From the NCBI GenBank assembly GCA_964477335.1, contig CAYZHI010000001.1, positions 1 through 27,282 on the forward strand: a stretch of DNA of 27,282 nucleotides, in the 5' to 3' direction. Made by a program: the position numbers and the translations under genes. Every line of letters starts with the position of its first letter. Positions within the stretch are counted from its first letter, which is position 1. Shown piece after piece: positions 1 through 27,282 of this stretch. The stretch is from an uncultured Caldilineaceae bacterium. Lineage in GTDB: Bacteria > Chloroflexota > Anaerolineae > 4572-78 > J111. The notes under the pieces were generated by a model. The model did no database searches and had not been told where the DNA came from. It was given only the letters and a program-made list of their open reading frames with translations.

Positions 1-230
1 GTGTAGAGCCAGGTGGTGAACTTGGCCTGACCCCGAAACGAGTCGAGCTTGCTCAGGGCGGCTACCAGGGCGTCCTGGGCGGCTTCGTCGGCCTCGGCCG
101 GGTCGTCCAGGATGGACAGAGCCAGCCGGTAGACCAGCGGGGTGTAGCTCCGCACCAGGGCCTCAATGGCCAGCGAGTCACCCTGCTGGCAACGGCTGAG
201 CAGTTGCATCGTGTCCACGGTCATCATCAC
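1..230 (-). CDS. ECF (sigma-70 family) RNA polymerase sigma factor, N-terminal part; runs off the window's left edge
   Basis: Manual translation of the minus strand (missing from the ORF track): MMMTVDTMQLLSRCQQGDSLAIEALVRSYTPLVYRLALSILDDPAEADEAAQDALVAALSKLDSFRGQAKFTTWLY. This is a typical ECF region 2 (D..A.D..Q...; F.G...F.TWLY). Start may be 230 (GTG), 227 or 224 (ATG). Confidence 0.92.
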   Translation of the reverse strand, partial: MMMTVDTMQLLSRCQQGDSLAIEALVRSYTPLVYRLALSILDDPAEADEAAQDALVAALSKLDSFRGQAKFTTWLY

Positions 231-326
231 TTTATTAGATGCAGTTGGCGAAAAAAAGCGGAAGAGTTGGTCACACCCAAATTTTCTCCCCGGTCGTAGC
301 GGTTTTAACTCGAATAACGTTATTTT

Positions 327-355
327 ATCATGGCGAGTTTTCAGAAAGTAGTCAA
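327..355 (-). promoter_or_regulatory. Putative sigma-70 promoter for the ECF sigma gene
   Basis: Minus strand reads TTGACT-17 nt-CATGAT, about 100 nt upstream of the start. Confidence 0.45.
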
Positions 356-429
356 GCGACTAAATTTGAACCGGAAGCCATTCTTTTGCGATTGGGTTAA
401 AGTAAGAAAATTGCCGATCCTGCCAGCCC

Positions 430-464
430 AAAAATAAAATACCCTGCCGAGTTTCGACAGGGTA
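430..464 (-). terminator. Intrinsic terminator downstream of tRNA-Val
   Basis: Hairpin TACCCTG-C-CGA/GTT/TCG-A-CAGGGTA at 440-464, followed on the minus strand by TTTTATTTTT. Confidence 0.7.
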
Positions 465-596
465 GACAGTTTGGCCAAAAAACAGCCACACAAAATTGGC
501 AAAGCCCTCAAATTCTGAAAACCATCCGCCAGAATTAAATCGACCGCACGCTCATTTTAAATGAGCAACTCGATCTATCGATCCGATAGGCAACAT

Positions 597-673
597 TGGT
601 GGGCGGTACAAGACTCGAACTTGTGACCTCCTCGGTGTAAGCGAGGCGCTCTAGCCAACTGAGCTAACCGCCC
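597..673 (-). tRNA. tRNA-Val (anticodon TAC), CCA encoded
   Basis: Reverse complement is GGGCGGTTAGCTCAGTTGGCTAGAGCGCCTCGCTTACACCGAGGAGGTCACAAGTTCGAGTCTTGTACCGCCCACCA: acceptor stem GGGCGGT/ACCGCCC, anticodon stem CCTCG/CGAGG with loop CTTACAC, and a GTTCGAG T-loop. Confidence 0.98.
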
Positions 674-686
674 ATCCACTTGCCAA

Positions 687-715
687 ATTATACCGGAGGG
701 GAGAGGTTTGGTCAA
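687..715 (-). promoter_or_regulatory. Sigma-70 promoter of tRNA-Val
   Basis: Minus strand reads TTGACC-17 nt-TATAAT, 13 nt upstream of the tRNA 5' end. Confidence 0.85.
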
Positions 716-768
716 ATATCCGGCAAACTGACTTTTTTTGATTCATCGCTTTTTATAAAGCCGCCTGT

Positions 769-797
769 TTGCCCCTCCTGTCTCCTTACAGTACAAT
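769..797 (+). promoter_or_regulatory. Putative sigma-70 promoter of the GH5-GT39 operon
   Basis: TTGCCC-17 nt-TACAAT, ending 9 nt before the ATG at 807. Confidence 0.6.
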
Positions 798-806
798 TTT
801 TCGGCG

Positions 807-2555
807 ATGAACTTATCGATCTCACCGGCCAAATTGAGAAACTTGACGATCACAGTTGTAGTCCTGCTCCTGCTAGCCGGGACTATCTGGTTGTACCGCG
901 ACCGAATTCAGGCCGGCCTGTTCAACCTCACCGGCGAAGAGGCCACCTTGCCCCAAATTTCTGGCGCCATCCAGTACGGTCTGACCCAAATCCAGCCCGC
1001 CCCGGAGACGGCTGACGACGTGCCGGTTCAGTTTGCCGACTTCAACCCGTATGGGGTCAACACCTTTCTCCAAAATGAGGTCGAGCCGGAGAAGCGAGCC
1101 GAGGCCATGCGCCTGATATCCGAAGCTGGCTTCACCTGGATCCGGCAGGAGTTCACCTGGGAAGATATCGAGATCCACGGCAAGGGCGATTTTGAAGACC
1201 GCCGCCACGAGCCGGCCAAATCGGCCTGGGAAAAGTATGACCAGATCGTCGACCTGGCCGAAAAGTACGATATCCACATTATGGCCCGGCTCAGCAATCC
1301 GCCGGCCTGGAGCCGGGCCCTGACCAACACCGTCGGCGCCTTTGCCCCGCCGGATAATTTGAGCGACTACGGCGATTTTGTCGAGGCCGTGGTCAGTCGT
1401 TATAAGGGCCGCATCCCAGCTTACCAAATCTGGAACGAACCCAACATCTACCCGGAATGGGGCGAATATCCTATCAGCGCCGAGGAGTACACCGAACTGC
1501 TGAAAGAGGGTTACAGCCGGATCAAAAAAGTCGATCCGGAGGCGATTGTGGTGATGGGCGCGCTGGCGGCCACCATCGAATTGGACCGGCTGCGACGCTA
1601 CGATGCCAACGGCTGGCCCACCAGCCCCGGCGGCTTGAGCGACGTGCTCTTTTTGCAGCAAATGTACGACGCCGGCGCCGCGCCCTATTTTGACGTGTTG
1701 GCCATGCAGGGCTACGGCCTGTGGAGCGGCCCCACCGACCGGCGGATGCAACCGCGGGTTATCAACTTCTCCCGGCCGCTGTATGTGCGTGATGTTATGG
1801 TGCGCAACGGCGATAGCCACAAACCGATCTGGTTGAGCGAGCTGGGTTGGAATGCCGTGCCGCCGGAGAGCGGCATCCCGCCGGTTTATGGCCAGGTTAC
1901 CCCGGAACAGCAGGCTCGTTACGCCGCCCTGGCCTACCGGCGACTTGAAGCAGAATGGCCGTGGCTGGGCGTCGGGTTTTACTGGTTCTTCAAACAGGCG
2001 GACGACCGGGAGAAGGCCAGCAATCCCCAGTACTATTTTCGGATGGTCGAACCGGATTTTACCCCTCTGCCTGTCTACGAGGCGATCAAAGCCCAAACTC
2101 GAACTCAGCCGCTCGTCTATCCCGGCTGGCATCAGGCCGATCATTGGGCCATTGCCTATCAGGGTACCTGGCAGCCGGTTGAACATCCGGCCGCTACTTT
2201 TGGCGACGCCCTGACCGGCCAATCGGGCGACCGGGCCAGCTTCACTTTTGCCGGCACCCACCTGAGTCTGGCGGCTATTGGCGATGGCCGGCTGCGCTGG
2301 CAGATCGATCAGAACAAACCGGTCGAAGTCGCCTTGGAGCAGGCCAGGCCAGACTCGCCGCTGACCGTAGCCAGCCGCCTCCCGTCCGGCCCGCACCGGG
2401 TTGAGCTTGAAGTCGTGGCCGGACCTATCATTATTGATGGCTACATTGTTGAAGATGATCCCTATCCACTCCTCCGGCCAGCCGGCGTCGCCCTGGCAGG
2501 AGTCATTGTCGTGACCGCCCTGTGGCTCTGGCGGTCGCGGCGGGCCAAAGCATAG
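807..2555 (+). CDS. Membrane-anchored clan GH-A glycoside hydrolase (GH5/cellulase-like or GH39-like) with a C-terminal beta-sandwich
   Basis: 582 aa. N-terminal TM (ITVVVLLLLAGTIWLY), RQEFTW, acid/base motif IWNEPN, nucleophile motif WLSELGWN, and C-terminal TM with basic tail (GVALAGVIVVTALWLWRSRRAKA). Confidence 0.85.
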   Translation: MNLSISPAKLRNLTITVVVLLLLAGTIWLYRDRIQAGLFNLTGEEATLPQISGAIQYGLTQIQPAPETADDVPVQFADFNPYGVNTFLQNEVEPEKRAEAMRLISEAGFTWIRQEFTWEDIEIHGKGDFEDRRHEPAKSAWEKYDQIVDLAEKYDIHIMARLSNPPAWSRALTNTVGAFAPPDNLSDYGDFVEAVVSRYKGRIPAYQIWNEPNIYPEWGEYPISAEEYTELLKEGYSRIKKVDPEAIVVMGALAATIELDRLRRYDANGWPTSPGGLSDVLFLQQMYDAGAAPYFDVLAMQGYGLWSGPTDRRMQPRVINFSRPLYVRDVMVRNGDSHKPIWLSELGWNAVPPESGIPPVYGQVTPEQQARYAALAYRRLEAEWPWLGVGFYWFFKQADDREKASNPQYYFRMVEPDFTPLPVYEAIKAQTRTQPLVYPGWHQADHWAIAYQGTWQPVEHPAATFGDALTGQSGDRASFTFAGTHLSLAAIGDGRLRWQIDQNKPVEVALEQARPDSPLTVASRLPSGPHRVELEVVAGPIIIDGYIVEDDPYPLLRPAGVALAGVIVVTALWLWRSRRAKA

Positions 2556-2559
2556 TCCG

Positions 2560-5157
2560 ATGACAGCCCCTATGCCCGAGCCGATCTCCGCCAACTCCTA
2601 CTCGGTGAGCAGCCTGCCCCGTCCTCTCACTCTTACGCTCCTCTTGCTGCTGGCAGCCGGGCTGCGTTTTTACCAACTGTCCGGCCAGTCGCTCTGGGCC
2701 GATGAGGGTAACAGTGTAGCCCTGGCCCGGCGCGGTTTCGTTGAGATTGCCCAACGGACGGCTTTTGACATCCATCCCCCTTTTTATTACTGGCTACTCA
2801 AGCTGTGGATCGCCATTTTTGGCGAGAGTGAATTTGGGCTGCGGTCCCTTTCGGCCGTATTGGGGATTTTGTTGGTCTATCTGATCTGGGCGCTGGGCCG
2901 GCGGCTGTTTCGCCAACCCATTGGCCTGATCGCCGCTTTCATTGCCGTGCTCTCGCCGCTACAAATCTACTATGCGCAAGAAACCCGGATGTATATGCTG
3001 CTGACGGTGCTGAGCAGCCTGACCGTTTTGACAGCTCTCAACATTTTCAAAGATTATGCAACCGGCAGCCGAAGTCTCATCACCAGCATAATTTATATTC
3101 TGATTGTCACCGCCGGCCTTTACACCCACTACGCCTTCCCCCTCATCATGCTAACCATCAATCTGGCCGCCCTGATCTACTTCTGGCAGAATCGCTATAG
3201 CCTAAATCAAAATTCATCCCTCATCCTTCATCCCTCATCCCTCCACTGGCTCACCCTCCAAATCATCCCCTTGCTCCTCTACCTGCCCTGGCTGCCAACC
3301 GCCTGGCGCCAACTGACCACCTGGCCTGCAGCAGAACAGGCCGAATCCTGGCTGACCCGGCTAGAGACAATTTCGACAACGCTGCTGTTTGGTCACTCCT
3401 GGCCGTTTGAAGGGGATATCTTAGCCGTCACCATCCTGGCTCTTACCTTATTGGCCACATTGTGGCTGAGCTTGAGCAAACAGTTGAATTCGTTTTTCGC
3501 TTCCCGCTTCCCGCCACACGGCCCACGCTCCACGCTCCACGCTCCACGCTTTGCGAGCTTACCCACGCCACTACTCTCACTCAACCTGCTCTGGCTCTGG
3601 TTACTCCTGCCAATAATATTGACGGCCCTGATTTTCAGCCCGGCTTTTCTCAAGTTTCTGTTGGTGGCCGCGCCGCCCCTGGCCCTGTTACTGGCGCTGG
3701 TCATCGACTGGCTAACCTGTAGGGCCAGCGGCTACGGCAAATCAGCTACGCAAAATATTACCTCCTTGCTCAATCCTGATCCAGCTCGCTCCACGCTCCA
3801 CGCTCCACGTTCCCCGTTCCCCGCTTCCCGCGCCCTGCGCCCCACCATAACCGGCTATCTCCTGGGCGGCGCGCTGCTGGCCGCAGTCGTCGCCGGCTCA
3901 ACCATCTCCCTTTACAACTATTACACCAACCCTCGCTTCGCCAGAGACAACTACCGCGCCATTGTCAGTTTTATTCAAGCTGTTGGCGGTCCGGACGATG
4001 CTGTGATCCTGACCGCCGCTGGACAGCAGGACGTGTTCAACTACTACTACCAGCGTGCGACCGCGCCGGAAGCGCCGGTTTTCCCCCTACCGCGCCGGCG
4101 TCCATTGGATGAAGCCGCGACCGTAACCGAACTGGCCCAGATTGAGGCTGAGGCCGCCAAGGTTTATGCCGTTTATTGGGCCACGGAGCAGGCCGATCCC
4201 ACCAGATTGATCGAGGGCTGGCTGGATAACCATCTCTTCAAGGCCACCGACCAGTGGTATGGTAATGTCCGGCTGGTCAGCTATGCCACGCCCCGCTCCA
4301 AAACTGGTCTGGATTTCAGTCCGGTTGATTATCACTTAGGGGAGCAGATCAAGTTAACCGGCTACGCTCTGTCAAATTCTGAGATTACGCCGGGCGATAT
4401 CCTGCAAGTCGCCCTCACCTGGGTTACCGGCTCGTCTCTGCCGGAAAATTACACCGTTTTTGTGCAACTGCTCGATCCGGCCAATCACCTGGTGGGGCAA
4501 CGCGATGCCCCACCGCTTCCGCCCACAACGGAGTGGCCGGCCAATGAGCCGGTGATCGACCAGCATGGCATTTTGGTCGAACCGGGCACGCCGCCGGGCC
4601 AGCATCGCCTGATTGTAGGTTTATACAATAGCCAAACCGGCCAGCGTTTGCCGGTATCCGCCGGCAAGACGGTGAGTGGGGACTTCATTGAATTGGCGGA
4701 AGTCGAGGTGGTTCGCCCGGCGCAACCGCTGCCGCCAGAGGCTTTCCAGATGCAGACGTCACTCAACGCGCCGCTGGGGGAGGTGACCTTACGGGGTTAC
4801 GACCTCTACAAGCTGGGCCAGCGCTCCAGCCCGGAAACGCCGCTACATCCCGGCGATGCCTTGCAATTGGTGGCCTACTGGCAAGTCAACCAGCCGACCA
4901 GCGGATTAGAAGATCAACTCATTATTCAAGTGGTTAGCGCAACCGGAGAAAAGGCATTATTATCGTTTAGCCGGCCGGTAGCAGGCACGGCCTACCCGAT
5001 CGACCAATGGCAAGGTGGCGAAATTGTGCGGGCCCAATATGATCTGGTTTTGAGCAATTTAGCCCCAGGTAGCTATCGCCTGGCCTTGACTCTTGGAGTT
5101 AAACAAAACGAGGGGACGTCACCGACCGTCTATACCCGGCCATTTCACGTAGAATAG
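2560..5157 (+). CDS. GT-C fold glycosyltransferase family 39 (ArnT/PMT-like) with two C-terminal beta-sandwich repeats
   Basis: 865 aa. SLWADEG and DIHPPFYY motifs, SPLQIYYAQETRMY, many TM helices, and two related soluble repeats (LGEQIKLTGY...PGDILQVALTW...PGQHRLIVGLY; LGEVTLRGY...PGDALQLVAYW...PGSYRLALTL). Starts 4 nt after the GH gene stop. Confidence 0.88.
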   Translation: MTAPMPEPISANSYSVSSLPRPLTLTLLLLLAAGLRFYQLSGQSLWADEGNSVALARRGFVEIAQRTAFDIHPPFYYWLLKLWIAIFGESEFGLRSLSAVLGILLVYLIWALGRRLFRQPIGLIAAFIAVLSPLQIYYAQETRMYMLLTVLSSLTVLTALNIFKDYATGSRSLITSIIYILIVTAGLYTHYAFPLIMLTINLAALIYFWQNRYSLNQNSSLILHPSSLHWLTLQIIPLLLYLPWLPTAWRQLTTWPAAEQAESWLTRLETISTTLLFGHSWPFEGDILAVTILALTLLATLWLSLSKQLNSFFASRFPPHGPRSTLHAPRFASLPTPLLSLNLLWLWLLLPIILTALIFSPAFLKFLLVAAPPLALLLALVIDWLTCRASGYGKSATQNITSLLNPDPARSTLHAPRSPFPASRALRPTITGYLLGGALLAAVVAGSTISLYNYYTNPRFARDNYRAIVSFIQAVGGPDDAVILTAAGQQDVFNYYYQRATAPEAPVFPLPRRRPLDEAATVTELAQIEAEAAKVYAVYWATEQADPTRLIEGWLDNHLFKATDQWYGNVRLVSYATPRSKTGLDFSPVDYHLGEQIKLTGYALSNSEITPGDILQVALTWVTGSSLPENYTVFVQLLDPANHLVGQRDAPPLPPTTEWPANEPVIDQHGILVEPGTPPGQHRLIVGLYNSQTGQRLPVSAGKTVSGDFIELAEVEVVRPAQPLPPEAFQMQTSLNAPLGEVTLRGYDLYKLGQRSSPETPLHPGDALQLVAYWQVNQPTSGLEDQLIIQVVSATGEKALLSFSRPVAGTAYPIDQWQGGEIVRAQYDLVLSNLAPGSYRLALTLGVKQNEGTSPTVYTRPFHVE
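3214..3241 (+). repeat. Heptamer tandem array (TCATCCY)x4 inside the GT39 CDS
   Basis: TCATCCC TCATCCT TCATCCC TCATCCC read directly; encodes SSLILHPSSL. Confidence 0.9.
3498..3550 (+). repeat. Composite heptamer array (CGCTTCC)x2 plus (CCACGCT)x4 inside the GT39 CDS
   Basis: Read directly: CGCTTCC at 3498 and 3505; CCACGCT at 3523, 3530, 3537 and 3544. Confidence 0.9.
3787..3830 (+). repeat. Degenerating heptamer array (CCACGCT-type) inside the GT39 CDS
   Basis: CGCT CCACGCT CCACGCT CCACGTT CCCCGTT CCCCGCT TCCCG; encodes RSTLHAPRSPFPAS. Confidence 0.85.
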
Positions 5158-5181
5158 GGGCGCAAGACCTTGCGCCCCTAT
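5154..5181. terminator. Perfect palindrome between convergent genes; REP-like, probably acting as a terminator or stabiliser
   Basis: ATAGGGGCGCAA-GACC-TTGCGCCCCTAT, a 12-bp stem overlapping the GT39 stop codon. No long U-tract. Confidence 0.65.
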
Positions 5182-5212
5182 CCCGCAGTTGTATTTAACA
5201 TGAGCGAAATCA

Positions 5213-6187
5213 TTACCAATTTTTGCGCCAATTGGCCGTAATGATCGACTTATCCTGGGTGACTTCGACCGGCACGGCTTCCGACAACCTGGCTTTGACG
5301 GTTTTGCGGTCATCCGTCTCGACAATGGTTAGGGTCCAGACACATGGCACAGGTTTGGTATCGATGGTAATATCGTAGAAACCGGGAGGCCAATCGCTGC
5401 TCTCTCCATAAGCCCCCCACCCCACCGGGCCAGAGGGATAGGAGATGGTGGCATACGTGCCGCACCTGGCTTCGACAAAGACCCCATTCACGGGGTTACC
5501 GCTGGTATCTTTAATATCACCCAGGAAACGGGTAAGCCCGTAATTAGTGTCGTCGTACCAGCCGGTGGGTTCATACTGGTACTTGGGCTGCTCCGGCTGT
5601 GGGGCTGAACTGCTGCTGGCCGGTTGCGGCTGCGGCTCAGATTGGGCCGCTACCGGAGCAGTCGGAGCCTGGGCTACTGGAACCGCCTCGGTATTGCTGG
5701 CGCGCACAACCGAGTTAGAGACCCAGCCGGTTTCATCGCCGGTCAGGCTGATCTGCCACCAGGAGGCATCGGCATTACGACCGACAATGGGCGCGGCGGT
5801 GTTGGCATTCAGGGCGCCAATTACGGGGTAGTTGAGGCCAGGACCGGAACGGATGTTGACCGTACCGGGGGCTACCAGTTGAGGCTGGGAAGCCGCTTGA
5901 GCCTCAGCCTGGGTCTGGTCTGATTGCGGGATGGGCGGATTGTTAGCTTCAAGGTCAGAGTTGCCAATAACCCGGGTGGCAGTAGCGGTTGGTACCGGTG
6001 TAAAGGGCGTCGGTGTGGGGATGATGATAAAGGGTTGGGCCGGGGCCGGGGTGAAGGTGGGCACCGGGGTGCGGGTGGCATAGGCCAGGTTGAAATCAGT
6101 ATCGAGCAGACGGGTGAATAGCGAAGCAAAGACTAAATAGTTGATCAATATTAGAATTATGGCAAAACTCCAAAATCGAGGTTTCAT
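5213..6187 (-). CDS. Membrane-anchored SH3b-domain protein with Pro/Thr linker and C-terminal beta-sandwich-like domain
   Basis: 324 aa. N-terminal TM, TPVPTFTP/TPTPFTPVPTAT linker, and SH3b VNIRSGPGLNYPVIGAL...IVGRN...WWQI...GWVS. Confidence 0.85.
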   Translation of the reverse strand: MKPRFWSFAIILILINYLVFASLFTRLLDTDFNLAYATRTPVPTFTPAPAQPFIIIPTPTPFTPVPTATATRVIGNSDLEANNPPIPQSDQTQAEAQAASQPQLVAPGTVNIRSGPGLNYPVIGALNANTAAPIVGRNADASWWQISLTGDETGWVSNSVVRASNTEAVPVAQAPTAPVAAQSEPQPQPASSSSAPQPEQPKYQYEPTGWYDDTNYGLTRFLGDIKDTSGNPVNGVFVEARCGTYATISYPSGPVGWGAYGESSDWPPGFYDITIDTKPVPCVWTLTIVETDDRKTVKARLSEAVPVEVTQDKSIITANWRKNW

Positions 6188-6253
6188 CGCTTTACGACTC
6201 CCTCACACCAACCGGTCACCTAACCTACAACGACGATTACGAACGTCAGCTTC

Positions 6254-6283
6254 ATTATACCACGTAACCCCGTCATGATGCAA
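6254..6283 (-). promoter_or_regulatory. Putative sigma-70 promoter of the SH3b gene
   Basis: Minus strand reads TTGCAT-18 nt-TATAAT with an extended -10 (TGgTATAAT). Confidence 0.65.
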
Positions 6284-6332
6284 TATTACGTCAAGTTGAA
6301 TTTTATGTAAACAATTATTTTAAGGTTGAAGC

Positions 6333-7355
6333 ATGGAAGTTTCCGTTATTTGCACGGTTCTCAATGAAGGCCAGAGCATCAACAGATTACTTAGCTCATT
6401 GACTGAACAAAGCCGGCCGGCCGACGAGATTATTTTTGTTGACGGCGGTTCGTCTGACGATACGGTTGCTATTCTGGAGAATTTTGGCCGGGAACATCGT
6501 TTACCGCTACAAGTGATTGTGGCGCCGGGGGCAAATATTAGCCGGGGTCGAAATCTGGCCATTGCAGCCGCGGCCGGTCCGATTATCGCCAGCACGGATG
6601 CCGGGGTGCGGCTGGATAAACATTGGCTGGCAGAGCTGCTGAAACCATTCCAAAACGAGTCGTCCGTCCAGGTGGTCGGCGGCTTTTTTGTGCCGGATCC
6701 GCAAACGGCGTTTGAGGTAGCTATGGGCGCCACCGTTTTACCCCGCGTGTCTGACCTGAACCCGGCCACCTTCTTACCCAGCAGTCGCTCCGTGGCTTTC
6801 CTCAAATCAGCTTGGGATGCAGCCGGCCGTTATCCGGAGTGGTTGGATTATTGTGAAGATCTCATCTTTGATTTTCGGCTGCGCGCTGTTACCGGCCCGT
6901 TTGCATTTGCGCCCGACGCCATCGTCTATTTTCGGCCGCGGAGCAGTCTAGGTGACTTTGTCAAGCAATATTACCGCTATGCCCGTGGAGATGGCAAAGC
7001 GGATCTCTGGCGTAAACGGCACGCCATCCGCTATCTCACCTACCTGGCGGCCTTGCCTTTGTTGTTGATTTTGGGTTTCATTGCTTCGCCGTGGTGGTGG
7101 CTATTTGGAGCCATCCTGGGAGCAGCAGGTTTATTATATACACCGTACCGCCGCTTGCTTGTACTGTGGACATCACTCTCCGGCCTCGGCAAGTTGCAGG
7201 CTATCGCCTGGGTGCCAATTATCAGAGTCAGCGGAGATATCGCTAAAATGATCGGCTATCCGGTAGGATTGAAATGGCGATTAGCTCGTTTAGCTACCCA
7301 ACCGGAACTCCATTGGCGCCAGCAAAGAGCGATTTCCGGCAGCAAATTGAGCTGA
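6333..7355 (+). CDS. Glycosyltransferase family 2 with C-terminal TM segments
   Basis: 340 aa. VICTVLNE, VDGGSSDDT, GRN, TDAG (DxD-like), ED motif (CEDL), QYYRYARGD, and two hydrophobic C-terminal helices. Confidence 0.93.
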   Translation: MEVSVICTVLNEGQSINRLLSSLTEQSRPADEIIFVDGGSSDDTVAILENFGREHRLPLQVIVAPGANISRGRNLAIAAAAGPIIASTDAGVRLDKHWLAELLKPFQNESSVQVVGGFFVPDPQTAFEVAMGATVLPRVSDLNPATFLPSSRSVAFLKSAWDAAGRYPEWLDYCEDLIFDFRLRAVTGPFAFAPDAIVYFRPRSSLGDFVKQYYRYARGDGKADLWRKRHAIRYLTYLAALPLLLILGFIASPWWWLFGAILGAAGLLYTPYRRLLVLWTSLSGLGKLQAIAWVPIIRVSGDIAKMIGYPVGLKWRLARLATQPELHWRQQRAISGSKLS

Positions 7356-7461
7356 GCATCTTATCTGTAACCAAGTTGTAATCATAAGGTTTAAAAAATG
7401 ATGATATAGTCATAGTGAACTTATTCTCAGTTTGGAATACCGGTAGATATGCTTTTTGCGC

Positions 7462-7491
7462 TTGGCCTAATAATTCAAGTTAAGGTATAAT
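7462..7491 (+). promoter_or_regulatory. Putative sigma-70 promoter of kinase 1
   Basis: TTGGCC-18 nt-TATAAT upstream of the kinase gene. Confidence 0.55.
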
Positions 7492-7570
7492 CCTCGTGAG
7501 CGTATATTTGGGGCACTCTGCTAGTGAAACAACCACACAATTGCCGTACCGGATGGTGCAGGAGTACACC

Positions 7571-10252
7571 TTGATCGGGAAAATCCTTGGCAACCGCTAT
7601 AGAGTTCTCCGCGAAGTTGGCAGCGGGGGCATGGCCTGGGTCTACCTGGCTGAAGATATCAAAGATAATAATTTGGTTGCCGTTAAAGTTTTATACCCCC
7701 AATTTGGTGAAGATTTAGCCTATATTCAGCGTTTCAACCGTGAAGCCAAGCTGGCCAGCATGTTGACCGATCCGCACATCGTCCCCGTTTTAGATTACGG
7801 CGCCGATCGGGATATTCATTACCTGGTTATGGAATTTATTGACGGCAAAGATCTCCGCGAAACGCTGGAGGAAAAGGGGCCATATGCCTGGCGAGAGGCG
7901 CTCGAAATAGTGGATCAGCTGGCCACTGCCCTGGAGCACGCTCATCTTTATGGCATTGTCCACCGAGATATTAAACCCCAAAATATGATGTTGACCGACT
8001 CCGGGCTGCTTAAAGTTCTTGATTTTGGCATTGCCCGGATTCCTACATTGCCCTCATTAACCCAATCTGGTTTTGTGGGTTCACCCTACTATGTTTCACC
8101 GGAGCAAGCTATGGGCGAGGAAATTGATACTCGCTCTGATATCTATTCTTCCGGCATCGTTCTCTATGAATTATTGACCGGTCGAATTCCGTTTGACGCC
8201 AAGAGTCCCTGGTCAATTATCAATCAGCATCTCACCAGCGAACCACCTCCACTTAACCTAACCAACACTGATATTCCGTTAGAAGTTGAACAGTTACTGA
8301 GCCGAATGATCGCTAAGCGACCCGAAGATCGATTTCCCAATCCCAGCGCCTTGCGGCGGGCGCTTAGCGCAGTCTTGGCCGGTGAGCCTATCCCGGATAG
8401 CGCGCTCGACACTCAGCCCATTACACCACCCAATAAACAGGCTATGGCCGATAGTTTTTATCAACGGGCCTTGCGGGCAATGGAAGCTGAGGAGTGGGGT
8501 CGGGCTGCCGACTTGCTGAATCAGGTACTCAGTCTGGTGCCATCCCATAAAGAGGCCTCAGCCAAGCTCATGCTGGCCGACCAGAAGTCTTTTGTAGCGT
8601 CGCTCTTCAACGCCGGCAAACGGGCTTTGAAAAACGAACGGTGGGAAGAAGCCATTAATAGTTTCAACGGCATCCTTGAACTTGAACCAGATCGGTTGGA
8701 GGTTAAGGAGTTGCTGGCTCAGGCTCAGCAAGCTCTGGAAAAGGAAAATGCCGAACAACTCATTATTACACTCTACCACGAAGGCCAGGCTCACCTTGAG
8801 GCGCAACGTTGGGACCTGGCAGTAAAAGCATTTGAAGACGTACAGCGTTTGTCGCCGGATTATAAAGAGGTTGAGCAGTTTCTGGCCGAAGCAAGGCGGA
8901 GGGCCAACCCAACGTTCATCCAAAAAATCGTCTCGATGCGTTATGATAATTGGTGGCGCTGGGGGTTGGTTGCCGCCGGGGTGTTGGTTATCTTTGGGTT
9001 GTTTTTCACGTTTGGCACCGAGAATTCCCCGGTAGCGGGAGACGATAACCTCAGAGAAAAGTTAAAGACACTCTATGCCGACGCTCAGGTGGCAATTCAA
9101 AATGATGACTCAGAACGAGCCATTGCCTTGCTTGACCAAATTTTGGCCGAAGATCCAGACTATGCCAATGCGGCCGACCTGAAGCGAGAGCTAACCATTA
9201 CGCCCACCCCCGCCCCAACCAGCACACCCACCGCCACGCCCGACGCCCTGGCTCCGCTCCTGGCTGAGGCCCAGGCTGCGGTAGAGCTTGGCGATTGGTC
9301 TGCCGCGCTGGAACATTTGGCCGAGATCAAAGAGGCAAATTCAGAATACCAACAAGCTCTGGTCATAGCTCTTTTCTGCGACGCCTCGGTCAATCGCGGG
9401 CTGGAAAAGCTGGCCAACATCGCCCCGGCTGACAACGAGCAAGAAATTGTTCAAGCTGCTTTGGCCGATTTTGAGGCAGGCGCGGCGGCCTGTCCCCGGC
9501 GAACCGATTTACGAGATCAGTTAGATCGCTCAACGGCCTATCTTAAAGCGCTTAATACCCCTACCAACGACTATGACACCTTGATCCAAACGTTAACCCC
9601 TTTGGTCGCCGCCGACCCTGACTTTGCAACTGCAAAAGCCAAAGACCTCTTGTATAACGCTCACCTTAATCGGGGTGATGCTCGCCGTGAAGCCGGGGAC
9701 TTTGTAGGCGCCTTGAGTGATTATGAAACGGCCCTGGCCTTAAGAGTAGCCAACCCTAATGAGGCCCAAACCCATCGAGCTGAACTGCTGCTATCTTTTG
9801 GTCAGCAGGCCAGCGTGGACAGCTTAGCTACTCCACCACCCGCAGTCACTGCGACCAGCACCACCGGTGCAGAGGAGCCAGCCACACCGGAACCGGTTCG
9901 GATAAGATTCGGGCCGCCCCAATTAATCAGCCCGGAAAATGATGCCCTTTTTGCCGGAAAATTTGGCGATGTCTACGTTGAATGGGCGCCGGTTGGTTCT
10001 CTGGCGCCGGATGAATACTACGACCTGACGGTGATGCACATCTACGCTGACGAACCGACCTATTGGGGTACGGCCACTCGAGAAACTCGGCTGAAACTCA
10101 ATCCAGAAGATATCGGCGTGGGCAGGGCCGGTCAGGATCGTTTTTATTGGTGGGTAACTGTGCGTAAGGCCAATACTGCGTCGGCGGCCAACAGTTTGGA
10201 TTTACCGGTAAGCCGCCAGAGTGAAGGTAGAACTTTCGTTTGGGCTCCCTAA
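7571..10252 (+). CDS. Membrane Hanks-type Ser/Thr protein kinase: kinase - TPR-like repeats - TM - TPR-like repeats - Ig/FN3-like domain
   Basis: Intact motifs GSGGMAWVY, VAVK, HRDIKPQN, DFGIA, SPEQ and DIYS. TPR-like helices on both sides of the TM at ~8951-9016. Start placed at TTG 7571 because CAGGAG lies 6 nt upstream (ORF track starts at 7496; ATG 7553 is an alternative). Confidence 0.93.
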   Translation: MIGKILGNRYRVLREVGSGGMAWVYLAEDIKDNNLVAVKVLYPQFGEDLAYIQRFNREAKLASMLTDPHIVPVLDYGADRDIHYLVMEFIDGKDLRETLEEKGPYAWREALEIVDQLATALEHAHLYGIVHRDIKPQNMMLTDSGLLKVLDFGIARIPTLPSLTQSGFVGSPYYVSPEQAMGEEIDTRSDIYSSGIVLYELLTGRIPFDAKSPWSIINQHLTSEPPPLNLTNTDIPLEVEQLLSRMIAKRPEDRFPNPSALRRALSAVLAGEPIPDSALDTQPITPPNKQAMADSFYQRALRAMEAEEWGRAADLLNQVLSLVPSHKEASAKLMLADQKSFVASLFNAGKRALKNERWEEAINSFNGILELEPDRLEVKELLAQAQQALEKENAEQLIITLYHEGQAHLEAQRWDLAVKAFEDVQRLSPDYKEVEQFLAEARRRANPTFIQKIVSMRYDNWWRWGLVAAGVLVIFGLFFTFGTENSPVAGDDNLREKLKTLYADAQVAIQNDDSERAIALLDQILAEDPDYANAADLKRELTITPTPAPTSTPTATPDALAPLLAEAQAAVELGDWSAALEHLAEIKEANSEYQQALVIALFCDASVNRGLEKLANIAPADNEQEIVQAALADFEAGAAACPRRTDLRDQLDRSTAYLKALNTPTNDYDTLIQTLTPLVAADPDFATAKAKDLLYNAHLNRGDARREAGDFVGALSDYETALALRVANPNEAQTHRAELLLSFGQQASVDSLATPPPAVTATSTTGAEEPATPEPVRIRFGPPQLISPENDALFAGKFGDVYVEWAPVGSLAPDEYYDLTVMHIYADEPTYWGTATRETRLKLNPEDIGVGRAGQDRFYWWVTVRKANTASAANSLDLPVSRQSEGRTFVWAP

Positions 10253-10381
10253 ATTTGAACGTTGATGGGGCTACTACCAGCTGAGCAGCCGAGTCTAACA
10301 TTTGATCGTTTACGAAAAAATGCAGCAGTTCTTCCCCAACCAGTAGTCTCTCCATCCTATTGCCCTCACCCGGACCAGCCA

Positions 10382-10390
10382 TGATATAAT
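10382..10390 (+). promoter_or_regulatory. Extended -10 element upstream of the Phd-like/IMPase pair
   Basis: TGaTATAAT about 90 nt before ATG 10481; TTGCCC at 10360 gives a 19-nt spacer. Confidence 0.5.
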
Positions 10391-10480
10391 TGAAATGTCT
10401 CTTGGTTTAACAATTTGCGCGCTTTCTTTTACTCCAAGTAGGCCCTTCAAACTGACTTGAGTGACTGCAGGGTACAGAAG

Positions 10481-10780
10481 ATGGATAAAAAATTCAAACA
10501 AGCGCTCATCGATGAGTTTACCAGAGTTAATACCACCAAAGACCCTGTAATCATCAAACACAGCGGCACGCCCATCGTCCTGCTCTACCCTATTGAAGAG
10601 CCTCAAAAATTCCAGGCTAAACGTGATCAGGAATTCCAACAGTTAAAAACAGAACTAAATCACCTTTTGACTTTTATCCGGTGCCGGATAAAACAGTTGC
10701 CGGAAGAGGTAGAGACCCAACTGGCTACCCATCGACAAAAGATTAAAGAGGCCCTGCAAAAACCTGATGACACCCTTTGA
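10481..10780 (+). CDS. Small protein with a Phd/YefM antitoxin-like N-terminal motif and a helical C-terminus
   Basis: 99 aa from ATG 10481. DPVIIKHSGTPIVLLYPIEE resembles the Phd/YefM pattern (PV.I...G.P..VL.P.E). Overlaps the next gene by 14 nt. Confidence 0.55.
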   Translation: MDKKFKQALIDEFTRVNTTKDPVIIKHSGTPIVLLYPIEEPQKFQAKRDQEFQQLKTELNHLLTFIRCRIKQLPEEVETQLATHRQKIKEALQKPDDTL

Positions 10781-11573
10781 TTACCTGCAAGTACAAAGTT
10801 GGGTTCGAGAAGCCGGACGAATTGCTTTAACTCATTTTCAAACCCAACTACACCGGCAGCAGAAGGCAGATTATAGCCCCGTTACTGAGGCCGACAAGGC
10901 CGTTGAAGATTTCATTATTGGCAAAATCGAACAGACGTACGGATGGCTTGACCACGGTTTCATTGCCGAAGAATCTGGCGGCGATTGGCAAGGCAAGGAG
11001 TTTGTGTGGGCCATTGATCCCATCGATGGCACGCGGGTATTCATCGATGGGTTGCCCTTATGGTGCATTAGCATTGGCCTGCTGCGCCGCGGTGAACCCT
11101 ATCGGGGTGTGGTCTATCTGCCCACCCTTGACGAAATTTATTACACTAACAACGAAGGAATACCTTTTTGGAACGACCGCCCCCTTGCCGGTATGCTTCG
11201 CACCGACTGGAATCGGGACTCGTTTATGTGTGTGCCCTCGACCGTGCATCAACATTTTGAGATCGATTTCCGCCGGCTTCGGGCCCTGGGAGCAATTGCC
11301 ACCCACCATGTTTACGTGGCCAGAGGAGCTACTGCGGCTGCCCTGCATCGCGATGCCAAAATCTGGGATCTGGCGGGCGCCCACGCCATTCTTAGCGCAG
11401 CGGGCGGTGTGGCCAGCTATCTGGATGGCCGGCCATTCTCACTGGCTGAACTCTTAACCAACGAGCAATGGCTCTGTCAACAGCCGATTCTGGTTGGACA
11501 TCCGGTTATGCTGGAAAAATTATTACCCAGAATTAGAGCCTACCCAACCACCACCACAAACTCAGCCCAATAG
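10767..11573 (+). CDS. Inositol monophosphatase family (SuhB/HisN/CysQ superfamily) Mg-dependent phosphatase
   Basis: 268 aa. SPVTEAD, IAEE, WAIDPIDGT and IWDLAGAHAILSAAGG; the metal-binding residues are present. Confidence 0.93.
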   Translation: MTPFDYLQVQSWVREAGRIALTHFQTQLHRQQKADYSPVTEADKAVEDFIIGKIEQTYGWLDHGFIAEESGGDWQGKEFVWAIDPIDGTRVFIDGLPLWCISIGLLRRGEPYRGVVYLPTLDEIYYTNNEGIPFWNDRPLAGMLRTDWNRDSFMCVPSTVHQHFEIDFRRLRALGAIATHHVYVARGATAAALHRDAKIWDLAGAHAILSAAGGVASYLDGRPFSLAELLTNEQWLCQQPILVGHPVMLEKLLPRIRAYPTTTTNSAQ

Positions 11574-11593
11574 GCTTCTGGCCCGTTTTTAGA

Positions 11594-11622
11594 TTGTCAA
11601 AGGCTTTAAAATAGCTTATACT
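11594..11622 (+). promoter_or_regulatory. Sigma-70 promoter of the roadblock pair
   Basis: TTGTCA-17 nt-TATACT, 35 nt before ATG 11658. Confidence 0.7.
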
Positions 11623-11657
11623 TATGCTAGTAACATAATGCAAAGGTTTGAACAGCC

Positions 11658-12074
11658 ATGGCTCAAGTTTACAAAACAGATCTGCTTGAAGGCGCCTTGA
11701 AAGAGCTGTGCAGCAAATTAGAAGGGGTCCAGGGCGCGGTCATCGTGAGTATCGAAGGCTTTGTTGTAGCCGCCTACTCCCCGCTTGAGACTGAAATGGA
11801 CGAAGAAGACAGCCCGACCAGTAGTCCACAAGTAGCCGCAATGGCTGCCACCTTGATTGCCCTGGGCGAACGCACCCTCTCCCGGTTGGCCCAAGGTGAG
11901 ATGATCCGGCTACTAATCGAAGGAAATGACGGCGGTATGTTGGTGGTGCCGGCTAACCGGCGCTCATCTGTAGCCGTGATGGTTGGCAGGGAAGCAAAGA
12001 TGGGGTTGGTACTATACGCCTTGCAACAAAGCGCCAAGAAAATTAGTCATATTCTTGAAGGAAGCGTTAATTGA
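11658..12074 (+). CDS. Roadblock/LC7 domain protein (MglB-like) 1
   Basis: 138 aa. GVQGAVIVSIEGFVVAA...VAAMAATLIALGER...GEMIRLLIEG.DG...AKMGLVLY matches the roadblock fold pattern. Confidence 0.92.
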   Translation: MAQVYKTDLLEGALKELCSKLEGVQGAVIVSIEGFVVAAYSPLETEMDEEDSPTSSPQVAAMAATLIALGERTLSRLAQGEMIRLLIEGNDGGMLVVPANRRSSVAVMVGREAKMGLVLYALQQSAKKISHILEGSVN

Positions 12075-12460
12075 TGACCAATTCAGATCAAATCAAAGAT
12101 AATAGTCAACTCTTGACCGAAATTCTTGACGAATTGACATTTCGCAATCCCAACGTTCTCAGCGCCCTGGTTGTAAGCGACGATGGTTTAAATGTAGCTT
12201 CCGGCCTGCCGCACGATGATGATGATACCATTGCCCTGACTGCTTCTGACCTGATGGATATGGCCGCAGATTTCTGTAAGCGTTTAGAACAGGGCCGGCT
12301 GGTTCGGGTGGTGTTAGAAGGCGAACAACGCACCACGATTGTAGTAAATGCCGGCAGCCGTACTGTTCTGGCGGTGCTGGTTCCGGCCGAAGCCAAATTG
12401 GGCTTGGTAGCGCTCTCGATGCGCCGGGCGGCCGATCAAATCGCCGCGATGTTTGGATAA
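12074..12460 (+). CDS. Roadblock/LC7 domain protein 2 (divergent paralog)
   Basis: 128 aa from ATG 12074, overlapping the upstream stop in TGATG. VLSALVVSDDGLNVASGL...GRLVRVVLEGE...AKLGLV. Confidence 0.92.
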   Translation: MTNSDQIKDNSQLLTEILDELTFRNPNVLSALVVSDDGLNVASGLPHDDDDTIALTASDLMDMAADFCKRLEQGRLVRVVLEGEQRTTIVVNAGSRTVLAVLVPAEAKLGLVALSMRRAADQIAAMFG

Positions 12461-12491
12461 ATTTGCCAGAGCTGTAATTGCGCCTCGAATC

Positions 12492-12529
12492 AAAAAGAGC
12501 TACCCCGTTTAGACAAGGTAGCTCTTTTT
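12492..12529. terminator. Bidirectional intrinsic terminator
   Basis: AAAAAGAGCTACC-12 nt-GGTAGCTCTTTTT between the convergent roadblock 2 and kinase 2 genes; U-tract on both strands. Confidence 0.88.
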
Positions 12530-12547
12530 ATGTAGAAATAGAATTTC

Positions 12548-15067
12548 TTACATACCCCACGACATCCGCTCATTGGTCCATTCACGATCGCCGCCAGCCC
12601 CCCACGGATTGCCTTTGGGAAAGTCAAACAGCTTGGTCACGGCGCCGCCGCCGGTCGAGACCACATACACAGCCCAACCCCCGCCCCGGTCCGAAGCAAA
12701 CGCAACCCACTGGCCATCCGGAGAAATCGTCGGTAAGCCGTCGTTAGAAGTGGGGCTGTTAGAGAGGTTGGTCAATCCCTCACCATTCAGACCCATTACA
12801 TATACTTCCCAATCCCCACTTTCCCTCGAATGCAGGACGACCAGGCTACCCGCCGTATCGGTAGGAGTCAGGCTGGTGCCATCGGCTATCTTGCGGGGTG
12901 TTTCGCCATTGCTGCTGCGTTTGTTAGCCCACGAACCAACGGTAAAAACGCCACAAGATTGACCCCCGGCCCAACTGTTACAACCTTTGTACACAATCTG
13001 GTCGCTCTCAGTCCAGACCGGGTTGCTACCCTGAATTTCACCAACCTGTCCGGCCGGCACCAAAACCCCAAAACGGGCTACATCAATACACGTTTGTTCC
13101 GACTCCTGAGAAGGTGGGATCAAGCCACACTGCACAAAGATATAGGAGTGATAGTTCCCATCAGAACCAATCGCCAATTGTGGATTGTCGTAAGCCAAAC
13201 GATTACCATAAGGGTCATAGGTCGGATGGGAATCGGTCGGTGAGCCACTAACCGCTCTTTCAATGGTCCCGGCGGAGCTTGCTTCAAAAACATTTTCGCC
13301 AAAGCCGCCGCCCTGACCGTTGATGAGTAACTTGGCCCCATCGGGACGAAAATTAGGTTGGCGCGCCCCATCGATCCGGGTAAGTTGTCCACCATCGGGC
13401 ATAGAGACAATGAAAAGATCATACCTGCCACCGCCATTATCGACCGGAAAAGCCAACTTTCCGGAAATAGGTGGTCGTTCGGGTGTTGGGGTGGCCGTAG
13501 GCTCGGCCGGCGGGGCCGGAGTAGGGGTATTGGTGGGTGGACCAGGTGTCGGCGTATCAGTAGGAATGGGCGTGGCCGTAGCTTCTGGTGTTGGCGTTAC
13601 CAGCGCCAGAGCTTCAGCTGTGCTGGCTTCGGCCGTAGCAGTTCGAGCCGTGGCAATCTCAGCCGTGGCCGCTTCAGATGTAGCCAGAAAACTTTGGATG
13701 AGACCCGCCTGCTGTTCAAACTGAGCCGTGGCGGTGTTGGCTATATCAAGCTGAGCCTGGGCGGTCCGGGTGGGAGCAACCACCTCAAGGGCTGCGGCTG
13801 TGCCGGTAGCATTGGCCGCACTCTGGGCCGCTACAGTCTCAGCGGTAGCCGTAGTAGCGGCGTTGTTGGCTGCGGTATTAGTTGCAGCACTAACCGCAGC
13901 AGCCGTTTCTCTTTCCTCAACAGCAGCCGTAGCCGCGGCATCGACCGTGGCCGTAGGCGTTGGCCGGCTCAGGACGAATGCCCCCACTACCCCGGCCACA
14001 ACCAACACCAAGATAATCGCCCCACCAATGGCCAGAGGCAGCACCGGCACGCCCCTGGCCGGAGCTGCAGTGGCTTCAGGAGATAGCACTGTCGCCCCCT
14101 CGCCGGCGCTGCCAAGCGCTGTGGCCGCTTTCTGCCGGCTTCTGAGAGGACCGGTGGGGTGATCAATCTGGTGAATCTTTGGCGGCGGGGCGACCGTTTT
14201 CAGGGGAGTGCTGTGAAGCGTATCGTCGGGGGCCAGGCCAACCGCGTCGCGCAAATCTTTGGCCATTGCTCCGGCACTCTGATAACGGTCATCCGGATTC
14301 TTGCTCATCGCTTTGAGGATGACTTTCTCCACCCCTTCCGGAATGTCTGGATTGATCTTTCGGGGCATCGGTAGTGGTTCACTGATATGCTGCATAATTA
14401 CGGCAAAGGGTGTATCAGCATCGTATGGAACCGTACCGGTAACCATCTCGTAGAGCATCACGCCCAGGGAGTAGATATCGCTGCGCTCATCCCCTCGTTC
14501 ACCCTGACCTTGCTCCGGCGACATATAGGCCGGGGTGCCGGCCAGGGCGCCGGTCTGCGTAAACTGAGTAGCGCCTACAATCCGGGCAATCCCAAAATCG
14601 GTCAGAACGATTTGTCCTTCCTGATTGATCATAACGTTGGCCGGTTTGATATCGCGGTGGACCATGCCGCGGGCATGGGCATAATCAATAGCGCTACACA
14701 ATGCCGTAAAAATTCGGGAGATCTCCTCGTAGGTAAAGGGCTGATTGGCTGCCCGGCGCGCTTTCATTTCCTCCTTCAAAGTCGGGCCGTCGATATACTC
14801 CATCGCCATAAAGTACAGGTCGCCTTCGCGGTCAAAATCAAGCGCCTGCACAATAGCGGGATGGCGTAGTTTACCAATGGCCAGAGCTTCCCGCTCAAAT
14901 CGACCGATGAAATCAGCATCATCGACCAGATGGCTGTGAAGAACTTTGATCCCCACATAGCGATCCAGGCCAGGCTGGTAGGCTTTATAGACTTCAGCCA
15001 TCCCGCCCCGACCTAATCTGGCTACAACTCGATACCGTCCCAGTGTTTTACCAACTAACTCTGCCAT
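12548..15067 (-). CDS. Membrane Hanks-type Ser/Thr protein kinase: kinase - TM - Thr/Ala/Pro-rich stalk - TolB-like (PD40) beta-propeller
   Basis: 839 aa. GRGGMAEVY, VGIK, HRDIKPAN, DFGIA, MSPEQ and DIYSLG. TM at ~13970-14044. Propeller repeats QPNFRPDG, PTISPDGQWVAFASDR at ~12551-13468. Confidence 0.94.
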   Translation of the reverse strand: MAELVGKTLGRYRVVARLGRGGMAEVYKAYQPGLDRYVGIKVLHSHLVDDADFIGRFEREALAIGKLRHPAIVQALDFDREGDLYFMAMEYIDGPTLKEEMKARRAANQPFTYEEISRIFTALCSAIDYAHARGMVHRDIKPANVMINQEGQIVLTDFGIARIVGATQFTQTGALAGTPAYMSPEQGQGERGDERSDIYSLGVMLYEMVTGTVPYDADTPFAVIMQHISEPLPMPRKINPDIPEGVEKVILKAMSKNPDDRYQSAGAMAKDLRDAVGLAPDDTLHSTPLKTVAPPPKIHQIDHPTGPLRSRQKAATALGSAGEGATVLSPEATAAPARGVPVLPLAIGGAIILVLVVAGVVGAFVLSRPTPTATVDAAATAAVEERETAAAVSAATNTAANNAATTATAETVAAQSAANATGTAAALEVVAPTRTAQAQLDIANTATAQFEQQAGLIQSFLATSEAATAEIATARTATAEASTAEALALVTPTPEATATPIPTDTPTPGPPTNTPTPAPPAEPTATPTPERPPISGKLAFPVDNGGGRYDLFIVSMPDGGQLTRIDGARQPNFRPDGAKLLINGQGGGFGENVFEASSAGTIERAVSGSPTDSHPTYDPYGNRLAYDNPQLAIGSDGNYHSYIFVQCGLIPPSQESEQTCIDVARFGVLVPAGQVGEIQGSNPVWTESDQIVYKGCNSWAGGQSCGVFTVGSWANKRSSNGETPRKIADGTSLTPTDTAGSLVVLHSRESGDWEVYVMGLNGEGLTNLSNSPTSNDGLPTISPDGQWVAFASDRGGGWAVYVVSTGGGAVTKLFDFPKGNPWGAGGDREWTNERMSWGM

Positions 15068-15130
15068 AATTTACCTGTTTGGATGTGGTGAAAGTAGTAA
15101 TGAATTGGTATCAATTTTGCCCAAATATAA

Positions 15131-15150
15131 AGGCGAACTATCGTTCGCCT
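15131..15150. repeat. Palindrome AGGCGAAC-N4-GTTCGCCT in the predicted 5' UTR of kinase 2
   Basis: Perfect 8-bp stem between the promoter (15184-15212) and ATG 15067. Confidence 0.7.
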
Positions 15151-15183
15151 CTAATCGTAGAGAGACGCACCACCAACAACTTC

Positions 15184-15212
15184 ATTATAACATTGCCCCT
15201 GTGGTGCGTCAA
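15184..15212 (-). promoter_or_regulatory. Near-consensus sigma-70 promoter of kinase 2
   Basis: Minus strand reads TTGACG-17 nt-TATAAT with an extended -10 TG. Confidence 0.8.
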
Positions 15213-15249
15213 TCAGTCACTTAGAAATTAGCTCCGGCCGATAAGGCTT

Positions 15250-18200
15250 TTAAGGAGCCCAGGAAATTCGTTCTTCCAACCAACCTTTCGAATTGTCGAT
15301 ATCTCGTAAAACTTTGCCATCTGGCGAGCCATTCATATTGAATAGCTTTCTTTGATTACTGCCATCGGCGTTCATCACCCAAACGGCCCATGAGCCGCCT
15401 TGATCTGACACGTAGGCAATACTCTGACCATCGGAAGACCAGGCGGGTAACCCCTCATTACTACCATTATTGGTGAGGCGCTGTGGGCTTGAGCCGTCCG
15501 CATTCATCACCCAAATCTCCCAATTAGTGGCCCCCCGAGCAGATGACATAACGGCAATTTTGCTACCATCCGGTGATACCGCCGGAGCGGTATCGGAAAA
15601 TTCACTGCTGATCTTCCTTTCACCACCGCCGTTGGCCCCCATCACATACAAACCACAGTCACCTGCCGGTGAACAGCCTCTCACCACCAATCGCCCATCA
15701 GGGAAGGTGGCGGGATATTCGCCCTGAAAACCGATGCCATAATCCCCATCGCCTGACTGATTACCAACGAAAATGCGGGGCACCCGATCACCTTCGCGGC
15801 GGCTGGCAAAGGCAAACGAGTAACCATCGGGCGACCAGGTAGGTAGGCCATCTTCCACAAAACGGGTCACCTGCCCTTCGCGGCCGCCGATGAAATCTCG
15901 GAAGAAAATGCCGCGGTTGCCCAAATTCCAGGAGCGATAAGCCAGCAAGCTGCCATCCCGGTTAAAGGCTGGCTGGCTGGCCTCAGTCGCAATAATCGTT
16001 TGTTCGCCGGTGGCAATGTCAGCCATCCAGATATCGTAAACATTGCTGCCAGGATTGAACGCCGGGTAGACAATCCGACCACTCACGGCAGCCGCGTCAC
16101 CTGAAGGCGCAGCCGCTTCAGCAGCCGGCGACGCAGCAACCGGCGCTTCCGCCGTCTCAACCTCGGCCTGAGCCGTGGTAGTAACAGCGCCGGTCGTATC
16201 GGTTGGCTCGGCTGCCGTTGTCTCGGTGGTGGTGGATCCAGCATTATAAGCTTCCAGCTCTTCAGCCGTGAAGGGGATGACCAATTCCTGGCCTAACTGC
16301 AAACTTGTAGGATCGGTAATATTGTTCTTGGAGGTCAACAAGTCGACGTCAACGCCAAATCTGGCGGCTATGGCCAGGAGCGTATCACCTGATTGAATTC
16401 GATAAACCAGCGGCGTGGCCGTGCCCTTGGGAGTAGGTGTAGCTGCCGGGGTCGACCTAGCCTCACCCGTTTTAGCGGGCGTAGGCGTGCTCTTCGAATC
16501 TGCTGCTTCATCTTCTTCGCCTGCAGCCGTGGCCTCAGCGGTCATCGGGGTCGCGGCTTGAGCCGCGGCATCGGTGGAGAAGCTAAAGCTGTTGATCATG
16601 GCTTGAAATTGCGGCTGGACCGCATTCCAGGCCGCAGCCGGGGCCAGGGCCACCAGGTAGTAACCGGCTCCGTCCTTGTTGGTTACAGCCAGGGTAGCAA
16701 TTCCCTGGCCACCCAAATCGTCAGCCTGATACCTGATTTGGGCCGAAGTCCAAATCTGGGAAGCAATACTGATGGTACCTTCATTGAGGGTTTCGGCGTC
16801 GCTTGGAAAATCGGCCAAAACTTCGGTCAATAGATCGGCAATGGCCATCCCTTCATCAGCCGACTTACAGATGATCATGACCGCGTCTTTGGGATTGTCC
16901 AGATCAAGTCCGGCTGAGGAGGGCGAGAACATCCCGCAGAGTTCTTCCTCGGCTTGCTGCCAATTCTCGGGATATTCGACCCGATAGCCCAGGTCGGCGC
17001 TACTGAAGGTAGTCAGAGCAACAGGAGTAGAGGAGACTGCGGCCTCAAGTTCAGGTGTAGCCGTTGGACCAGGAGTGGGCGTGGCATCAGGCGGGCCGGC
17101 ATCAAGGGTAGGGGTAAGGCTGGGCACGGCCACCAACCCGCCGCTGCCCAGGTCATCACTCTGAAACCAACTCCAGGTAAAGATCAACCCAACCGCACAA
17201 GCCAACAAAATGACAACGCCGCCCACAAACGTCCACAAGGTACTGGGGAGTGATCGCAACACGTCACCCACAGTGTAACTTTCCTTCTCTGCTATTTGGG
17301 GCTGGGCGGCAGCGGCTTTACCGACAGCGGCGGCTGAAGTTGCAGCACCGGCTTTTGGCTGGGCCGTTTGTTGGGCCGGCGGCGCGACAGGTCTCACCGG
17401 CGCGGTATCAGCCCGCGCCGCTGCCGCAGCCGGGGTCGGCATCGCCTGGGTCACGCTGCGATGAACTTCGGGCGGGGGTGTAGGTTCCACCCGGCGGACC
17501 GGCTCCATCGGCAACGTGTTTTCGCGAGCTCGACGCTCCTGACCCGGCGCAGGTCTAACCGGCCGGCTGGCTGCTCTGGCCGACGGCGAGCGGGGTGAGG
17601 AGATGTTTGAAGCGGCCGCACCCGTCGGAATGATGATGGTAGGCTCATGCACGGCTTCTCGTTTTCTGGGTGGAACAGTACGATTCGGCTCTGTAACCGG
17701 CCGGCTGCCTCTGGCTACAGGCTGGACCTGGAGCTGCTCCTCCTGGCGTCGCGGCGGCACCTCGACGGGCCGGCTGGCTCGCCGCGGCCGTGGCTCTGCT
17801 GCAGCCGGATGAGAAGTAGATTTTGGCTCAGTAACCGGTTGAGGAGCCGGAGTGGTTGCCTTTGGCTCCGGTTTTGCCTCAGGTTCAGGATCGATGACCG
17901 TAATTACTTCAACATCAACCACCTCAACCGGGGGTTCATCCGCTTCGATAAACTCGGCGACCACCGGCTCACGCTTGGCTTCAGCTTTAGGCTTGGCCGA
18001 TTTTGGCTGCTGTTCGATCACCATTGTGGGTGGAGGCTGCGGACTCTCAACCGGTTCACCCGTGGCGTACTTTAGCCATTGTTGACCATCGAAGTAGAAC
18101 CAACTGCCGGAGTCGGTTGGGTCTTTGGGAGGCATCGGCGGCTGGACAGGCCCGGACTCAGCCGGAGCCGGCTGGTCAAACGTACCGGCTCGAGCCTCAT

Positions 18201-19149
18201 GGGCCGGCGCCCCGGCCTGAGCCTGAGGTTGGGCCTGGCCCGGCATGTCGAACTGGCCAGGTTGAGGCGCTACATAAGGTTGGGCCGGCTGGTAGGGTGG
18301 AGCCGCAGGTTGTTGCGGTTGGCTAAGATTCTGTTGGACATATTGAGCGCTGGCAGCTTGAGTTTCCGGTCCCGGTGAGGTAATGTAAATTTGGATTGGC
18401 TGAGTTGGTGAAGTTGGCTGCTGCGGCTGAATCACATAGCCCTGGTTGGCTGCTGGCGAAGCCGGTTGAGGATAGACGGCTGGCTGGTATGGCGACGTCG
18501 CATAGTTTGGCGCCGCCGATCCACGCTGGGGTTGGTAAGGCTGGGTATAGGGCGCCTGAGCGGAGGAAGCCGGGGTTCGAAATTCATGAGCCGGATGCCA
18601 GCCATTTTGGTCATAGAAATACCATTGGCCGGTTTTCTCACCGATAGCCCAATATCGTCCCTCATCATCCTGGAAAAGTTGGCCGTCAAGCTGGCCCGGC
18701 ATACCAGGCCCGGCATCGTGGCTTTGGGGTTGTAACTGAGCCTGAGCGGGCACATATGCCGTGGTTGGCTGCTGGCGGCCCTGTCCCCGGCCTACAGACG
18801 GCGAGGCGACGGCATCGCCTGCCCCAGGTTTGACCCACTCGCCCGTGTCAGCTTGGTAGTAGTACCAGTCTCCACTTTTGACGCCCCGCTGCCAATAGAT
18901 GCCCTGATCGTCCATAAAGGGCAGCCTGTCGGCCTCGCGGGGGTCGGCCTGTTGCCAGTTCTGGCCATCGTAATAATGCCAACTACCAGACTGAGCGCCG
19001 ATCATCCAATATCGACCCCAGCTATCTTGAAACTGAAGTTTATCTACTTCGGCAATATACCTTGCTTCATCGATCTTTCCGGCCTGAAAATCGCGAGCCA
19101 GAATTCTATAACGCTTCTCAAATCTTATTATTTTTTCTTCAATTTCCAT
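15250..19149 (-). CDS. Large bitopic membrane protein: SHOCT-like helices plus Trp-rich repeats - Pro/Gln/Ala low-complexity region - TM - PsbP/DcrB-like - LysM - TolB-like propeller
   Basis: ~1299 aa from ATG 19149 (GGGA 3 nt upstream; the track starts at TTG 19161). TM at 17164-17238. PsbP-like LGYRVEYPENW...FQAMINSFSF at 16579-17016. LysM YRIQSGDTLLAIAARFGV...LQLGQELVIP at 16273-16404. PD40 repeats (PTWSPDG, PAVSPDG, PAWSSDG) at 15253-16086. Confidence 0.88.
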   Translation of the reverse strand: MEIEEKIIRFEKRYRILARDFQAGKIDEARYIAEVDKLQFQDSWGRYWMIGAQSGSWHYYDGQNWQQADPREADRLPFMDDQGIYWQRGVKSGDWYYYQADTGEWVKPGAGDAVASPSVGRGQGRQQPTTAYVPAQAQLQPQSHDAGPGMPGQLDGQLFQDDEGRYWAIGEKTGQWYFYDQNGWHPAHEFRTPASSAQAPYTQPYQPQRGSAAPNYATSPYQPAVYPQPASPAANQGYVIQPQQPTSPTQPIQIYITSPGPETQAASAQYVQQNLSQPQQPAAPPYQPAQPYVAPQPGQFDMPGQAQPQAQAGAPAHEARAGTFDQPAPAESGPVQPPMPPKDPTDSGSWFYFDGQQWLKYATGEPVESPQPPPTMVIEQQPKSAKPKAEAKREPVVAEFIEADEPPVEVVDVEVITVIDPEPEAKPEPKATTPAPQPVTEPKSTSHPAAAEPRPRRASRPVEVPPRRQEEQLQVQPVARGSRPVTEPNRTVPPRKREAVHEPTIIIPTGAAASNISSPRSPSARAASRPVRPAPGQERRARENTLPMEPVRRVEPTPPPEVHRSVTQAMPTPAAAAARADTAPVRPVAPPAQQTAQPKAGAATSAAAVGKAAAAQPQIAEKESYTVGDVLRSLPSTLWTFVGGVVILLACAVGLIFTWSWFQSDDLGSGGLVAVPSLTPTLDAGPPDATPTPGPTATPELEAAVSSTPVALTTFSSADLGYRVEYPENWQQAEEELCGMFSPSSAGLDLDNPKDAVMIICKSADEGMAIADLLTEVLADFPSDAETLNEGTISIASQIWTSAQIRYQADDLGGQGIATLAVTNKDGAGYYLVALAPAAAWNAVQPQFQAMINSFSFSTDAAAQAATPMTAEATAAGEEDEAADSKSTPTPAKTGEARSTPAATPTPKGTATPLVYRIQSGDTLLAIAARFGVDVDLLTSKNNITDPTSLQLGQELVIPFTAEELEAYNAGSTTTETTAAEPTDTTGAVTTTAQAEVETAEAPVAASPAAEAAAPSGDAAAVSGRIVYPAFNPGSNVYDIWMADIATGEQTIIATEASQPAFNRDGSLLAYRSWNLGNRGIFFRDFIGGREGQVTRFVEDGLPTWSPDGYSFAFASRREGDRVPRIFVGNQSGDGDYGIGFQGEYPATFPDGRLVVRGCSPAGDCGLYVMGANGGGERKISSEFSDTAPAVSPDGSKIAVMSSARGATNWEIWVMNADGSSPQRLTNNGSNEGLPAWSSDGQSIAYVSDQGGSWAVWVMNADGSNQRKLFNMNGSPDGKVLRDIDNSKGWLEERISWAP

Positions 19150-19167
19150 TGTTCCCACCACAAGCTA

Positions 19168-19185
19168 GGCGAAGGCAATTTCGCC
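19168..19185. repeat. Palindrome GGCGAA-N6-TTCGCC just upstream of the large LysM/TolB gene
   Basis: Read directly; 18 nt upstream of ATG 19149. Confidence 0.55.
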
Positions 19186-19402
19186 CTCACAAAGTACATC
19201 TCTCCTTCACTTCCTATCCTATTGCAACAACCATCTGGAATCCTGGTTAAGCCAAGAGCTGCTGGCGGACCTGTAAATTTCCCAGTTTACAATGACCACC
19301 TGATTATTGCATAAGCTAGTATGGTACACTTCTTTGGTTGAATCTCCAAAAATCGACACCCGACTCAAAAAAGTCACGTTGCTACCAATTTTCCGAAAAA
19401 AC

Positions 19403-19411
19403 TGGTATAAT
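19403..19411 (+). promoter_or_regulatory. Extended -10 element, probably giving a leaderless transcript
   Basis: TGgTATAAT ends 8 nt before ATG 19420; no Shine-Dalgarno in between. Confidence 0.65.
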
Positions 19412-19419
19412 CCGCTCCG

Positions 19420-21195
19420 ATGAACAAGAAACTTATTTCTATTGGTTTGAGCATTCTATTGCTAGCCACCATTATAATTGGAACAGCTCTCTGGATAAGA
19501 GTCTATTTTGACTCTATCAAAAATTACCGCTCGCCGCTACGCCAGGTTGAATTAGCGCCGCAACCATCGATTTCGCCCGGTCCCACCAACCGGGTGGTGA
19601 TCATCCTCATTAGTGGTTTAGGTTATGATGACACCCTGGCCTTGAACTTGCCCGTGCTGGAGCAGCTCAGGCAGGCCGGCGCGACCGCCGCAATTGAAAG
19701 CATTCCACCCAGCTATGCTCAAACGACCTGGGCTACTTTGATTACCGGCGCCCCCCCCGAAACCAACGACGCCGCCCCGGTGGACCTGCCCCTGGCCGAG
19801 ATACACTCCCTAGAAACCGATACCATCTTTGCCCAAGCCCAGGCAGCCGGTCTAAAAACGGCGCTGCTGGGACTGGCTGCCTGGTCAAAGTTGCTCCCCC
19901 AAGGCCAAATCAATCACAGTTTCTTCGTCAATGAGGCCGGGCCTGCGGCTGATCAGGCCATCTTTGAAGCAGCTTTGCCGCTCATTGAAAATGACCAGGC
20001 CGACCTACTGCTGTTTCATTTTACCCAGGTTGATGAAGCTGCTCAAGCGTCGGGCGGCACGGCCAGCGAAGCTTACCGCCAGGCTGCGGCCCAGGTCGAT
20101 GCTTATCTAAATCAAATCAGCGCCGCGATGGACCTCAATCGCAGTGTTTTGATCGTTTTGTCTGACCACGGTCACATTGCCAAAGGGGGGCACGGGGGCA
20201 ACGAAGTTGAGGTTATCTGGCAGCCCCTGGTCATGATTGGCGAGAACGTTATTCCCGGCAATTACAGTGACGTTTCTCAAACAGACGTGGCTCCGACTAT
20301 CGCCACATTGTTAGGTCTGCCTGTGCCTACTGCCGCCCAGGGGCGAATTCTGTTCGAGCTGTTACATCTGACCCAAGCCGAACGGGCCACGGCGCAGATG
20401 GCGCTTACCCGGCAGCGAGTTGCGCTAACCGAGGCTTACTTGAGTCAAATTGGCGGGCCTGAGTCGAAATTGCCGGAACAGTTGTTGGCCGACCTCGACC
20501 GGGCTCAGGGCGCGCTGGAAAAAAATAACTTGGGGGGGGCATTCCAACTGGCTGGCTTAGCCCAAACGGAGGCCGACGCCCAAATGGCTGCGGCTCGCCA
20601 CAAGCGCTTGAGTACTGAACAGTTCAGAAGGTTCATTGGGGCTAGTCTCATCGCCCTGCTCTGGTTTGTAACCATGTGGCACCGCCGCGGCTTCCACGCC
20701 GGCTTAATTGTGATTGCCGCCCTTCTGACCGTGGCCTTGTACCATACGCTTTACCAGATACAGGGCTACAGTTACTCCCTCAGCTCGGTGAAACCATTGA
20801 CCGAACTCCCCCTTGAGATTGCCCGTCGAACGGCCGTCAGTCTGCTGGTTGGTGGGGGGGTGGTGCTGGTGGTGCTGATGCTGGTCAAAGAGGATAACTG
20901 GCTCACCTTGCTCGGTAGTGGTTATGGCTTTGGGTTGCTGGTTACCTTTATCTTTGCGTTGCCGCTCTTGTGGGCTTTTTGGCAGAACGGTTTTGTGGTC
21001 ACCTGGCATCTACCCGGGGTATTGCCGGCCTTTTGGCAGCTAACGGCGCTTTTTGAAGTTTTGGCGTCGGCCATTTTGGCCCTGCTACTACCCTGGCCGA
21101 TTATGATGTTGAACCTATTCGTCAGCCTGACTCGCCATTACCTCAGCGGGACCCGCTCGCAAAAGTCCGATGTTCTGCCGGGATTACATTTGTGA
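19420..21195 (+). CDS. Alkaline phosphatase/NPP superfamily membrane protein with degenerate metal ligands and C-terminal TM bundle
   Basis: 591 aa. N-terminal TM, RVVIILISGLGYD, TWATLITG, LSDHGH, GGHG, QTDVAPTIATLLGLPVP..AQGR, and ~5-6 C-terminal TM helices. Confidence 0.85.
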   Translation: MNKKLISIGLSILLLATIIIGTALWIRVYFDSIKNYRSPLRQVELAPQPSISPGPTNRVVIILISGLGYDDTLALNLPVLEQLRQAGATAAIESIPPSYAQTTWATLITGAPPETNDAAPVDLPLAEIHSLETDTIFAQAQAAGLKTALLGLAAWSKLLPQGQINHSFFVNEAGPAADQAIFEAALPLIENDQADLLLFHFTQVDEAAQASGGTASEAYRQAAAQVDAYLNQISAAMDLNRSVLIVLSDHGHIAKGGHGGNEVEVIWQPLVMIGENVIPGNYSDVSQTDVAPTIATLLGLPVPTAAQGRILFELLHLTQAERATAQMALTRQRVALTEAYLSQIGGPESKLPEQLLADLDRAQGALEKNNLGGAFQLAGLAQTEADAQMAAARHKRLSTEQFRRFIGASLIALLWFVTMWHRRGFHAGLIVIAALLTVALYHTLYQIQGYSYSLSSVKPLTELPLEIARRTAVSLLVGGGVVLVVLMLVKEDNWLTLLGSGYGFGLLVTFIFALPLLWAFWQNGFVVTWHLPGVLPAFWQLTALFEVLASAILALLLPWPIMMLNLFVSLTRHYLSGTRSQKSDVLPGLHL

Positions 21196-21218
21196 AATGT
21201 AAAAAGTGAAACGTGATT
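21191..21218 (+). repeat. Degenerate heptamer array over the stop codon of the AP-fold gene
   Basis: TGTGAAA TGTAAAA AGTGAAA CGTGATT. Confidence 0.5.
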
Positions 21219-21252
21219 CTATTCAACTTCTGATTTTTACCGAGGTGGAGCT

Positions 21253-22095
21253 ATGCGGATTATCATCACCGGCGCCAACGGCCAGTTGGGCCAGGCCCTG
21301 CAAAACCAGTTGGCCGAACACGATGTCATCCCCACGGATATTCCCGAATTTGACATTACCGATCATGCCATCGTCCAGCGATTTGCCCAGATGCGGCCCG
21401 AGCTGATCATCCACTGCGCCGCTATGACCGACGTGGACGGCTGCGCCAGAGACCCCGATACGGCCTTCAAGATCAATGCCTTTGGCACGCAAAACGTCGC
21501 CCACGCCTGCCTGCAGACCAACGCCGAGATGGTCTATATCTCCACCAACGAGGTCTTTGACGGCCGGGCTGACATCCCCTACCGGGAGGAAGATCACCCC
21601 AGCCCCATCAATGCTTACGGCAGTTCCAAAAGATCGGGCGAACAGATGGCGGCTCGCTACGTGAAAGACAGGCTCTACATTGTCCGCACCGCCTGGCTAT
21701 ATGGCGACAACGAGCGCATGTTTCCAGGCAAAATCATCGCCGCGGCCGACCAACACGCCGAGCTGCGCGTGGTCACCGACGAGGTGAGCAATCCCACCTA
21801 TGCGCCCGACCTGGCTGAGGCTGTGGCCAAATTGATCCAAAGCCGGGCTTACGGCATCTATCATTTTACCAATTCAGGCTATTGTTCCCGCTATGAATTT
21901 GCCCAGGAGATTCTGCGCCTGGCCAGCCGGGCGCATGTGCCGGTCCAGCCCATCACCCTGGCCGATTACCCGCGGGCGACCACAGTGCCTCATTTCACCG
22001 CCCTGGCCAATACCAAGGGCGCGGCGTTGGGGATTGAGTTGCGACCCTGGCAGGCGGCGTTGGCGGCGTATTTTGGGGTTCGGGTAGGGAAATAG
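21253..22095 (+). CDS. rfbD: dTDP-4-dehydrorhamnose reductase (RmlD family)
   Basis: 280 aa. GANGQLG, IHCAAMTDVDGC, YIST, YGSSK (YxxxK), RTAWLYG, VVTDEVSNPTY and GIYHFTN. RBS GAGGTGGAG. Confidence 0.9.
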   Translation: MRIIITGANGQLGQALQNQLAEHDVIPTDIPEFDITDHAIVQRFAQMRPELIIHCAAMTDVDGCARDPDTAFKINAFGTQNVAHACLQTNAEMVYISTNEVFDGRADIPYREEDHPSPINAYGSSKRSGEQMAARYVKDRLYIVRTAWLYGDNERMFPGKIIAAADQHAELRVVTDEVSNPTYAPDLAEAVAKLIQSRAYGIYHFTNSGYCSRYEFAQEILRLASRAHVPVQPITLADYPRATTVPHFTALANTKGAALGIELRPWQAALAAYFGVRVGK

Positions 22096-22116
22096 TTACG
22101 GGAAAGAGAATCGACG

Positions 22117-22554
22117 TCACCCACCCGGCGGCTCTACCCCCAGATTTTCCGGCCCAAAACTGTGGGGCAGCAAATCTGGCAGGGTGAAAACCCGGTAATG
22201 GCCGGCCAGATCGCCCACAATGACCGTCAGATCGGGGGAAAATTCACGCATCACCTGCCGGCAAACACCGCAGGGCGCGCCGCCGTCGCTGGTGACGACG
22301 GCAATGGCCTCAAAATCAAGTTCGCCTTCAGATACAGCCTTGAAGATGGCTGTACGCTCGGCGCAGTTAGCCGGACCGTAAGCGGCATTCTCGATGTTGC
22401 AGCCAGTGTAAACCTTGCCGCTGCCGGTTAATAAGGCCGCCCCGACTCTGTAATGAGAATAGGGCGCATAGGCATAGGCTCTGGCAGCTATCGCCTGCTC
22501 AAGCAAGCTGGCCCACTTTTGTGAGGCTGGAGATCCGTGGTTGATGGAGTCCAT
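22117..22554 (-). CDS. cdd: Cytidine deaminase (homotetrameric type)
   Basis: AYAPYSHYRVGAAL, GCNIENAAYG, CAERTA and PCGVCRQ Zn motifs. Confidence 0.96.
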   Translation of the reverse strand: MDSINHGSPASQKWASLLEQAIAARAYAYAPYSHYRVGAALLTGSGKVYTGCNIENAAYGPANCAERTAIFKAVSEGELDFEAIAVVTSDGGAPCGVCRQVMREFSPDLTVIVGDLAGHYRVFTLPDLLPHSFGPENLGVEPPGG

Positions 22555-22560
22555 TTTGAT

Positions 22561-23940
22561 TTAGGGTGATCCCGAAATGGGTTTGTGGCTGGTTTTGTTA
22601 ACCAGGCCAGATGCCTTTTGATTGGCGCTGACCGGCTGGTTCTTGTACTCATCCCCTCTGGACTTCTCTCTAATCCGCTGAGTTCTGACCCGGCCAATCC
22701 GGCGCCCCTCCACATCCAGCACGGTCAACCGCAAACCGGCTACCACCACCGCGTCGCCGACCTCCGGGACCCGGCCCAACAGGTTGTAGACCAGCCCGCC
22801 CAGTGTATCAGCTTCGTCGGTCGGCAGCTCGGCCGCCATCAAGTCATTGATGTCATCCAGGTCCATCCGGGCGCTGAATATATATTCCTCTTCGGAGACT
22901 TGCTGCATCCAGAACTCTTCCGGATCATACTCATCCTGAATATCGCCTACAATCTCTTCCAGCACATCTTCAATGGTGACCAGACCGGCCGTGCCGCCAT
23001 ACTCATCCACCACAATGGCAATATGCACTTTGCGACTCTGTAATTCGCGCAGCAGTTCGCTCAAAGGTTTGGTTTCAGGCACAAAGTAAACATCCCGGGC
23101 CAGCTCATAAACGGATTTGGCCACGCCGCCATCGCGCCAATAGCTCAACAGATCTTTGGCGTACAGAATCCCAACAATATTATCGATATTGTCGACATAA
23201 ACCGGCACGCGCGAATGACCCGCTTCCAAAATCACGTCGAGTGCCTCCATGATGGGCGTCTTGGCCTCCACTGCAATCATATCGATACGGGGTACCATAA
23301 CTTCCCGGGCCACCGTGTCGCCAAGATCAAAGATCGAGTAGATCATCTCCTTCTCGTCTTCGCGCAGCACCCCTTCTTCTTCACCAGCATCCACATAGGT
23401 ACGCAGCTCCTCTTCGGTGATGGCGTTGAAGTTGTAGGTTCCTTCTTCACCCAAGCGACCGGTCAAAAATCGACCAATCCCGGAGACAAACTGGGCCAGG
23501 GGAGCGGCCAGAAAAGAGAGCAGATACAAGGGGTGGGCGGCCCAAAAAGCGATCGGCTCGGCGTAGTTGCGCCCGATCTCTTTGGGGATCAACTCGCCAA
23601 AAATAAGGGTTACCAGGGCAGTCACAATGGTAATCAACAGCACTGCCCAGAAATAATCGAGCGATAACGCCTGCGCCAGGGGCGCGGTGTAAACAAAAGC
23701 AGCAAAAGCAACGATGGAAAAGCCAACAAGCTTGAGGATGAGCTGCTCGGTTGTCAATAAACGGTTGGAGTCATCGGCCAACCGGTTGATAATCGCCGCG
23801 GCGTAATGGCCCTCTTCCAACAACTGCAACCGCCGTGGTCGGCGAATGGAGATAATGGCTTCTTTGGCCGCAGCAAAAAAAGCGTACAAAAAAAGTAACA
23901 CAACAAGGACAACTATGGGCGCCGAACTGTCAGGGTCCAA
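22561..23940 (-). CDS. HlyC/CorC family (CNNM/DUF21 plus CBS pair plus CorC_HlyC) putative Mg/Co transporter
   Basis: 459 aa. [57 protein letters not shown] and DTLGGLV. TTG start preceded by AGGAG. Confidence 0.95.
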
Positions 23941-24051
23941 CGAATCAACTCCTGTAAATCTTTCATTTTTAGTAAGATATTATTCATTTCTTGCCGGAAA
24001 ACTGCAAATATACGCCGGTGGCGTCATCCAGAAGCGAGGATATTGGTCAAA

Positions 24052-25389
24052 TTACTTTCCTATTTTCTGCATCAACTCATCCCGTGTCTTACCGGATAAA
24101 TCCAGCCGGTTATCCCGCACCTCATAACTGGTCCGAGCGGGCAACGCAATCTTGTTGGGCGGTAGATCATCCAGCAGAGTCACCCCTGGCCCCACAATGC
24201 TATTAGGGCCTACTTTCACCCCCGGCGTCAACACGCTGTTGCAGCCGGTTCGGCAGCCCTCGGCCATGATGACTCCAAATTTATTGGTACCGATACCCAT
24301 CTGCTTGTCGCCTACGCTGACCCGCACCTCTTCTTCATCAAAGCGAAAATTGGCGGTGATGGTCCCGGCCCCAAAAGAGCAATTATCGGACACAATTGAG
24401 TCGCCGACATAATTGCGATGGGTCCAGACATTGCGGCCAAAAATAGAGTGCTTGATCTCCGAACCAAAACCAACCACACAACCCGGCCCAAAAGAACAGC
24501 CGCCCCACACCATCGCATTGTTACCGATCACGCTGCCTGCGCCAATATAGGCCGGCCCGCGGATGACCGCATGCTCAAACACACGCACGTTATCACCGAT
24601 GATGACATTATCGCCAATCACCGCCCGATCGGATTTTTTGGCCGAAGGGCTGATTTGTTGTCCTTTGATTTTTTGACTCAGCAACAAATCGCTGATCGTC
24701 AACAGATTCCAGGGGAATTTGTATGACTCAAACAGGCCATCGTAAGCCACATGAACGGCCTGGCCGCGATCGATCAGCAGTTGGTAGGCTCGCTCGAACT
24801 GGTCGTCAGTTTCGCCCAGGGGGGTATCACGGATGCATTGAAAAATATCAGGTGAAAAATAGTACACCCCAATTACGGCCACATCGCTTGGCTCTTGCCC
24901 GGCCGGCGGTTTTTCGATCACCCCCACCAACCGGCCCTCGCTATCAAAGCGCATCACCCCAAAGCGCCACGGTTCGGTGACTCTGCGACCAATCAGGGCC
25001 AGGTTGGCTTGAGCTTCGTTAGCCCGGCTCATCACCTCGGTCAACAGGCTGGAGTCAAAAATATCATTGGCATTCAAGACAAAGAAATGGCTATGGATCA
25101 AACGCTCGGCGGCCTGAACCGCATTGGCCTGCCCTAATGGTTGCGCCTGATAGGCATATTGTATCTTGACCTCAAAATCGCGGCCATCGCCAAAATAATT
25201 ATGAATCTGCTCTTGATTAGGGCCGGTTACAATAATCAGATCGGTGATCCCGGCCTCGCGCAGGTTCTCCACCACAAATTGGATGAGTGGTTTCCCTATA
25301 ATTTCAAACATCGACTTGGGTTTGTTAATGCCAAGCGGATGGATTCGTTTCCCTTCACCACCTGCCAGAATAACCGCTTGTATCGACAT
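24052..25389 (-). CDS. Bifunctional sugar-1-phosphate nucleotidylyltransferase/acetyltransferase (archaeal ST0452-type GlmU-like)
   Basis: 445 aa. ILAGGEGKRIHP...KPK, YQAQPLGQANA, FGV...IEKP, hexapeptide repeats, HRNYVGDSIV and FGAGTITAN. RBS AAGGGAG. Confidence 0.88.
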   Translation of the reverse strand: MSIQAVILAGGEGKRIHPLGINKPKSMFEIIGKPLIQFVVENLREAGITDLIIVTGPNQEQIHNYFGDGRDFEVKIQYAYQAQPLGQANAVQAAERLIHSHFFVLNANDIFDSSLLTEVMSRANEAQANLALIGRRVTEPWRFGVMRFDSEGRLVGVIEKPPAGQEPSDVAVIGVYYFSPDIFQCIRDTPLGETDDQFERAYQLLIDRGQAVHVAYDGLFESYKFPWNLLTISDLLLSQKIKGQQISPSAKKSDRAVIGDNVIIGDNVRVFEHAVIRGPAYIGAGSVIGNNAMVWGGCSFGPGCVVGFGSEIKHSIFGRNVWTHRNYVGDSIVSDNCSFGAGTITANFRFDEEEVRVSVGDKQMGIGTNKFGVIMAEGCRTGCNSVLTPGVKVGPNSIVGPGVTLLDDLPPNKIALPARTSYEVRDNRLDLSGKTRDELMQKIGK

Positions 25390-25448
25390 CGGCTCGATCT
25401 CCCTTTGACTTTTACTGTTTCTTACGTAATCGTTTCCAAATCTCCGGA

Positions 25449-25703
25449 TTACGACTGTGAGGGTTGCTTGTATATTTCACGCGGCTCAGCCATCATAACC
25501 GGTACGGCCAGCTCATTGGCAGGATCAGGTTGCAAACCAATCACCGTCTCAGTGTTATGGTACGGTAAAGCATTCACCTGTCGGGTTTATTCTTCAAGGG
25601 TGAAACACTCGGCGAACCATACCGAATTCAGTTGGTCGATGATCCGCTGTAACAGGGTAATCTTATCAAGATGGGGCTCTTCCAAGGAGATTGCCTCGGT
25701 CAT
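25449..25703 (-). pseudogene. Possible small gene (84-codon frame) interrupted by one in-frame TAA, or a 38-aa ORF
   Basis: ATG 25703 overlaps the PMM stop (ATGA). Manual translation: MTEAISLEEPHLDKITLLQRIIDQLNSVWFAECFTLEE*(25587-25589)TRQVNALPYHNTETVIGLQPDPANELAVPVMMAEPREIYKQPSQS*. Confidence 0.35.
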
Positions 25704-27070
25704 TGGCGGGATTCGCCCTCCAACCGATTGAGTTCAGCCTCAACCAAAGCCTGGACCCTGGTCTGGATCATGGCTAAGGCTTCACGACTACGGGCCTCAA
25801 AACGCATGGAGATAACCGGCTGGGTATTGGACTGGCGCACTAAAGCCCAGCCTTCGTCAAAGTGGATGCGGGCCCCATCGAGTACATCCACATAGTAATC
25901 ATTGGCAAATTGAGCTTTAATCCGCTCAACCACCCGAGCTTTGACCTCATCCCGGCACTTGACGCGCAGTTCAGGCGAAGAGTGATAAGTTGGCAAGTCG
26001 GCCACCAGCGCTGACAACGGATACGCGCTTTGCGCCAAAATATTGAGCAGTTTGACCGTAGCCAAAATGGCATCGTCAAAGCGAAACTCCGGTTCATTGA
26101 GAAAGAGATGGCCGGAAAGCTCTCCACCCAAGGCGGCCCCGGTTTGCTGCATTGCCTGGTGCACAAAAGCATAACCAGAGGGTGTCATCACCGGTTCGCC
26201 GCCGTGGGCCCGCACGTCATCGGCTAATGCCTGGGTGCACAATATTTCGTACACAATCTTGGCCGGTCCCCCCTGCAATATGTCACGCGCCAAAATCATC
26301 ATGATCTGGTCGCCCAACACCCGATTGCCGGCTTCATCCACCACCACCAGCCGGTCGCCATCGCCATCGTAAGCCAGCCCTAAATCAGCTTTTTCGGCCT
26401 TGACCAATAGCGACAACGCGTCGGTCGCCCCACTTTTGGTTGGATCGGGGCTGCGGTTGGGAAAAGCGCCATCCGGCTCGACAAAAAGTTCAAAAACCGT
26501 GTGTCCCAGTTGGCGCAGCAGTTCGACCACCACCGGCCCATTGGTGCCATTGCCGCCGTCTACCGCGATTTTCAGAGATCGGCCAGGCCGAACATATCGC
26601 CGCAAAGCAGCCAAGTAGGGAGGCAGAGCATCCTTTTCCAAAACTGTACCCTGTCCAGCCACAAAGTTGCCACCAACAGCCAGTTGAAAAATTTGCTGAA
26701 TCTCCCCGCCGGTTAATGTTTGGCGACCTCGAATCTTAAGACCATTATCCTCTGGCGGGTTATGGCTGGCAGTGACCATTATGCCACCGGCGGCGGCCAG
26801 GAAATCCGTGGCAAAATTATGCACCGGGGTGGGTACAAGGCCCACATCGATTACCTTAACTCCCGTTTGGGCTAAACCGGTTATGAGCGCCCGGCTAATC
26901 CGGGCGGAACTATTACGTACATCGCGACCAACTACCAAGGTCTGCTTGTCGTGCCGCCTGAAGTAAGTGCCAATTGCTCGCCCAACCCGAACCACCACCT
27001 CGTTGGTCAAATCCTGCTCAGCCACACCTCGGATGCTAAATTCGCGAAAGATATGGGGAGAAATCTGCAT
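25700..27070 (-). CDS. Phosphomannomutase/phosphoglucomutase (alpha-D-phosphohexomutase, AlgC-like)
   Basis: 456 aa. Phosphoserine loop TASHNP, metal loop DGDGDR, sugar loop GELSGH, and VRQSNTQP. Confidence 0.95.
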   Translation of the reverse strand: MQISPHIFREFSIRGVAEQDLTNEVVVRVGRAIGTYFRRHDKQTLVVGRDVRNSSARISRALITGLAQTGVKVIDVGLVPTPVHNFATDFLAAAGGIMVTASHNPPEDNGLKIRGRQTLTGGEIQQIFQLAVGGNFVAGQGTVLEKDALPPYLAALRRYVRPGRSLKIAVDGGNGTNGPVVVELLRQLGHTVFELFVEPDGAFPNRSPDPTKSGATDALSLLVKAEKADLGLAYDGDGDRLVVVDEAGNRVLGDQIMMILARDILQGGPAKIVYEILCTQALADDVRAHGGEPVMTPSGYAFVHQAMQQTGAALGGELSGHLFLNEPEFRFDDAILATVKLLNILAQSAYPLSALVADLPTYHSSPELRVKCRDEVKARVVERIKAQFANDYYVDVLDGARIHFDEGWALVRQSNTQPVISMRFEARSREALAMIQTRVQALVEAELNRLEGESRQ

Positions 27071-27220
27071 TTTTGATCCAACCCACTGAATTTATTGAGG
27101 ATAATTCATCGGCAAGGAAATACAGCATCTTCGAGGATACTTTTAGACACCTCAACCAGATCAAAGAGCCGTCCAATTGTTGTATTGTAACACTAAGGTC
27201 CAGAAAATAAAAAAAGCCCT

Positions 27221-27282
27221 CTTGGCAATGACCTACTCTCCCAGAGGGTCGCCCCTCAAGTACCATCGGCGCTGGCGGGCTT
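27221..27282 (-). rRNA. rrf: 5S rRNA, 3' half (runs off the right edge of the window)
   Basis: Reverse complement AAGCCCGCCAGCGCCGATGGTACTTGAGGGGCGACCCTCTGGGAGAGTAGGTCATTGCCAAG contains the conserved 5S elements GCCGATGGTA and GGGAGAGTAGG. The exact 3' end is uncertain by a few nt. Confidence 0.95.

Follow-up and report, generated by a model that had tools for sequence, protein, structure and literature searches.

A block of genes running from a GT2 glycosyltransferase gene to RmlD, with two receptor Ser/Thr kinases, a pair of Roadblock/LC7 paralogues and a kinase-less LysM membrane protein in between, was found to keep its order within one Anaerolineae clade (related uncultured Chloroflexota), across about 20 distinct lineages. 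The synteny of this cluster exceeds chance, and the order is shared by many genomes; the cluster is conserved and its parts are of familiar kinds. The account we favor, and which we rate at about an even chance, is that of a clade-specific, vertically conserved envelope-sensing neighbourhood, in which a GTPase-orphan Robl heterodimer might serve as a cytoplasmic adaptor.

Gene content and predicted architecture

The window, i.e., the whole stretch of DNA analysed, comprises 27,282 nucleotides from an uncultured Caldilineaceae bacterium. All seven consecutive genes that the initial annotation had grouped as a signalling locus were present (7496-19149), five on the plus strand followed by two on the minus strand; they are designated A to G below.

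6333-7355, plus strand: GT2 glycosyltransferase with a C-terminal TM segment (Pfam Glycos_transf_2, E 2e-20)
7462-7491, plus strand: promoter-like site 5' of kinase A (TTGGCC-18-TATAAT, 10/12 matches)
7496-10252, plus strand: A, receptor Hanks Ser/Thr kinase (Pkinase, E 4e-50; TPR_2, E 1.5e-15)
10481-10780, plus strand: B, small protein with a Phd/YefM-like N-terminal hairpin and one long helix (PhdYeFM below cutoff)
10767-11573, plus strand: C, IMPase-family phosphatase (Inositol_P, E 2e-42)
11594-11622, plus strand: promoter-like site 5' of Robl1 (TTGTCA-17-TATACT, 10/12 matches)
11658-12074, plus strand: D, Robl1, Roadblock/LC7 protein (Robl_LC7, E 4e-11)
12074-12460, plus strand: E, Robl2, Roadblock/LC7 paralogue (Robl_LC7, E 2e-15; database product 128 aa)
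12493-12530: bidirectional intrinsic terminator between the convergent genes of Robl2 and kinase F (AAAAAGAGCTACC-N12-GGTAGCTCTTTTT)
12548-15067, minus strand: F, receptor Hanks Ser/Thr kinase (Pkinase, E 2e-47; PD40, E 3e-10)
15184-15212, minus strand: promoter-like site 5' of F (TTGACG-17-TATAAT plus TG, 11/12 matches)
15250-19149, minus strand: G, kinase-less single-pass membrane protein (LysM, E 2e-12; PD40, E 2e-28; PsbP, weak, E 2e-4)
19420-21195, plus strand: alkaline-phosphatase-superfamily (AP-family) membrane protein, divergent from G (Phosphodiest, E 9e-15)
21253-22095, plus strand: RmlD, dTDP-4-dehydrorhamnose reductase (RmlD_sub_bind, E 1e-82)

The GT2 gene lay outside the block as first delimited, yet is a member of the conserved core.

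Both kinases keep the VA(I)K, HRDxKPxN, DFG and SPE motifs (VAVK61, HRDIKPQN156, DFG176 and SPE201 in A; VGIK38, HRDIKPAN137, DFG157 and SPE183 in F) and contain one TM segment each; by these motifs, they are predicted to be catalytically competent. In A, the kinase domain is followed by a cytoplasmic TPR region, the TM segment (residues 490-508), an extracytoplasmic TPR-like region and a C-terminal domain ending in FVWAP; its true start is probably ATG 7553, or TTG 7571 with AGGAG 7 nt upstream. In F, the TM segment (residues 347-365) follows the kinase domain and leads through an Ala/Thr/Pro-rich linker into a PD40 (TolB-like) propeller. Receptor Hanks kinases that sense the wall or envelope, such as PknB/Stk1 and Mycobacterium tuberculosis PknD, are built likewise, with the active kinase at the N-terminus, one TM segment and a sensor outside the cytoplasm. 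While PknB and Stk1 carry extracellular PASTA domains, no PASTA repeat was matched in A or F, and their kinase domains scored 349 and 382 bits against NCBIfam PknB_PASTA_kin, under the cutoff of 450, in a match (residues 27-306 of A, 10-452 of F) that takes in mainly the kinase portion. PknD has a beta-propeller ectodomain, as has F, but the propeller of F is PD40/TolB-like and not NHL.

In the cytoplasmic part of G, a helix at the N-terminus precedes three Trp-rich beta-meander repeats, and some 450 aa rich in Pro/Ala/Gln come after them. Beyond the predicted TM segment (residues 642-660), a PsbP-like domain, LysM and a PD40 propeller are placed extracytoplasmically. The propellers of F and G are paralogous (29% identity, E 3e-24), and both proteins end in ER(I/M)SW(A/G)P. 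The N-terminal repeats are near-invariant across 13 genomes and were modelled by AF2 as three repeats of 3-4-strand meanders; the model gave no PDB match at E <= 1e-3 in Foldseek, and in Pfam the repeats stayed under the respective cutoffs of WW (E 0.03) and Choline_bind_3 (E 3.5e-5).

Protein B matched Pfam PhdYeFM at E 2.5e-3 (18 bits, below the cutoff of 29.8). The leading Foldseek matches of its AF2 model (pLDDT 78.6) were Phd antitoxins, the best being 2odk (probability 0.82, E 0.24, 41 columns; not significant). No cognate toxin gene of the Doc, YoeB or RelE type lies directly 3' of B; IMPase or Robl1 is found there in all loci. B overlaps the start of the IMPase gene by 14 nt. The IMPase translation contains AEESG, WAIDPIDGT and IWDLAGA, corresponding to the metal and substrate motifs EE..., DPxDGT and WDxAG, and reached no NCBIfam equivalog cutoff (best HisN, 130 bits vs 275). 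The TPR, IMPase, roadblock, propeller and LysM folds named in the initial annotation were confirmed by Pfam, and its Phd-like and WW-like folds, below the Pfam cutoffs, are weakly suggested. As it had also stated, two-component, FHA and PP2C domains were found in no sizeable ORF of the window; the same applies to GTPase domains.

The two arms of the locus indeed converge on one bidirectional terminator, a 13-bp stem with A5 and T5 on either side (-26.3 kcal/mol, fold z = -3.9). Of the 18 loci examined, 14 have an equivalent A-run/stem/T-run hairpin at this site, with differing stem sequences. A single operon or co-transcribed cassette is excluded because the genes lie on two strands, the terminator between the arms is conserved and promoter-like sites precede A, Robl1 and F; the locus is predicted to form at least five transcription units. 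The initial annotation named at least four separate promoters; the total number of promoter-like sites was not above shuffled expectation.

Conservation and limits of the block

The conserved order is GT2 - kinase A - Robl1/Robl2 >< kinase F - G <> AP-family protein - RmlD, or, with the variable members, GT2-A-(B)-(C)-D-E><F-G<>AP-RmlD. Three independent anchors gave the same outcome: Robl2 (17 species genomes), the N-terminus of G (metagenomes) and IMPase. As the identity of block proteins across loci was only about 49-90% and the GC content of the conserved loci ranged from 0.49 to 0.58, the loci represent several genera and not strains of one species. The arrangement is accordingly not limited to one strain, which agrees with the initial proposal of a locus.

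The GT2 gene was located immediately 5' of kinase A in nearly all loci, the exception being L013 with a 3.9-kb insert. On the other side, the AP-family gene adjoined G wherever the locus extended that far, and RmlD came next in all loci, forming the right edge of the conserved block; the genes beyond it varied in L002, L007, L015 and L023. Outside GT2 to RmlD the flanks differ between genomes, while the core stays. B, in contrast, was variably present, with orthologues (26-65% identity) in about 12 loci and none in at least seven. IMPase was variably present as well, at the same position in the window, L001, L015, L016, L028, L038, L042/L043 and the sister-clade locus L020. The natural unit therefore does not coincide with the seven-gene boundary: GT2 and AP-RmlD match the core in conservation, and B and IMPase are variable. 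The initial interpretation of the locus is partly supported. Because the conserved order runs from GT2 to the AP-family gene and RmlD, the block is situated among envelope-glycan genes; those in the conserved flanks are GT2, PMT_2/GT-C, AP-family, RmlD and GH5.

Conserved order might also be inherited synteny without functional coupling, kept by the kinship of the sampled genomes and by rare rearrangement. The independent modules would then number three: A by itself, IMPase together with the Robl pair, and F-G in the company of the AP/RmlD and GT2/PMT_2 envelope genes. We consider this account possible but doubtful. No block junction was intact in all genomes: A|Robl1 is interrupted in L009, Robl2|F is in L006, and F|G is in L014, where an integrase adjoins. 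These breakpoints fall exactly at unit borders. The units have separate promoter-like sites, and a conserved terminator lies between the arms. The left flank, GH5-PMT2-SH3, is likewise largely collinear, which suggests generally good synteny in the clade. Hanks kinases are abundant in Chloroflexota, and this makes accidental adjacency likelier. Nevertheless, only 3 breaks were counted in roughly 65 junction observations, and the order persists where the faster-evolving members share only about 50-60% identity and despite reshuffled flanks beyond GT2 and RmlD in several genomes.

The roadblock pair

Of all block proteins, Robl1 shows the highest conservation (80-96% identity in the clade, 64-73% in sister clades); it has an acidic loop with an invariant SSPQ. 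The expression data for the locus consist of two short RNA contigs; one of them, a 237-nt metatranscriptome contig, matched 11812-12042 in Robl1 with 1 mismatch. The ATG of Robl2 overlaps the Robl1 stop codon (TGATG), making the two a translationally coupled pair, and they probably form a heterodimer. When Robl2 was compared with 1.84 billion cluster representatives, one match reached E 3e-57 and the second best 2e-26. PDB roadblock proteins were matched at E 7e-10 to 1.5e-19, which establishes the fold.

The pair is the oldest unit of the block. In sister clades it is kept, once with IMPase, beside unrelated secreted proteins, and no kinase, G or GT2 was found near it in these loci. Since the pair has no adjoining kinases outside the clade, the kinase-roadblock link is lineage-specific and its functional coupling putative; the entirely different neighbours also speak for inherited synteny. 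So does the lack of kinase-roadblock fusions among the roadblock fusion proteins checked, which were AAA_22/STAND or DUF4388 fusions. In the tree of Robl1 and Robl2, the clade above a long stem (0.73) coincides exactly with the kinase-bearing one. The IMPase orthogroup (at least 56% identity) often occurs on the same contigs as Robl2 orthologues, and IMPase is probably the older neighbour of the pair.

The roadblock fold raises the question of a G-protein polarity module. By analogy, the pair would act like MglB/MglC as a regulator (GAP) of an MglA-type GTPase whose gene lies elsewhere in the genome; the adjacent kinases would feed the switch, and growth or motility machinery would thereby be given its place in the filament. 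Orphan MglB homologues are common: for 328 of 749, no coupled mglA gene lies nearby, and Chloroflexi have MglA of groups 1 and 5 (PMC4316618). The orphan pairs such as MglB/MglC of Myxococcus (Wuichet & Sogaard-Andersen 2014, PMC4316618) likewise consist of two tandem Roadblock/LC7 paralogues with no GTPase within four genes. The pair described here differs in lying between two receptor Ser/Thr kinases in one clade, often 3' of IMPase, and in its marginal similarity to MglB: the Robl2-family profile reached MglB structures weakly (E 6e-4), and of the solved structures, uncharacterised roadblock proteins and CvnB5 (E 5e-10) come closest, not MglB. In Myxococcus xanthus, the masABK operon adjoins mgl and interacts with it genetically (PMC3546991); MasK beside mglBA would be the model for kinases feeding the switch, with a Hanks-type kinase operon next to a roadblock (mglB) gene. 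That arrangement includes the GTPase MglA, the partner of the kinase, whereas no GTPase was detected within +/-10 kb in about 30 loci, variable flanks included, and the kinases here are receptor-type with large ectodomains. Taken together, we regard a polarity module as improbable. The term polarity in the initial annotation derives solely from the analogy between roadblock proteins and MglB.

Two known roadblock systems were considered and rejected. The coupled MglA/MglB module, with a GTPase within about four genes (PMC4316618), shares the roadblock fold with the locus, and its GTPase is absent from the window, the annotated loci and the scanned flanks. The actinobacterial conservon (CvnA-D) has a roadblock protein in common with the locus, but of its four-gene set only the roadblock genes are present; the HK-like CvnA, CvnC (DUF742) and the CvnD GTPase are absent.

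A possible envelope-sensing pathway

The envelope-sensing neighbourhood favored here would consist of kinases A (TPR-type ectodomain) and F (TolB-like propeller ectodomain), protein G and the Robl1-Robl2 pair, embedded in the conserved extracytoplasmic glycan/glycoprotein gene set. G may be understood as a kinase-less paralogue of the sensor of F that adds a LysM peptidoglycan-binding module. We infer all protein-protein interactions and the output as follows. The condition of the wall or glycan layer would be sensed by the ectodomain of A and by those of F and G jointly; autophosphorylation of the kinases would be followed by their phosphorylation of cytoplasmic targets; and the Robl heterodimer, as cytoplasmic adaptor or platform, would couple kinase output to envelope synthesis, directly or via a small GTPase encoded elsewhere. 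The older Robl pair may first have travelled with IMPase, its association with the kinases dating from the stem of the kinase-bearing clade. The envelope-sensing reading of the initial annotation gains from the LysM, PD40 and TPR ectodomains and from the glycan-gene flanks; the description of the bacterium there as probably filamentous comes solely from Anaerolineae taxonomy.

Plant LysM receptor pairs (CERK1 and kinase-less LysM partners) offer an analogy only, in that receptor kinase F is placed beside the kinase-less G with LysM and a paralogous sensor. There is no architectural homology beyond LysM; G combines its LysM with a propeller, and no LysM is present in F. A second analogy is MP1-p14 (LAMTOR3/LAMTOR2), a roadblock heterodimer of two paralogues that scaffolds MEK1-ERK (PMC2064696, PMC5696360) and so combines with Ser/Thr kinases at a membrane. 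The eukaryotic complex also uses Rag GTPases and the p18 anchor; the Robl-kinase association here is putative.

A more far-reaching reading would be a GTPase-independent bacterial counterpart of MP1-p14, an idea we regard as a long shot. Here the cytoplasmic TPR of A and the Trp-repeat/Pro-rich region of G would be the docking sites of the Robl heterodimer. Its phosphorylation would fall on the T-S-S-P-Q loop of Robl1, which is acidic and invariant, and the heterodimer would assemble the two receptor kinases and the LysM co-receptor in one membrane signalling complex. If this were true, an MP1-p14-like complex would direct envelope glycan synthesis in filamentous Chloroflexota.

Gene content and transcription signals

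The initial annotation had read window positions 7571-19149 as a candidate eukaryote-like signalling locus for envelope sensing or polarity, made of seven consecutive genes. ORF listing together with Pfam/NCBIfam scans confirmed the seven genes:

7496-10252, + strand: A, receptor Hanks kinase (Pkinase, E = 4e-50; 918 aa as listed)
10481-10780, + strand: B, 99-aa protein
10767-11573, + strand: C, IMPase-family enzyme (E = 2e-42; metal and substrate motifs present)
11658-12074, + strand: D, Robl1, Roadblock/LC7 paralogue (E = 4e-11)
12074-12460, + strand: E, Robl2, Roadblock/LC7 paralogue (E = 2e-15)
12548-15067, - strand: F, second Hanks kinase (E = 2e-47)
15250-19149, - strand: G, protein without a kinase domain (LysM, E = 2e-12; PD40 propeller, E = 2e-28; weak PsbP-like)

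In kinase A the kinase domain is followed by cytoplasmic TPRs, a single predicted TM segment (residues 490-508), more TPR-like sequence and an unassigned C-terminal domain. In F it is followed by a single TM segment, from which a linker rich in Ala, Thr and Pro leads to a PD40 propeller. Catalytic Lys, HRD, DFG and SPE motifs are kept in both kinases. In G, a cytoplasmic part with three Trp-rich repeats and a Pro/Ala/Gln-rich region of ~450 aa is followed by a single TM segment and an outside part with the weak PsbP-like domain, LysM and a propeller paralogous to that of F (29% identity, E = 3e-24). Two of the proposed fold names are weak. For B, the Phd-like structure match was top-ranked yet not significant, and the sequence match was sub-threshold; for the G repeats, WW and choline-binding-repeat matches were both sub-threshold, and the AF2 model gave meanders of 3-4 strands with no significant PDB match. 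Domain scans of the window agreed that it holds no two-component, FHA or PP2C domain, and they detected no GTPase domain.

Robl1 and Robl2 are ~30% identical, and the ATG of Robl2 overlaps the stop of Robl1 (TGATG). The recorded Robl2 product is the 128-aa form starting at ATG 12074; the 129-aa ORF had no exact protein match. An acidic loop insertion in Robl1 (window 11781-11828) ends in SSPQ, which is preceded by (P/T/A)(T/A) and invariant in 18 sequences of both clades, and the helix that follows, AAMAATLIALGERTL, is likewise invariant; the SSPQ/helix region is a candidate phospho-site or interaction surface. A conserved Trp motif ends all three ectodomain proteins (window 10200-10252 in A, 12548-12610 in F and 15250-15310 in G), reading ...RTF(V/I)WxP in A, ...NER(M/I)SW(G/A)(P/x) in F and ...GWLEERISWAP, invariant in 14 genomes, in G. 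The motif shared by F and G would fit their paralogous propellers, whereas the similar ending of A has no such explanation.

As proposed, the two arms converge on a classical bidirectional terminator (12493-12530), in which an A-run and a T-run flank a 13-bp stem (z = -3.9). This Robl2/F hairpin was found again in 14 of 18 loci, with differing stem sequences. Promoter-like sites lie immediately 5' of A, Robl1 and F. RNA was found in one metatranscriptome run only: a contig of 237 nt matched Robl1 with 1 mismatch and another of 151 nt matched the G N-terminus, two short pieces that are too little for a verdict on operons. An exact palindrome, GGCGAA-N6-TTCGCC, occurs twice in the window, upstream of F (15132-15149) and of G (19168-19185). 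We rejected it as a conserved operator; it is probably a strain-level feature, because the closest relative (L001) is the only other locus to carry it and it shows no enrichment over shuffled sequence at 2 mismatches.

Gene order in related loci

Related loci were collected with three independent anchors. Scanning one-genome-per-species contigs with a Robl2 profile yielded 17 loci, each with 10 kb of flank on either side, and tblastn with ORF mapping recovered the order (GH5-PMT_2-SH3)-GT2-A-(B)-(C)-Robl1-Robl2 >< F-G <> AP-family-RmlD (>< convergent, <> divergent) in essentially every locus. Relative to the window, identities were 49-86% for A, 59-87% for F, 47-84% for G, 64-94% for RmlD, 61-93% for Robl2 and 80-96% for Robl1; together with a locus GC of 0.49-0.58, these values point to several genera and not to strains of one species. 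Metagenome contigs scanned with the conserved G N-terminus gave 16 further loci, where RmlD-AP <> G-F was seen in every sufficiently long locus and the three longest ran on into Robl2-Robl1-(C)-(B)-A. IMPase orthologues led to the same block (L042, L043), and a further look-up (L023-L025) agreed with its order. The order is therefore kept well beyond the source strain, having been found with all three anchors and accompanied by the hairpin in 14 of the 18 loci; a loss of order outside the strain, which the initial annotation had named as its refutation, was not seen.

Robl2 homologues were labelled Anaerolineae, Chloroflexota or 'Caldilineaceae', and it is this taxonomy alone that would suggest a filamentous habit. 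The DNA runs best matching the window came from hot-spring metagenomes. One metagenome locus (L034, 4274-10199) carries two tandem F-type kinase copies after G, a local receptor-kinase duplication.

Seven genes are not the natural block; GT2 at the left end and AP-RmlD at the right end are kept as consistently as the kinases. We place the right edge at RmlD because the genes that follow differ in L002, L007, L015 and L023; the left flank is variable in L005, L013, L015, L016 and L023. B was found in about a dozen loci and is missing from at least seven, and the IMPase is present in a minority. Every junction is broken at least once among the loci: a LacI-family gene replaces A in L009, in L006 the genes after Robl2 are DJ-1, DnaK and other housekeeping genes, and an integrase follows F in L014. 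The breaks fall at the borders of transcription units, which are separable, and both points fit the main rival explanation, namely that independent modules were merely co-inherited.

Variable left flanks at times bring classical signalling genes. In L007 (66-1211) a NERD+FHA protein lies upstream of PMT_2, and in L015 (22-4200) a GAF histidine kinase, a PALP-receiver fusion and a single receiver all lie upstream of GT2; the ORFs of L016 (39-3654) match those of the L015 flank in size and order. In the window, a tRNA-Val gene (anticodon TAC; 597-673, - strand) precedes the GH5 gene. GH5, a PMT_2-type GT-C transferase, an SH3 membrane protein, GT2, the AP-family (alkaline-phosphatase-superfamily) membrane protein and RmlD (window 807-7355 and 19420-22095) are co-conserved with the kinases, and the Thr/Pro-rich extracytoplasmic linkers of A, F and G could be O-glycosylation substrates.

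The roadblock pair and its neighbours

Robl2 forms a tight family, with one of 1.84 billion cluster representatives matching at E = 3e-57 and the next best reaching only 2e-26. The family of this second match led to five sister-clade loci (L018-L022), in which the overlapping Robl1-Robl2 pair is kept (Robl1 64-73%, Robl2 38-46% identical). Near the pair in these five loci we found no kinase, G, GT2, AP or RmlD gene. Its neighbours there encode secreted FG-GAP-like and HExxH metalloprotease-like proteins:

L018: 7537-9255
L019: 7305-8735 and 10019-12013
L020: 8418-10403
L021: 140-955 and 1979-3949
L022: 1536-3215

A short (I/L/T)YLP(x)3-6 motif closes the C-terminus of all these secreted proteins and may serve as a signal, specific to Chloroflexota, for sorting or anchoring. 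The different neighbours of the pair in the sister clades likewise fit co-inheritance of independent modules, an explanation that we consider possible but somewhat doubtful.

L020 has the order IMPase-Robl1-Robl2 with a 20-nt gap, its IMPase being 48% identical to that of the window. L020 branches as the nearest outgroup in a tree of Robl1+Robl2, where IMPase-bearing loci are spread across several basal main-clade lineages and two subclades lack the gene. This outgroup and distribution suggest that the IMPase is an old neighbour of the roadblock pair that was repeatedly lost, and our first reading of it as a late accessory insert was dropped. The tree also suggests that the long stem of the main clade (0.73) is where the pair acquired its kinase neighbours. 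The IMPase orthogroup (at least 56% identity) often occurs on the same contigs as Robl2 orthologues; the next group (~45% identity) is in an inositol-catabolism context. In L044 (3556-6219) a 58%-identical orthologue without roadblock genes nearby immediately precedes the gene of a GT-C-like protein of 887 aa with multiple TM segments, a hint that this IMPase subfamily may act in the synthesis of envelope lipids or glycans.

The nearest solved relatives of the roadblock proteins are uncharacterised roadblock proteins and CvnB5; MglB was reached weakly by profile (E about 6e-4). No GTPase gene was found in any locus or variable flank examined. Robl1-Robl2 is an 'orphan' MglB-like pair in the terms of a 2014 survey (PMC4316618), where orphans are roadblock/MglB proteins that lack a linked GTPase; the survey counted 328 orphans among 749 MglB homologues and reported that experiments had characterised none of them by then. 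A second rival explanation, which we regard as unlikely, would make the pair an MglB/MglC-like regulator acting on an MglA-type GTPase encoded elsewhere, with the kinases feeding in as at the masABK-mglBA locus (PMC3546991). Ten long roadblock proteins were checked and contained no kinase-roadblock fusion; they were AAA_22/STAND-ATPase or DUF4388 fusions, and one had no domain beyond roadblock. The eukaryotic MP1-p14 roadblock heterodimer, which scaffolds MEK1 (PMC2064696, PMC5696360), is a useful analogy, no more. A toxin-antitoxin or phage-defence reading was without support, as no toxin gene was found and kinase matches to defence-kinase models were far under cutoffs.

A putative envelope-sensing neighbourhood

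The observation behind the initial annotation was confirmed, and its signalling interpretation was partly supported. The best-supported reading, to which we give about an even chance, is a clade-specific envelope-sensing neighbourhood in which two active receptor kinases and a kinase-less LysM/propeller protein, the partner of F, are accompanied by a cytoplasmic roadblock heterodimer under very strong constraint, all lying among genes that make extracytoplasmic glycans or glycoproteins. Domains, catalytic motifs, gene order and terminator were observed and the topology was predicted; the sensing of wall or glycan state, any docking on Robl1/2 or phosphorylation of them, and the output are inferred. 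Each component family is already known, but a roadblock pair that lacks a linked GTPase and lies between receptor Hanks kinases and a LysM partner appears to be undescribed.

To our knowledge, the receptor Ser/Thr kinases of Chloroflexota are essentially unstudied. The locus offers a concrete conserved test case, with an extremely conserved, probably heterodimeric roadblock pair between two active receptor kinases and a LysM partner, inside an envelope-glycan cluster. Should the kinase-roadblock link not be functional, the locus would still be a well-defined marker neighbourhood for the clade. If the link is functional, it would be a bacterial case of a roadblock platform that works together with kinases, and it would point to a way in which monoderm filamentous Chloroflexota monitor their wall.

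What the first reader, a model, noticed from the sequence alone, without database searches (positions are those of the whole stretch)
11658..12460. Translationally coupled, divergent Roadblock pair with no small GTPase, sitting between two Ser/Thr kinases
Seen: two Roadblock/LC7 genes joined by a TGATG overlap form a transcription unit with their own promoter (11594-11622) and terminator (12492-12529). No P-loop GTPase ORF occurs anywhere in the window. Helix 2 is canonical in the first (VAAMAATL) and divergent and acidic in the second (IALTASDLMDM). Known: bacterial roadblocks usually accompany MglA-type GTPases (MglB GAP; Streptomyces conservons); Myxococcus MglC is a divergent paralog; the eukaryotic LAMTOR2/3 (p14/MP1) roadblock heterodimer scaffolds MAPK kinases. 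Inference: an obligate 1:1 heterodimer acting in trans on a distant MglA, or acting as a kinase scaffold or polarity factor.
Basis: partly seen in the sequence, partly recalled or inferred. Interest (0 to 1): 0.68.

Follow-up and report, generated by a model that had tools for sequence, protein, structure and literature searches.

The report
Orphan Roadblock gene pair in Anaerolineae
Two small overlapping genes for Roadblock-type regulatory proteins form a conserved two-gene unit in a clade of hot-spring Chloroflexi with no GTPase partner nearby; it is a real, tidy example of the many "orphan" MglB-like genes whose partner is unknown, not a new kind of system.

Summary
ORFs 11658-12074 (RblA) and 12074-12460 (RblB) are both Roadblock/LC7 proteins. 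Their stop and start codons overlap, and the promoter and bidirectional terminator are conserved in relatives. No Walker A motif occurs in any frame of the window.

In 80 species genomes and 22 metagenome contigs, RblB is always directly downstream of RblA (50/50). No small GTPase lies within 10 kb of any locus.

RblA is the slowly evolving ortholog of a highly conserved single Roadblock gene found across Anaerolineae. RblB is a lineage-specific partner that diverges 2.1 times faster.

The two flanking Ser/Thr kinases are conserved only in a crown clade (16 of 28 pair-bearing species). Deep-branching pair lineages and one nested subclade lack them, so the pair predates the kinase neighbourhood and survives without it. 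Single-gene orthologs often sit convergent to a zinc-ribbon/FHA gene, which is a weak second link to phospho-threonine signalling.

Best reading: a co-translated Roadblock heterodimer that fixes the asymmetry seen in MglB dimers and acts on a partner encoded elsewhere. That partner is most likely an MglA-family GTPase and less likely the kinases.

Heterodimer formation and the presence of a genomic MglA could not be tested. Orphan and tandem MglB homologs were already catalogued in 2014. Interest is moderate.

The parts
11594..11622 (+). Sigma-70-like promoter (TTGTCA-17-TATACT) for the RblA-RblB unit
   Evidence: 10/12 match. A match of 10/12 or better occurs upstream of RblA in 17/29 loci against 2.5% of random 160-nt windows, and the identical hexamers occur in 9 species. 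No transcription start has been mapped.
11642..11646 (+). Shine-Dalgarno-like AAAGG, 11 nt before the RblA ATG
   Evidence: AAAGGTT is nearly invariant in the upstream alignment of 10 species.
11658..12074 (+). rblA: 138-aa Roadblock/LC7 protein, the slowly evolving subunit, with an acidic loop insert at residues 41-56
   Evidence: Pfam Robl_LC7 43 bits. AF2 pLDDT 85 with an a1-b1-b2-a2-b3-b4-b5-a3 fold. Foldseek finds Asgard Roadblock3, S. avermitilis Roadblock and MglB at TM about 0.8. 677 homologs. Mean identity among 28 species is 80%. A metatranscriptome contig covers 11812-12042.
12057..12062 (+). Internal Shine-Dalgarno-like GAAGGA for rblB, inside the conserved ILEG C-terminus of RblA
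   Evidence: GGAGG/GAAGG lies 9-15 nt before the RblB start in nearly all pair loci.
12074..12460 (+). rblB: 128-aa Roadblock/LC7 protein (an alternative TTG start at 12071 gives 129 aa), the fast-evolving subunit with a conserved acidic alpha2
   Evidence: Pfam Robl_LC7 56.6 bits. AF2 pLDDT 76 with the full Roadblock fold. Foldseek gives the same neighbours as RblA. It always follows rblA. It diverges 2.1 times faster than RblA in 378/378 species pairs. S58, D59, L60, D62, A64 and F67 are invariant.
12492..12529 (.). Bidirectional intrinsic terminator shared with the convergent kinase gene
   Evidence: 13-bp stem between an A-run and a T-run, -21.4 kcal/mol, z -2.7. Hairpins at the same position in relatives have different but complementary stem sequences.
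10481..10780 (+). Context: small conserved Phd/YefM-like protein (ORF from 10457; the likely start is MDKK at 10481). In several relatives it abuts the rblA start
   Evidence: Weak PhdYeFM_antitox hits at E 0.003 to 0.0007. Homologs sit directly upstream of rblA with a gap of -1 to 3 nt in L013, L020, L036 and L101. Alignment.
10767..11573 (+). Context: inositol-monophosphatase-family gene (best NCBIfam hit HisN, below cut-off), a variable upstream neighbour of the pair
   Evidence: Pfam Inositol_P E 2.4e-42. TIGR02067 scores 130 bits against a cut-off of 275. Present upstream of the pair in about a third of pair loci.
7496..10252 (+). Context: transmembrane Hanks-type Ser/Thr kinase with TPR repeats
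   Evidence: Pkinase E 3.8e-50 plus TPR families. HRD and DFG motifs and one hydrophobic segment are seen in the translation. Conserved upstream of the pair in 17 of 28 pair-bearing species.
12548..15067 (-). Context: transmembrane Hanks-type Ser/Thr kinase with a PD40 beta-propeller, convergent with rblB
   Evidence: Pkinase E 1.7e-47 plus PD40. Conserved downstream in 18 of 28 pair-bearing species, and in the metagenome contigs that have enough flank.

Best explanation
RblA and RblB are the two subunits of a co-translated Roadblock heterodimer.

Shown:
- Both have the full Roadblock fold.
- The genes share one promoter-to-terminator unit with a conserved start/stop overlap and an internal ribosome-binding site.
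- RblB is never found without RblA directly upstream.
- RblA is the ortholog of a very conserved single Roadblock gene present across Anaerolineae.
- RblB is a lineage-specific partner that evolves twice as fast.
- No GTPase lies within 10 kb in any relative.

Inferred:
- The ancestral single protein works as a homodimer, as all solved prokaryotic Roadblock proteins do.
- In this clade a second subunit replaced one protomer. The resulting pseudo-symmetric alpha2-helix platform makes permanent the two different protomer roles that an MglB homodimer adopts when it binds one MglA.
- The platform acts in trans on a partner encoded elsewhere. The most likely partner is an MglA-family small GTPase, for which it would be a GAP/GEF-type regulator. 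Anaerolinea thermophila carries one orphan group-5 mglA and one orphan mglB homolog.

The flanking kinases are neighbours acquired later in one subclade. They are not part of the core unit.
For: - Domains and fold.
- Transcription unit.
- Overlap: a 1- or 4-nt start/stop overlap in 24 of 28 species, with GGAGG-like sites inside the end of rblA.
- Co-occurrence: 28/28 species and 22/22 RblB-seeded metagenome contigs.
- Identities: RblA to single-gene orthologs 50%, RblB to those orthologs 31%, RblA to RblB 29.5%. RblB is more diverged than RblA in 378/378 species comparisons, ratio 2.1.
- No GTPase nearby: phmmer with a verified M. xanthus MglA finds nothing in 92 loci or the 22 metagenome loci. 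No ORF carries G1+G3+G4 motifs. Of 1041 genes, only 4 short ORFs have an N-terminal P-loop, and all look like ABC ATPases.
- Precedent from PMC4316618: 44% of MglB homologs are orphans, and A. thermophila has the orphan MglA ANT_06780 and the orphan MglB ANT_03760.
- MglB dimers bind one MglA asymmetrically (title and abstract of PMC11016934).
- The pair predates the kinase neighbourhood (tree).
Against:
- Whether these genomes encode any MglA-family GTPase could not be checked.
- By sequence, both proteins are closer to Asgard and actinobacterial Roadblock proteins than to MglB. RblA has no MglB hit at E<=1, and RblB hits MglB at 2e-4.
- The A. thermophila link is by analogy. Its ortholog was not recovered.
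- Kinases in the crown clade and FHA genes next to the single-gene orthologs are recurrent neighbours. They leave room for a non-GTPase partner.
Confidence: 0.45

Rival explanations
1. The Roadblock pair, and the single ancestral protein, is a GTPase-independent cytoplasmic adaptor in Hanks-kinase/FHA phospho-threonine signalling. It would bind the cytoplasmic part of the transmembrane kinases, or be their substrate, and organise signalling about the cell envelope. That would make it a bacterial analogue of the LAMTOR2/3 (MP1/p14) scaffold.
For: - The pair lies between two active-looking receptor kinases in 16 of 28 pair-bearing species, inside a conserved envelope block running SH3, GT2, kinase ... 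kinase, LysM/PD40, phosphodiesterase, RmlD.
- Independently, 27 of 46 single-gene orthologs with enough flank have a convergent zinc-ribbon plus FHA gene immediately downstream.
- The upstream kinase carries cytoplasmic TPR repeats.
- In 6 species that kinase is the immediate same-strand upstream gene, with a gap of 85-198 nt.
- No GTPase is ever nearby.
Against: - The four deepest pair lineages and one nested subclade have the intact pair with no kinase or FHA gene within the available flanks (roughly 2-10 kb per side).
- The pair has its own promoter and terminator, and the downstream kinase is convergent.
- Each association is inherited synteny, so it amounts to about two independent events in genomes rich in such genes.
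- No paper in the held library links bacterial Roadblock proteins to FHA or Hanks kinases.
Confidence: 0.2
2. RblA and RblB each form their own homodimer. The two homodimers either work separately or stack into a higher-order complex, as the M. xanthus MglB and MglC homodimers do. RblB would then be a modulator or localisation factor for the RblA dimer and not a replacement protomer.
For: - All solved prokaryotic Roadblock structures among the hits are homodimers: 9jue, 7f8m, 3kye and MglB.
- RblA orthologs function without RblB in most Anaerolineae.
- MglC (7ct3) is among the structural neighbours of RblB.
- The MglB/MglC precedent is in the literature found.
Against: - mglB and mglC are not adjacent or co-translated, as far as I recall. 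Here strict adjacency and the start/stop overlap point to 1:1 synthesis.
- The alpha2 helix of RblB, the usual dimer interface, is the least confident part of its monomer model (pLDDT 53-62). That fits a helix needing a specific partner, but the evidence is weak.
Confidence: 0.2
3. The arrangement has no functional meaning: two unrelated small ORFs or decaying paralogs that happen to lie between kinase genes.
For: None beyond the absence of experimental data.
Against: - Both are significant Pfam matches.
- RblA is 80% identical on average across 28 species, and single-gene orthologs in the main group sampled are 83-99% identical to each other.
- Gene order, overlap, promoter and terminator are conserved.
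- A transcript fragment exists.
Confidence: 0.02

Closest known systems
Orphan and tandem MglB homologs catalogued by Wuichet and Sogaard-Andersen 2014 (PMC4316618)
   Same: Roadblock/LC7 genes with no mglA within four genes. They include tandem MglB>MglB and MglB>MglB>MglB clusters in Deinococcus-Thermus and Chlorobi, and a lone orphan in Anaerolinea thermophila. None of them had been characterised at that time.
   Different: Here the two genes are clearly differentiated paralogs (29.5% identity) with unequal evolutionary rates and conserved translational coupling. The lineage (uncultured Caldilineaceae-labelled Anaerolineae) was not in that survey.
MglB, the GAP (and proposed GEF) of MglA in Myxococcus xanthus and Thermus thermophilus
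   Same: Same fold including the C-terminal helix, with TM about 0.8 for RblA and 0.65-0.75 for RblB. It forms a dimeric alpha2 platform that binds one GTPase asymmetrically.
   Different: MglB is a homodimer encoded next to mglA. Here there is no mglA nearby. Sequence similarity to MglB is marginal for RblB (E 2e-4) and absent for RblA. GAP activity is untested.
LAMTOR2/LAMTOR3 (p14/MP1) Roadblock heterodimer of eukaryotes
   Same: Two paralogous full-length Roadblock subunits would form an obligate heterodimer. They are structural neighbours (Foldseek E 1e-7 to 1e-4, TM 0.62-0.73). Protein kinases are in the picture in both cases.
   Different: No sequence-level relationship beyond the superfamily. 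No LAMTOR1-like anchor was identified. The kinase link here is only gene neighbourhood in part of the clade. The heterodimer is inferred, not shown.
Asgard archaeal Roadblock proteins (MK-D1 Roadblock3 9jue, Thor-RB 7f8m)
   Same: These are the closest solved structures by both sequence (E 7e-10 to 7e-14) and fold. They are stand-alone full-length Roadblock proteins.
   Different: They crystallise as homodimers (PMC10933270). Their partners are also unknown.
Actinobacterial conservon Roadblock proteins (CvnB, MfpD/Rv3364c)
   Same: Sequence hits at E 1e-2 to 6e-7, and they are dimeric Roadblock regulators of a small GTPase.
   Different: Conservons encode a histidine kinase, a DUF742 protein and a GTPase next to the Roadblock gene. 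None of these is present here.
MglC of Myxococcus xanthus
   Same: A divergent orphan Roadblock paralog that works together with another Roadblock protein. It is a structural neighbour of RblB (7ct3, E 3e-6).
   Different: As far as I recall, MglC is not encoded beside mglB, forms its own homodimer, and belongs to the MglA polarity module. None of that is established here.

Membership tests
Roadblock/LC7 superfamily (Pfam PF03259) | Significant match to the family profile above the curated threshold | tested here: met
   RblA scores 43 bits and RblB 56.6 bits against a cut-off of 23.
Roadblock/LC7 superfamily (Pfam PF03259) | alpha-beta-beta-alpha-beta-beta-beta(-alpha) fold | tested here: met
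   AF2 models have pLDDT 85 and 76 with exactly this order of elements. Top Foldseek hits are all Roadblock structures.
Roadblock/LC7 superfamily (Pfam PF03259) | Dimerisation through alpha2 and the edge strand | not testable with these tools
   Only single-chain prediction is available, and no coordinates can be handled in the sandbox.
MglB (cognate regulator of MglA) | Encoded within four genes of an mglA gene (the operational definition of 'coupled' in PMC4316618) | tested here: not met
   No Walker A in the window. No MglA hit or small-GTPase motif set in 114 related loci within +/-10 kb.
MglB (cognate regulator of MglA) | Closer in sequence to experimentally defined MglB than to other Roadblock proteins | tested here: not met
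   RblA has no MglB chain at E<=1. RblB hits MglB at 2e-4, behind Asgard Roadblock proteins, CvnB5 and Rv3364c.
MglB (cognate regulator of MglA) | Binds MglA-GTP and stimulates hydrolysis | not testable with these tools
   This needs biochemistry. Even the presence of an MglA gene elsewhere in these genomes could not be checked.
Actinobacterial conservon (CvnA-D / Mfp) | Roadblock gene in an operon with a histidine kinase, a DUF742 protein and a small GTPase | tested here: not met
   None of these domains occurs in the window or in the conserved neighbourhood.
LAMTOR2/3-type Roadblock heterodimer | Two distinct full-length Roadblock paralogs that always occur together | tested here: met
   29.5% identity between the subunits. 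RblB is always directly downstream of RblA in 50/50 loci.
LAMTOR2/3-type Roadblock heterodimer | Physical 1:1 heterodimer | not testable with these tools
   No multimer prediction is available. The only evidence is conserved translational coupling.
LAMTOR2/3-type Roadblock heterodimer | Scaffolds protein kinases | tested here: inconclusive
   Kinases flank the pair in 16-19 of 28 species but are absent in 8, including the deepest lineages. An FHA gene sits next to the single-gene orthologs. There are no interaction data.
Type II toxin-antitoxin pair (considered only for the small upstream ORF) | Phd/YefM antitoxin followed by a toxin gene | tested here: not met
   The Phd/YefM match is below threshold (17-20 bits against 29.8). 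The downstream gene is a phosphatase or rblA, never a toxin family.

The most novel reading that the evidence does not exclude
The RblA family is not a GTPase regulator. It would be a conserved cytoplasmic adaptor of transmembrane Hanks-kinase/FHA signalling in filamentous Anaerolineae. In one clade it became a dedicated heterodimer placed between two receptor kinases that sense the cell envelope. That would be a bacterial, independently evolved counterpart of the MP1/p14 kinase scaffold.
Probability: 0.15. Interest if true: 0.7.

Novelty: new member of a known kind. Interest (0 to 1): 0.4.

Why it matters
Nearly half of prokaryotic MglB-like genes are orphans, and almost none has a known function.

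This pair is a clean natural case in which a homodimeric Roadblock platform seems to have become a two-gene heterodimer. Eukaryotes made the same transition in Ragulator, Rag GTPases and TRAPP.

If the heterodimer is real, it gives a simple recombinant system for asking which protomer of a Roadblock dimer does what, and for fishing out the unknown partner (GTPase, kinase or FHA protein).

The RblA family is also one of the most conserved small proteins in Anaerolineae. Single-gene orthologs in the main group sampled are 83-99% identical to each other, which suggests an important and still unknown housekeeping role.

Tried and rejected
- A 17-sequence alignment was too diverse for the genome scan. 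A 7-sequence one worked.
- Literature look-ups by PDB code gave only the Asgard paper.
- The third homolog search used a single-gene ortholog as query. The aim was to recover the Anaerolinea thermophila protein (ANT_03760) and tie the family to a genome known to hold one orphan MglA. Only MAG proteins came up, the nearest labelled 'Anaerolinea sp.' at 73% identity. The link remains an analogy.
- RNA evidence is thin. One metatranscriptome contig of 237 nt lies inside rblA. It says nothing about operon ends.
- Longer Roadblock-containing relatives from the representative search carried no informative fused domain. One had two Roadblock stretches plus a weak zinc-ribbon match.
- A solved-structure search with the small upstream protein found nothing.
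- Conservon membership, coupled-MglB membership and a toxin-antitoxin reading of the small ORF were all considered and rejected (see the membership test).
- A phospho-acceptor reading of the conserved 'PTSSPQ' motif before alpha2 was considered. The Ser-Pro-Gln sits at the start of the predicted helix and is more simply a helix cap. It was not pursued.
- Charge complementarity between the two alpha2 helices was considered as a test of heterodimer against homodimer. It was dropped because both pairings look compatible.

Full report
**What is in the window**

rblA runs from 11658 to 12074 (138 aa). rblB runs from 12074 to 12460 (128 aa), or from a TTG at 12071. The stop TGA (12072-12074) overlaps the ATG (12074-12076).

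Both proteins match Pfam Robl_LC7 well above the curated cut-off of 23 bits: 43 bits for RblA and 56.6 bits for RblB. They are 32% identical to each other.

The neighbours are as follows:
- Upstream: a transmembrane Hanks-type kinase with TPR repeats (7496-10252), a small ORF (10457-10780) and an inositol-monophosphatase-family gene (10767-11573).
- Downstream: a convergent transmembrane kinase with a PD40 propeller (12548-15067), then a LysM/PD40 protein (15250-19161).

Both kinases keep the HRD and DFG motifs. No GxxxxGK[ST] motif exists in any of the six frames of the 27-kb window, so the claim of no P-loop GTPase is true in the strongest sense.

**Transcription unit**

The promoter-like site at 11594-11622 is a 10/12 match. 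On its own that would mean little. However, a match of 10/12 or better lies within 160 nt upstream of rblA in 17 of 29 pair loci, against 2.5% of random 160-nt windows from the same loci. The very same hexamers, TTGTCA-17-TATACT, recur in nine species.

The terminator at 12492-12529 folds into a 13-bp stem between an A-run and a T-run (-21.4 kcal/mol, z -2.7). Hairpins of the same design, with different but complementary stem sequences, occupy the same position between rblB and the convergent gene in most relatives.

A GGAGG-like site sits inside the conserved ILEG C-terminus of RblA. The start of rblB overlaps the stop of rblA by 1 or 4 nt in 24 of 28 species. A 237-nt metatranscriptome contig lies inside rblA. 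The unit is therefore real and insulated from the downstream kinase.

In several relatives a homolog of the small upstream ORF abuts the rblA start, with a gap of -1 to 3 nt. There the unit has three genes and the promoter-like site is missing.

**Structure**

AlphaFold2 models with family alignments give the full Roadblock fold for both proteins: a1-b1-b2-a2-b3-b4-b5-a3, with pLDDT 85 for RblA and 76 for RblB.

RblA has a disordered acidic insertion at residues 41-56 before alpha2. RblB has a conserved acidic alpha2, with S58, D59, L60, D62, A64 and F67 invariant.

The nearest solved structures, by both sequence and fold, are:
- Asgard archaeal Roadblock homodimers (9jue, 7f8m);
- Streptomyces Roadblock proteins (3kye, 3leq);
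- MglB;
- LAMTOR2/3, further away.

These come, with context from PMC10933270. By sequence RblA does not hit MglB at all, and RblB hits it only at E 2e-4. But RblB is the one closer to the Pfam consensus overall, while RblA carries the insertion.

**Distribution**

The closest relatives are uncultured Chloroflexota labelled Caldilineaceae or Anaerolineae, from hot-spring and other metagenomes.

A scan of one genome per species found 106 species with an RblA relative, and I analysed the best 80:
- 28 carry the RblA-RblB pair.
- 52 carry a single RblA-like gene. One of these is cut by a contig end.

Mean identities:

| Comparison | Mean identity |
|---|---|
| RblA to RblA | 80% |
| RblB to RblB | 57.6% |
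| RblA to single-gene orthologs | 50% |
| RblB to single-gene orthologs | 31% |
| RblA to RblB | 29.5% |

RblB is more diverged than RblA in all 378 species comparisons, with a ratio of 2.1. An RblB-seeded scan of metagenome contigs returned 22 loci, and all have rblA directly upstream.

So RblA is the conserved ortholog of an Anaerolineae-wide Roadblock protein. RblB is a lineage-specific, faster-evolving partner that is never seen alone. The single-gene orthologs in the main group sampled are themselves strikingly conserved, at 83-99% identity to each other.

**Neighbourhood: GTPases**

No relative of MglA was found by phmmer in any of the 92 loci then held or the 22 metagenome loci. The M. 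xanthus query sequence was verified against the PDB.

No ORF carries the G1, G3 and G4 motifs together. Among 1041 predicted genes in the 80 species loci, only four short ORFs have an N-terminal P-loop, and all look like ABC ATPases.

**Neighbourhood: kinases**

- 16 of the 28 pair-bearing species have kinases on both sides, inside a conserved block running SH3, GT2, kinase ... kinase, LysM/PD40, phosphodiesterase, RmlD.
- Three species have a kinase on one side only.
- One contig is too short to judge.
- Eight species with adequate flanks have none. There the pair lies among unrelated genes such as prephenate dehydrogenase, an Opp permease, PRPP synthetase, an amidohydrolase and FG-GAP proteins.

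A neighbour-joining tree of concatenated RblA+RblB places the four deepest pair lineages (L037, L038, L040, L042) and one nested subclade (L019, L022, L024, L028) in the kinase-less class. The pair is therefore older than its kinase neighbourhood and moves as an intact unit.

**Neighbourhood of the single-gene orthologs**

Urocanase lies immediately upstream in 27 of 44 loci with enough flank. A convergent zinc-ribbon plus FHA-domain gene lies immediately downstream in 27 of 46. An ECF sigma factor follows.

The FHA neighbour is a second, independent association with phospho-threonine signalling. Each association is inherited synteny, however, and these genomes are rich in such genes.

**What is already known**

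Wuichet and Sogaard-Andersen (PMC4316618) found that 328 of 749 MglB homologs are orphans. They list tandem orphan clusters in Deinococcus-Thermus and Chlorobi. They also record that Anaerolinea thermophila has one orphan MglB homolog and one orphan group-5 MglA next to a PATAN gene.

MglB dimers bind one MglA asymmetrically, with the two protomers playing different roles (PMC11016934). I found no paper in the held library that links bacterial Roadblock proteins to FHA or Hanks kinases.

**Interpretation**

The best-supported reading is a co-translated Roadblock heterodimer that arose when a second subunit joined an ancestral homodimeric protein. It would fix the asymmetry of the platform and act in trans.

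- The most likely partner is an MglA-family GTPase. This rests on family precedent and the Anaerolinea example.
- A kinase/FHA partner is the main rival.
- A two-homodimer arrangement, as with MglB and MglC, is the second rival.

Shown here: domains, fold, transcription unit, strict co-occurrence, unequal evolutionary rates, absence of a nearby GTPase, and the limited distribution of the kinase flanks. Inferred: the heterodimer itself and the identity of the partner. Neither could be tested here, because only single-chain prediction is offered and whole genomes cannot be searched.

**Verdict**

This is a new, well-defined member of the already catalogued class of orphan and tandem MglB-like genes. 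Its interest is moderate.

Noticed in passing
window 10457-10780; L004 9707-10000; L013, L020, L036, L101: A conserved protein of about 95 aa. Its N-terminus resembles Phd/YefM antitoxins (below threshold) and its C-terminus is a long helix. It abuts or overlaps the rblA start in several species, and in the window it overlaps the phosphatase gene start. No toxin partner is present. It may be a third component or an autoregulator of the unit.
   Followed up: partly
L041-L092 (for example L057 10464-11456, minus strand): Single-gene RblA orthologs across several Anaerolineae orders have a convergent zinc-ribbon plus FHA-domain gene immediately downstream (27 of 46 loci with enough flank). An ECF sigma factor follows it.
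   Followed up: partly
window 10767-11573; L041 6281-7948; L037 3333-4628: Histidine-metabolism genes recur as neighbours. A HisN-like phosphatase lies upstream of many pairs. Urocanase lies immediately upstream of 27 single-gene orthologs. An imidazolonepropionase-like amidohydrolase overlaps the rblB stop in L037. This may be coincidence or a nutrient-sensing link.
   Followed up: no
window 15250-19161 (minus strand): A 1303-aa protein. Its N-terminus carries four repeats of a Trp/Tyr-rich motif (G.W.YYD-like). Long Pro/Ala/Gln-rich tracts follow, then a membrane segment, a PsbP-like region, LysM and a PD40 propeller. It is conserved next to the PD40 kinase in all crown-clade loci.
   Followed up: no
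window 5213-22095: A conserved cell-envelope block runs SH3 protein, GT2 glycosyltransferase, TPR kinase, [pair], PD40 kinase, LysM/PD40 protein, phosphodiesterase-family protein, RmlD. It is syntenic in many species while the outer flanks vary (PMT_2, MFS, ABC).
   Followed up: partly
window 1-27282: Not a single Walker A (GxxxxGK[ST]) motif occurs in any of the six reading frames across 27 kb.
   Followed up: yes
L011 9729-10004 versus L010 9591-10004: In one of two nearly identical metagenome contigs, the called rblA product is only 91 aa instead of 137. This could be a sequence difference near the 5' end or a gene-calling artefact.
   Followed up: no
protein P0313 (representative library): A 395-aa remote relative carries two Roadblock stretches in one chain plus a weak double-zinc-ribbon match. 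It is a possible single-chain pseudo-dimer.
   Followed up: no

Follow-up and report, generated by a model that had tools for sequence, protein, structure and literature searches.

Do the two neighbouring membrane-protein genes of this locus, here called K and L, encode a dedicated receptor kinase and its co-receptor, or two members of a wider envelope protein family? Both lie on the minus strand, 182 bp apart, within a 27,282-nucleotide stretch of DNA (the window) from a Caldilineaceae-like Chloroflexota bacterium. A preliminary description had read them as a cell-wall-sensing pair joined through paralogous propellers. The sequence observation behind it was confirmed and its interpretation was partly supported. 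Coordinates are listed in Table 1.

Table 1. Features of genes K and L and of the region between them.
Feature	Position	Strand	Basis and remarks
Gene K	12548..15067	-	ORF and translation; 839 aa; single-pass receptor Ser/Thr kinase; Pfam Pkinase 162 bits, PD40 40 bits
K Hanks-type kinase domain, aa 12-268	14264..15034	-	Pfam PF00069, 162 bits, E=1.7e-47
K transmembrane helix, aa ~342-366	13970..14044	-	Sole hydrophobic segment of K; Kyte-Doolittle 19-residue maximum 2.78
K extracytoplasmic Ala/Thr/Pro-rich low-complexity linker, aa 367-530	13478..13969	-	A 30%, T 22%, P 11%
K PD40/TolB-like propeller, aa 531-839, C-terminal	12551..13477	-	BLASTP vs L propeller E=5e-25
Promoter-like element TTGACG-N17-TATAAT with TG extension	15184..15212	-	L-K intergenic; 11/12 consensus matches
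Gene L	15250..19149	-	ORF; 1299 aa from ATG 19149; single-pass LysM/PsbP-like/propeller protein
L N-terminal cytoplasmic module: two helices (SHOCT-like), then three Trp-rich three-stranded beta-hairpin repeats	18577..19149	-	AF2
L disordered Pro/Ala/Gln-rich cytoplasmic region	17242..18576	-	AF2 pLDDT below 50; P 19%, A 16%, Q 10%
L fourth Trp-hairpin repeat, inside disordered region	18064..18114	-	Conserved columns and AF2
L transmembrane helix, aa 642-666 (1303-aa numbering)	17164..17238	-	Sole hydrophobic segment of L
L PsbP-like alpha/beta domain, aa 713-861	16579..17025	-	PF01789
L LysM domain, aa 920-963	16273..16404	-	PF01476, 47.2 bits (cut-off 20.9)
L six-bladed TolB-like propeller, aa 1026-1303, C-terminal	15253..16086	-	PD40 98 bits

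The reading of K as an intact Hanks kinase was borne out by the Pkinase match and by the catalytic motifs, all of which were found (VGIK38-41, HRDIKPAN137-144, DFG157-159, SPE183-185); judged from its sequence, the domain is catalytically intact. K orthologues were 64-98% identical. The linker had no Pfam match at E<=10, and its sequence varied widely across orthologues. A propeller insertion with an extra Cys pair was specific to K (21/25 orthologues, absent from L and from all other sequences). As had been claimed, no PASTA domain was detected in K by Pfam scan. K differs in this from the PASTA kinases PknB, PrkC and StkP, which are the group most similar to it in kinase domain and juxtamembrane region; K's match to NF033483 spanned profile positions 7-445 with 381.6 bits, short of the 450 set as equivalog cut-off. 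The sensor of Mycobacterium tuberculosis PknD is said, after Good et al. 2004, to be a six-bladed extracellular beta-propeller. PknD (sensor domain PDB 1rwi/1rwl) thus resembles K in combining a Hanks kinase, a single transmembrane helix and such a propeller, but its propeller is of the NHL type instead of the PD40/TolB type, and K adds a 160-aa Ala/Thr-rich spacer. The NCBIfam PknD equivalog gave 170.6 bits on K against a cut-off of 839. By analogy with the PASTA kinases, a role of K in cell-wall-linked signalling is plausible.

L was identical to database protein P0001 (1299 aa); an alternative start at GTG 19161 would give 1303 aa. About 90 full-length homologues (40-84% identity) were retrieved, every one from Chloroflexota/Anaerolineae. 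From the N-terminus, L comprises a Trp-hairpin module, a disordered region of ~440 aa, the transmembrane helix, and the PsbP-like, LysM and propeller domains. The helix contains the invariant residues W643 and G648 and is flanked by Arg on its N side and Asp-Asp on its C side, in keeping with a cytoplasmic N-terminus (N-in); the three C-terminal domains are predicted to face outward and the N-terminal part to be cytoplasmic. The N-terminal module was modelled with pLDDT above 88 for aa 1-110 and 165-190 and showed invariant W/G/Y columns in its alignment. It had no significant PDB fold match and no Pfam family, its first ~65 aa matched 1012 representative proteins, and it was found again at the N-terminus of TPR-plus-PD40 proteins. 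In the fourth Trp-hairpin repeat (SGSWFYFDGQQWLKY) G352/W354/Y356/D358/G359/W362 were nearly invariant, and two strands were predicted by AF2 (pLDDT about 76-84). The Trp-rich repeats and long disordered region described earlier were thus recovered, but the latter is Pro/Ala/Gln-rich and not Pro/Ser/Thr-rich. It contains the conserved short motifs EVVDVEVITV, EPTIIIPTGA, RRARENTxPMEP and VTQ (consensus of 26-59 homologues), which are missing from short L forms (~730-790 aa). Candidate phospho-motifs do not track adjacency to K, because L012 retains them with no K downstream.

The outward PsbP-like and LysM domains proposed for L agree with the PF01789 and PF01476 matches and the predicted topology. 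PF01789 scored 22 bits within the whole protein but passed its cut-off of 23.5, with 29.1 bits, when the domain was scanned by itself; it was matched in 15/16 L orthologues. A profile of this domain (pLDDT above 90) retrieved cyanobacterial PsbP (2xb3, E=1e-4). Among PDB LysM chains, the LysM domain (pLDDT about 90) matched Ecp6 and CEBiP in sequence. The propeller, with pLDDT above 90 in the AF2 model and an invariant Cys pair (C1163/C1169), shares the six-bladed PD40 fold of TolB from the Tol-Pal system (Foldseek E about 4e-18, with 287 columns aligned at an rmsd of 3.0-3.4 A; TolB chains were also matched by sequence, E=5.7e-23). TolB differs from both proteins in its N-terminal domain, which K and L lack, and each of the two is anchored by a transmembrane helix. 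TIGR02800 scored 121 bits on L and 55 bits on K (cut-off 343), and no Tol-Pal genes were found near K and L.

K lay directly downstream of L and co-oriented with it in 27 of 37 informative species (gap 71-487 bp). This supports the proposed pairing as far as synteny goes, but in the other 10/37 L had no adjacent K and was followed by unrelated genes (AI-2E transporter, transglutaminase, CofD, ABC permease, P-type ATPase), and in L079 K was present without L. The L-K adjacency (26/36) was kept no better than that of L with its upstream phosphodiesterase-like neighbour (24/35), so that inherited synteny could explain it. The block RmlD-phosphodiesterase / L-K / Roadblock-Roadblock-(IMPase)-kinase+TPR-GT2 / SH3 / PMT_2 was conserved as a whole in those species that had retained the L-K pair. 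That K has its own promoter, as first remarked, held: the hexamers of the intergenic promoter-like site were kept in 21/27 orthologous regions, which were otherwise unalignable, and a hairpin was present 3' of L in several orthologous loci. With a conserved promoter of its own and hairpins after L, K need not be co-transcribed with L. In a more distant LysM-propeller family (~630-690 aa), the order VTT/DedA - TPR - LysM-propeller - Peptidase_M23 was found in 3/3 loci examined, a peptidoglycan-hydrolase and not a kinase context. These observations would fit an absence of direct coupling, with L an independent cell-wall remodelling, division or envelope-scaffold protein and K an unrelated receptor kinase, neighbours by way of an inherited stretch of ~15 genes. 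We regard this as a serious if somewhat doubtful possibility, since L-K outlasted local rearrangement amid other flanking genes in L023, L029, L037, L039 and L041 (in all of these but L039 the phosphodiesterase-like gene was lost while K still adjoined L), and propeller genes that bear phospho-signalling heads (FHA, kinase) are found in clusters repeatedly. An FHA-TM-propeller gene was located immediately 3' of L-K in L039 and L041, the gene order in L020 was L-K-K', and in L054 a K-like kinase lay in a cluster with two propeller genes, one of them of the Trp-hairpin-TPR-propeller type.

In Actinobacteria, LpqB modulates the membrane sensor kinase MtrB, beside which it is encoded; LpqB is an accessory protein that lies outside the cytoplasm and has a propeller-like domain. 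Compared by description only, this arrangement resembles K-L in the adjacency of a gene for a propeller-like-domain protein to that of a membrane kinase; it differs in that MtrB is a histidine kinase and LpqB a lipoprotein without a cytoplasmic part.

The relatedness of the two C-terminal propellers was clear, with 29% identity over 316 aa in BLASTP (E=5e-25, far beyond chance), and the strings ISGKLAFP/VSGRIVYP and ARQPNFRPDG/ASQPAFNRDG quoted for K/L were found in the respective proteins. The Cys pair (GCNSWAGGQSCG in K, GCSPAGDCG in L) and the terminal W..ER.SW motif were also present in each, but as a special link between K and L they did not hold up, since both are family-wide: the Cys pair occurred in 44/44 L, 24/25 K and 19/35 other propellers, and the motif throughout the family. 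When propellers of one genome were compared, K's was slightly more similar to that of L (25-30%) than to the others (24-26%) in 5/6 genomes. Together with the propeller homology, the frequent adjacency and the LysM, a bona fide glycan-binding domain, this favours the model first put forward, in which L would be a ligand-binding co-receptor heterodimerising with K via the propellers, like a plant LysM receptor-like protein with CERK1. The propeller phylogeny argues against it. A clade of K and L was recovered in 0/200 NJ bootstraps, whereas K propellers formed a clade of their own in 200/200 and grouped with TPR/FHA-type (L066/L073-type) propellers in 177/200. The L propeller was 24-32% identical to that of K versus 36-50% to at least 35 others, same-genome comparisons included, and those of other kinases reached 41-45%. 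L's propeller is therefore no closer to K's than to other genomic PD40 propellers, and the two are not sister paralogs. Propeller homology is, moreover, no predictor of heterodimerisation. The plant proteins CEBiP and LYM1/3 with CERK1 match K-L in concept, a kinase-less LysM membrane protein beside a receptor kinase; L has one LysM, however, and not three, and the kinase lineages are unrelated, so the likeness is an analogy and not system homology. We consider this model unlikely. A specific receptor/co-receptor pairing is weakly indicated, because the same propeller is widespread among the signalling proteins of these genomes. Relatives 37-50% identical to that of L carry FHA, kinase, zinc-ribbon, TPR and SH3 domains, and the propeller is also fused to zinc-ribbon/Trp-hairpin heads and TPR ectodomains. 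No kinase-plus-LysM fusion was found among the best 120 relatives of the L ectodomain.

L might instead be a decoy or negative regulator that would occupy the same envelope ligand through its related propeller and titrate signal from K and other propeller receptors. The sole points in favour are that both proteins belong to one propeller family and that L has no enzymatic domain. This appears very improbable: L surpasses every other member in conservation and distribution, its elaborate conserved cytoplasmic module would be needless in a passive decoy, and at 24-32% identity a ligand common to both propellers is not assured.

The explanation that we prefer, tentatively and with confidence a little short of even, is that K and L belong to a lineage-expanded envelope-signalling toolkit, in which any coupling between them would arise from shared location or ligand and from cytoplasmic phosphorylation, not from dedicated propeller-propeller pairing of sister paralogs. 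They would belong to a protein family that has expanded in Caldilineaceae and other Anaerolineae; its members are single-pass envelope proteins marked by a C-terminal six-bladed TolB-like propeller ending GW.EERISW. The cytoplasmic heads appear interchangeable (Hanks kinase, FHA, or the Trp-hairpin module with its SHOCT-like helix, to which a zinc ribbon is sometimes added), as do the extracytoplasmic middles (low-complexity linker, TPR repeats, 3-keto-disaccharide-hydrolase-like domain, or PsbP-like plus LysM). A parallel is offered by StkP-MapZ (LocZ) of Streptococcus pneumoniae, likewise a receptor Hanks kinase with a kinase-less bitopic protein. StkP phosphorylates two Thr in the disordered cytoplasmic N-terminus of MapZ, whose ectodomain binds sacculi (PMC4931243, PMC7055233). 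L matches MapZ in predicted topology, also has a disordered cytoplasmic part, and has a LysM-bearing ectodomain as counterpart to the peptidoglycan-binding one of MapZ. Neither sequence nor domains are homologous between the two systems: the ectodomain of MapZ has a fold of its own and StkP senses through PASTA domains, whereas K and L have TolB-like propellers. Within the toolkit, L would be the peptidoglycan-tethered member or scaffold, via its LysM, and K a catalytically intact receptor kinase. The propeller may gather the family proteins at a common envelope ligand or site, where K would phosphorylate nearby cytoplasmic regions; by analogy with StkP-MapZ, L is a possible substrate of K, its disordered region being one plausible target or scaffold.

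Features of the window
Feature	Position	Strand	Description
tRNA-Val	597-673	minus	anticodon TAC
PMT_2 membrane glycosyltransferase gene	2560-5157	plus	contains both 7-nt repeat patches
Tandem 7-nt repeats, first patch	3498-3558		CGCTCCA/CCACGCT, 3-4 units
Tandem 7-nt repeats, second patch	3773-3833		CGCTCCA/CCACGCT, 3-4 units
Second receptor kinase	7496-10252	plus	918 aa; kinase, TM helix, TPR ectodomain
Tandem Roadblock/LC7 genes	11658-12074 and 12071-12460	plus
Gene K	12548-15067	minus	839 aa; Pkinase, TM helix, spacer, PD40 propeller
Promoter-like element	15212-15184	minus	TTGACG-17 nt-TATAAT with TG extension; 11/12 consensus matches
Gene L	15250-19149	minus	1299 aa; in-frame GTG alternative at 19161
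SHOCT-like/Trp-hairpin region of L (aa 1-195)	18577-19149		~65-aa SHOCT-like helix plus Trp-hairpin unit; no Pfam family or PDB fold
Phosphodiesterase/sulfatase-like gene	19420-21195	plus	alkaline-phosphatase superfamily, 591 aa; divergent from L
5S rRNA gene, 3' part	27220-27282	minus	cut by window end

The domain annotation of K (receptor kinase) and L (kinase-less LysM protein) is well supported, and a joint system of the two is proposed as a hypothesis. In K, the Pkinase domain (aa 12-268) scored 162.4 bits with PF00069 (Pfam gathering score 31.7). All Hanks-type catalytic motifs were present (VGIK with the beta3 Lys, HRDIKPAN, DFG and SPE), and the glycine-rich loop reads LGRGGMAEV. A single TM helix (aa ~342-366) is followed by a 160-aa Ala/Thr/Pro-rich spacer and, at the C-terminal end, by the PD40 propeller (aa 531-839), which carries an additional private Cys pair inside a K-specific insertion. 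The propeller fold of K was assigned by homology to the modelled propeller of L.

The absence of PASTA domains from K was borne out. No PASTA repeat was found by Pfam scan, and the PASTA-kinase model NF033483 (NCBIfam) gave 381.6 bits, under its cut-off of 450, matching at profile positions 7-445 only, i.e. with the kinase and juxtamembrane part. K therefore falls outside the PASTA kinases PknB, StkP and PrkC. Its order of kinase, TM helix and predicted extracellular six-bladed propeller is that of PknD, but the repeats are of the PD40 type and not of the NHL type (Pfam), and the score with the PknD equivalog NF009651 (170.6 bits, cut-off 839) does not place it there.

L has one TM helix (aa 642-666 in 1303-aa numbering). 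Arg flanks it N-terminally and Asp-Asp C-terminally, and from these charges the N-terminal 640 residues are predicted to be cytoplasmic. The ectodomain comprises PsbP-like, LysM and PD40 propeller domains. Within the whole protein the PsbP-like domain scored 22.0 bits, below the Pfam threshold; in isolation it reached 29.1 bits (cut-off 23.5), and it matched cyanobacterial PsbP (PDB 2xb3, E=1e-4). PsbP matches were obtained in 15/16 orthologues. The LysM domain, of a kind that binds GlcNAc-containing glycans such as peptidoglycan, scored 47.2 bits with PF01476 (cut-off 20.9) and is kept in ~90 homologues. The propeller was modelled by AlphaFold2 with pLDDT >90 as a six-bladed TolB-like fold, and TolB structures were retrieved with it by Foldseek (E ~4e-18, rmsd 3.0-3.4 A, 287 columns). 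Both K and L lack the TolB N-terminal domain, the TolB equivalog TIGR02800 gave 121 bits for L and 55.5 bits for K against a cut-off of 343, and no Tol-Pal genes are present in the window. By these comparisons the propellers are of TolB fold but are not TolB.

The cytoplasmic part of L starts with two helices and three confidently modelled Trp-rich three-stranded hairpin repeats; a fourth hairpin repeat lies at aa 350-366. The remainder is disordered (pLDDT <50 at aa ~200-340), with a few conserved short motifs. Its composition is Pro/Ala/Gln-rich and not, as the preliminary description had it, Pro/Ser/Thr-rich. This is the sole correction to the sequence observations made there: the genes are co-oriented, every quoted string is present and the two propellers align. 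Full-length L homologues (~90, 40-84% identity) were all from Chloroflexota MAGs labelled Anaerolineae, Anaerolineales, Caldilineaceae, Ardenticatenia or Caldilinea aerophila, and were named only 'LysM peptidoglycan-binding domain-containing protein', 'PD40 domain-containing protein' or 'TolB protein'. Some clades have short forms (~730-790 aa) in which the TM helix is preceded by just the helices and a single Trp hairpin; the family core can therefore do without the long disordered region. The conserved Thr motifs EPTIIIPTGA, RENTxPMEP and VTQ were considered as evidence of coupling to K and discarded, being kept in a locus without adjacent K (L012); the short forms have a different tail whether K is adjacent or not.

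For the Trp-repeat module no significant PDB fold match was found (best E=0.037, TM ~0.1), and Pfam returned only sub-threshold choline-binding and WW matches. The first ~65 residues of L matched 1012 representative proteins, mostly at their N-terminus, and five of nine large proteins tested among these carried TPRs and PD40. A zinc ribbon, TM helix, TPRs and PD40 propeller often follow the unit in database proteins (P0217-P0356). Together the SHOCT-like helix and the Trp hairpin look like a domain family that has yet to be described.

K and L together span 12548-19149, with 182 bp between them, and Rfam and tRNA scans found nothing inside this range. A scan of species-representative genomes yielded 75 loci. 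A co-oriented K orthologue lay directly 3' of L in 27 of the 37 species loci with enough downstream sequence (gap 71-487 bp); in the other ten, L was followed by an unrelated gene (AI-2E transporter, transglutaminase, CofD, ABC permease or P-type ATPase). Closer relatives keep the whole block of RmlD, phosphodiesterase-like protein, L, K, two Roadblock/LC7 proteins, TPR receptor kinase, GT2, SH3 and PMT_2, sometimes with an inositol monophosphatase between the two Roadblock/LC7 genes and the second kinase. In one close relative (L079), K and the downstream Roadblock-Roadblock-kinase block occur with no L upstream. The TPR kinase and both Roadblock/LC7 genes (7496-12460) converge on K and are conserved together with it across many relatives, L079 among them; the window shows no gene for a small GTPase. 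The PMT_2 gene of the block contains two patches of tandem 7-nt repeats, around which GC skew is strongly negative (-0.30 over 3001-4000); slippage by one unit would shift its reading frame.

As a baseline, L-K adjacency (26/36 loci) was compared with adjacency of L to the phosphodiesterase-like gene (24/35). Among 30 loci informative on both sides, both neighbours were present in 19, K only in four, the phosphodiesterase only in three and neither in four. The adjacency of the proposed pair is real, yet not conserved beyond the ordinary synteny of these loci. It outlasts some rearrangements (five loci: L023, L029, L037, L039 and L041). The alkaline-phosphatase-superfamily gene, kept in 24/35 species about as often as K and usually with RmlD, suggests by its retention a link of L to envelope polysaccharide or teichoic-acid-like chemistry. 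The main rival to the mechanism set out below is that K and L are not directly coupled: L would work in wall remodelling or division, and the two genes would be neighbours through inherited synteny. The baseline is consistent with it, the persistence across rearrangements speaks against it, and this rival is regarded as possible though on the doubtful side.

A separate promoter for K, already suspected, is very likely because the promoter-like element is kept in otherwise unalignable spacers, several of them with a hairpin just 3' of the L stop codon. The same hexamers were found in 21/27 orthologous L-K spacers (L001-L010, L015-L017, L022, L023, L027, L029, L037, L039, L041 and L056 keep TTGACG-N17-TG-TATAAT). 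For a promoter this is unusually strict conservation, given that protein identity among these species is only 42-98%. In the window, the terminator scan found no terminator-like hairpin between L and K, and some read-through from L into K may occur.

The propellers of K and L align with 29% identity across 316 residues (E=5e-25), and the preliminary description had proposed that L, as co-receptor and/or phospho-substrate, associates with K through them, on the premise of a sister-paralog pair. For comparison, 104 propeller sequences were aligned (44 L-type, 25 K-type and 35 others from the same loci or genomes). L propellers were 24-32% identical to the K type and 37-50% to the others; for K propellers, identity to the others was 23-37%. 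Where L, K and a third propeller could be compared in one genome or locus (six cases), identities were 36-45% for L-other, 25-30% for L-K and 24-26% for K-other. In a distance-based, unrooted neighbour-joining tree, with an 'other' set recruited by L-like patterns, the L and K clades were each recovered in 200/200 bootstraps and {K+L} in 0/200. K propellers joined the K-like kinase of locus L054 in 198/200, and next to these stood the propellers of an FHA-TPR protein and a TPR protein (L066 and L073; 177/200). Since closer relatives of the L propeller exist, the data are enough to reject a sister relationship: K's and L's propellers resemble one another no more than they resemble those of further PD40 proteins in the genomes. 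The GC...CG Cys pair was confirmed in K and L (24/25 and 44/44 of each type) and is not specific to the pair, being found in 19/35 of the others.

A search with the LysM-plus-propeller part of L gave 3277 relatives, several of them kinases with propellers 41-45% identical to that of L, far closer than that of K. Among the best 120 of these matches no kinase-LysM fusion was found, and kinase-propeller and FHA-propeller fusions were common. Propeller-mediated co-receptor pairing of L with K, which the alignable propellers and frequent adjacency would suit, is quite improbable in the light of this phylogeny. The parallel drawn to CERK1 and the LysM receptor-like proteins of plants is an analogy only: those have three tandem LysM domains against one in L, and the NFP/LYK models (Pfam) scored far below their cut-offs. 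That L, which has no kinase, serves as a decoy is barely credible.

The propeller ending GW.EERISW is a C-terminal ectodomain common to many single-pass proteins of these genomes. Their cytoplasmic heads are FHA, Hanks kinase, or zinc ribbon and/or the SHOCT-like helix plus Trp hairpin also seen in L, while TPRs, a 3-keto-disaccharide-hydrolase-like domain, SH3 or low-complexity linkers form the middle of the ectodomain. FHA-TM-propeller proteins with 3-keto-disaccharide-hydrolase-like, TPR or other middles were seen in L039, L041, L060, L061, L062, L066 and L068. In two loci an FHA-TM-propeller gene directly follows L-K (L039:4990-5832 and L041:16165-17004), giving three co-oriented propeller genes. 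One species (L020:7035-10202) has the order L-K-K', where K' (~1058 aa) has extra ectodomain segments ahead of a K-type propeller 48% identical to that of K. Kinase-less K-type propellers were suggested by matches to the K propeller of mostly 280-530 aa; many of these short 'hypothetical' or 'TolB' matches are frameshift-split gene calls, since frameshifts break the K orthologue up into 2-4 gene calls in the assemblies of L078 (6955-9437) and L079 (6335-8870). Those of L076 and L077 are apparently genuine stand-alone genes. A distant LysM-propeller family (~630-690 aa, 36-39% identical to the L ectodomain; genes at 7001-~9000 of L080, L081 and L082) showed the order VTT/DedA, TPR, LysM-propeller, Peptidase_M23 in 3/3 loci examined, which ties these ectodomains to peptidoglycan hydrolysis and not to kinases.

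The mechanism tentatively preferred, held to be quite possible though short of probable, is that of a shared propeller address. The propeller would bring all these proteins to one and the same ligand or site in the envelope, the LysM domain would tether L to peptidoglycan, and K would phosphorylate nearby cytoplasmic targets. The long disordered region of L, with its conserved Thr-containing motifs, is a plausible target, and the phospho-marks may be recognised by relatives with FHA heads. StkP-MapZ is the best precedent: StkP phosphorylates two threonines in the disordered cytoplasmic N-terminus of MapZ, a bitopic protein with a sacculus-binding ectodomain (PMC4931243, PMC7055233). L is likewise predicted to be an N-in bitopic protein, with disorder in its cytoplasmic N-terminal part and LysM in its ectodomain. 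An extended form of the shared-address mechanism is unlikely: a trans-envelope Ser/Thr network specific to the Anaerolineae/Caldilineae lineage, in which one TolB-like propeller ectodomain would be the shared address or ligand sensor for writers with kinase heads (K), readers with FHA heads and scaffolds or substrates with Trp-hairpin plus disordered heads (L) at one cell-wall site, L-K being the most conserved core pair and the LysM domain of L tethering the assembly to peptidoglycan.

Each single domain, and receptor kinases with propellers, are already known. So far neither the L family, nor the Trp-hairpin module in its cytoplasmic part, nor the modular toolkit of propeller proteins appears to have been characterised, and a literature search covering Chloroflexi, threonine kinase, LysM and beta-propeller gave no relevant paper. 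We know of no experimental work on envelope signalling in filamentous Chloroflexota. The multilayered envelopes of these bacteria are only now being described (PMC13319060). Because Caldilinea aerophila MAGs carry the L-K pair (L013 and L014), the K-L idea may be testable in this cultured species. If K and L cooperate, they would parallel the cell-wall circuits of StkP-MapZ or PknB without relying on PASTA domains. Should the network exist, the SHOCT-like/Trp-hairpin unit on the cytoplasmic side would count as a new adaptor domain of wide occurrence. The broader pattern, in which kinase, FHA and Trp-hairpin heads share one propeller, would illustrate the making of a receptor family by domain shuffling in a bacterial lineage.

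Follow-up and report, generated by a model that had tools for sequence, protein, structure and literature searches.

A Trp-rich beta-meander module with SHOCT-like helices in the predicted cytoplasmic head of a Chloroflexota envelope protein

WW domains (PF00397) are small three-stranded sheets that carry the signature W-x20-23-W-x2-P, while choline- and cell-wall-binding repeats (PF19127, PF01473) build an extracellular, contiguous solenoid from units of ~20 aa. Beta-propellers of the Reg_prop/PD40 type consist of at least four contiguous blades, each a four-stranded meander. In vaccinia D5, the segment matched by Pfam D5_N (PF08706) is a helix with a ‘little three-stranded beta-sheet’ and belongs to the collar of the helicase hexamer (PMC9611036), and SHOCT-like bihelical domains are predicted inner-leaflet anchors for diverse domains (PMC11237479). 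Here we compare with these systems a Trp-rich module found in a 27,282-nucleotide stretch of DNA (the window) from an uncultured Caldilineaceae bacterium. Judged from sequence searches, the module appears to be a new, unnamed and widespread family of small domains.

The module is encoded by a minus-strand gene (15250..19161) for a 1303-aa single-pass membrane protein, and all repeat ranges given below are in frame on that strand. ATG 19149 (M5), the upper bound of the preliminary description of this DNA, is the likely start, because orthologues open with MNNIEELE. The only segment with a Kyte-Doolittle value above 1.6 is a single predicted transmembrane helix at aa ~641-666 (17164..17241, minus strand), with K/R on its N-side and none on its C-side, and no signal peptide was found at the N-terminus of the 1303-aa protein. 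The predicted ectodomain (15253..17025, minus strand) contains a weak PsbP-like region (aa 713-861), a LysM (aa 918-964) and a PD40/TolB-like beta-propeller (aa ~1026-1303). Since there is one transmembrane helix, the signal peptide is absent and LysM and PD40 lie C-terminal to the helix, and since a paralogous kinase carries its catalytic domain N-terminal to its own transmembrane helix, the topology is predicted to be N-in, with the Trp module in the cytoplasm and the LysM and TolB-like propeller outside. The preliminary description had named a location outside the cell as a finding that would speak against its interpretation; the module is N-terminal to the only transmembrane helix and would thus be intracellular.

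That description reported three full Trp-rich repeats and a half copy, and all four are present at precisely the positions it gave. Copy 1 lies at 18940..19035 (minus strand, aa 43-74; repeat aa 44-74, FQDSWGRYWMIGAQSGSWHYYDGQNWQQADP), followed by two beta-only copies on the same strand, copy 2 at 18826..18918 (aa 82-112, FMDDQGIYWQRGVKSGDWYYYQADTGEWVKP) and copy 3 at 18583..18681 (aa 161-193; repeat aa 163-190, FQDDEGRYWAIGEKTGQWYFYDQNGWHP). Copies 1-3 are full-length units of ~31 aa each, and the half copy at 18064..18117 (minus strand, aa 349-366, SGSWFYFDGQQW; aa 349-364, TDSGSWFYFDGQQWLK) holds only the beta3-beta4 hairpin. The spacing between the units is 7, 48 and about 155 aa. The short helix/linker READRLP (18919..18939, minus strand, aa 75-81; AlphaFold predicts a helix at 74-79) joins copies 1 and 2, variable, disordered residues part copies 2-3 and 3-4, and copy 3 stands between disordered linkers and the half copy in a variable P/Q-rich tail. 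The full motif occurs three times and the hairpin core four times in the protein, and neither count was reproduced in 20,000 shuffles of it (0/20,000). When the window was searched in all six frames with an HMM made from unrelated members of the family, the four copies were recovered (i-E 6e-21, 2e-10, 1e-16 and 8e-5) and nothing else matched.

The AlphaFold model of aa 1-116 (pLDDT 90.4) shows a helix hairpin followed by four-stranded meanders, and copy 3 modelled alone again has four strands (pLDDT 89.7). The models suggest that the beta unit is autonomous, because copy 3 stands alone between its linkers. A sheet of ~30 aa that holds three invariant Trp and also Tyr/Phe is bound to leave aromatic side chains exposed, and the units are acidic, with a net charge of -2 to -4 in the window protein and a family mean of -2.

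The two-helix hairpin in front of copy 1 (19036..19149, minus strand, aa 5-42; helix text RYRILARDFQAGKIDEARYIAEVDKL at aa 17-42) is modelled with helices 3-26 and 32-40 at a pLDDT above 95, and its sequence AGKIDEARYIAEV holds the G-x-I-x-x-x-E-[FY] motif of SHOCT (PF09851). A Pfam SHOCT search of the window helices returned 0 matches at E <= 10 (gathering cut-off 27 bits). Among homologous modules, 11 of 121 match Pfam SHOCT at E <= 0.01 (best E 2e-11), and in the relative P0047 the helices immediately preceding the beta part score 27.8 bits against the cut-off of 27. Because relatives match and the window protein stays below threshold, its helices are SHOCT-like by transitive homology and not directly; the motif, the modelled hairpin and the matching relatives agree with the SHOCT-like helices of the preliminary description. 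SHOCT and SHOCT-like domains (PF09851; DUF1707) are likewise pairs of short helices with G-x-[IL]-x-x-x-E-[FY], and both occur in intracellular, membrane-proximal settings (PMC11237479). However, the window hairpin is N-terminal, not C-terminal, and is always fused to a Trp beta-meander that lies outside SHOCT.

The evolutionary unit is a ~68-aa module in which a SHOCT-like hairpin is followed by one beta-meander, the ancestral form being the helices with copy 1. The copy 1 module matches the family HMM with i-E 4e-30 and carries, on the cytoplasmic side, the family pattern F..xE..Y..L.....AG.I....F......L...D..GR.W.IG...G.W...DG..W....P, whose beta consensus D..GR.W.IG...G.W...DG..W....P includes the three invariant Trp. 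The HMM survey proposed in the preliminary description found at least 1,459 clusters (50% identity, E <= 1e-3), with the module mostly N-terminal and before the first transmembrane helix; the traceable members are mostly Chloroflexota. In distant members, the module starts the protein in 107 of 125 cases, the first transmembrane helix follows it in 91 and precedes it in 2, and Zn-ribbons are frequent partners. Most family members place the module 20-60 aa from a transmembrane helix. Other lineages repeat the whole module tandemly 2-3 times, and beta-only extra copies occur only in the orthologue group of the window protein. Sequence sources leave the proteins of the family unnamed or label them only by their other domains. 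No Pfam or NCBIfam family covers the beta part and PDB sequence searches gave no relative, in keeping with the initial view of the module as unnamed.

The same arrangement, in which a full module is followed by two beta-only copies and then by the half copy, is seen in 27 orthologous Chloroflexota loci; the half copy was detected in 24 of them. Mean identities, calculated from 13 full-length orthologues, are 0.75, 0.59 and 0.73 for repeats 1, 2 and 3, and 0.12-0.23 for the linkers between repeats; the C-terminal propeller reaches 0.64. The repeats are the best-conserved segments of the protein, and the linkers are free to vary. The READRLP linker is at 0.66, and P74, A77, D78, L80 and P81 at the junction of copies 1 and 2 are invariant among orthologues. 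The half copy forms a conservation island in the tail, with a mean identity of 0.61.

The tail contains further islands. An acidic, V/I-rich one (17863..17979, minus strand, aa 395-433; mean identity 0.62, net charge -9) is a candidate partner or ligand segment. The Pro/Arg-rich segment 434-636 has a net charge of +13, and two conserved islands in this basic part of the tail (17494..17661, minus strand), aa 501-520 REAVHEPTIIIPTGAAASNI and aa 532-556 SRPVRPAPGQERRARENTLPMEPVR, are candidate ligands. The 40 aa after the module contain 18% Pro versus 8% overall, and such Pro-rich stretches could be mere linkers.

The downstream neighbour gene (12548..15067, minus strand) encodes a Hanks Ser/Thr kinase domain, then a transmembrane helix, then a PD40 propeller that is paralogous to the ectodomain of the repeat protein (29% identity over 316 aa, E 9e-24). 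Among the orthologue loci whose sequence extends far enough downstream, every one but a single locus, L006, has an STK-PD40 gene after the repeat gene. The same-strand adjacency holds across orthologues whose N-terminal modules are only 60-70% identical. Since the distant family members L028 and L029 have no kinase neighbour, the kinase link is specific to the window's orthologue group and does not belong to the module as such. In the 182-nt gap ahead of the kinase gene there is a near-consensus sigma-70-like promoter candidate (15184..15212, minus strand; TTGACG-17-TATAAT with TG, a consensus match only), and no terminator-like site was found there; the kinase may have its own promoter.

We tentatively propose, with somewhat less than even confidence, that the repeats form an acidic, aromatic, multivalent platform for docking proteins or peptides that works with the kinase. 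On this reading, the single-pass envelope protein would have a cytoplasmic head that opens with a SHOCT-like hairpin packed on a small antiparallel four-stranded sheet, which three invariant Trp would hold together. Two additional copies of the beta part and a solitary hairpin, present in the orthologue group, would bring the total to 3.5 acidic units with aromatic faces, carried on a tail of ~600 aa that is mostly disordered. The platform would bind extended segments, probably Pro- and Arg-rich, and would serve to organise a signalling complex or to gate it; candidate ligands are the conserved basic islands in its own tail and, in the neighbouring Hanks kinase, the juxtamembrane linker. Outside the cell, the repeat protein and the kinase would come into contact through their paralogous TolB-like propellers, and LysM would contact peptidoglycan. 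However, the structural neighbours of the modelled module are propeller blades and not peptide-binding domains, which counts against docking.

These neighbours came from the Foldseek check of an AlphaFold model that the preliminary description had suggested. Both the two-copy and the single-copy models retrieved mainly beta-propeller blades, none of them significant (BT4663/BT4673 Reg_prop, virginiamycin B lyase, NHL, YCF48, designed Pizza proteins and RSL lectin). Single-copy matches had TMq 0.5-0.62 and rmsd 1.6-3.4 Å with E above 1, and the best match overall was 4a2l_C (E 0.025, prob 0.84). The units resemble single blades (Reg_prop PF07494, NHL, PD40) in being four-stranded meanders with a D..G.lW.G...G...yD pattern, and Pfam Reg_prop reaches 19.4 bits (cut-off 20.4) in the relative P0033 only. 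The chain itself nevertheless has no closed ring of contiguous blades, its 3.5 units being split by long variable linkers. Pfam D5_N gives a second, partial likeness, as the beta unit aligns with its positions 3-44 and triple-module relatives score 32-35 bits at the sequence level against a cut-off of 22.4, the window protein scoring 8-16 bits. As in the collar domain of D5/P4-type primase-helicases, a helix is followed by a small Trp-containing sheet, but the window module comes without the helical bundle or the SF3 helicase. D5_N membership was rejected, with only positions 3-44 (~40) of 145 matched and no helicase present; the Foldseek lists (PDB, viral) contained no D5-like protein.

The main alternative to docking, though rather unlikely, is that isolated blade- or collar-like sheets pair across chains or in cis to form rings or oligomers, which would cluster the membrane protein at its cytoplasmic side. 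The abundance of blades among the Foldseek neighbours, the near-cut-off Reg_prop score in P0033, the alignment to a segment of a hexameric helicase collar and the tandem modules of other lineages all point towards such self-assembly. Against this, every structural match has E above 0.01 and two-unit superpositions are poor (rmsd about 9 Å), and copies 2-3 and 3-4 are separated by about 50-150 disordered residues, unlike blades. The earliest experiments on SHOCT gave no support for oligomerisation either (PMC3581485). A bolder form of this idea, which we regard as improbable, is a free-standing blade- or helicase-collar-like unit that assembles in trans as a closed ring under the membrane, with the SHOCT-like hairpin as spacer. 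If true, the family would be an unrecognised way to cluster single-pass envelope sensors, the window module would nucleate a hetero-complex with the Hanks kinase, and the half copy would be a cap or velcro strand regulating ring closure.

Trp and Tyr favour membrane interfaces, and interfacial Trp together with the SHOCT-like hairpin might hold the head at the cytoplasmic face as an inner-leaflet anchor. The anchoring role predicted for SHOCT-like domains (PMC11237479) and the short distance to a transmembrane helix in most family members are consistent with this. We nevertheless consider it quite unlikely here: the acidic beta units and the neutral to acidic helices are unfavourable for anionic bacterial membranes, the head of the window protein is about 570 residues from its transmembrane helix, and the AlphaFold fold is compact and soluble-looking.

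The preliminary description favoured a WW-like bacterial domain able to read Pro-rich or phospho-Ser/Thr-Pro motifs of its own tail or of kinase linkers, a reading to which we likewise give little chance. The pattern G-x-W-Y-Y-x-D-(x)n-W...P resembles the hairpin formed by beta2 and beta3 of WW domains, the N-terminal 202 aa match Pfam WW at E 0.024, the module is predicted to be cytoplasmic and adjoins a kinase gene, and 12 SP/TP sites occur at aa 113-636. In addition, the module and WW domains are alike in being antiparallel sheets of small size, rich in Trp/Tyr and ending in W...P, with plausible peptide-binding surfaces. However, the scores fall far under the Pfam cut-off of 26.9 bits (10.6 for the full protein, 15.1 for aa 1-202 and 18.7 even for an artificial concatenate of the three repeats), and hhalign against an alignment of manually entered WW sequences yields a probability of 4.6% across 10 columns. 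There are four strands in the module and not three, and its Trp spacing, in the window protein as in the family consensus, is 17 aa (W52-W69) with the ending W69-x4-P74. No WW domain appeared among the top 50 Foldseek matches of the single-unit model in the PDB, mostly propeller blades, and the SP/TP sites lie mostly in weakly conserved sequence. WW family membership was rejected on HMM score, hhalign, spacing, strand number and structure; the helices, the repeat, the cytoplasmic location and the lack of a name stand.

Extracellular choline-, glucan- or cell-wall-binding repeats, a family match that the preliminary description had named as contrary to its reading, are barely credible, although the strongest Pfam signal of the window protein comes from Choline_bind_3 (PF19127; 24.6 bits, cut-off 27, E 2.5e-5, model positions 28-43) and hhalign against LytA repeats gives 78% probability: the match spans only the 10-16-residue hairpin G-x-W-Y-Y-x-D (shared as G-x-W-Y-Y-[FY]-D), only the artificial concatenate exceeds the cut-off (27.5 bits), and membership of PF19127/PF01473 is excluded by location and architecture, as the ~31-aa units are non-contiguous, separated by linkers and N-terminal to the only transmembrane helix of a protein with no signal peptide, whose LysM gives wall binding outside.

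If true, the docking platform would establish that single-pass envelope proteins share a widespread cytoplasmic domain that so far has no name, and the understudied SHOCT-like hairpin would gain a fixed structural partner. At the least, the module offers a domain-level annotation for the hypothetical proteins of the family. The pairing with a kinase that has a common ectodomain would provide a tractable system for studying how, in Chloroflexota, the sensing of the cell wall (LysM, TolB-like propeller) is coupled to signalling in the cytoplasm, and such coupling would proceed without a classical output domain.

The Trp-rich repeats lie near the 5' end of a 1303-aa open reading frame on the reverse strand (window 15250..19161 (-)), and all the ranges assigned to them in the preliminary description fall in frame on it. 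On that strand the protein carries three full copies, copy 1 at aa 44-74 (FQDSWGRYWMIGAQSGSWHYYDGQNWQQADP), copy 2 at aa 82-112 (FMDDQGIYWQRGVKSGDWYYYQADTGEWVKP) and copy 3 at aa 163-190 (FQDDEGRYWAIGEKTGQWYFYDQNGWHP), and a half copy at aa 349-364 (TDSGSWFYFDGQQWLK). The full motif and the hairpin core each occurred 0 times in 20,000 shuffles of the repeat protein. An HMM built solely from distant family members recovered all four copies (i-E 6e-21 to 8e-5) and gave no further matches in any of the six reading frames of the window. Since MNNIEELE opens the orthologues, the ATG at 19149 is the likely true start of the gene.

Recognition by Pfam and NCBIfam is confined to the C-terminal half of the protein, with a weak PsbP-like region (aa 713-861), a LysM domain (aa 920-963) and a PD40/TolB-like propeller. 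The protein has no signal peptide and a single hydrophobic segment (aa ~641-666), flanked by K/R on its N-terminal side and by acidic residues, without K/R, on its C-terminal side. Directly downstream, 12548..15067 (-) encodes a protein in which a Hanks Ser/Thr kinase domain precedes a TM helix and a PD40 propeller. This propeller and that of the repeat protein are paralogues, sharing 29% identity over 316 aa (E 9e-24). Kinase domains are necessarily cytoplasmic; the propellers are therefore outside, and the N-terminal 640 residues, including all repeats, are inside. The topology thus agrees with the preliminary description, for which an extracellular module would have spoken against a peptide-reading role. 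Extracellular wall or choline binding by the repeats is excluded by this topology.

Scanning GTDB species genomes yielded 29 loci, 27 of them orthologues. All 27 orthologues are from Chloroflexota (Caldilineaceae/Anaerolineae), the closest locus (L001) showing 93% identity and full synteny with the window; a distant single-module relative was found in one Aminicenantes MAG. One full module, consisting of a two-helix hairpin and copy 1, and two beta-only copies are kept in every orthologue (27/27), and the half copy was detected in 24 of the 27. Mean identity to 13 full-length orthologues is 0.75 for copy 1, 0.59 for copy 2 and 0.73 for copy 3, compared with 0.12-0.23 for the linkers between copies, 0.52 for the LysM domain and 0.64 for the propeller; the repeats are thus the most constrained portion of the protein. 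Within the otherwise variable, disordered cytoplasmic tail, three conserved islands lie at aa 395-556 (window 17494-17979 (-)): an acidic, V/I-rich one at aa 395-433 (AKREPVVAEFIEADEPPVEVVDVEVITVIDPEPEAKPEP), and two within the basic Pro/Arg-rich portion at aa 501-520 (REAVHEPTIIIPTGAAASNI) and aa 532-556 (SRPVRPAPGQERRARENTLPMEPVR). These islands are candidate short linear motifs or docking sites.

Wherever a Chloroflexota orthologue locus extends far enough downstream, the repeat gene adjoins a same-strand gene for a kinase with a paralogous ectodomain, with one exception (L006). The 182-nt gap between the two genes contains no terminator-like hairpin and, by consensus match, a near-consensus sigma-70-like promoter (TTGACG-17-TATAAT, extended TG, window 15184-15212 (-)). 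Another Hanks kinase is encoded at 7496-10252 (+), carrying a TM helix and a long TPR-rich extracytoplasmic region; in many orthologue loci a homologue of it and the kinase-PD40 gene are convergent, and the three-gene neighbourhood is thereby conserved too. Envelope-glycan genes are abundant at 807-7355 and 19420-27070, encoding a GH5-like hydrolase, a PMT_2 glycosyltransferase, an SH3_3 protein, a GT2, a membrane alkaline-phosphatase/sulfatase-like protein, RmlD, a nucleotidyl-transferase/hexapeptide protein and a phosphoglucomutase. In almost every orthologue locus, the AlkP-like and RmlD genes lie upstream of the repeat gene in divergent orientation. Rfam places a tRNA gene at 600-673 (-) and, truncated by the window end, the 3' portion of a 5S rRNA gene at 27220-27282 (-).

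Word-indexed homologue searches returned close orthologues or few fragments only, and the wider family emerged solely from an exhaustive profile search. Such a search against 1.84 billion cluster representatives matched 1,459 proteins at E <= 1e-3, of which 206 also passed E <= 1e-10. Outside the orthologues, nearly all matches span profile positions ~5-70, covering the helices and the first repeat jointly; the evolutionary unit is therefore the ~68-aa module. Its consensus is F..xE..Y..L.....AG.I....F......L...D..GR.W.IG...G.W...DG..W....P, in which three Trp, the D, three Gly and the last Pro vary little or not at all. In other lineages with repeated modules, it is the entire 68-aa unit that is repeated, and beta-only copies are specific to the orthologue group of the window. 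Among 125 distant representatives, the module starts within the first 12 residues in 107, follows a CxxC...CxxC zinc ribbon in 10, and is followed by at least one TM helix in 91; a TM helix precedes it in only 2. Partner domains in 121 scanned members include zinc ribbons (about 26), TPR (17), PD40 (14) and CarboxypepD_reg (12). Source annotations of the clusters read "hypothetical protein" or take names from other domains (tetratricopeptide repeat protein, formylglycine-generating enzyme). The family has a wide distribution among uncultured Chloroflexota and in some further phyla; the few taxon labels from cluster look-ups are Anaerolineae and Fimbriimonadaceae.

Five giant multi-TM proteins of 1660-2012 aa (P0034, P0071, P0076 from Fimbriimonadaceae, P0080 and P0149) begin with two or three full modules in tandem. 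In the 850-aa P0150, annotated by one source as formylglycine-generating enzyme, the module is internal (aa 485-554) and follows an N-terminal segment that is TIR-like by eye (…VFVSYSHEDEQWV…), which makes this protein a further cytoplasmic context for the module.

AlphaFold (pLDDT 90.4, pTM 0.76) predicted helices at residues 3-26 and 32-40. Although the sequence of the window protein has no match to Pfam SHOCT, 11 of 121 homologous modules do (best E 2e-11); in the relative P0047, the match (27.8 bits, cut-off 27) lies on the helices directly ahead of the beta part. The earlier SHOCT-like call is thereby supported through transitive homology. SHOCT is a widespread short domain whose function is not known, and early tests gave its oligomerisation no support (PMC3581485). 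For SHOCT-like bihelical units, an intracellular location close to the membrane has been predicted (PMC11237479).

Each beta unit is predicted by AlphaFold to be a four-stranded antiparallel meander, with strands at 43-45, 51-54, 61-64 and 69-71 in copy 1 and at 7-9, 15-18, 25-29 and 32-35 in copy 3 modelled alone (pLDDT 89.7). In agreement with the preliminary description, which left the module unnamed, no model in Pfam (newest models from 2025) or NCBIfam (release 20) covers the beta unit. Sequence searches of PDB with three profiles yielded no significant match; what weak or partial matches there were fell on fascin, designed beta-trefoils and a MetE helix. Four similarities to known families recur, all on the same aromatic hairpin and all sub-threshold for single units: Choline_bind_3 (24.6 bits, cut-off 27), WW (15.1, cut-off 26.9), Reg_prop (19.4 in a relative, cut-off 20.4) and D5_N positions 3-44 (up to 21.7, cut-off 22.4; 32-35 summed in triple-module relatives). 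In vaccinia D5 the segment matching these positions is a helix and a "little three-stranded beta-sheet" in the hexamer collar (PMC9611036). Four of the five giants exceed the D5_N cut-off purely via summed partial beta-unit matches, and misannotation could therefore result. With manually entered alignments, hhalign covered just a 10-column hairpin of the LytA repeats (probability 78%) and just 10 columns of WW (4.6%). Foldseek against PDB (two models) and BFVD found nothing at E <= 1e-3; most entries in its lists were beta-propeller blades, and the top 50 hits included no WW domain. The beta unit, called WW-like in the preliminary description, is thus not a WW domain; its HMM score, the spacing of its Trp residues, its number of strands and the fold search all speak against membership. 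A propeller formed within one chain was likewise rejected, as there are only 3.5 units and their linkers are long and variable. Given the predicted models, the most fitting label for the beta unit is an unnamed, blade-like Trp meander.

The N-terminal head of the repeat protein is therefore a cytoplasmic, highly conserved region with a confident fold prediction; it has 3.5 aromatic beta units and sits on a long, mostly variable tail. We tentatively propose that it is a multivalent docking platform, in which several aromatic beta units would bind proteins or peptides. Three invariant Trp plus Tyr/Phe in a 30-residue sheet imply that aromatic side chains are exposed; the acidic units have a net charge of -2 to -4, and both the membrane-proximal tail (net +13, Pro/Arg-rich, with conserved islands) and the juxtamembrane linker of the downstream kinase (Pro-rich, basic) could be partners on these grounds. 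The blade-like and collar-like resemblances of the beta unit instead suggest self-assembly of the units in trans, the main alternative, which we regard as rather unlikely. The putative phospho-Ser/Thr-Pro reader of the preliminary description is improbable, and so is membrane anchoring by the module, against which its net negative charge argues. What is of a known kind here is the SHOCT-like hairpin, and what is new is the small beta domain joined to it, absent from Pfam, NCBIfam release 20 and PDB: an unnamed domain that is real, strongly selected and accompanied by a conserved kinase partner.
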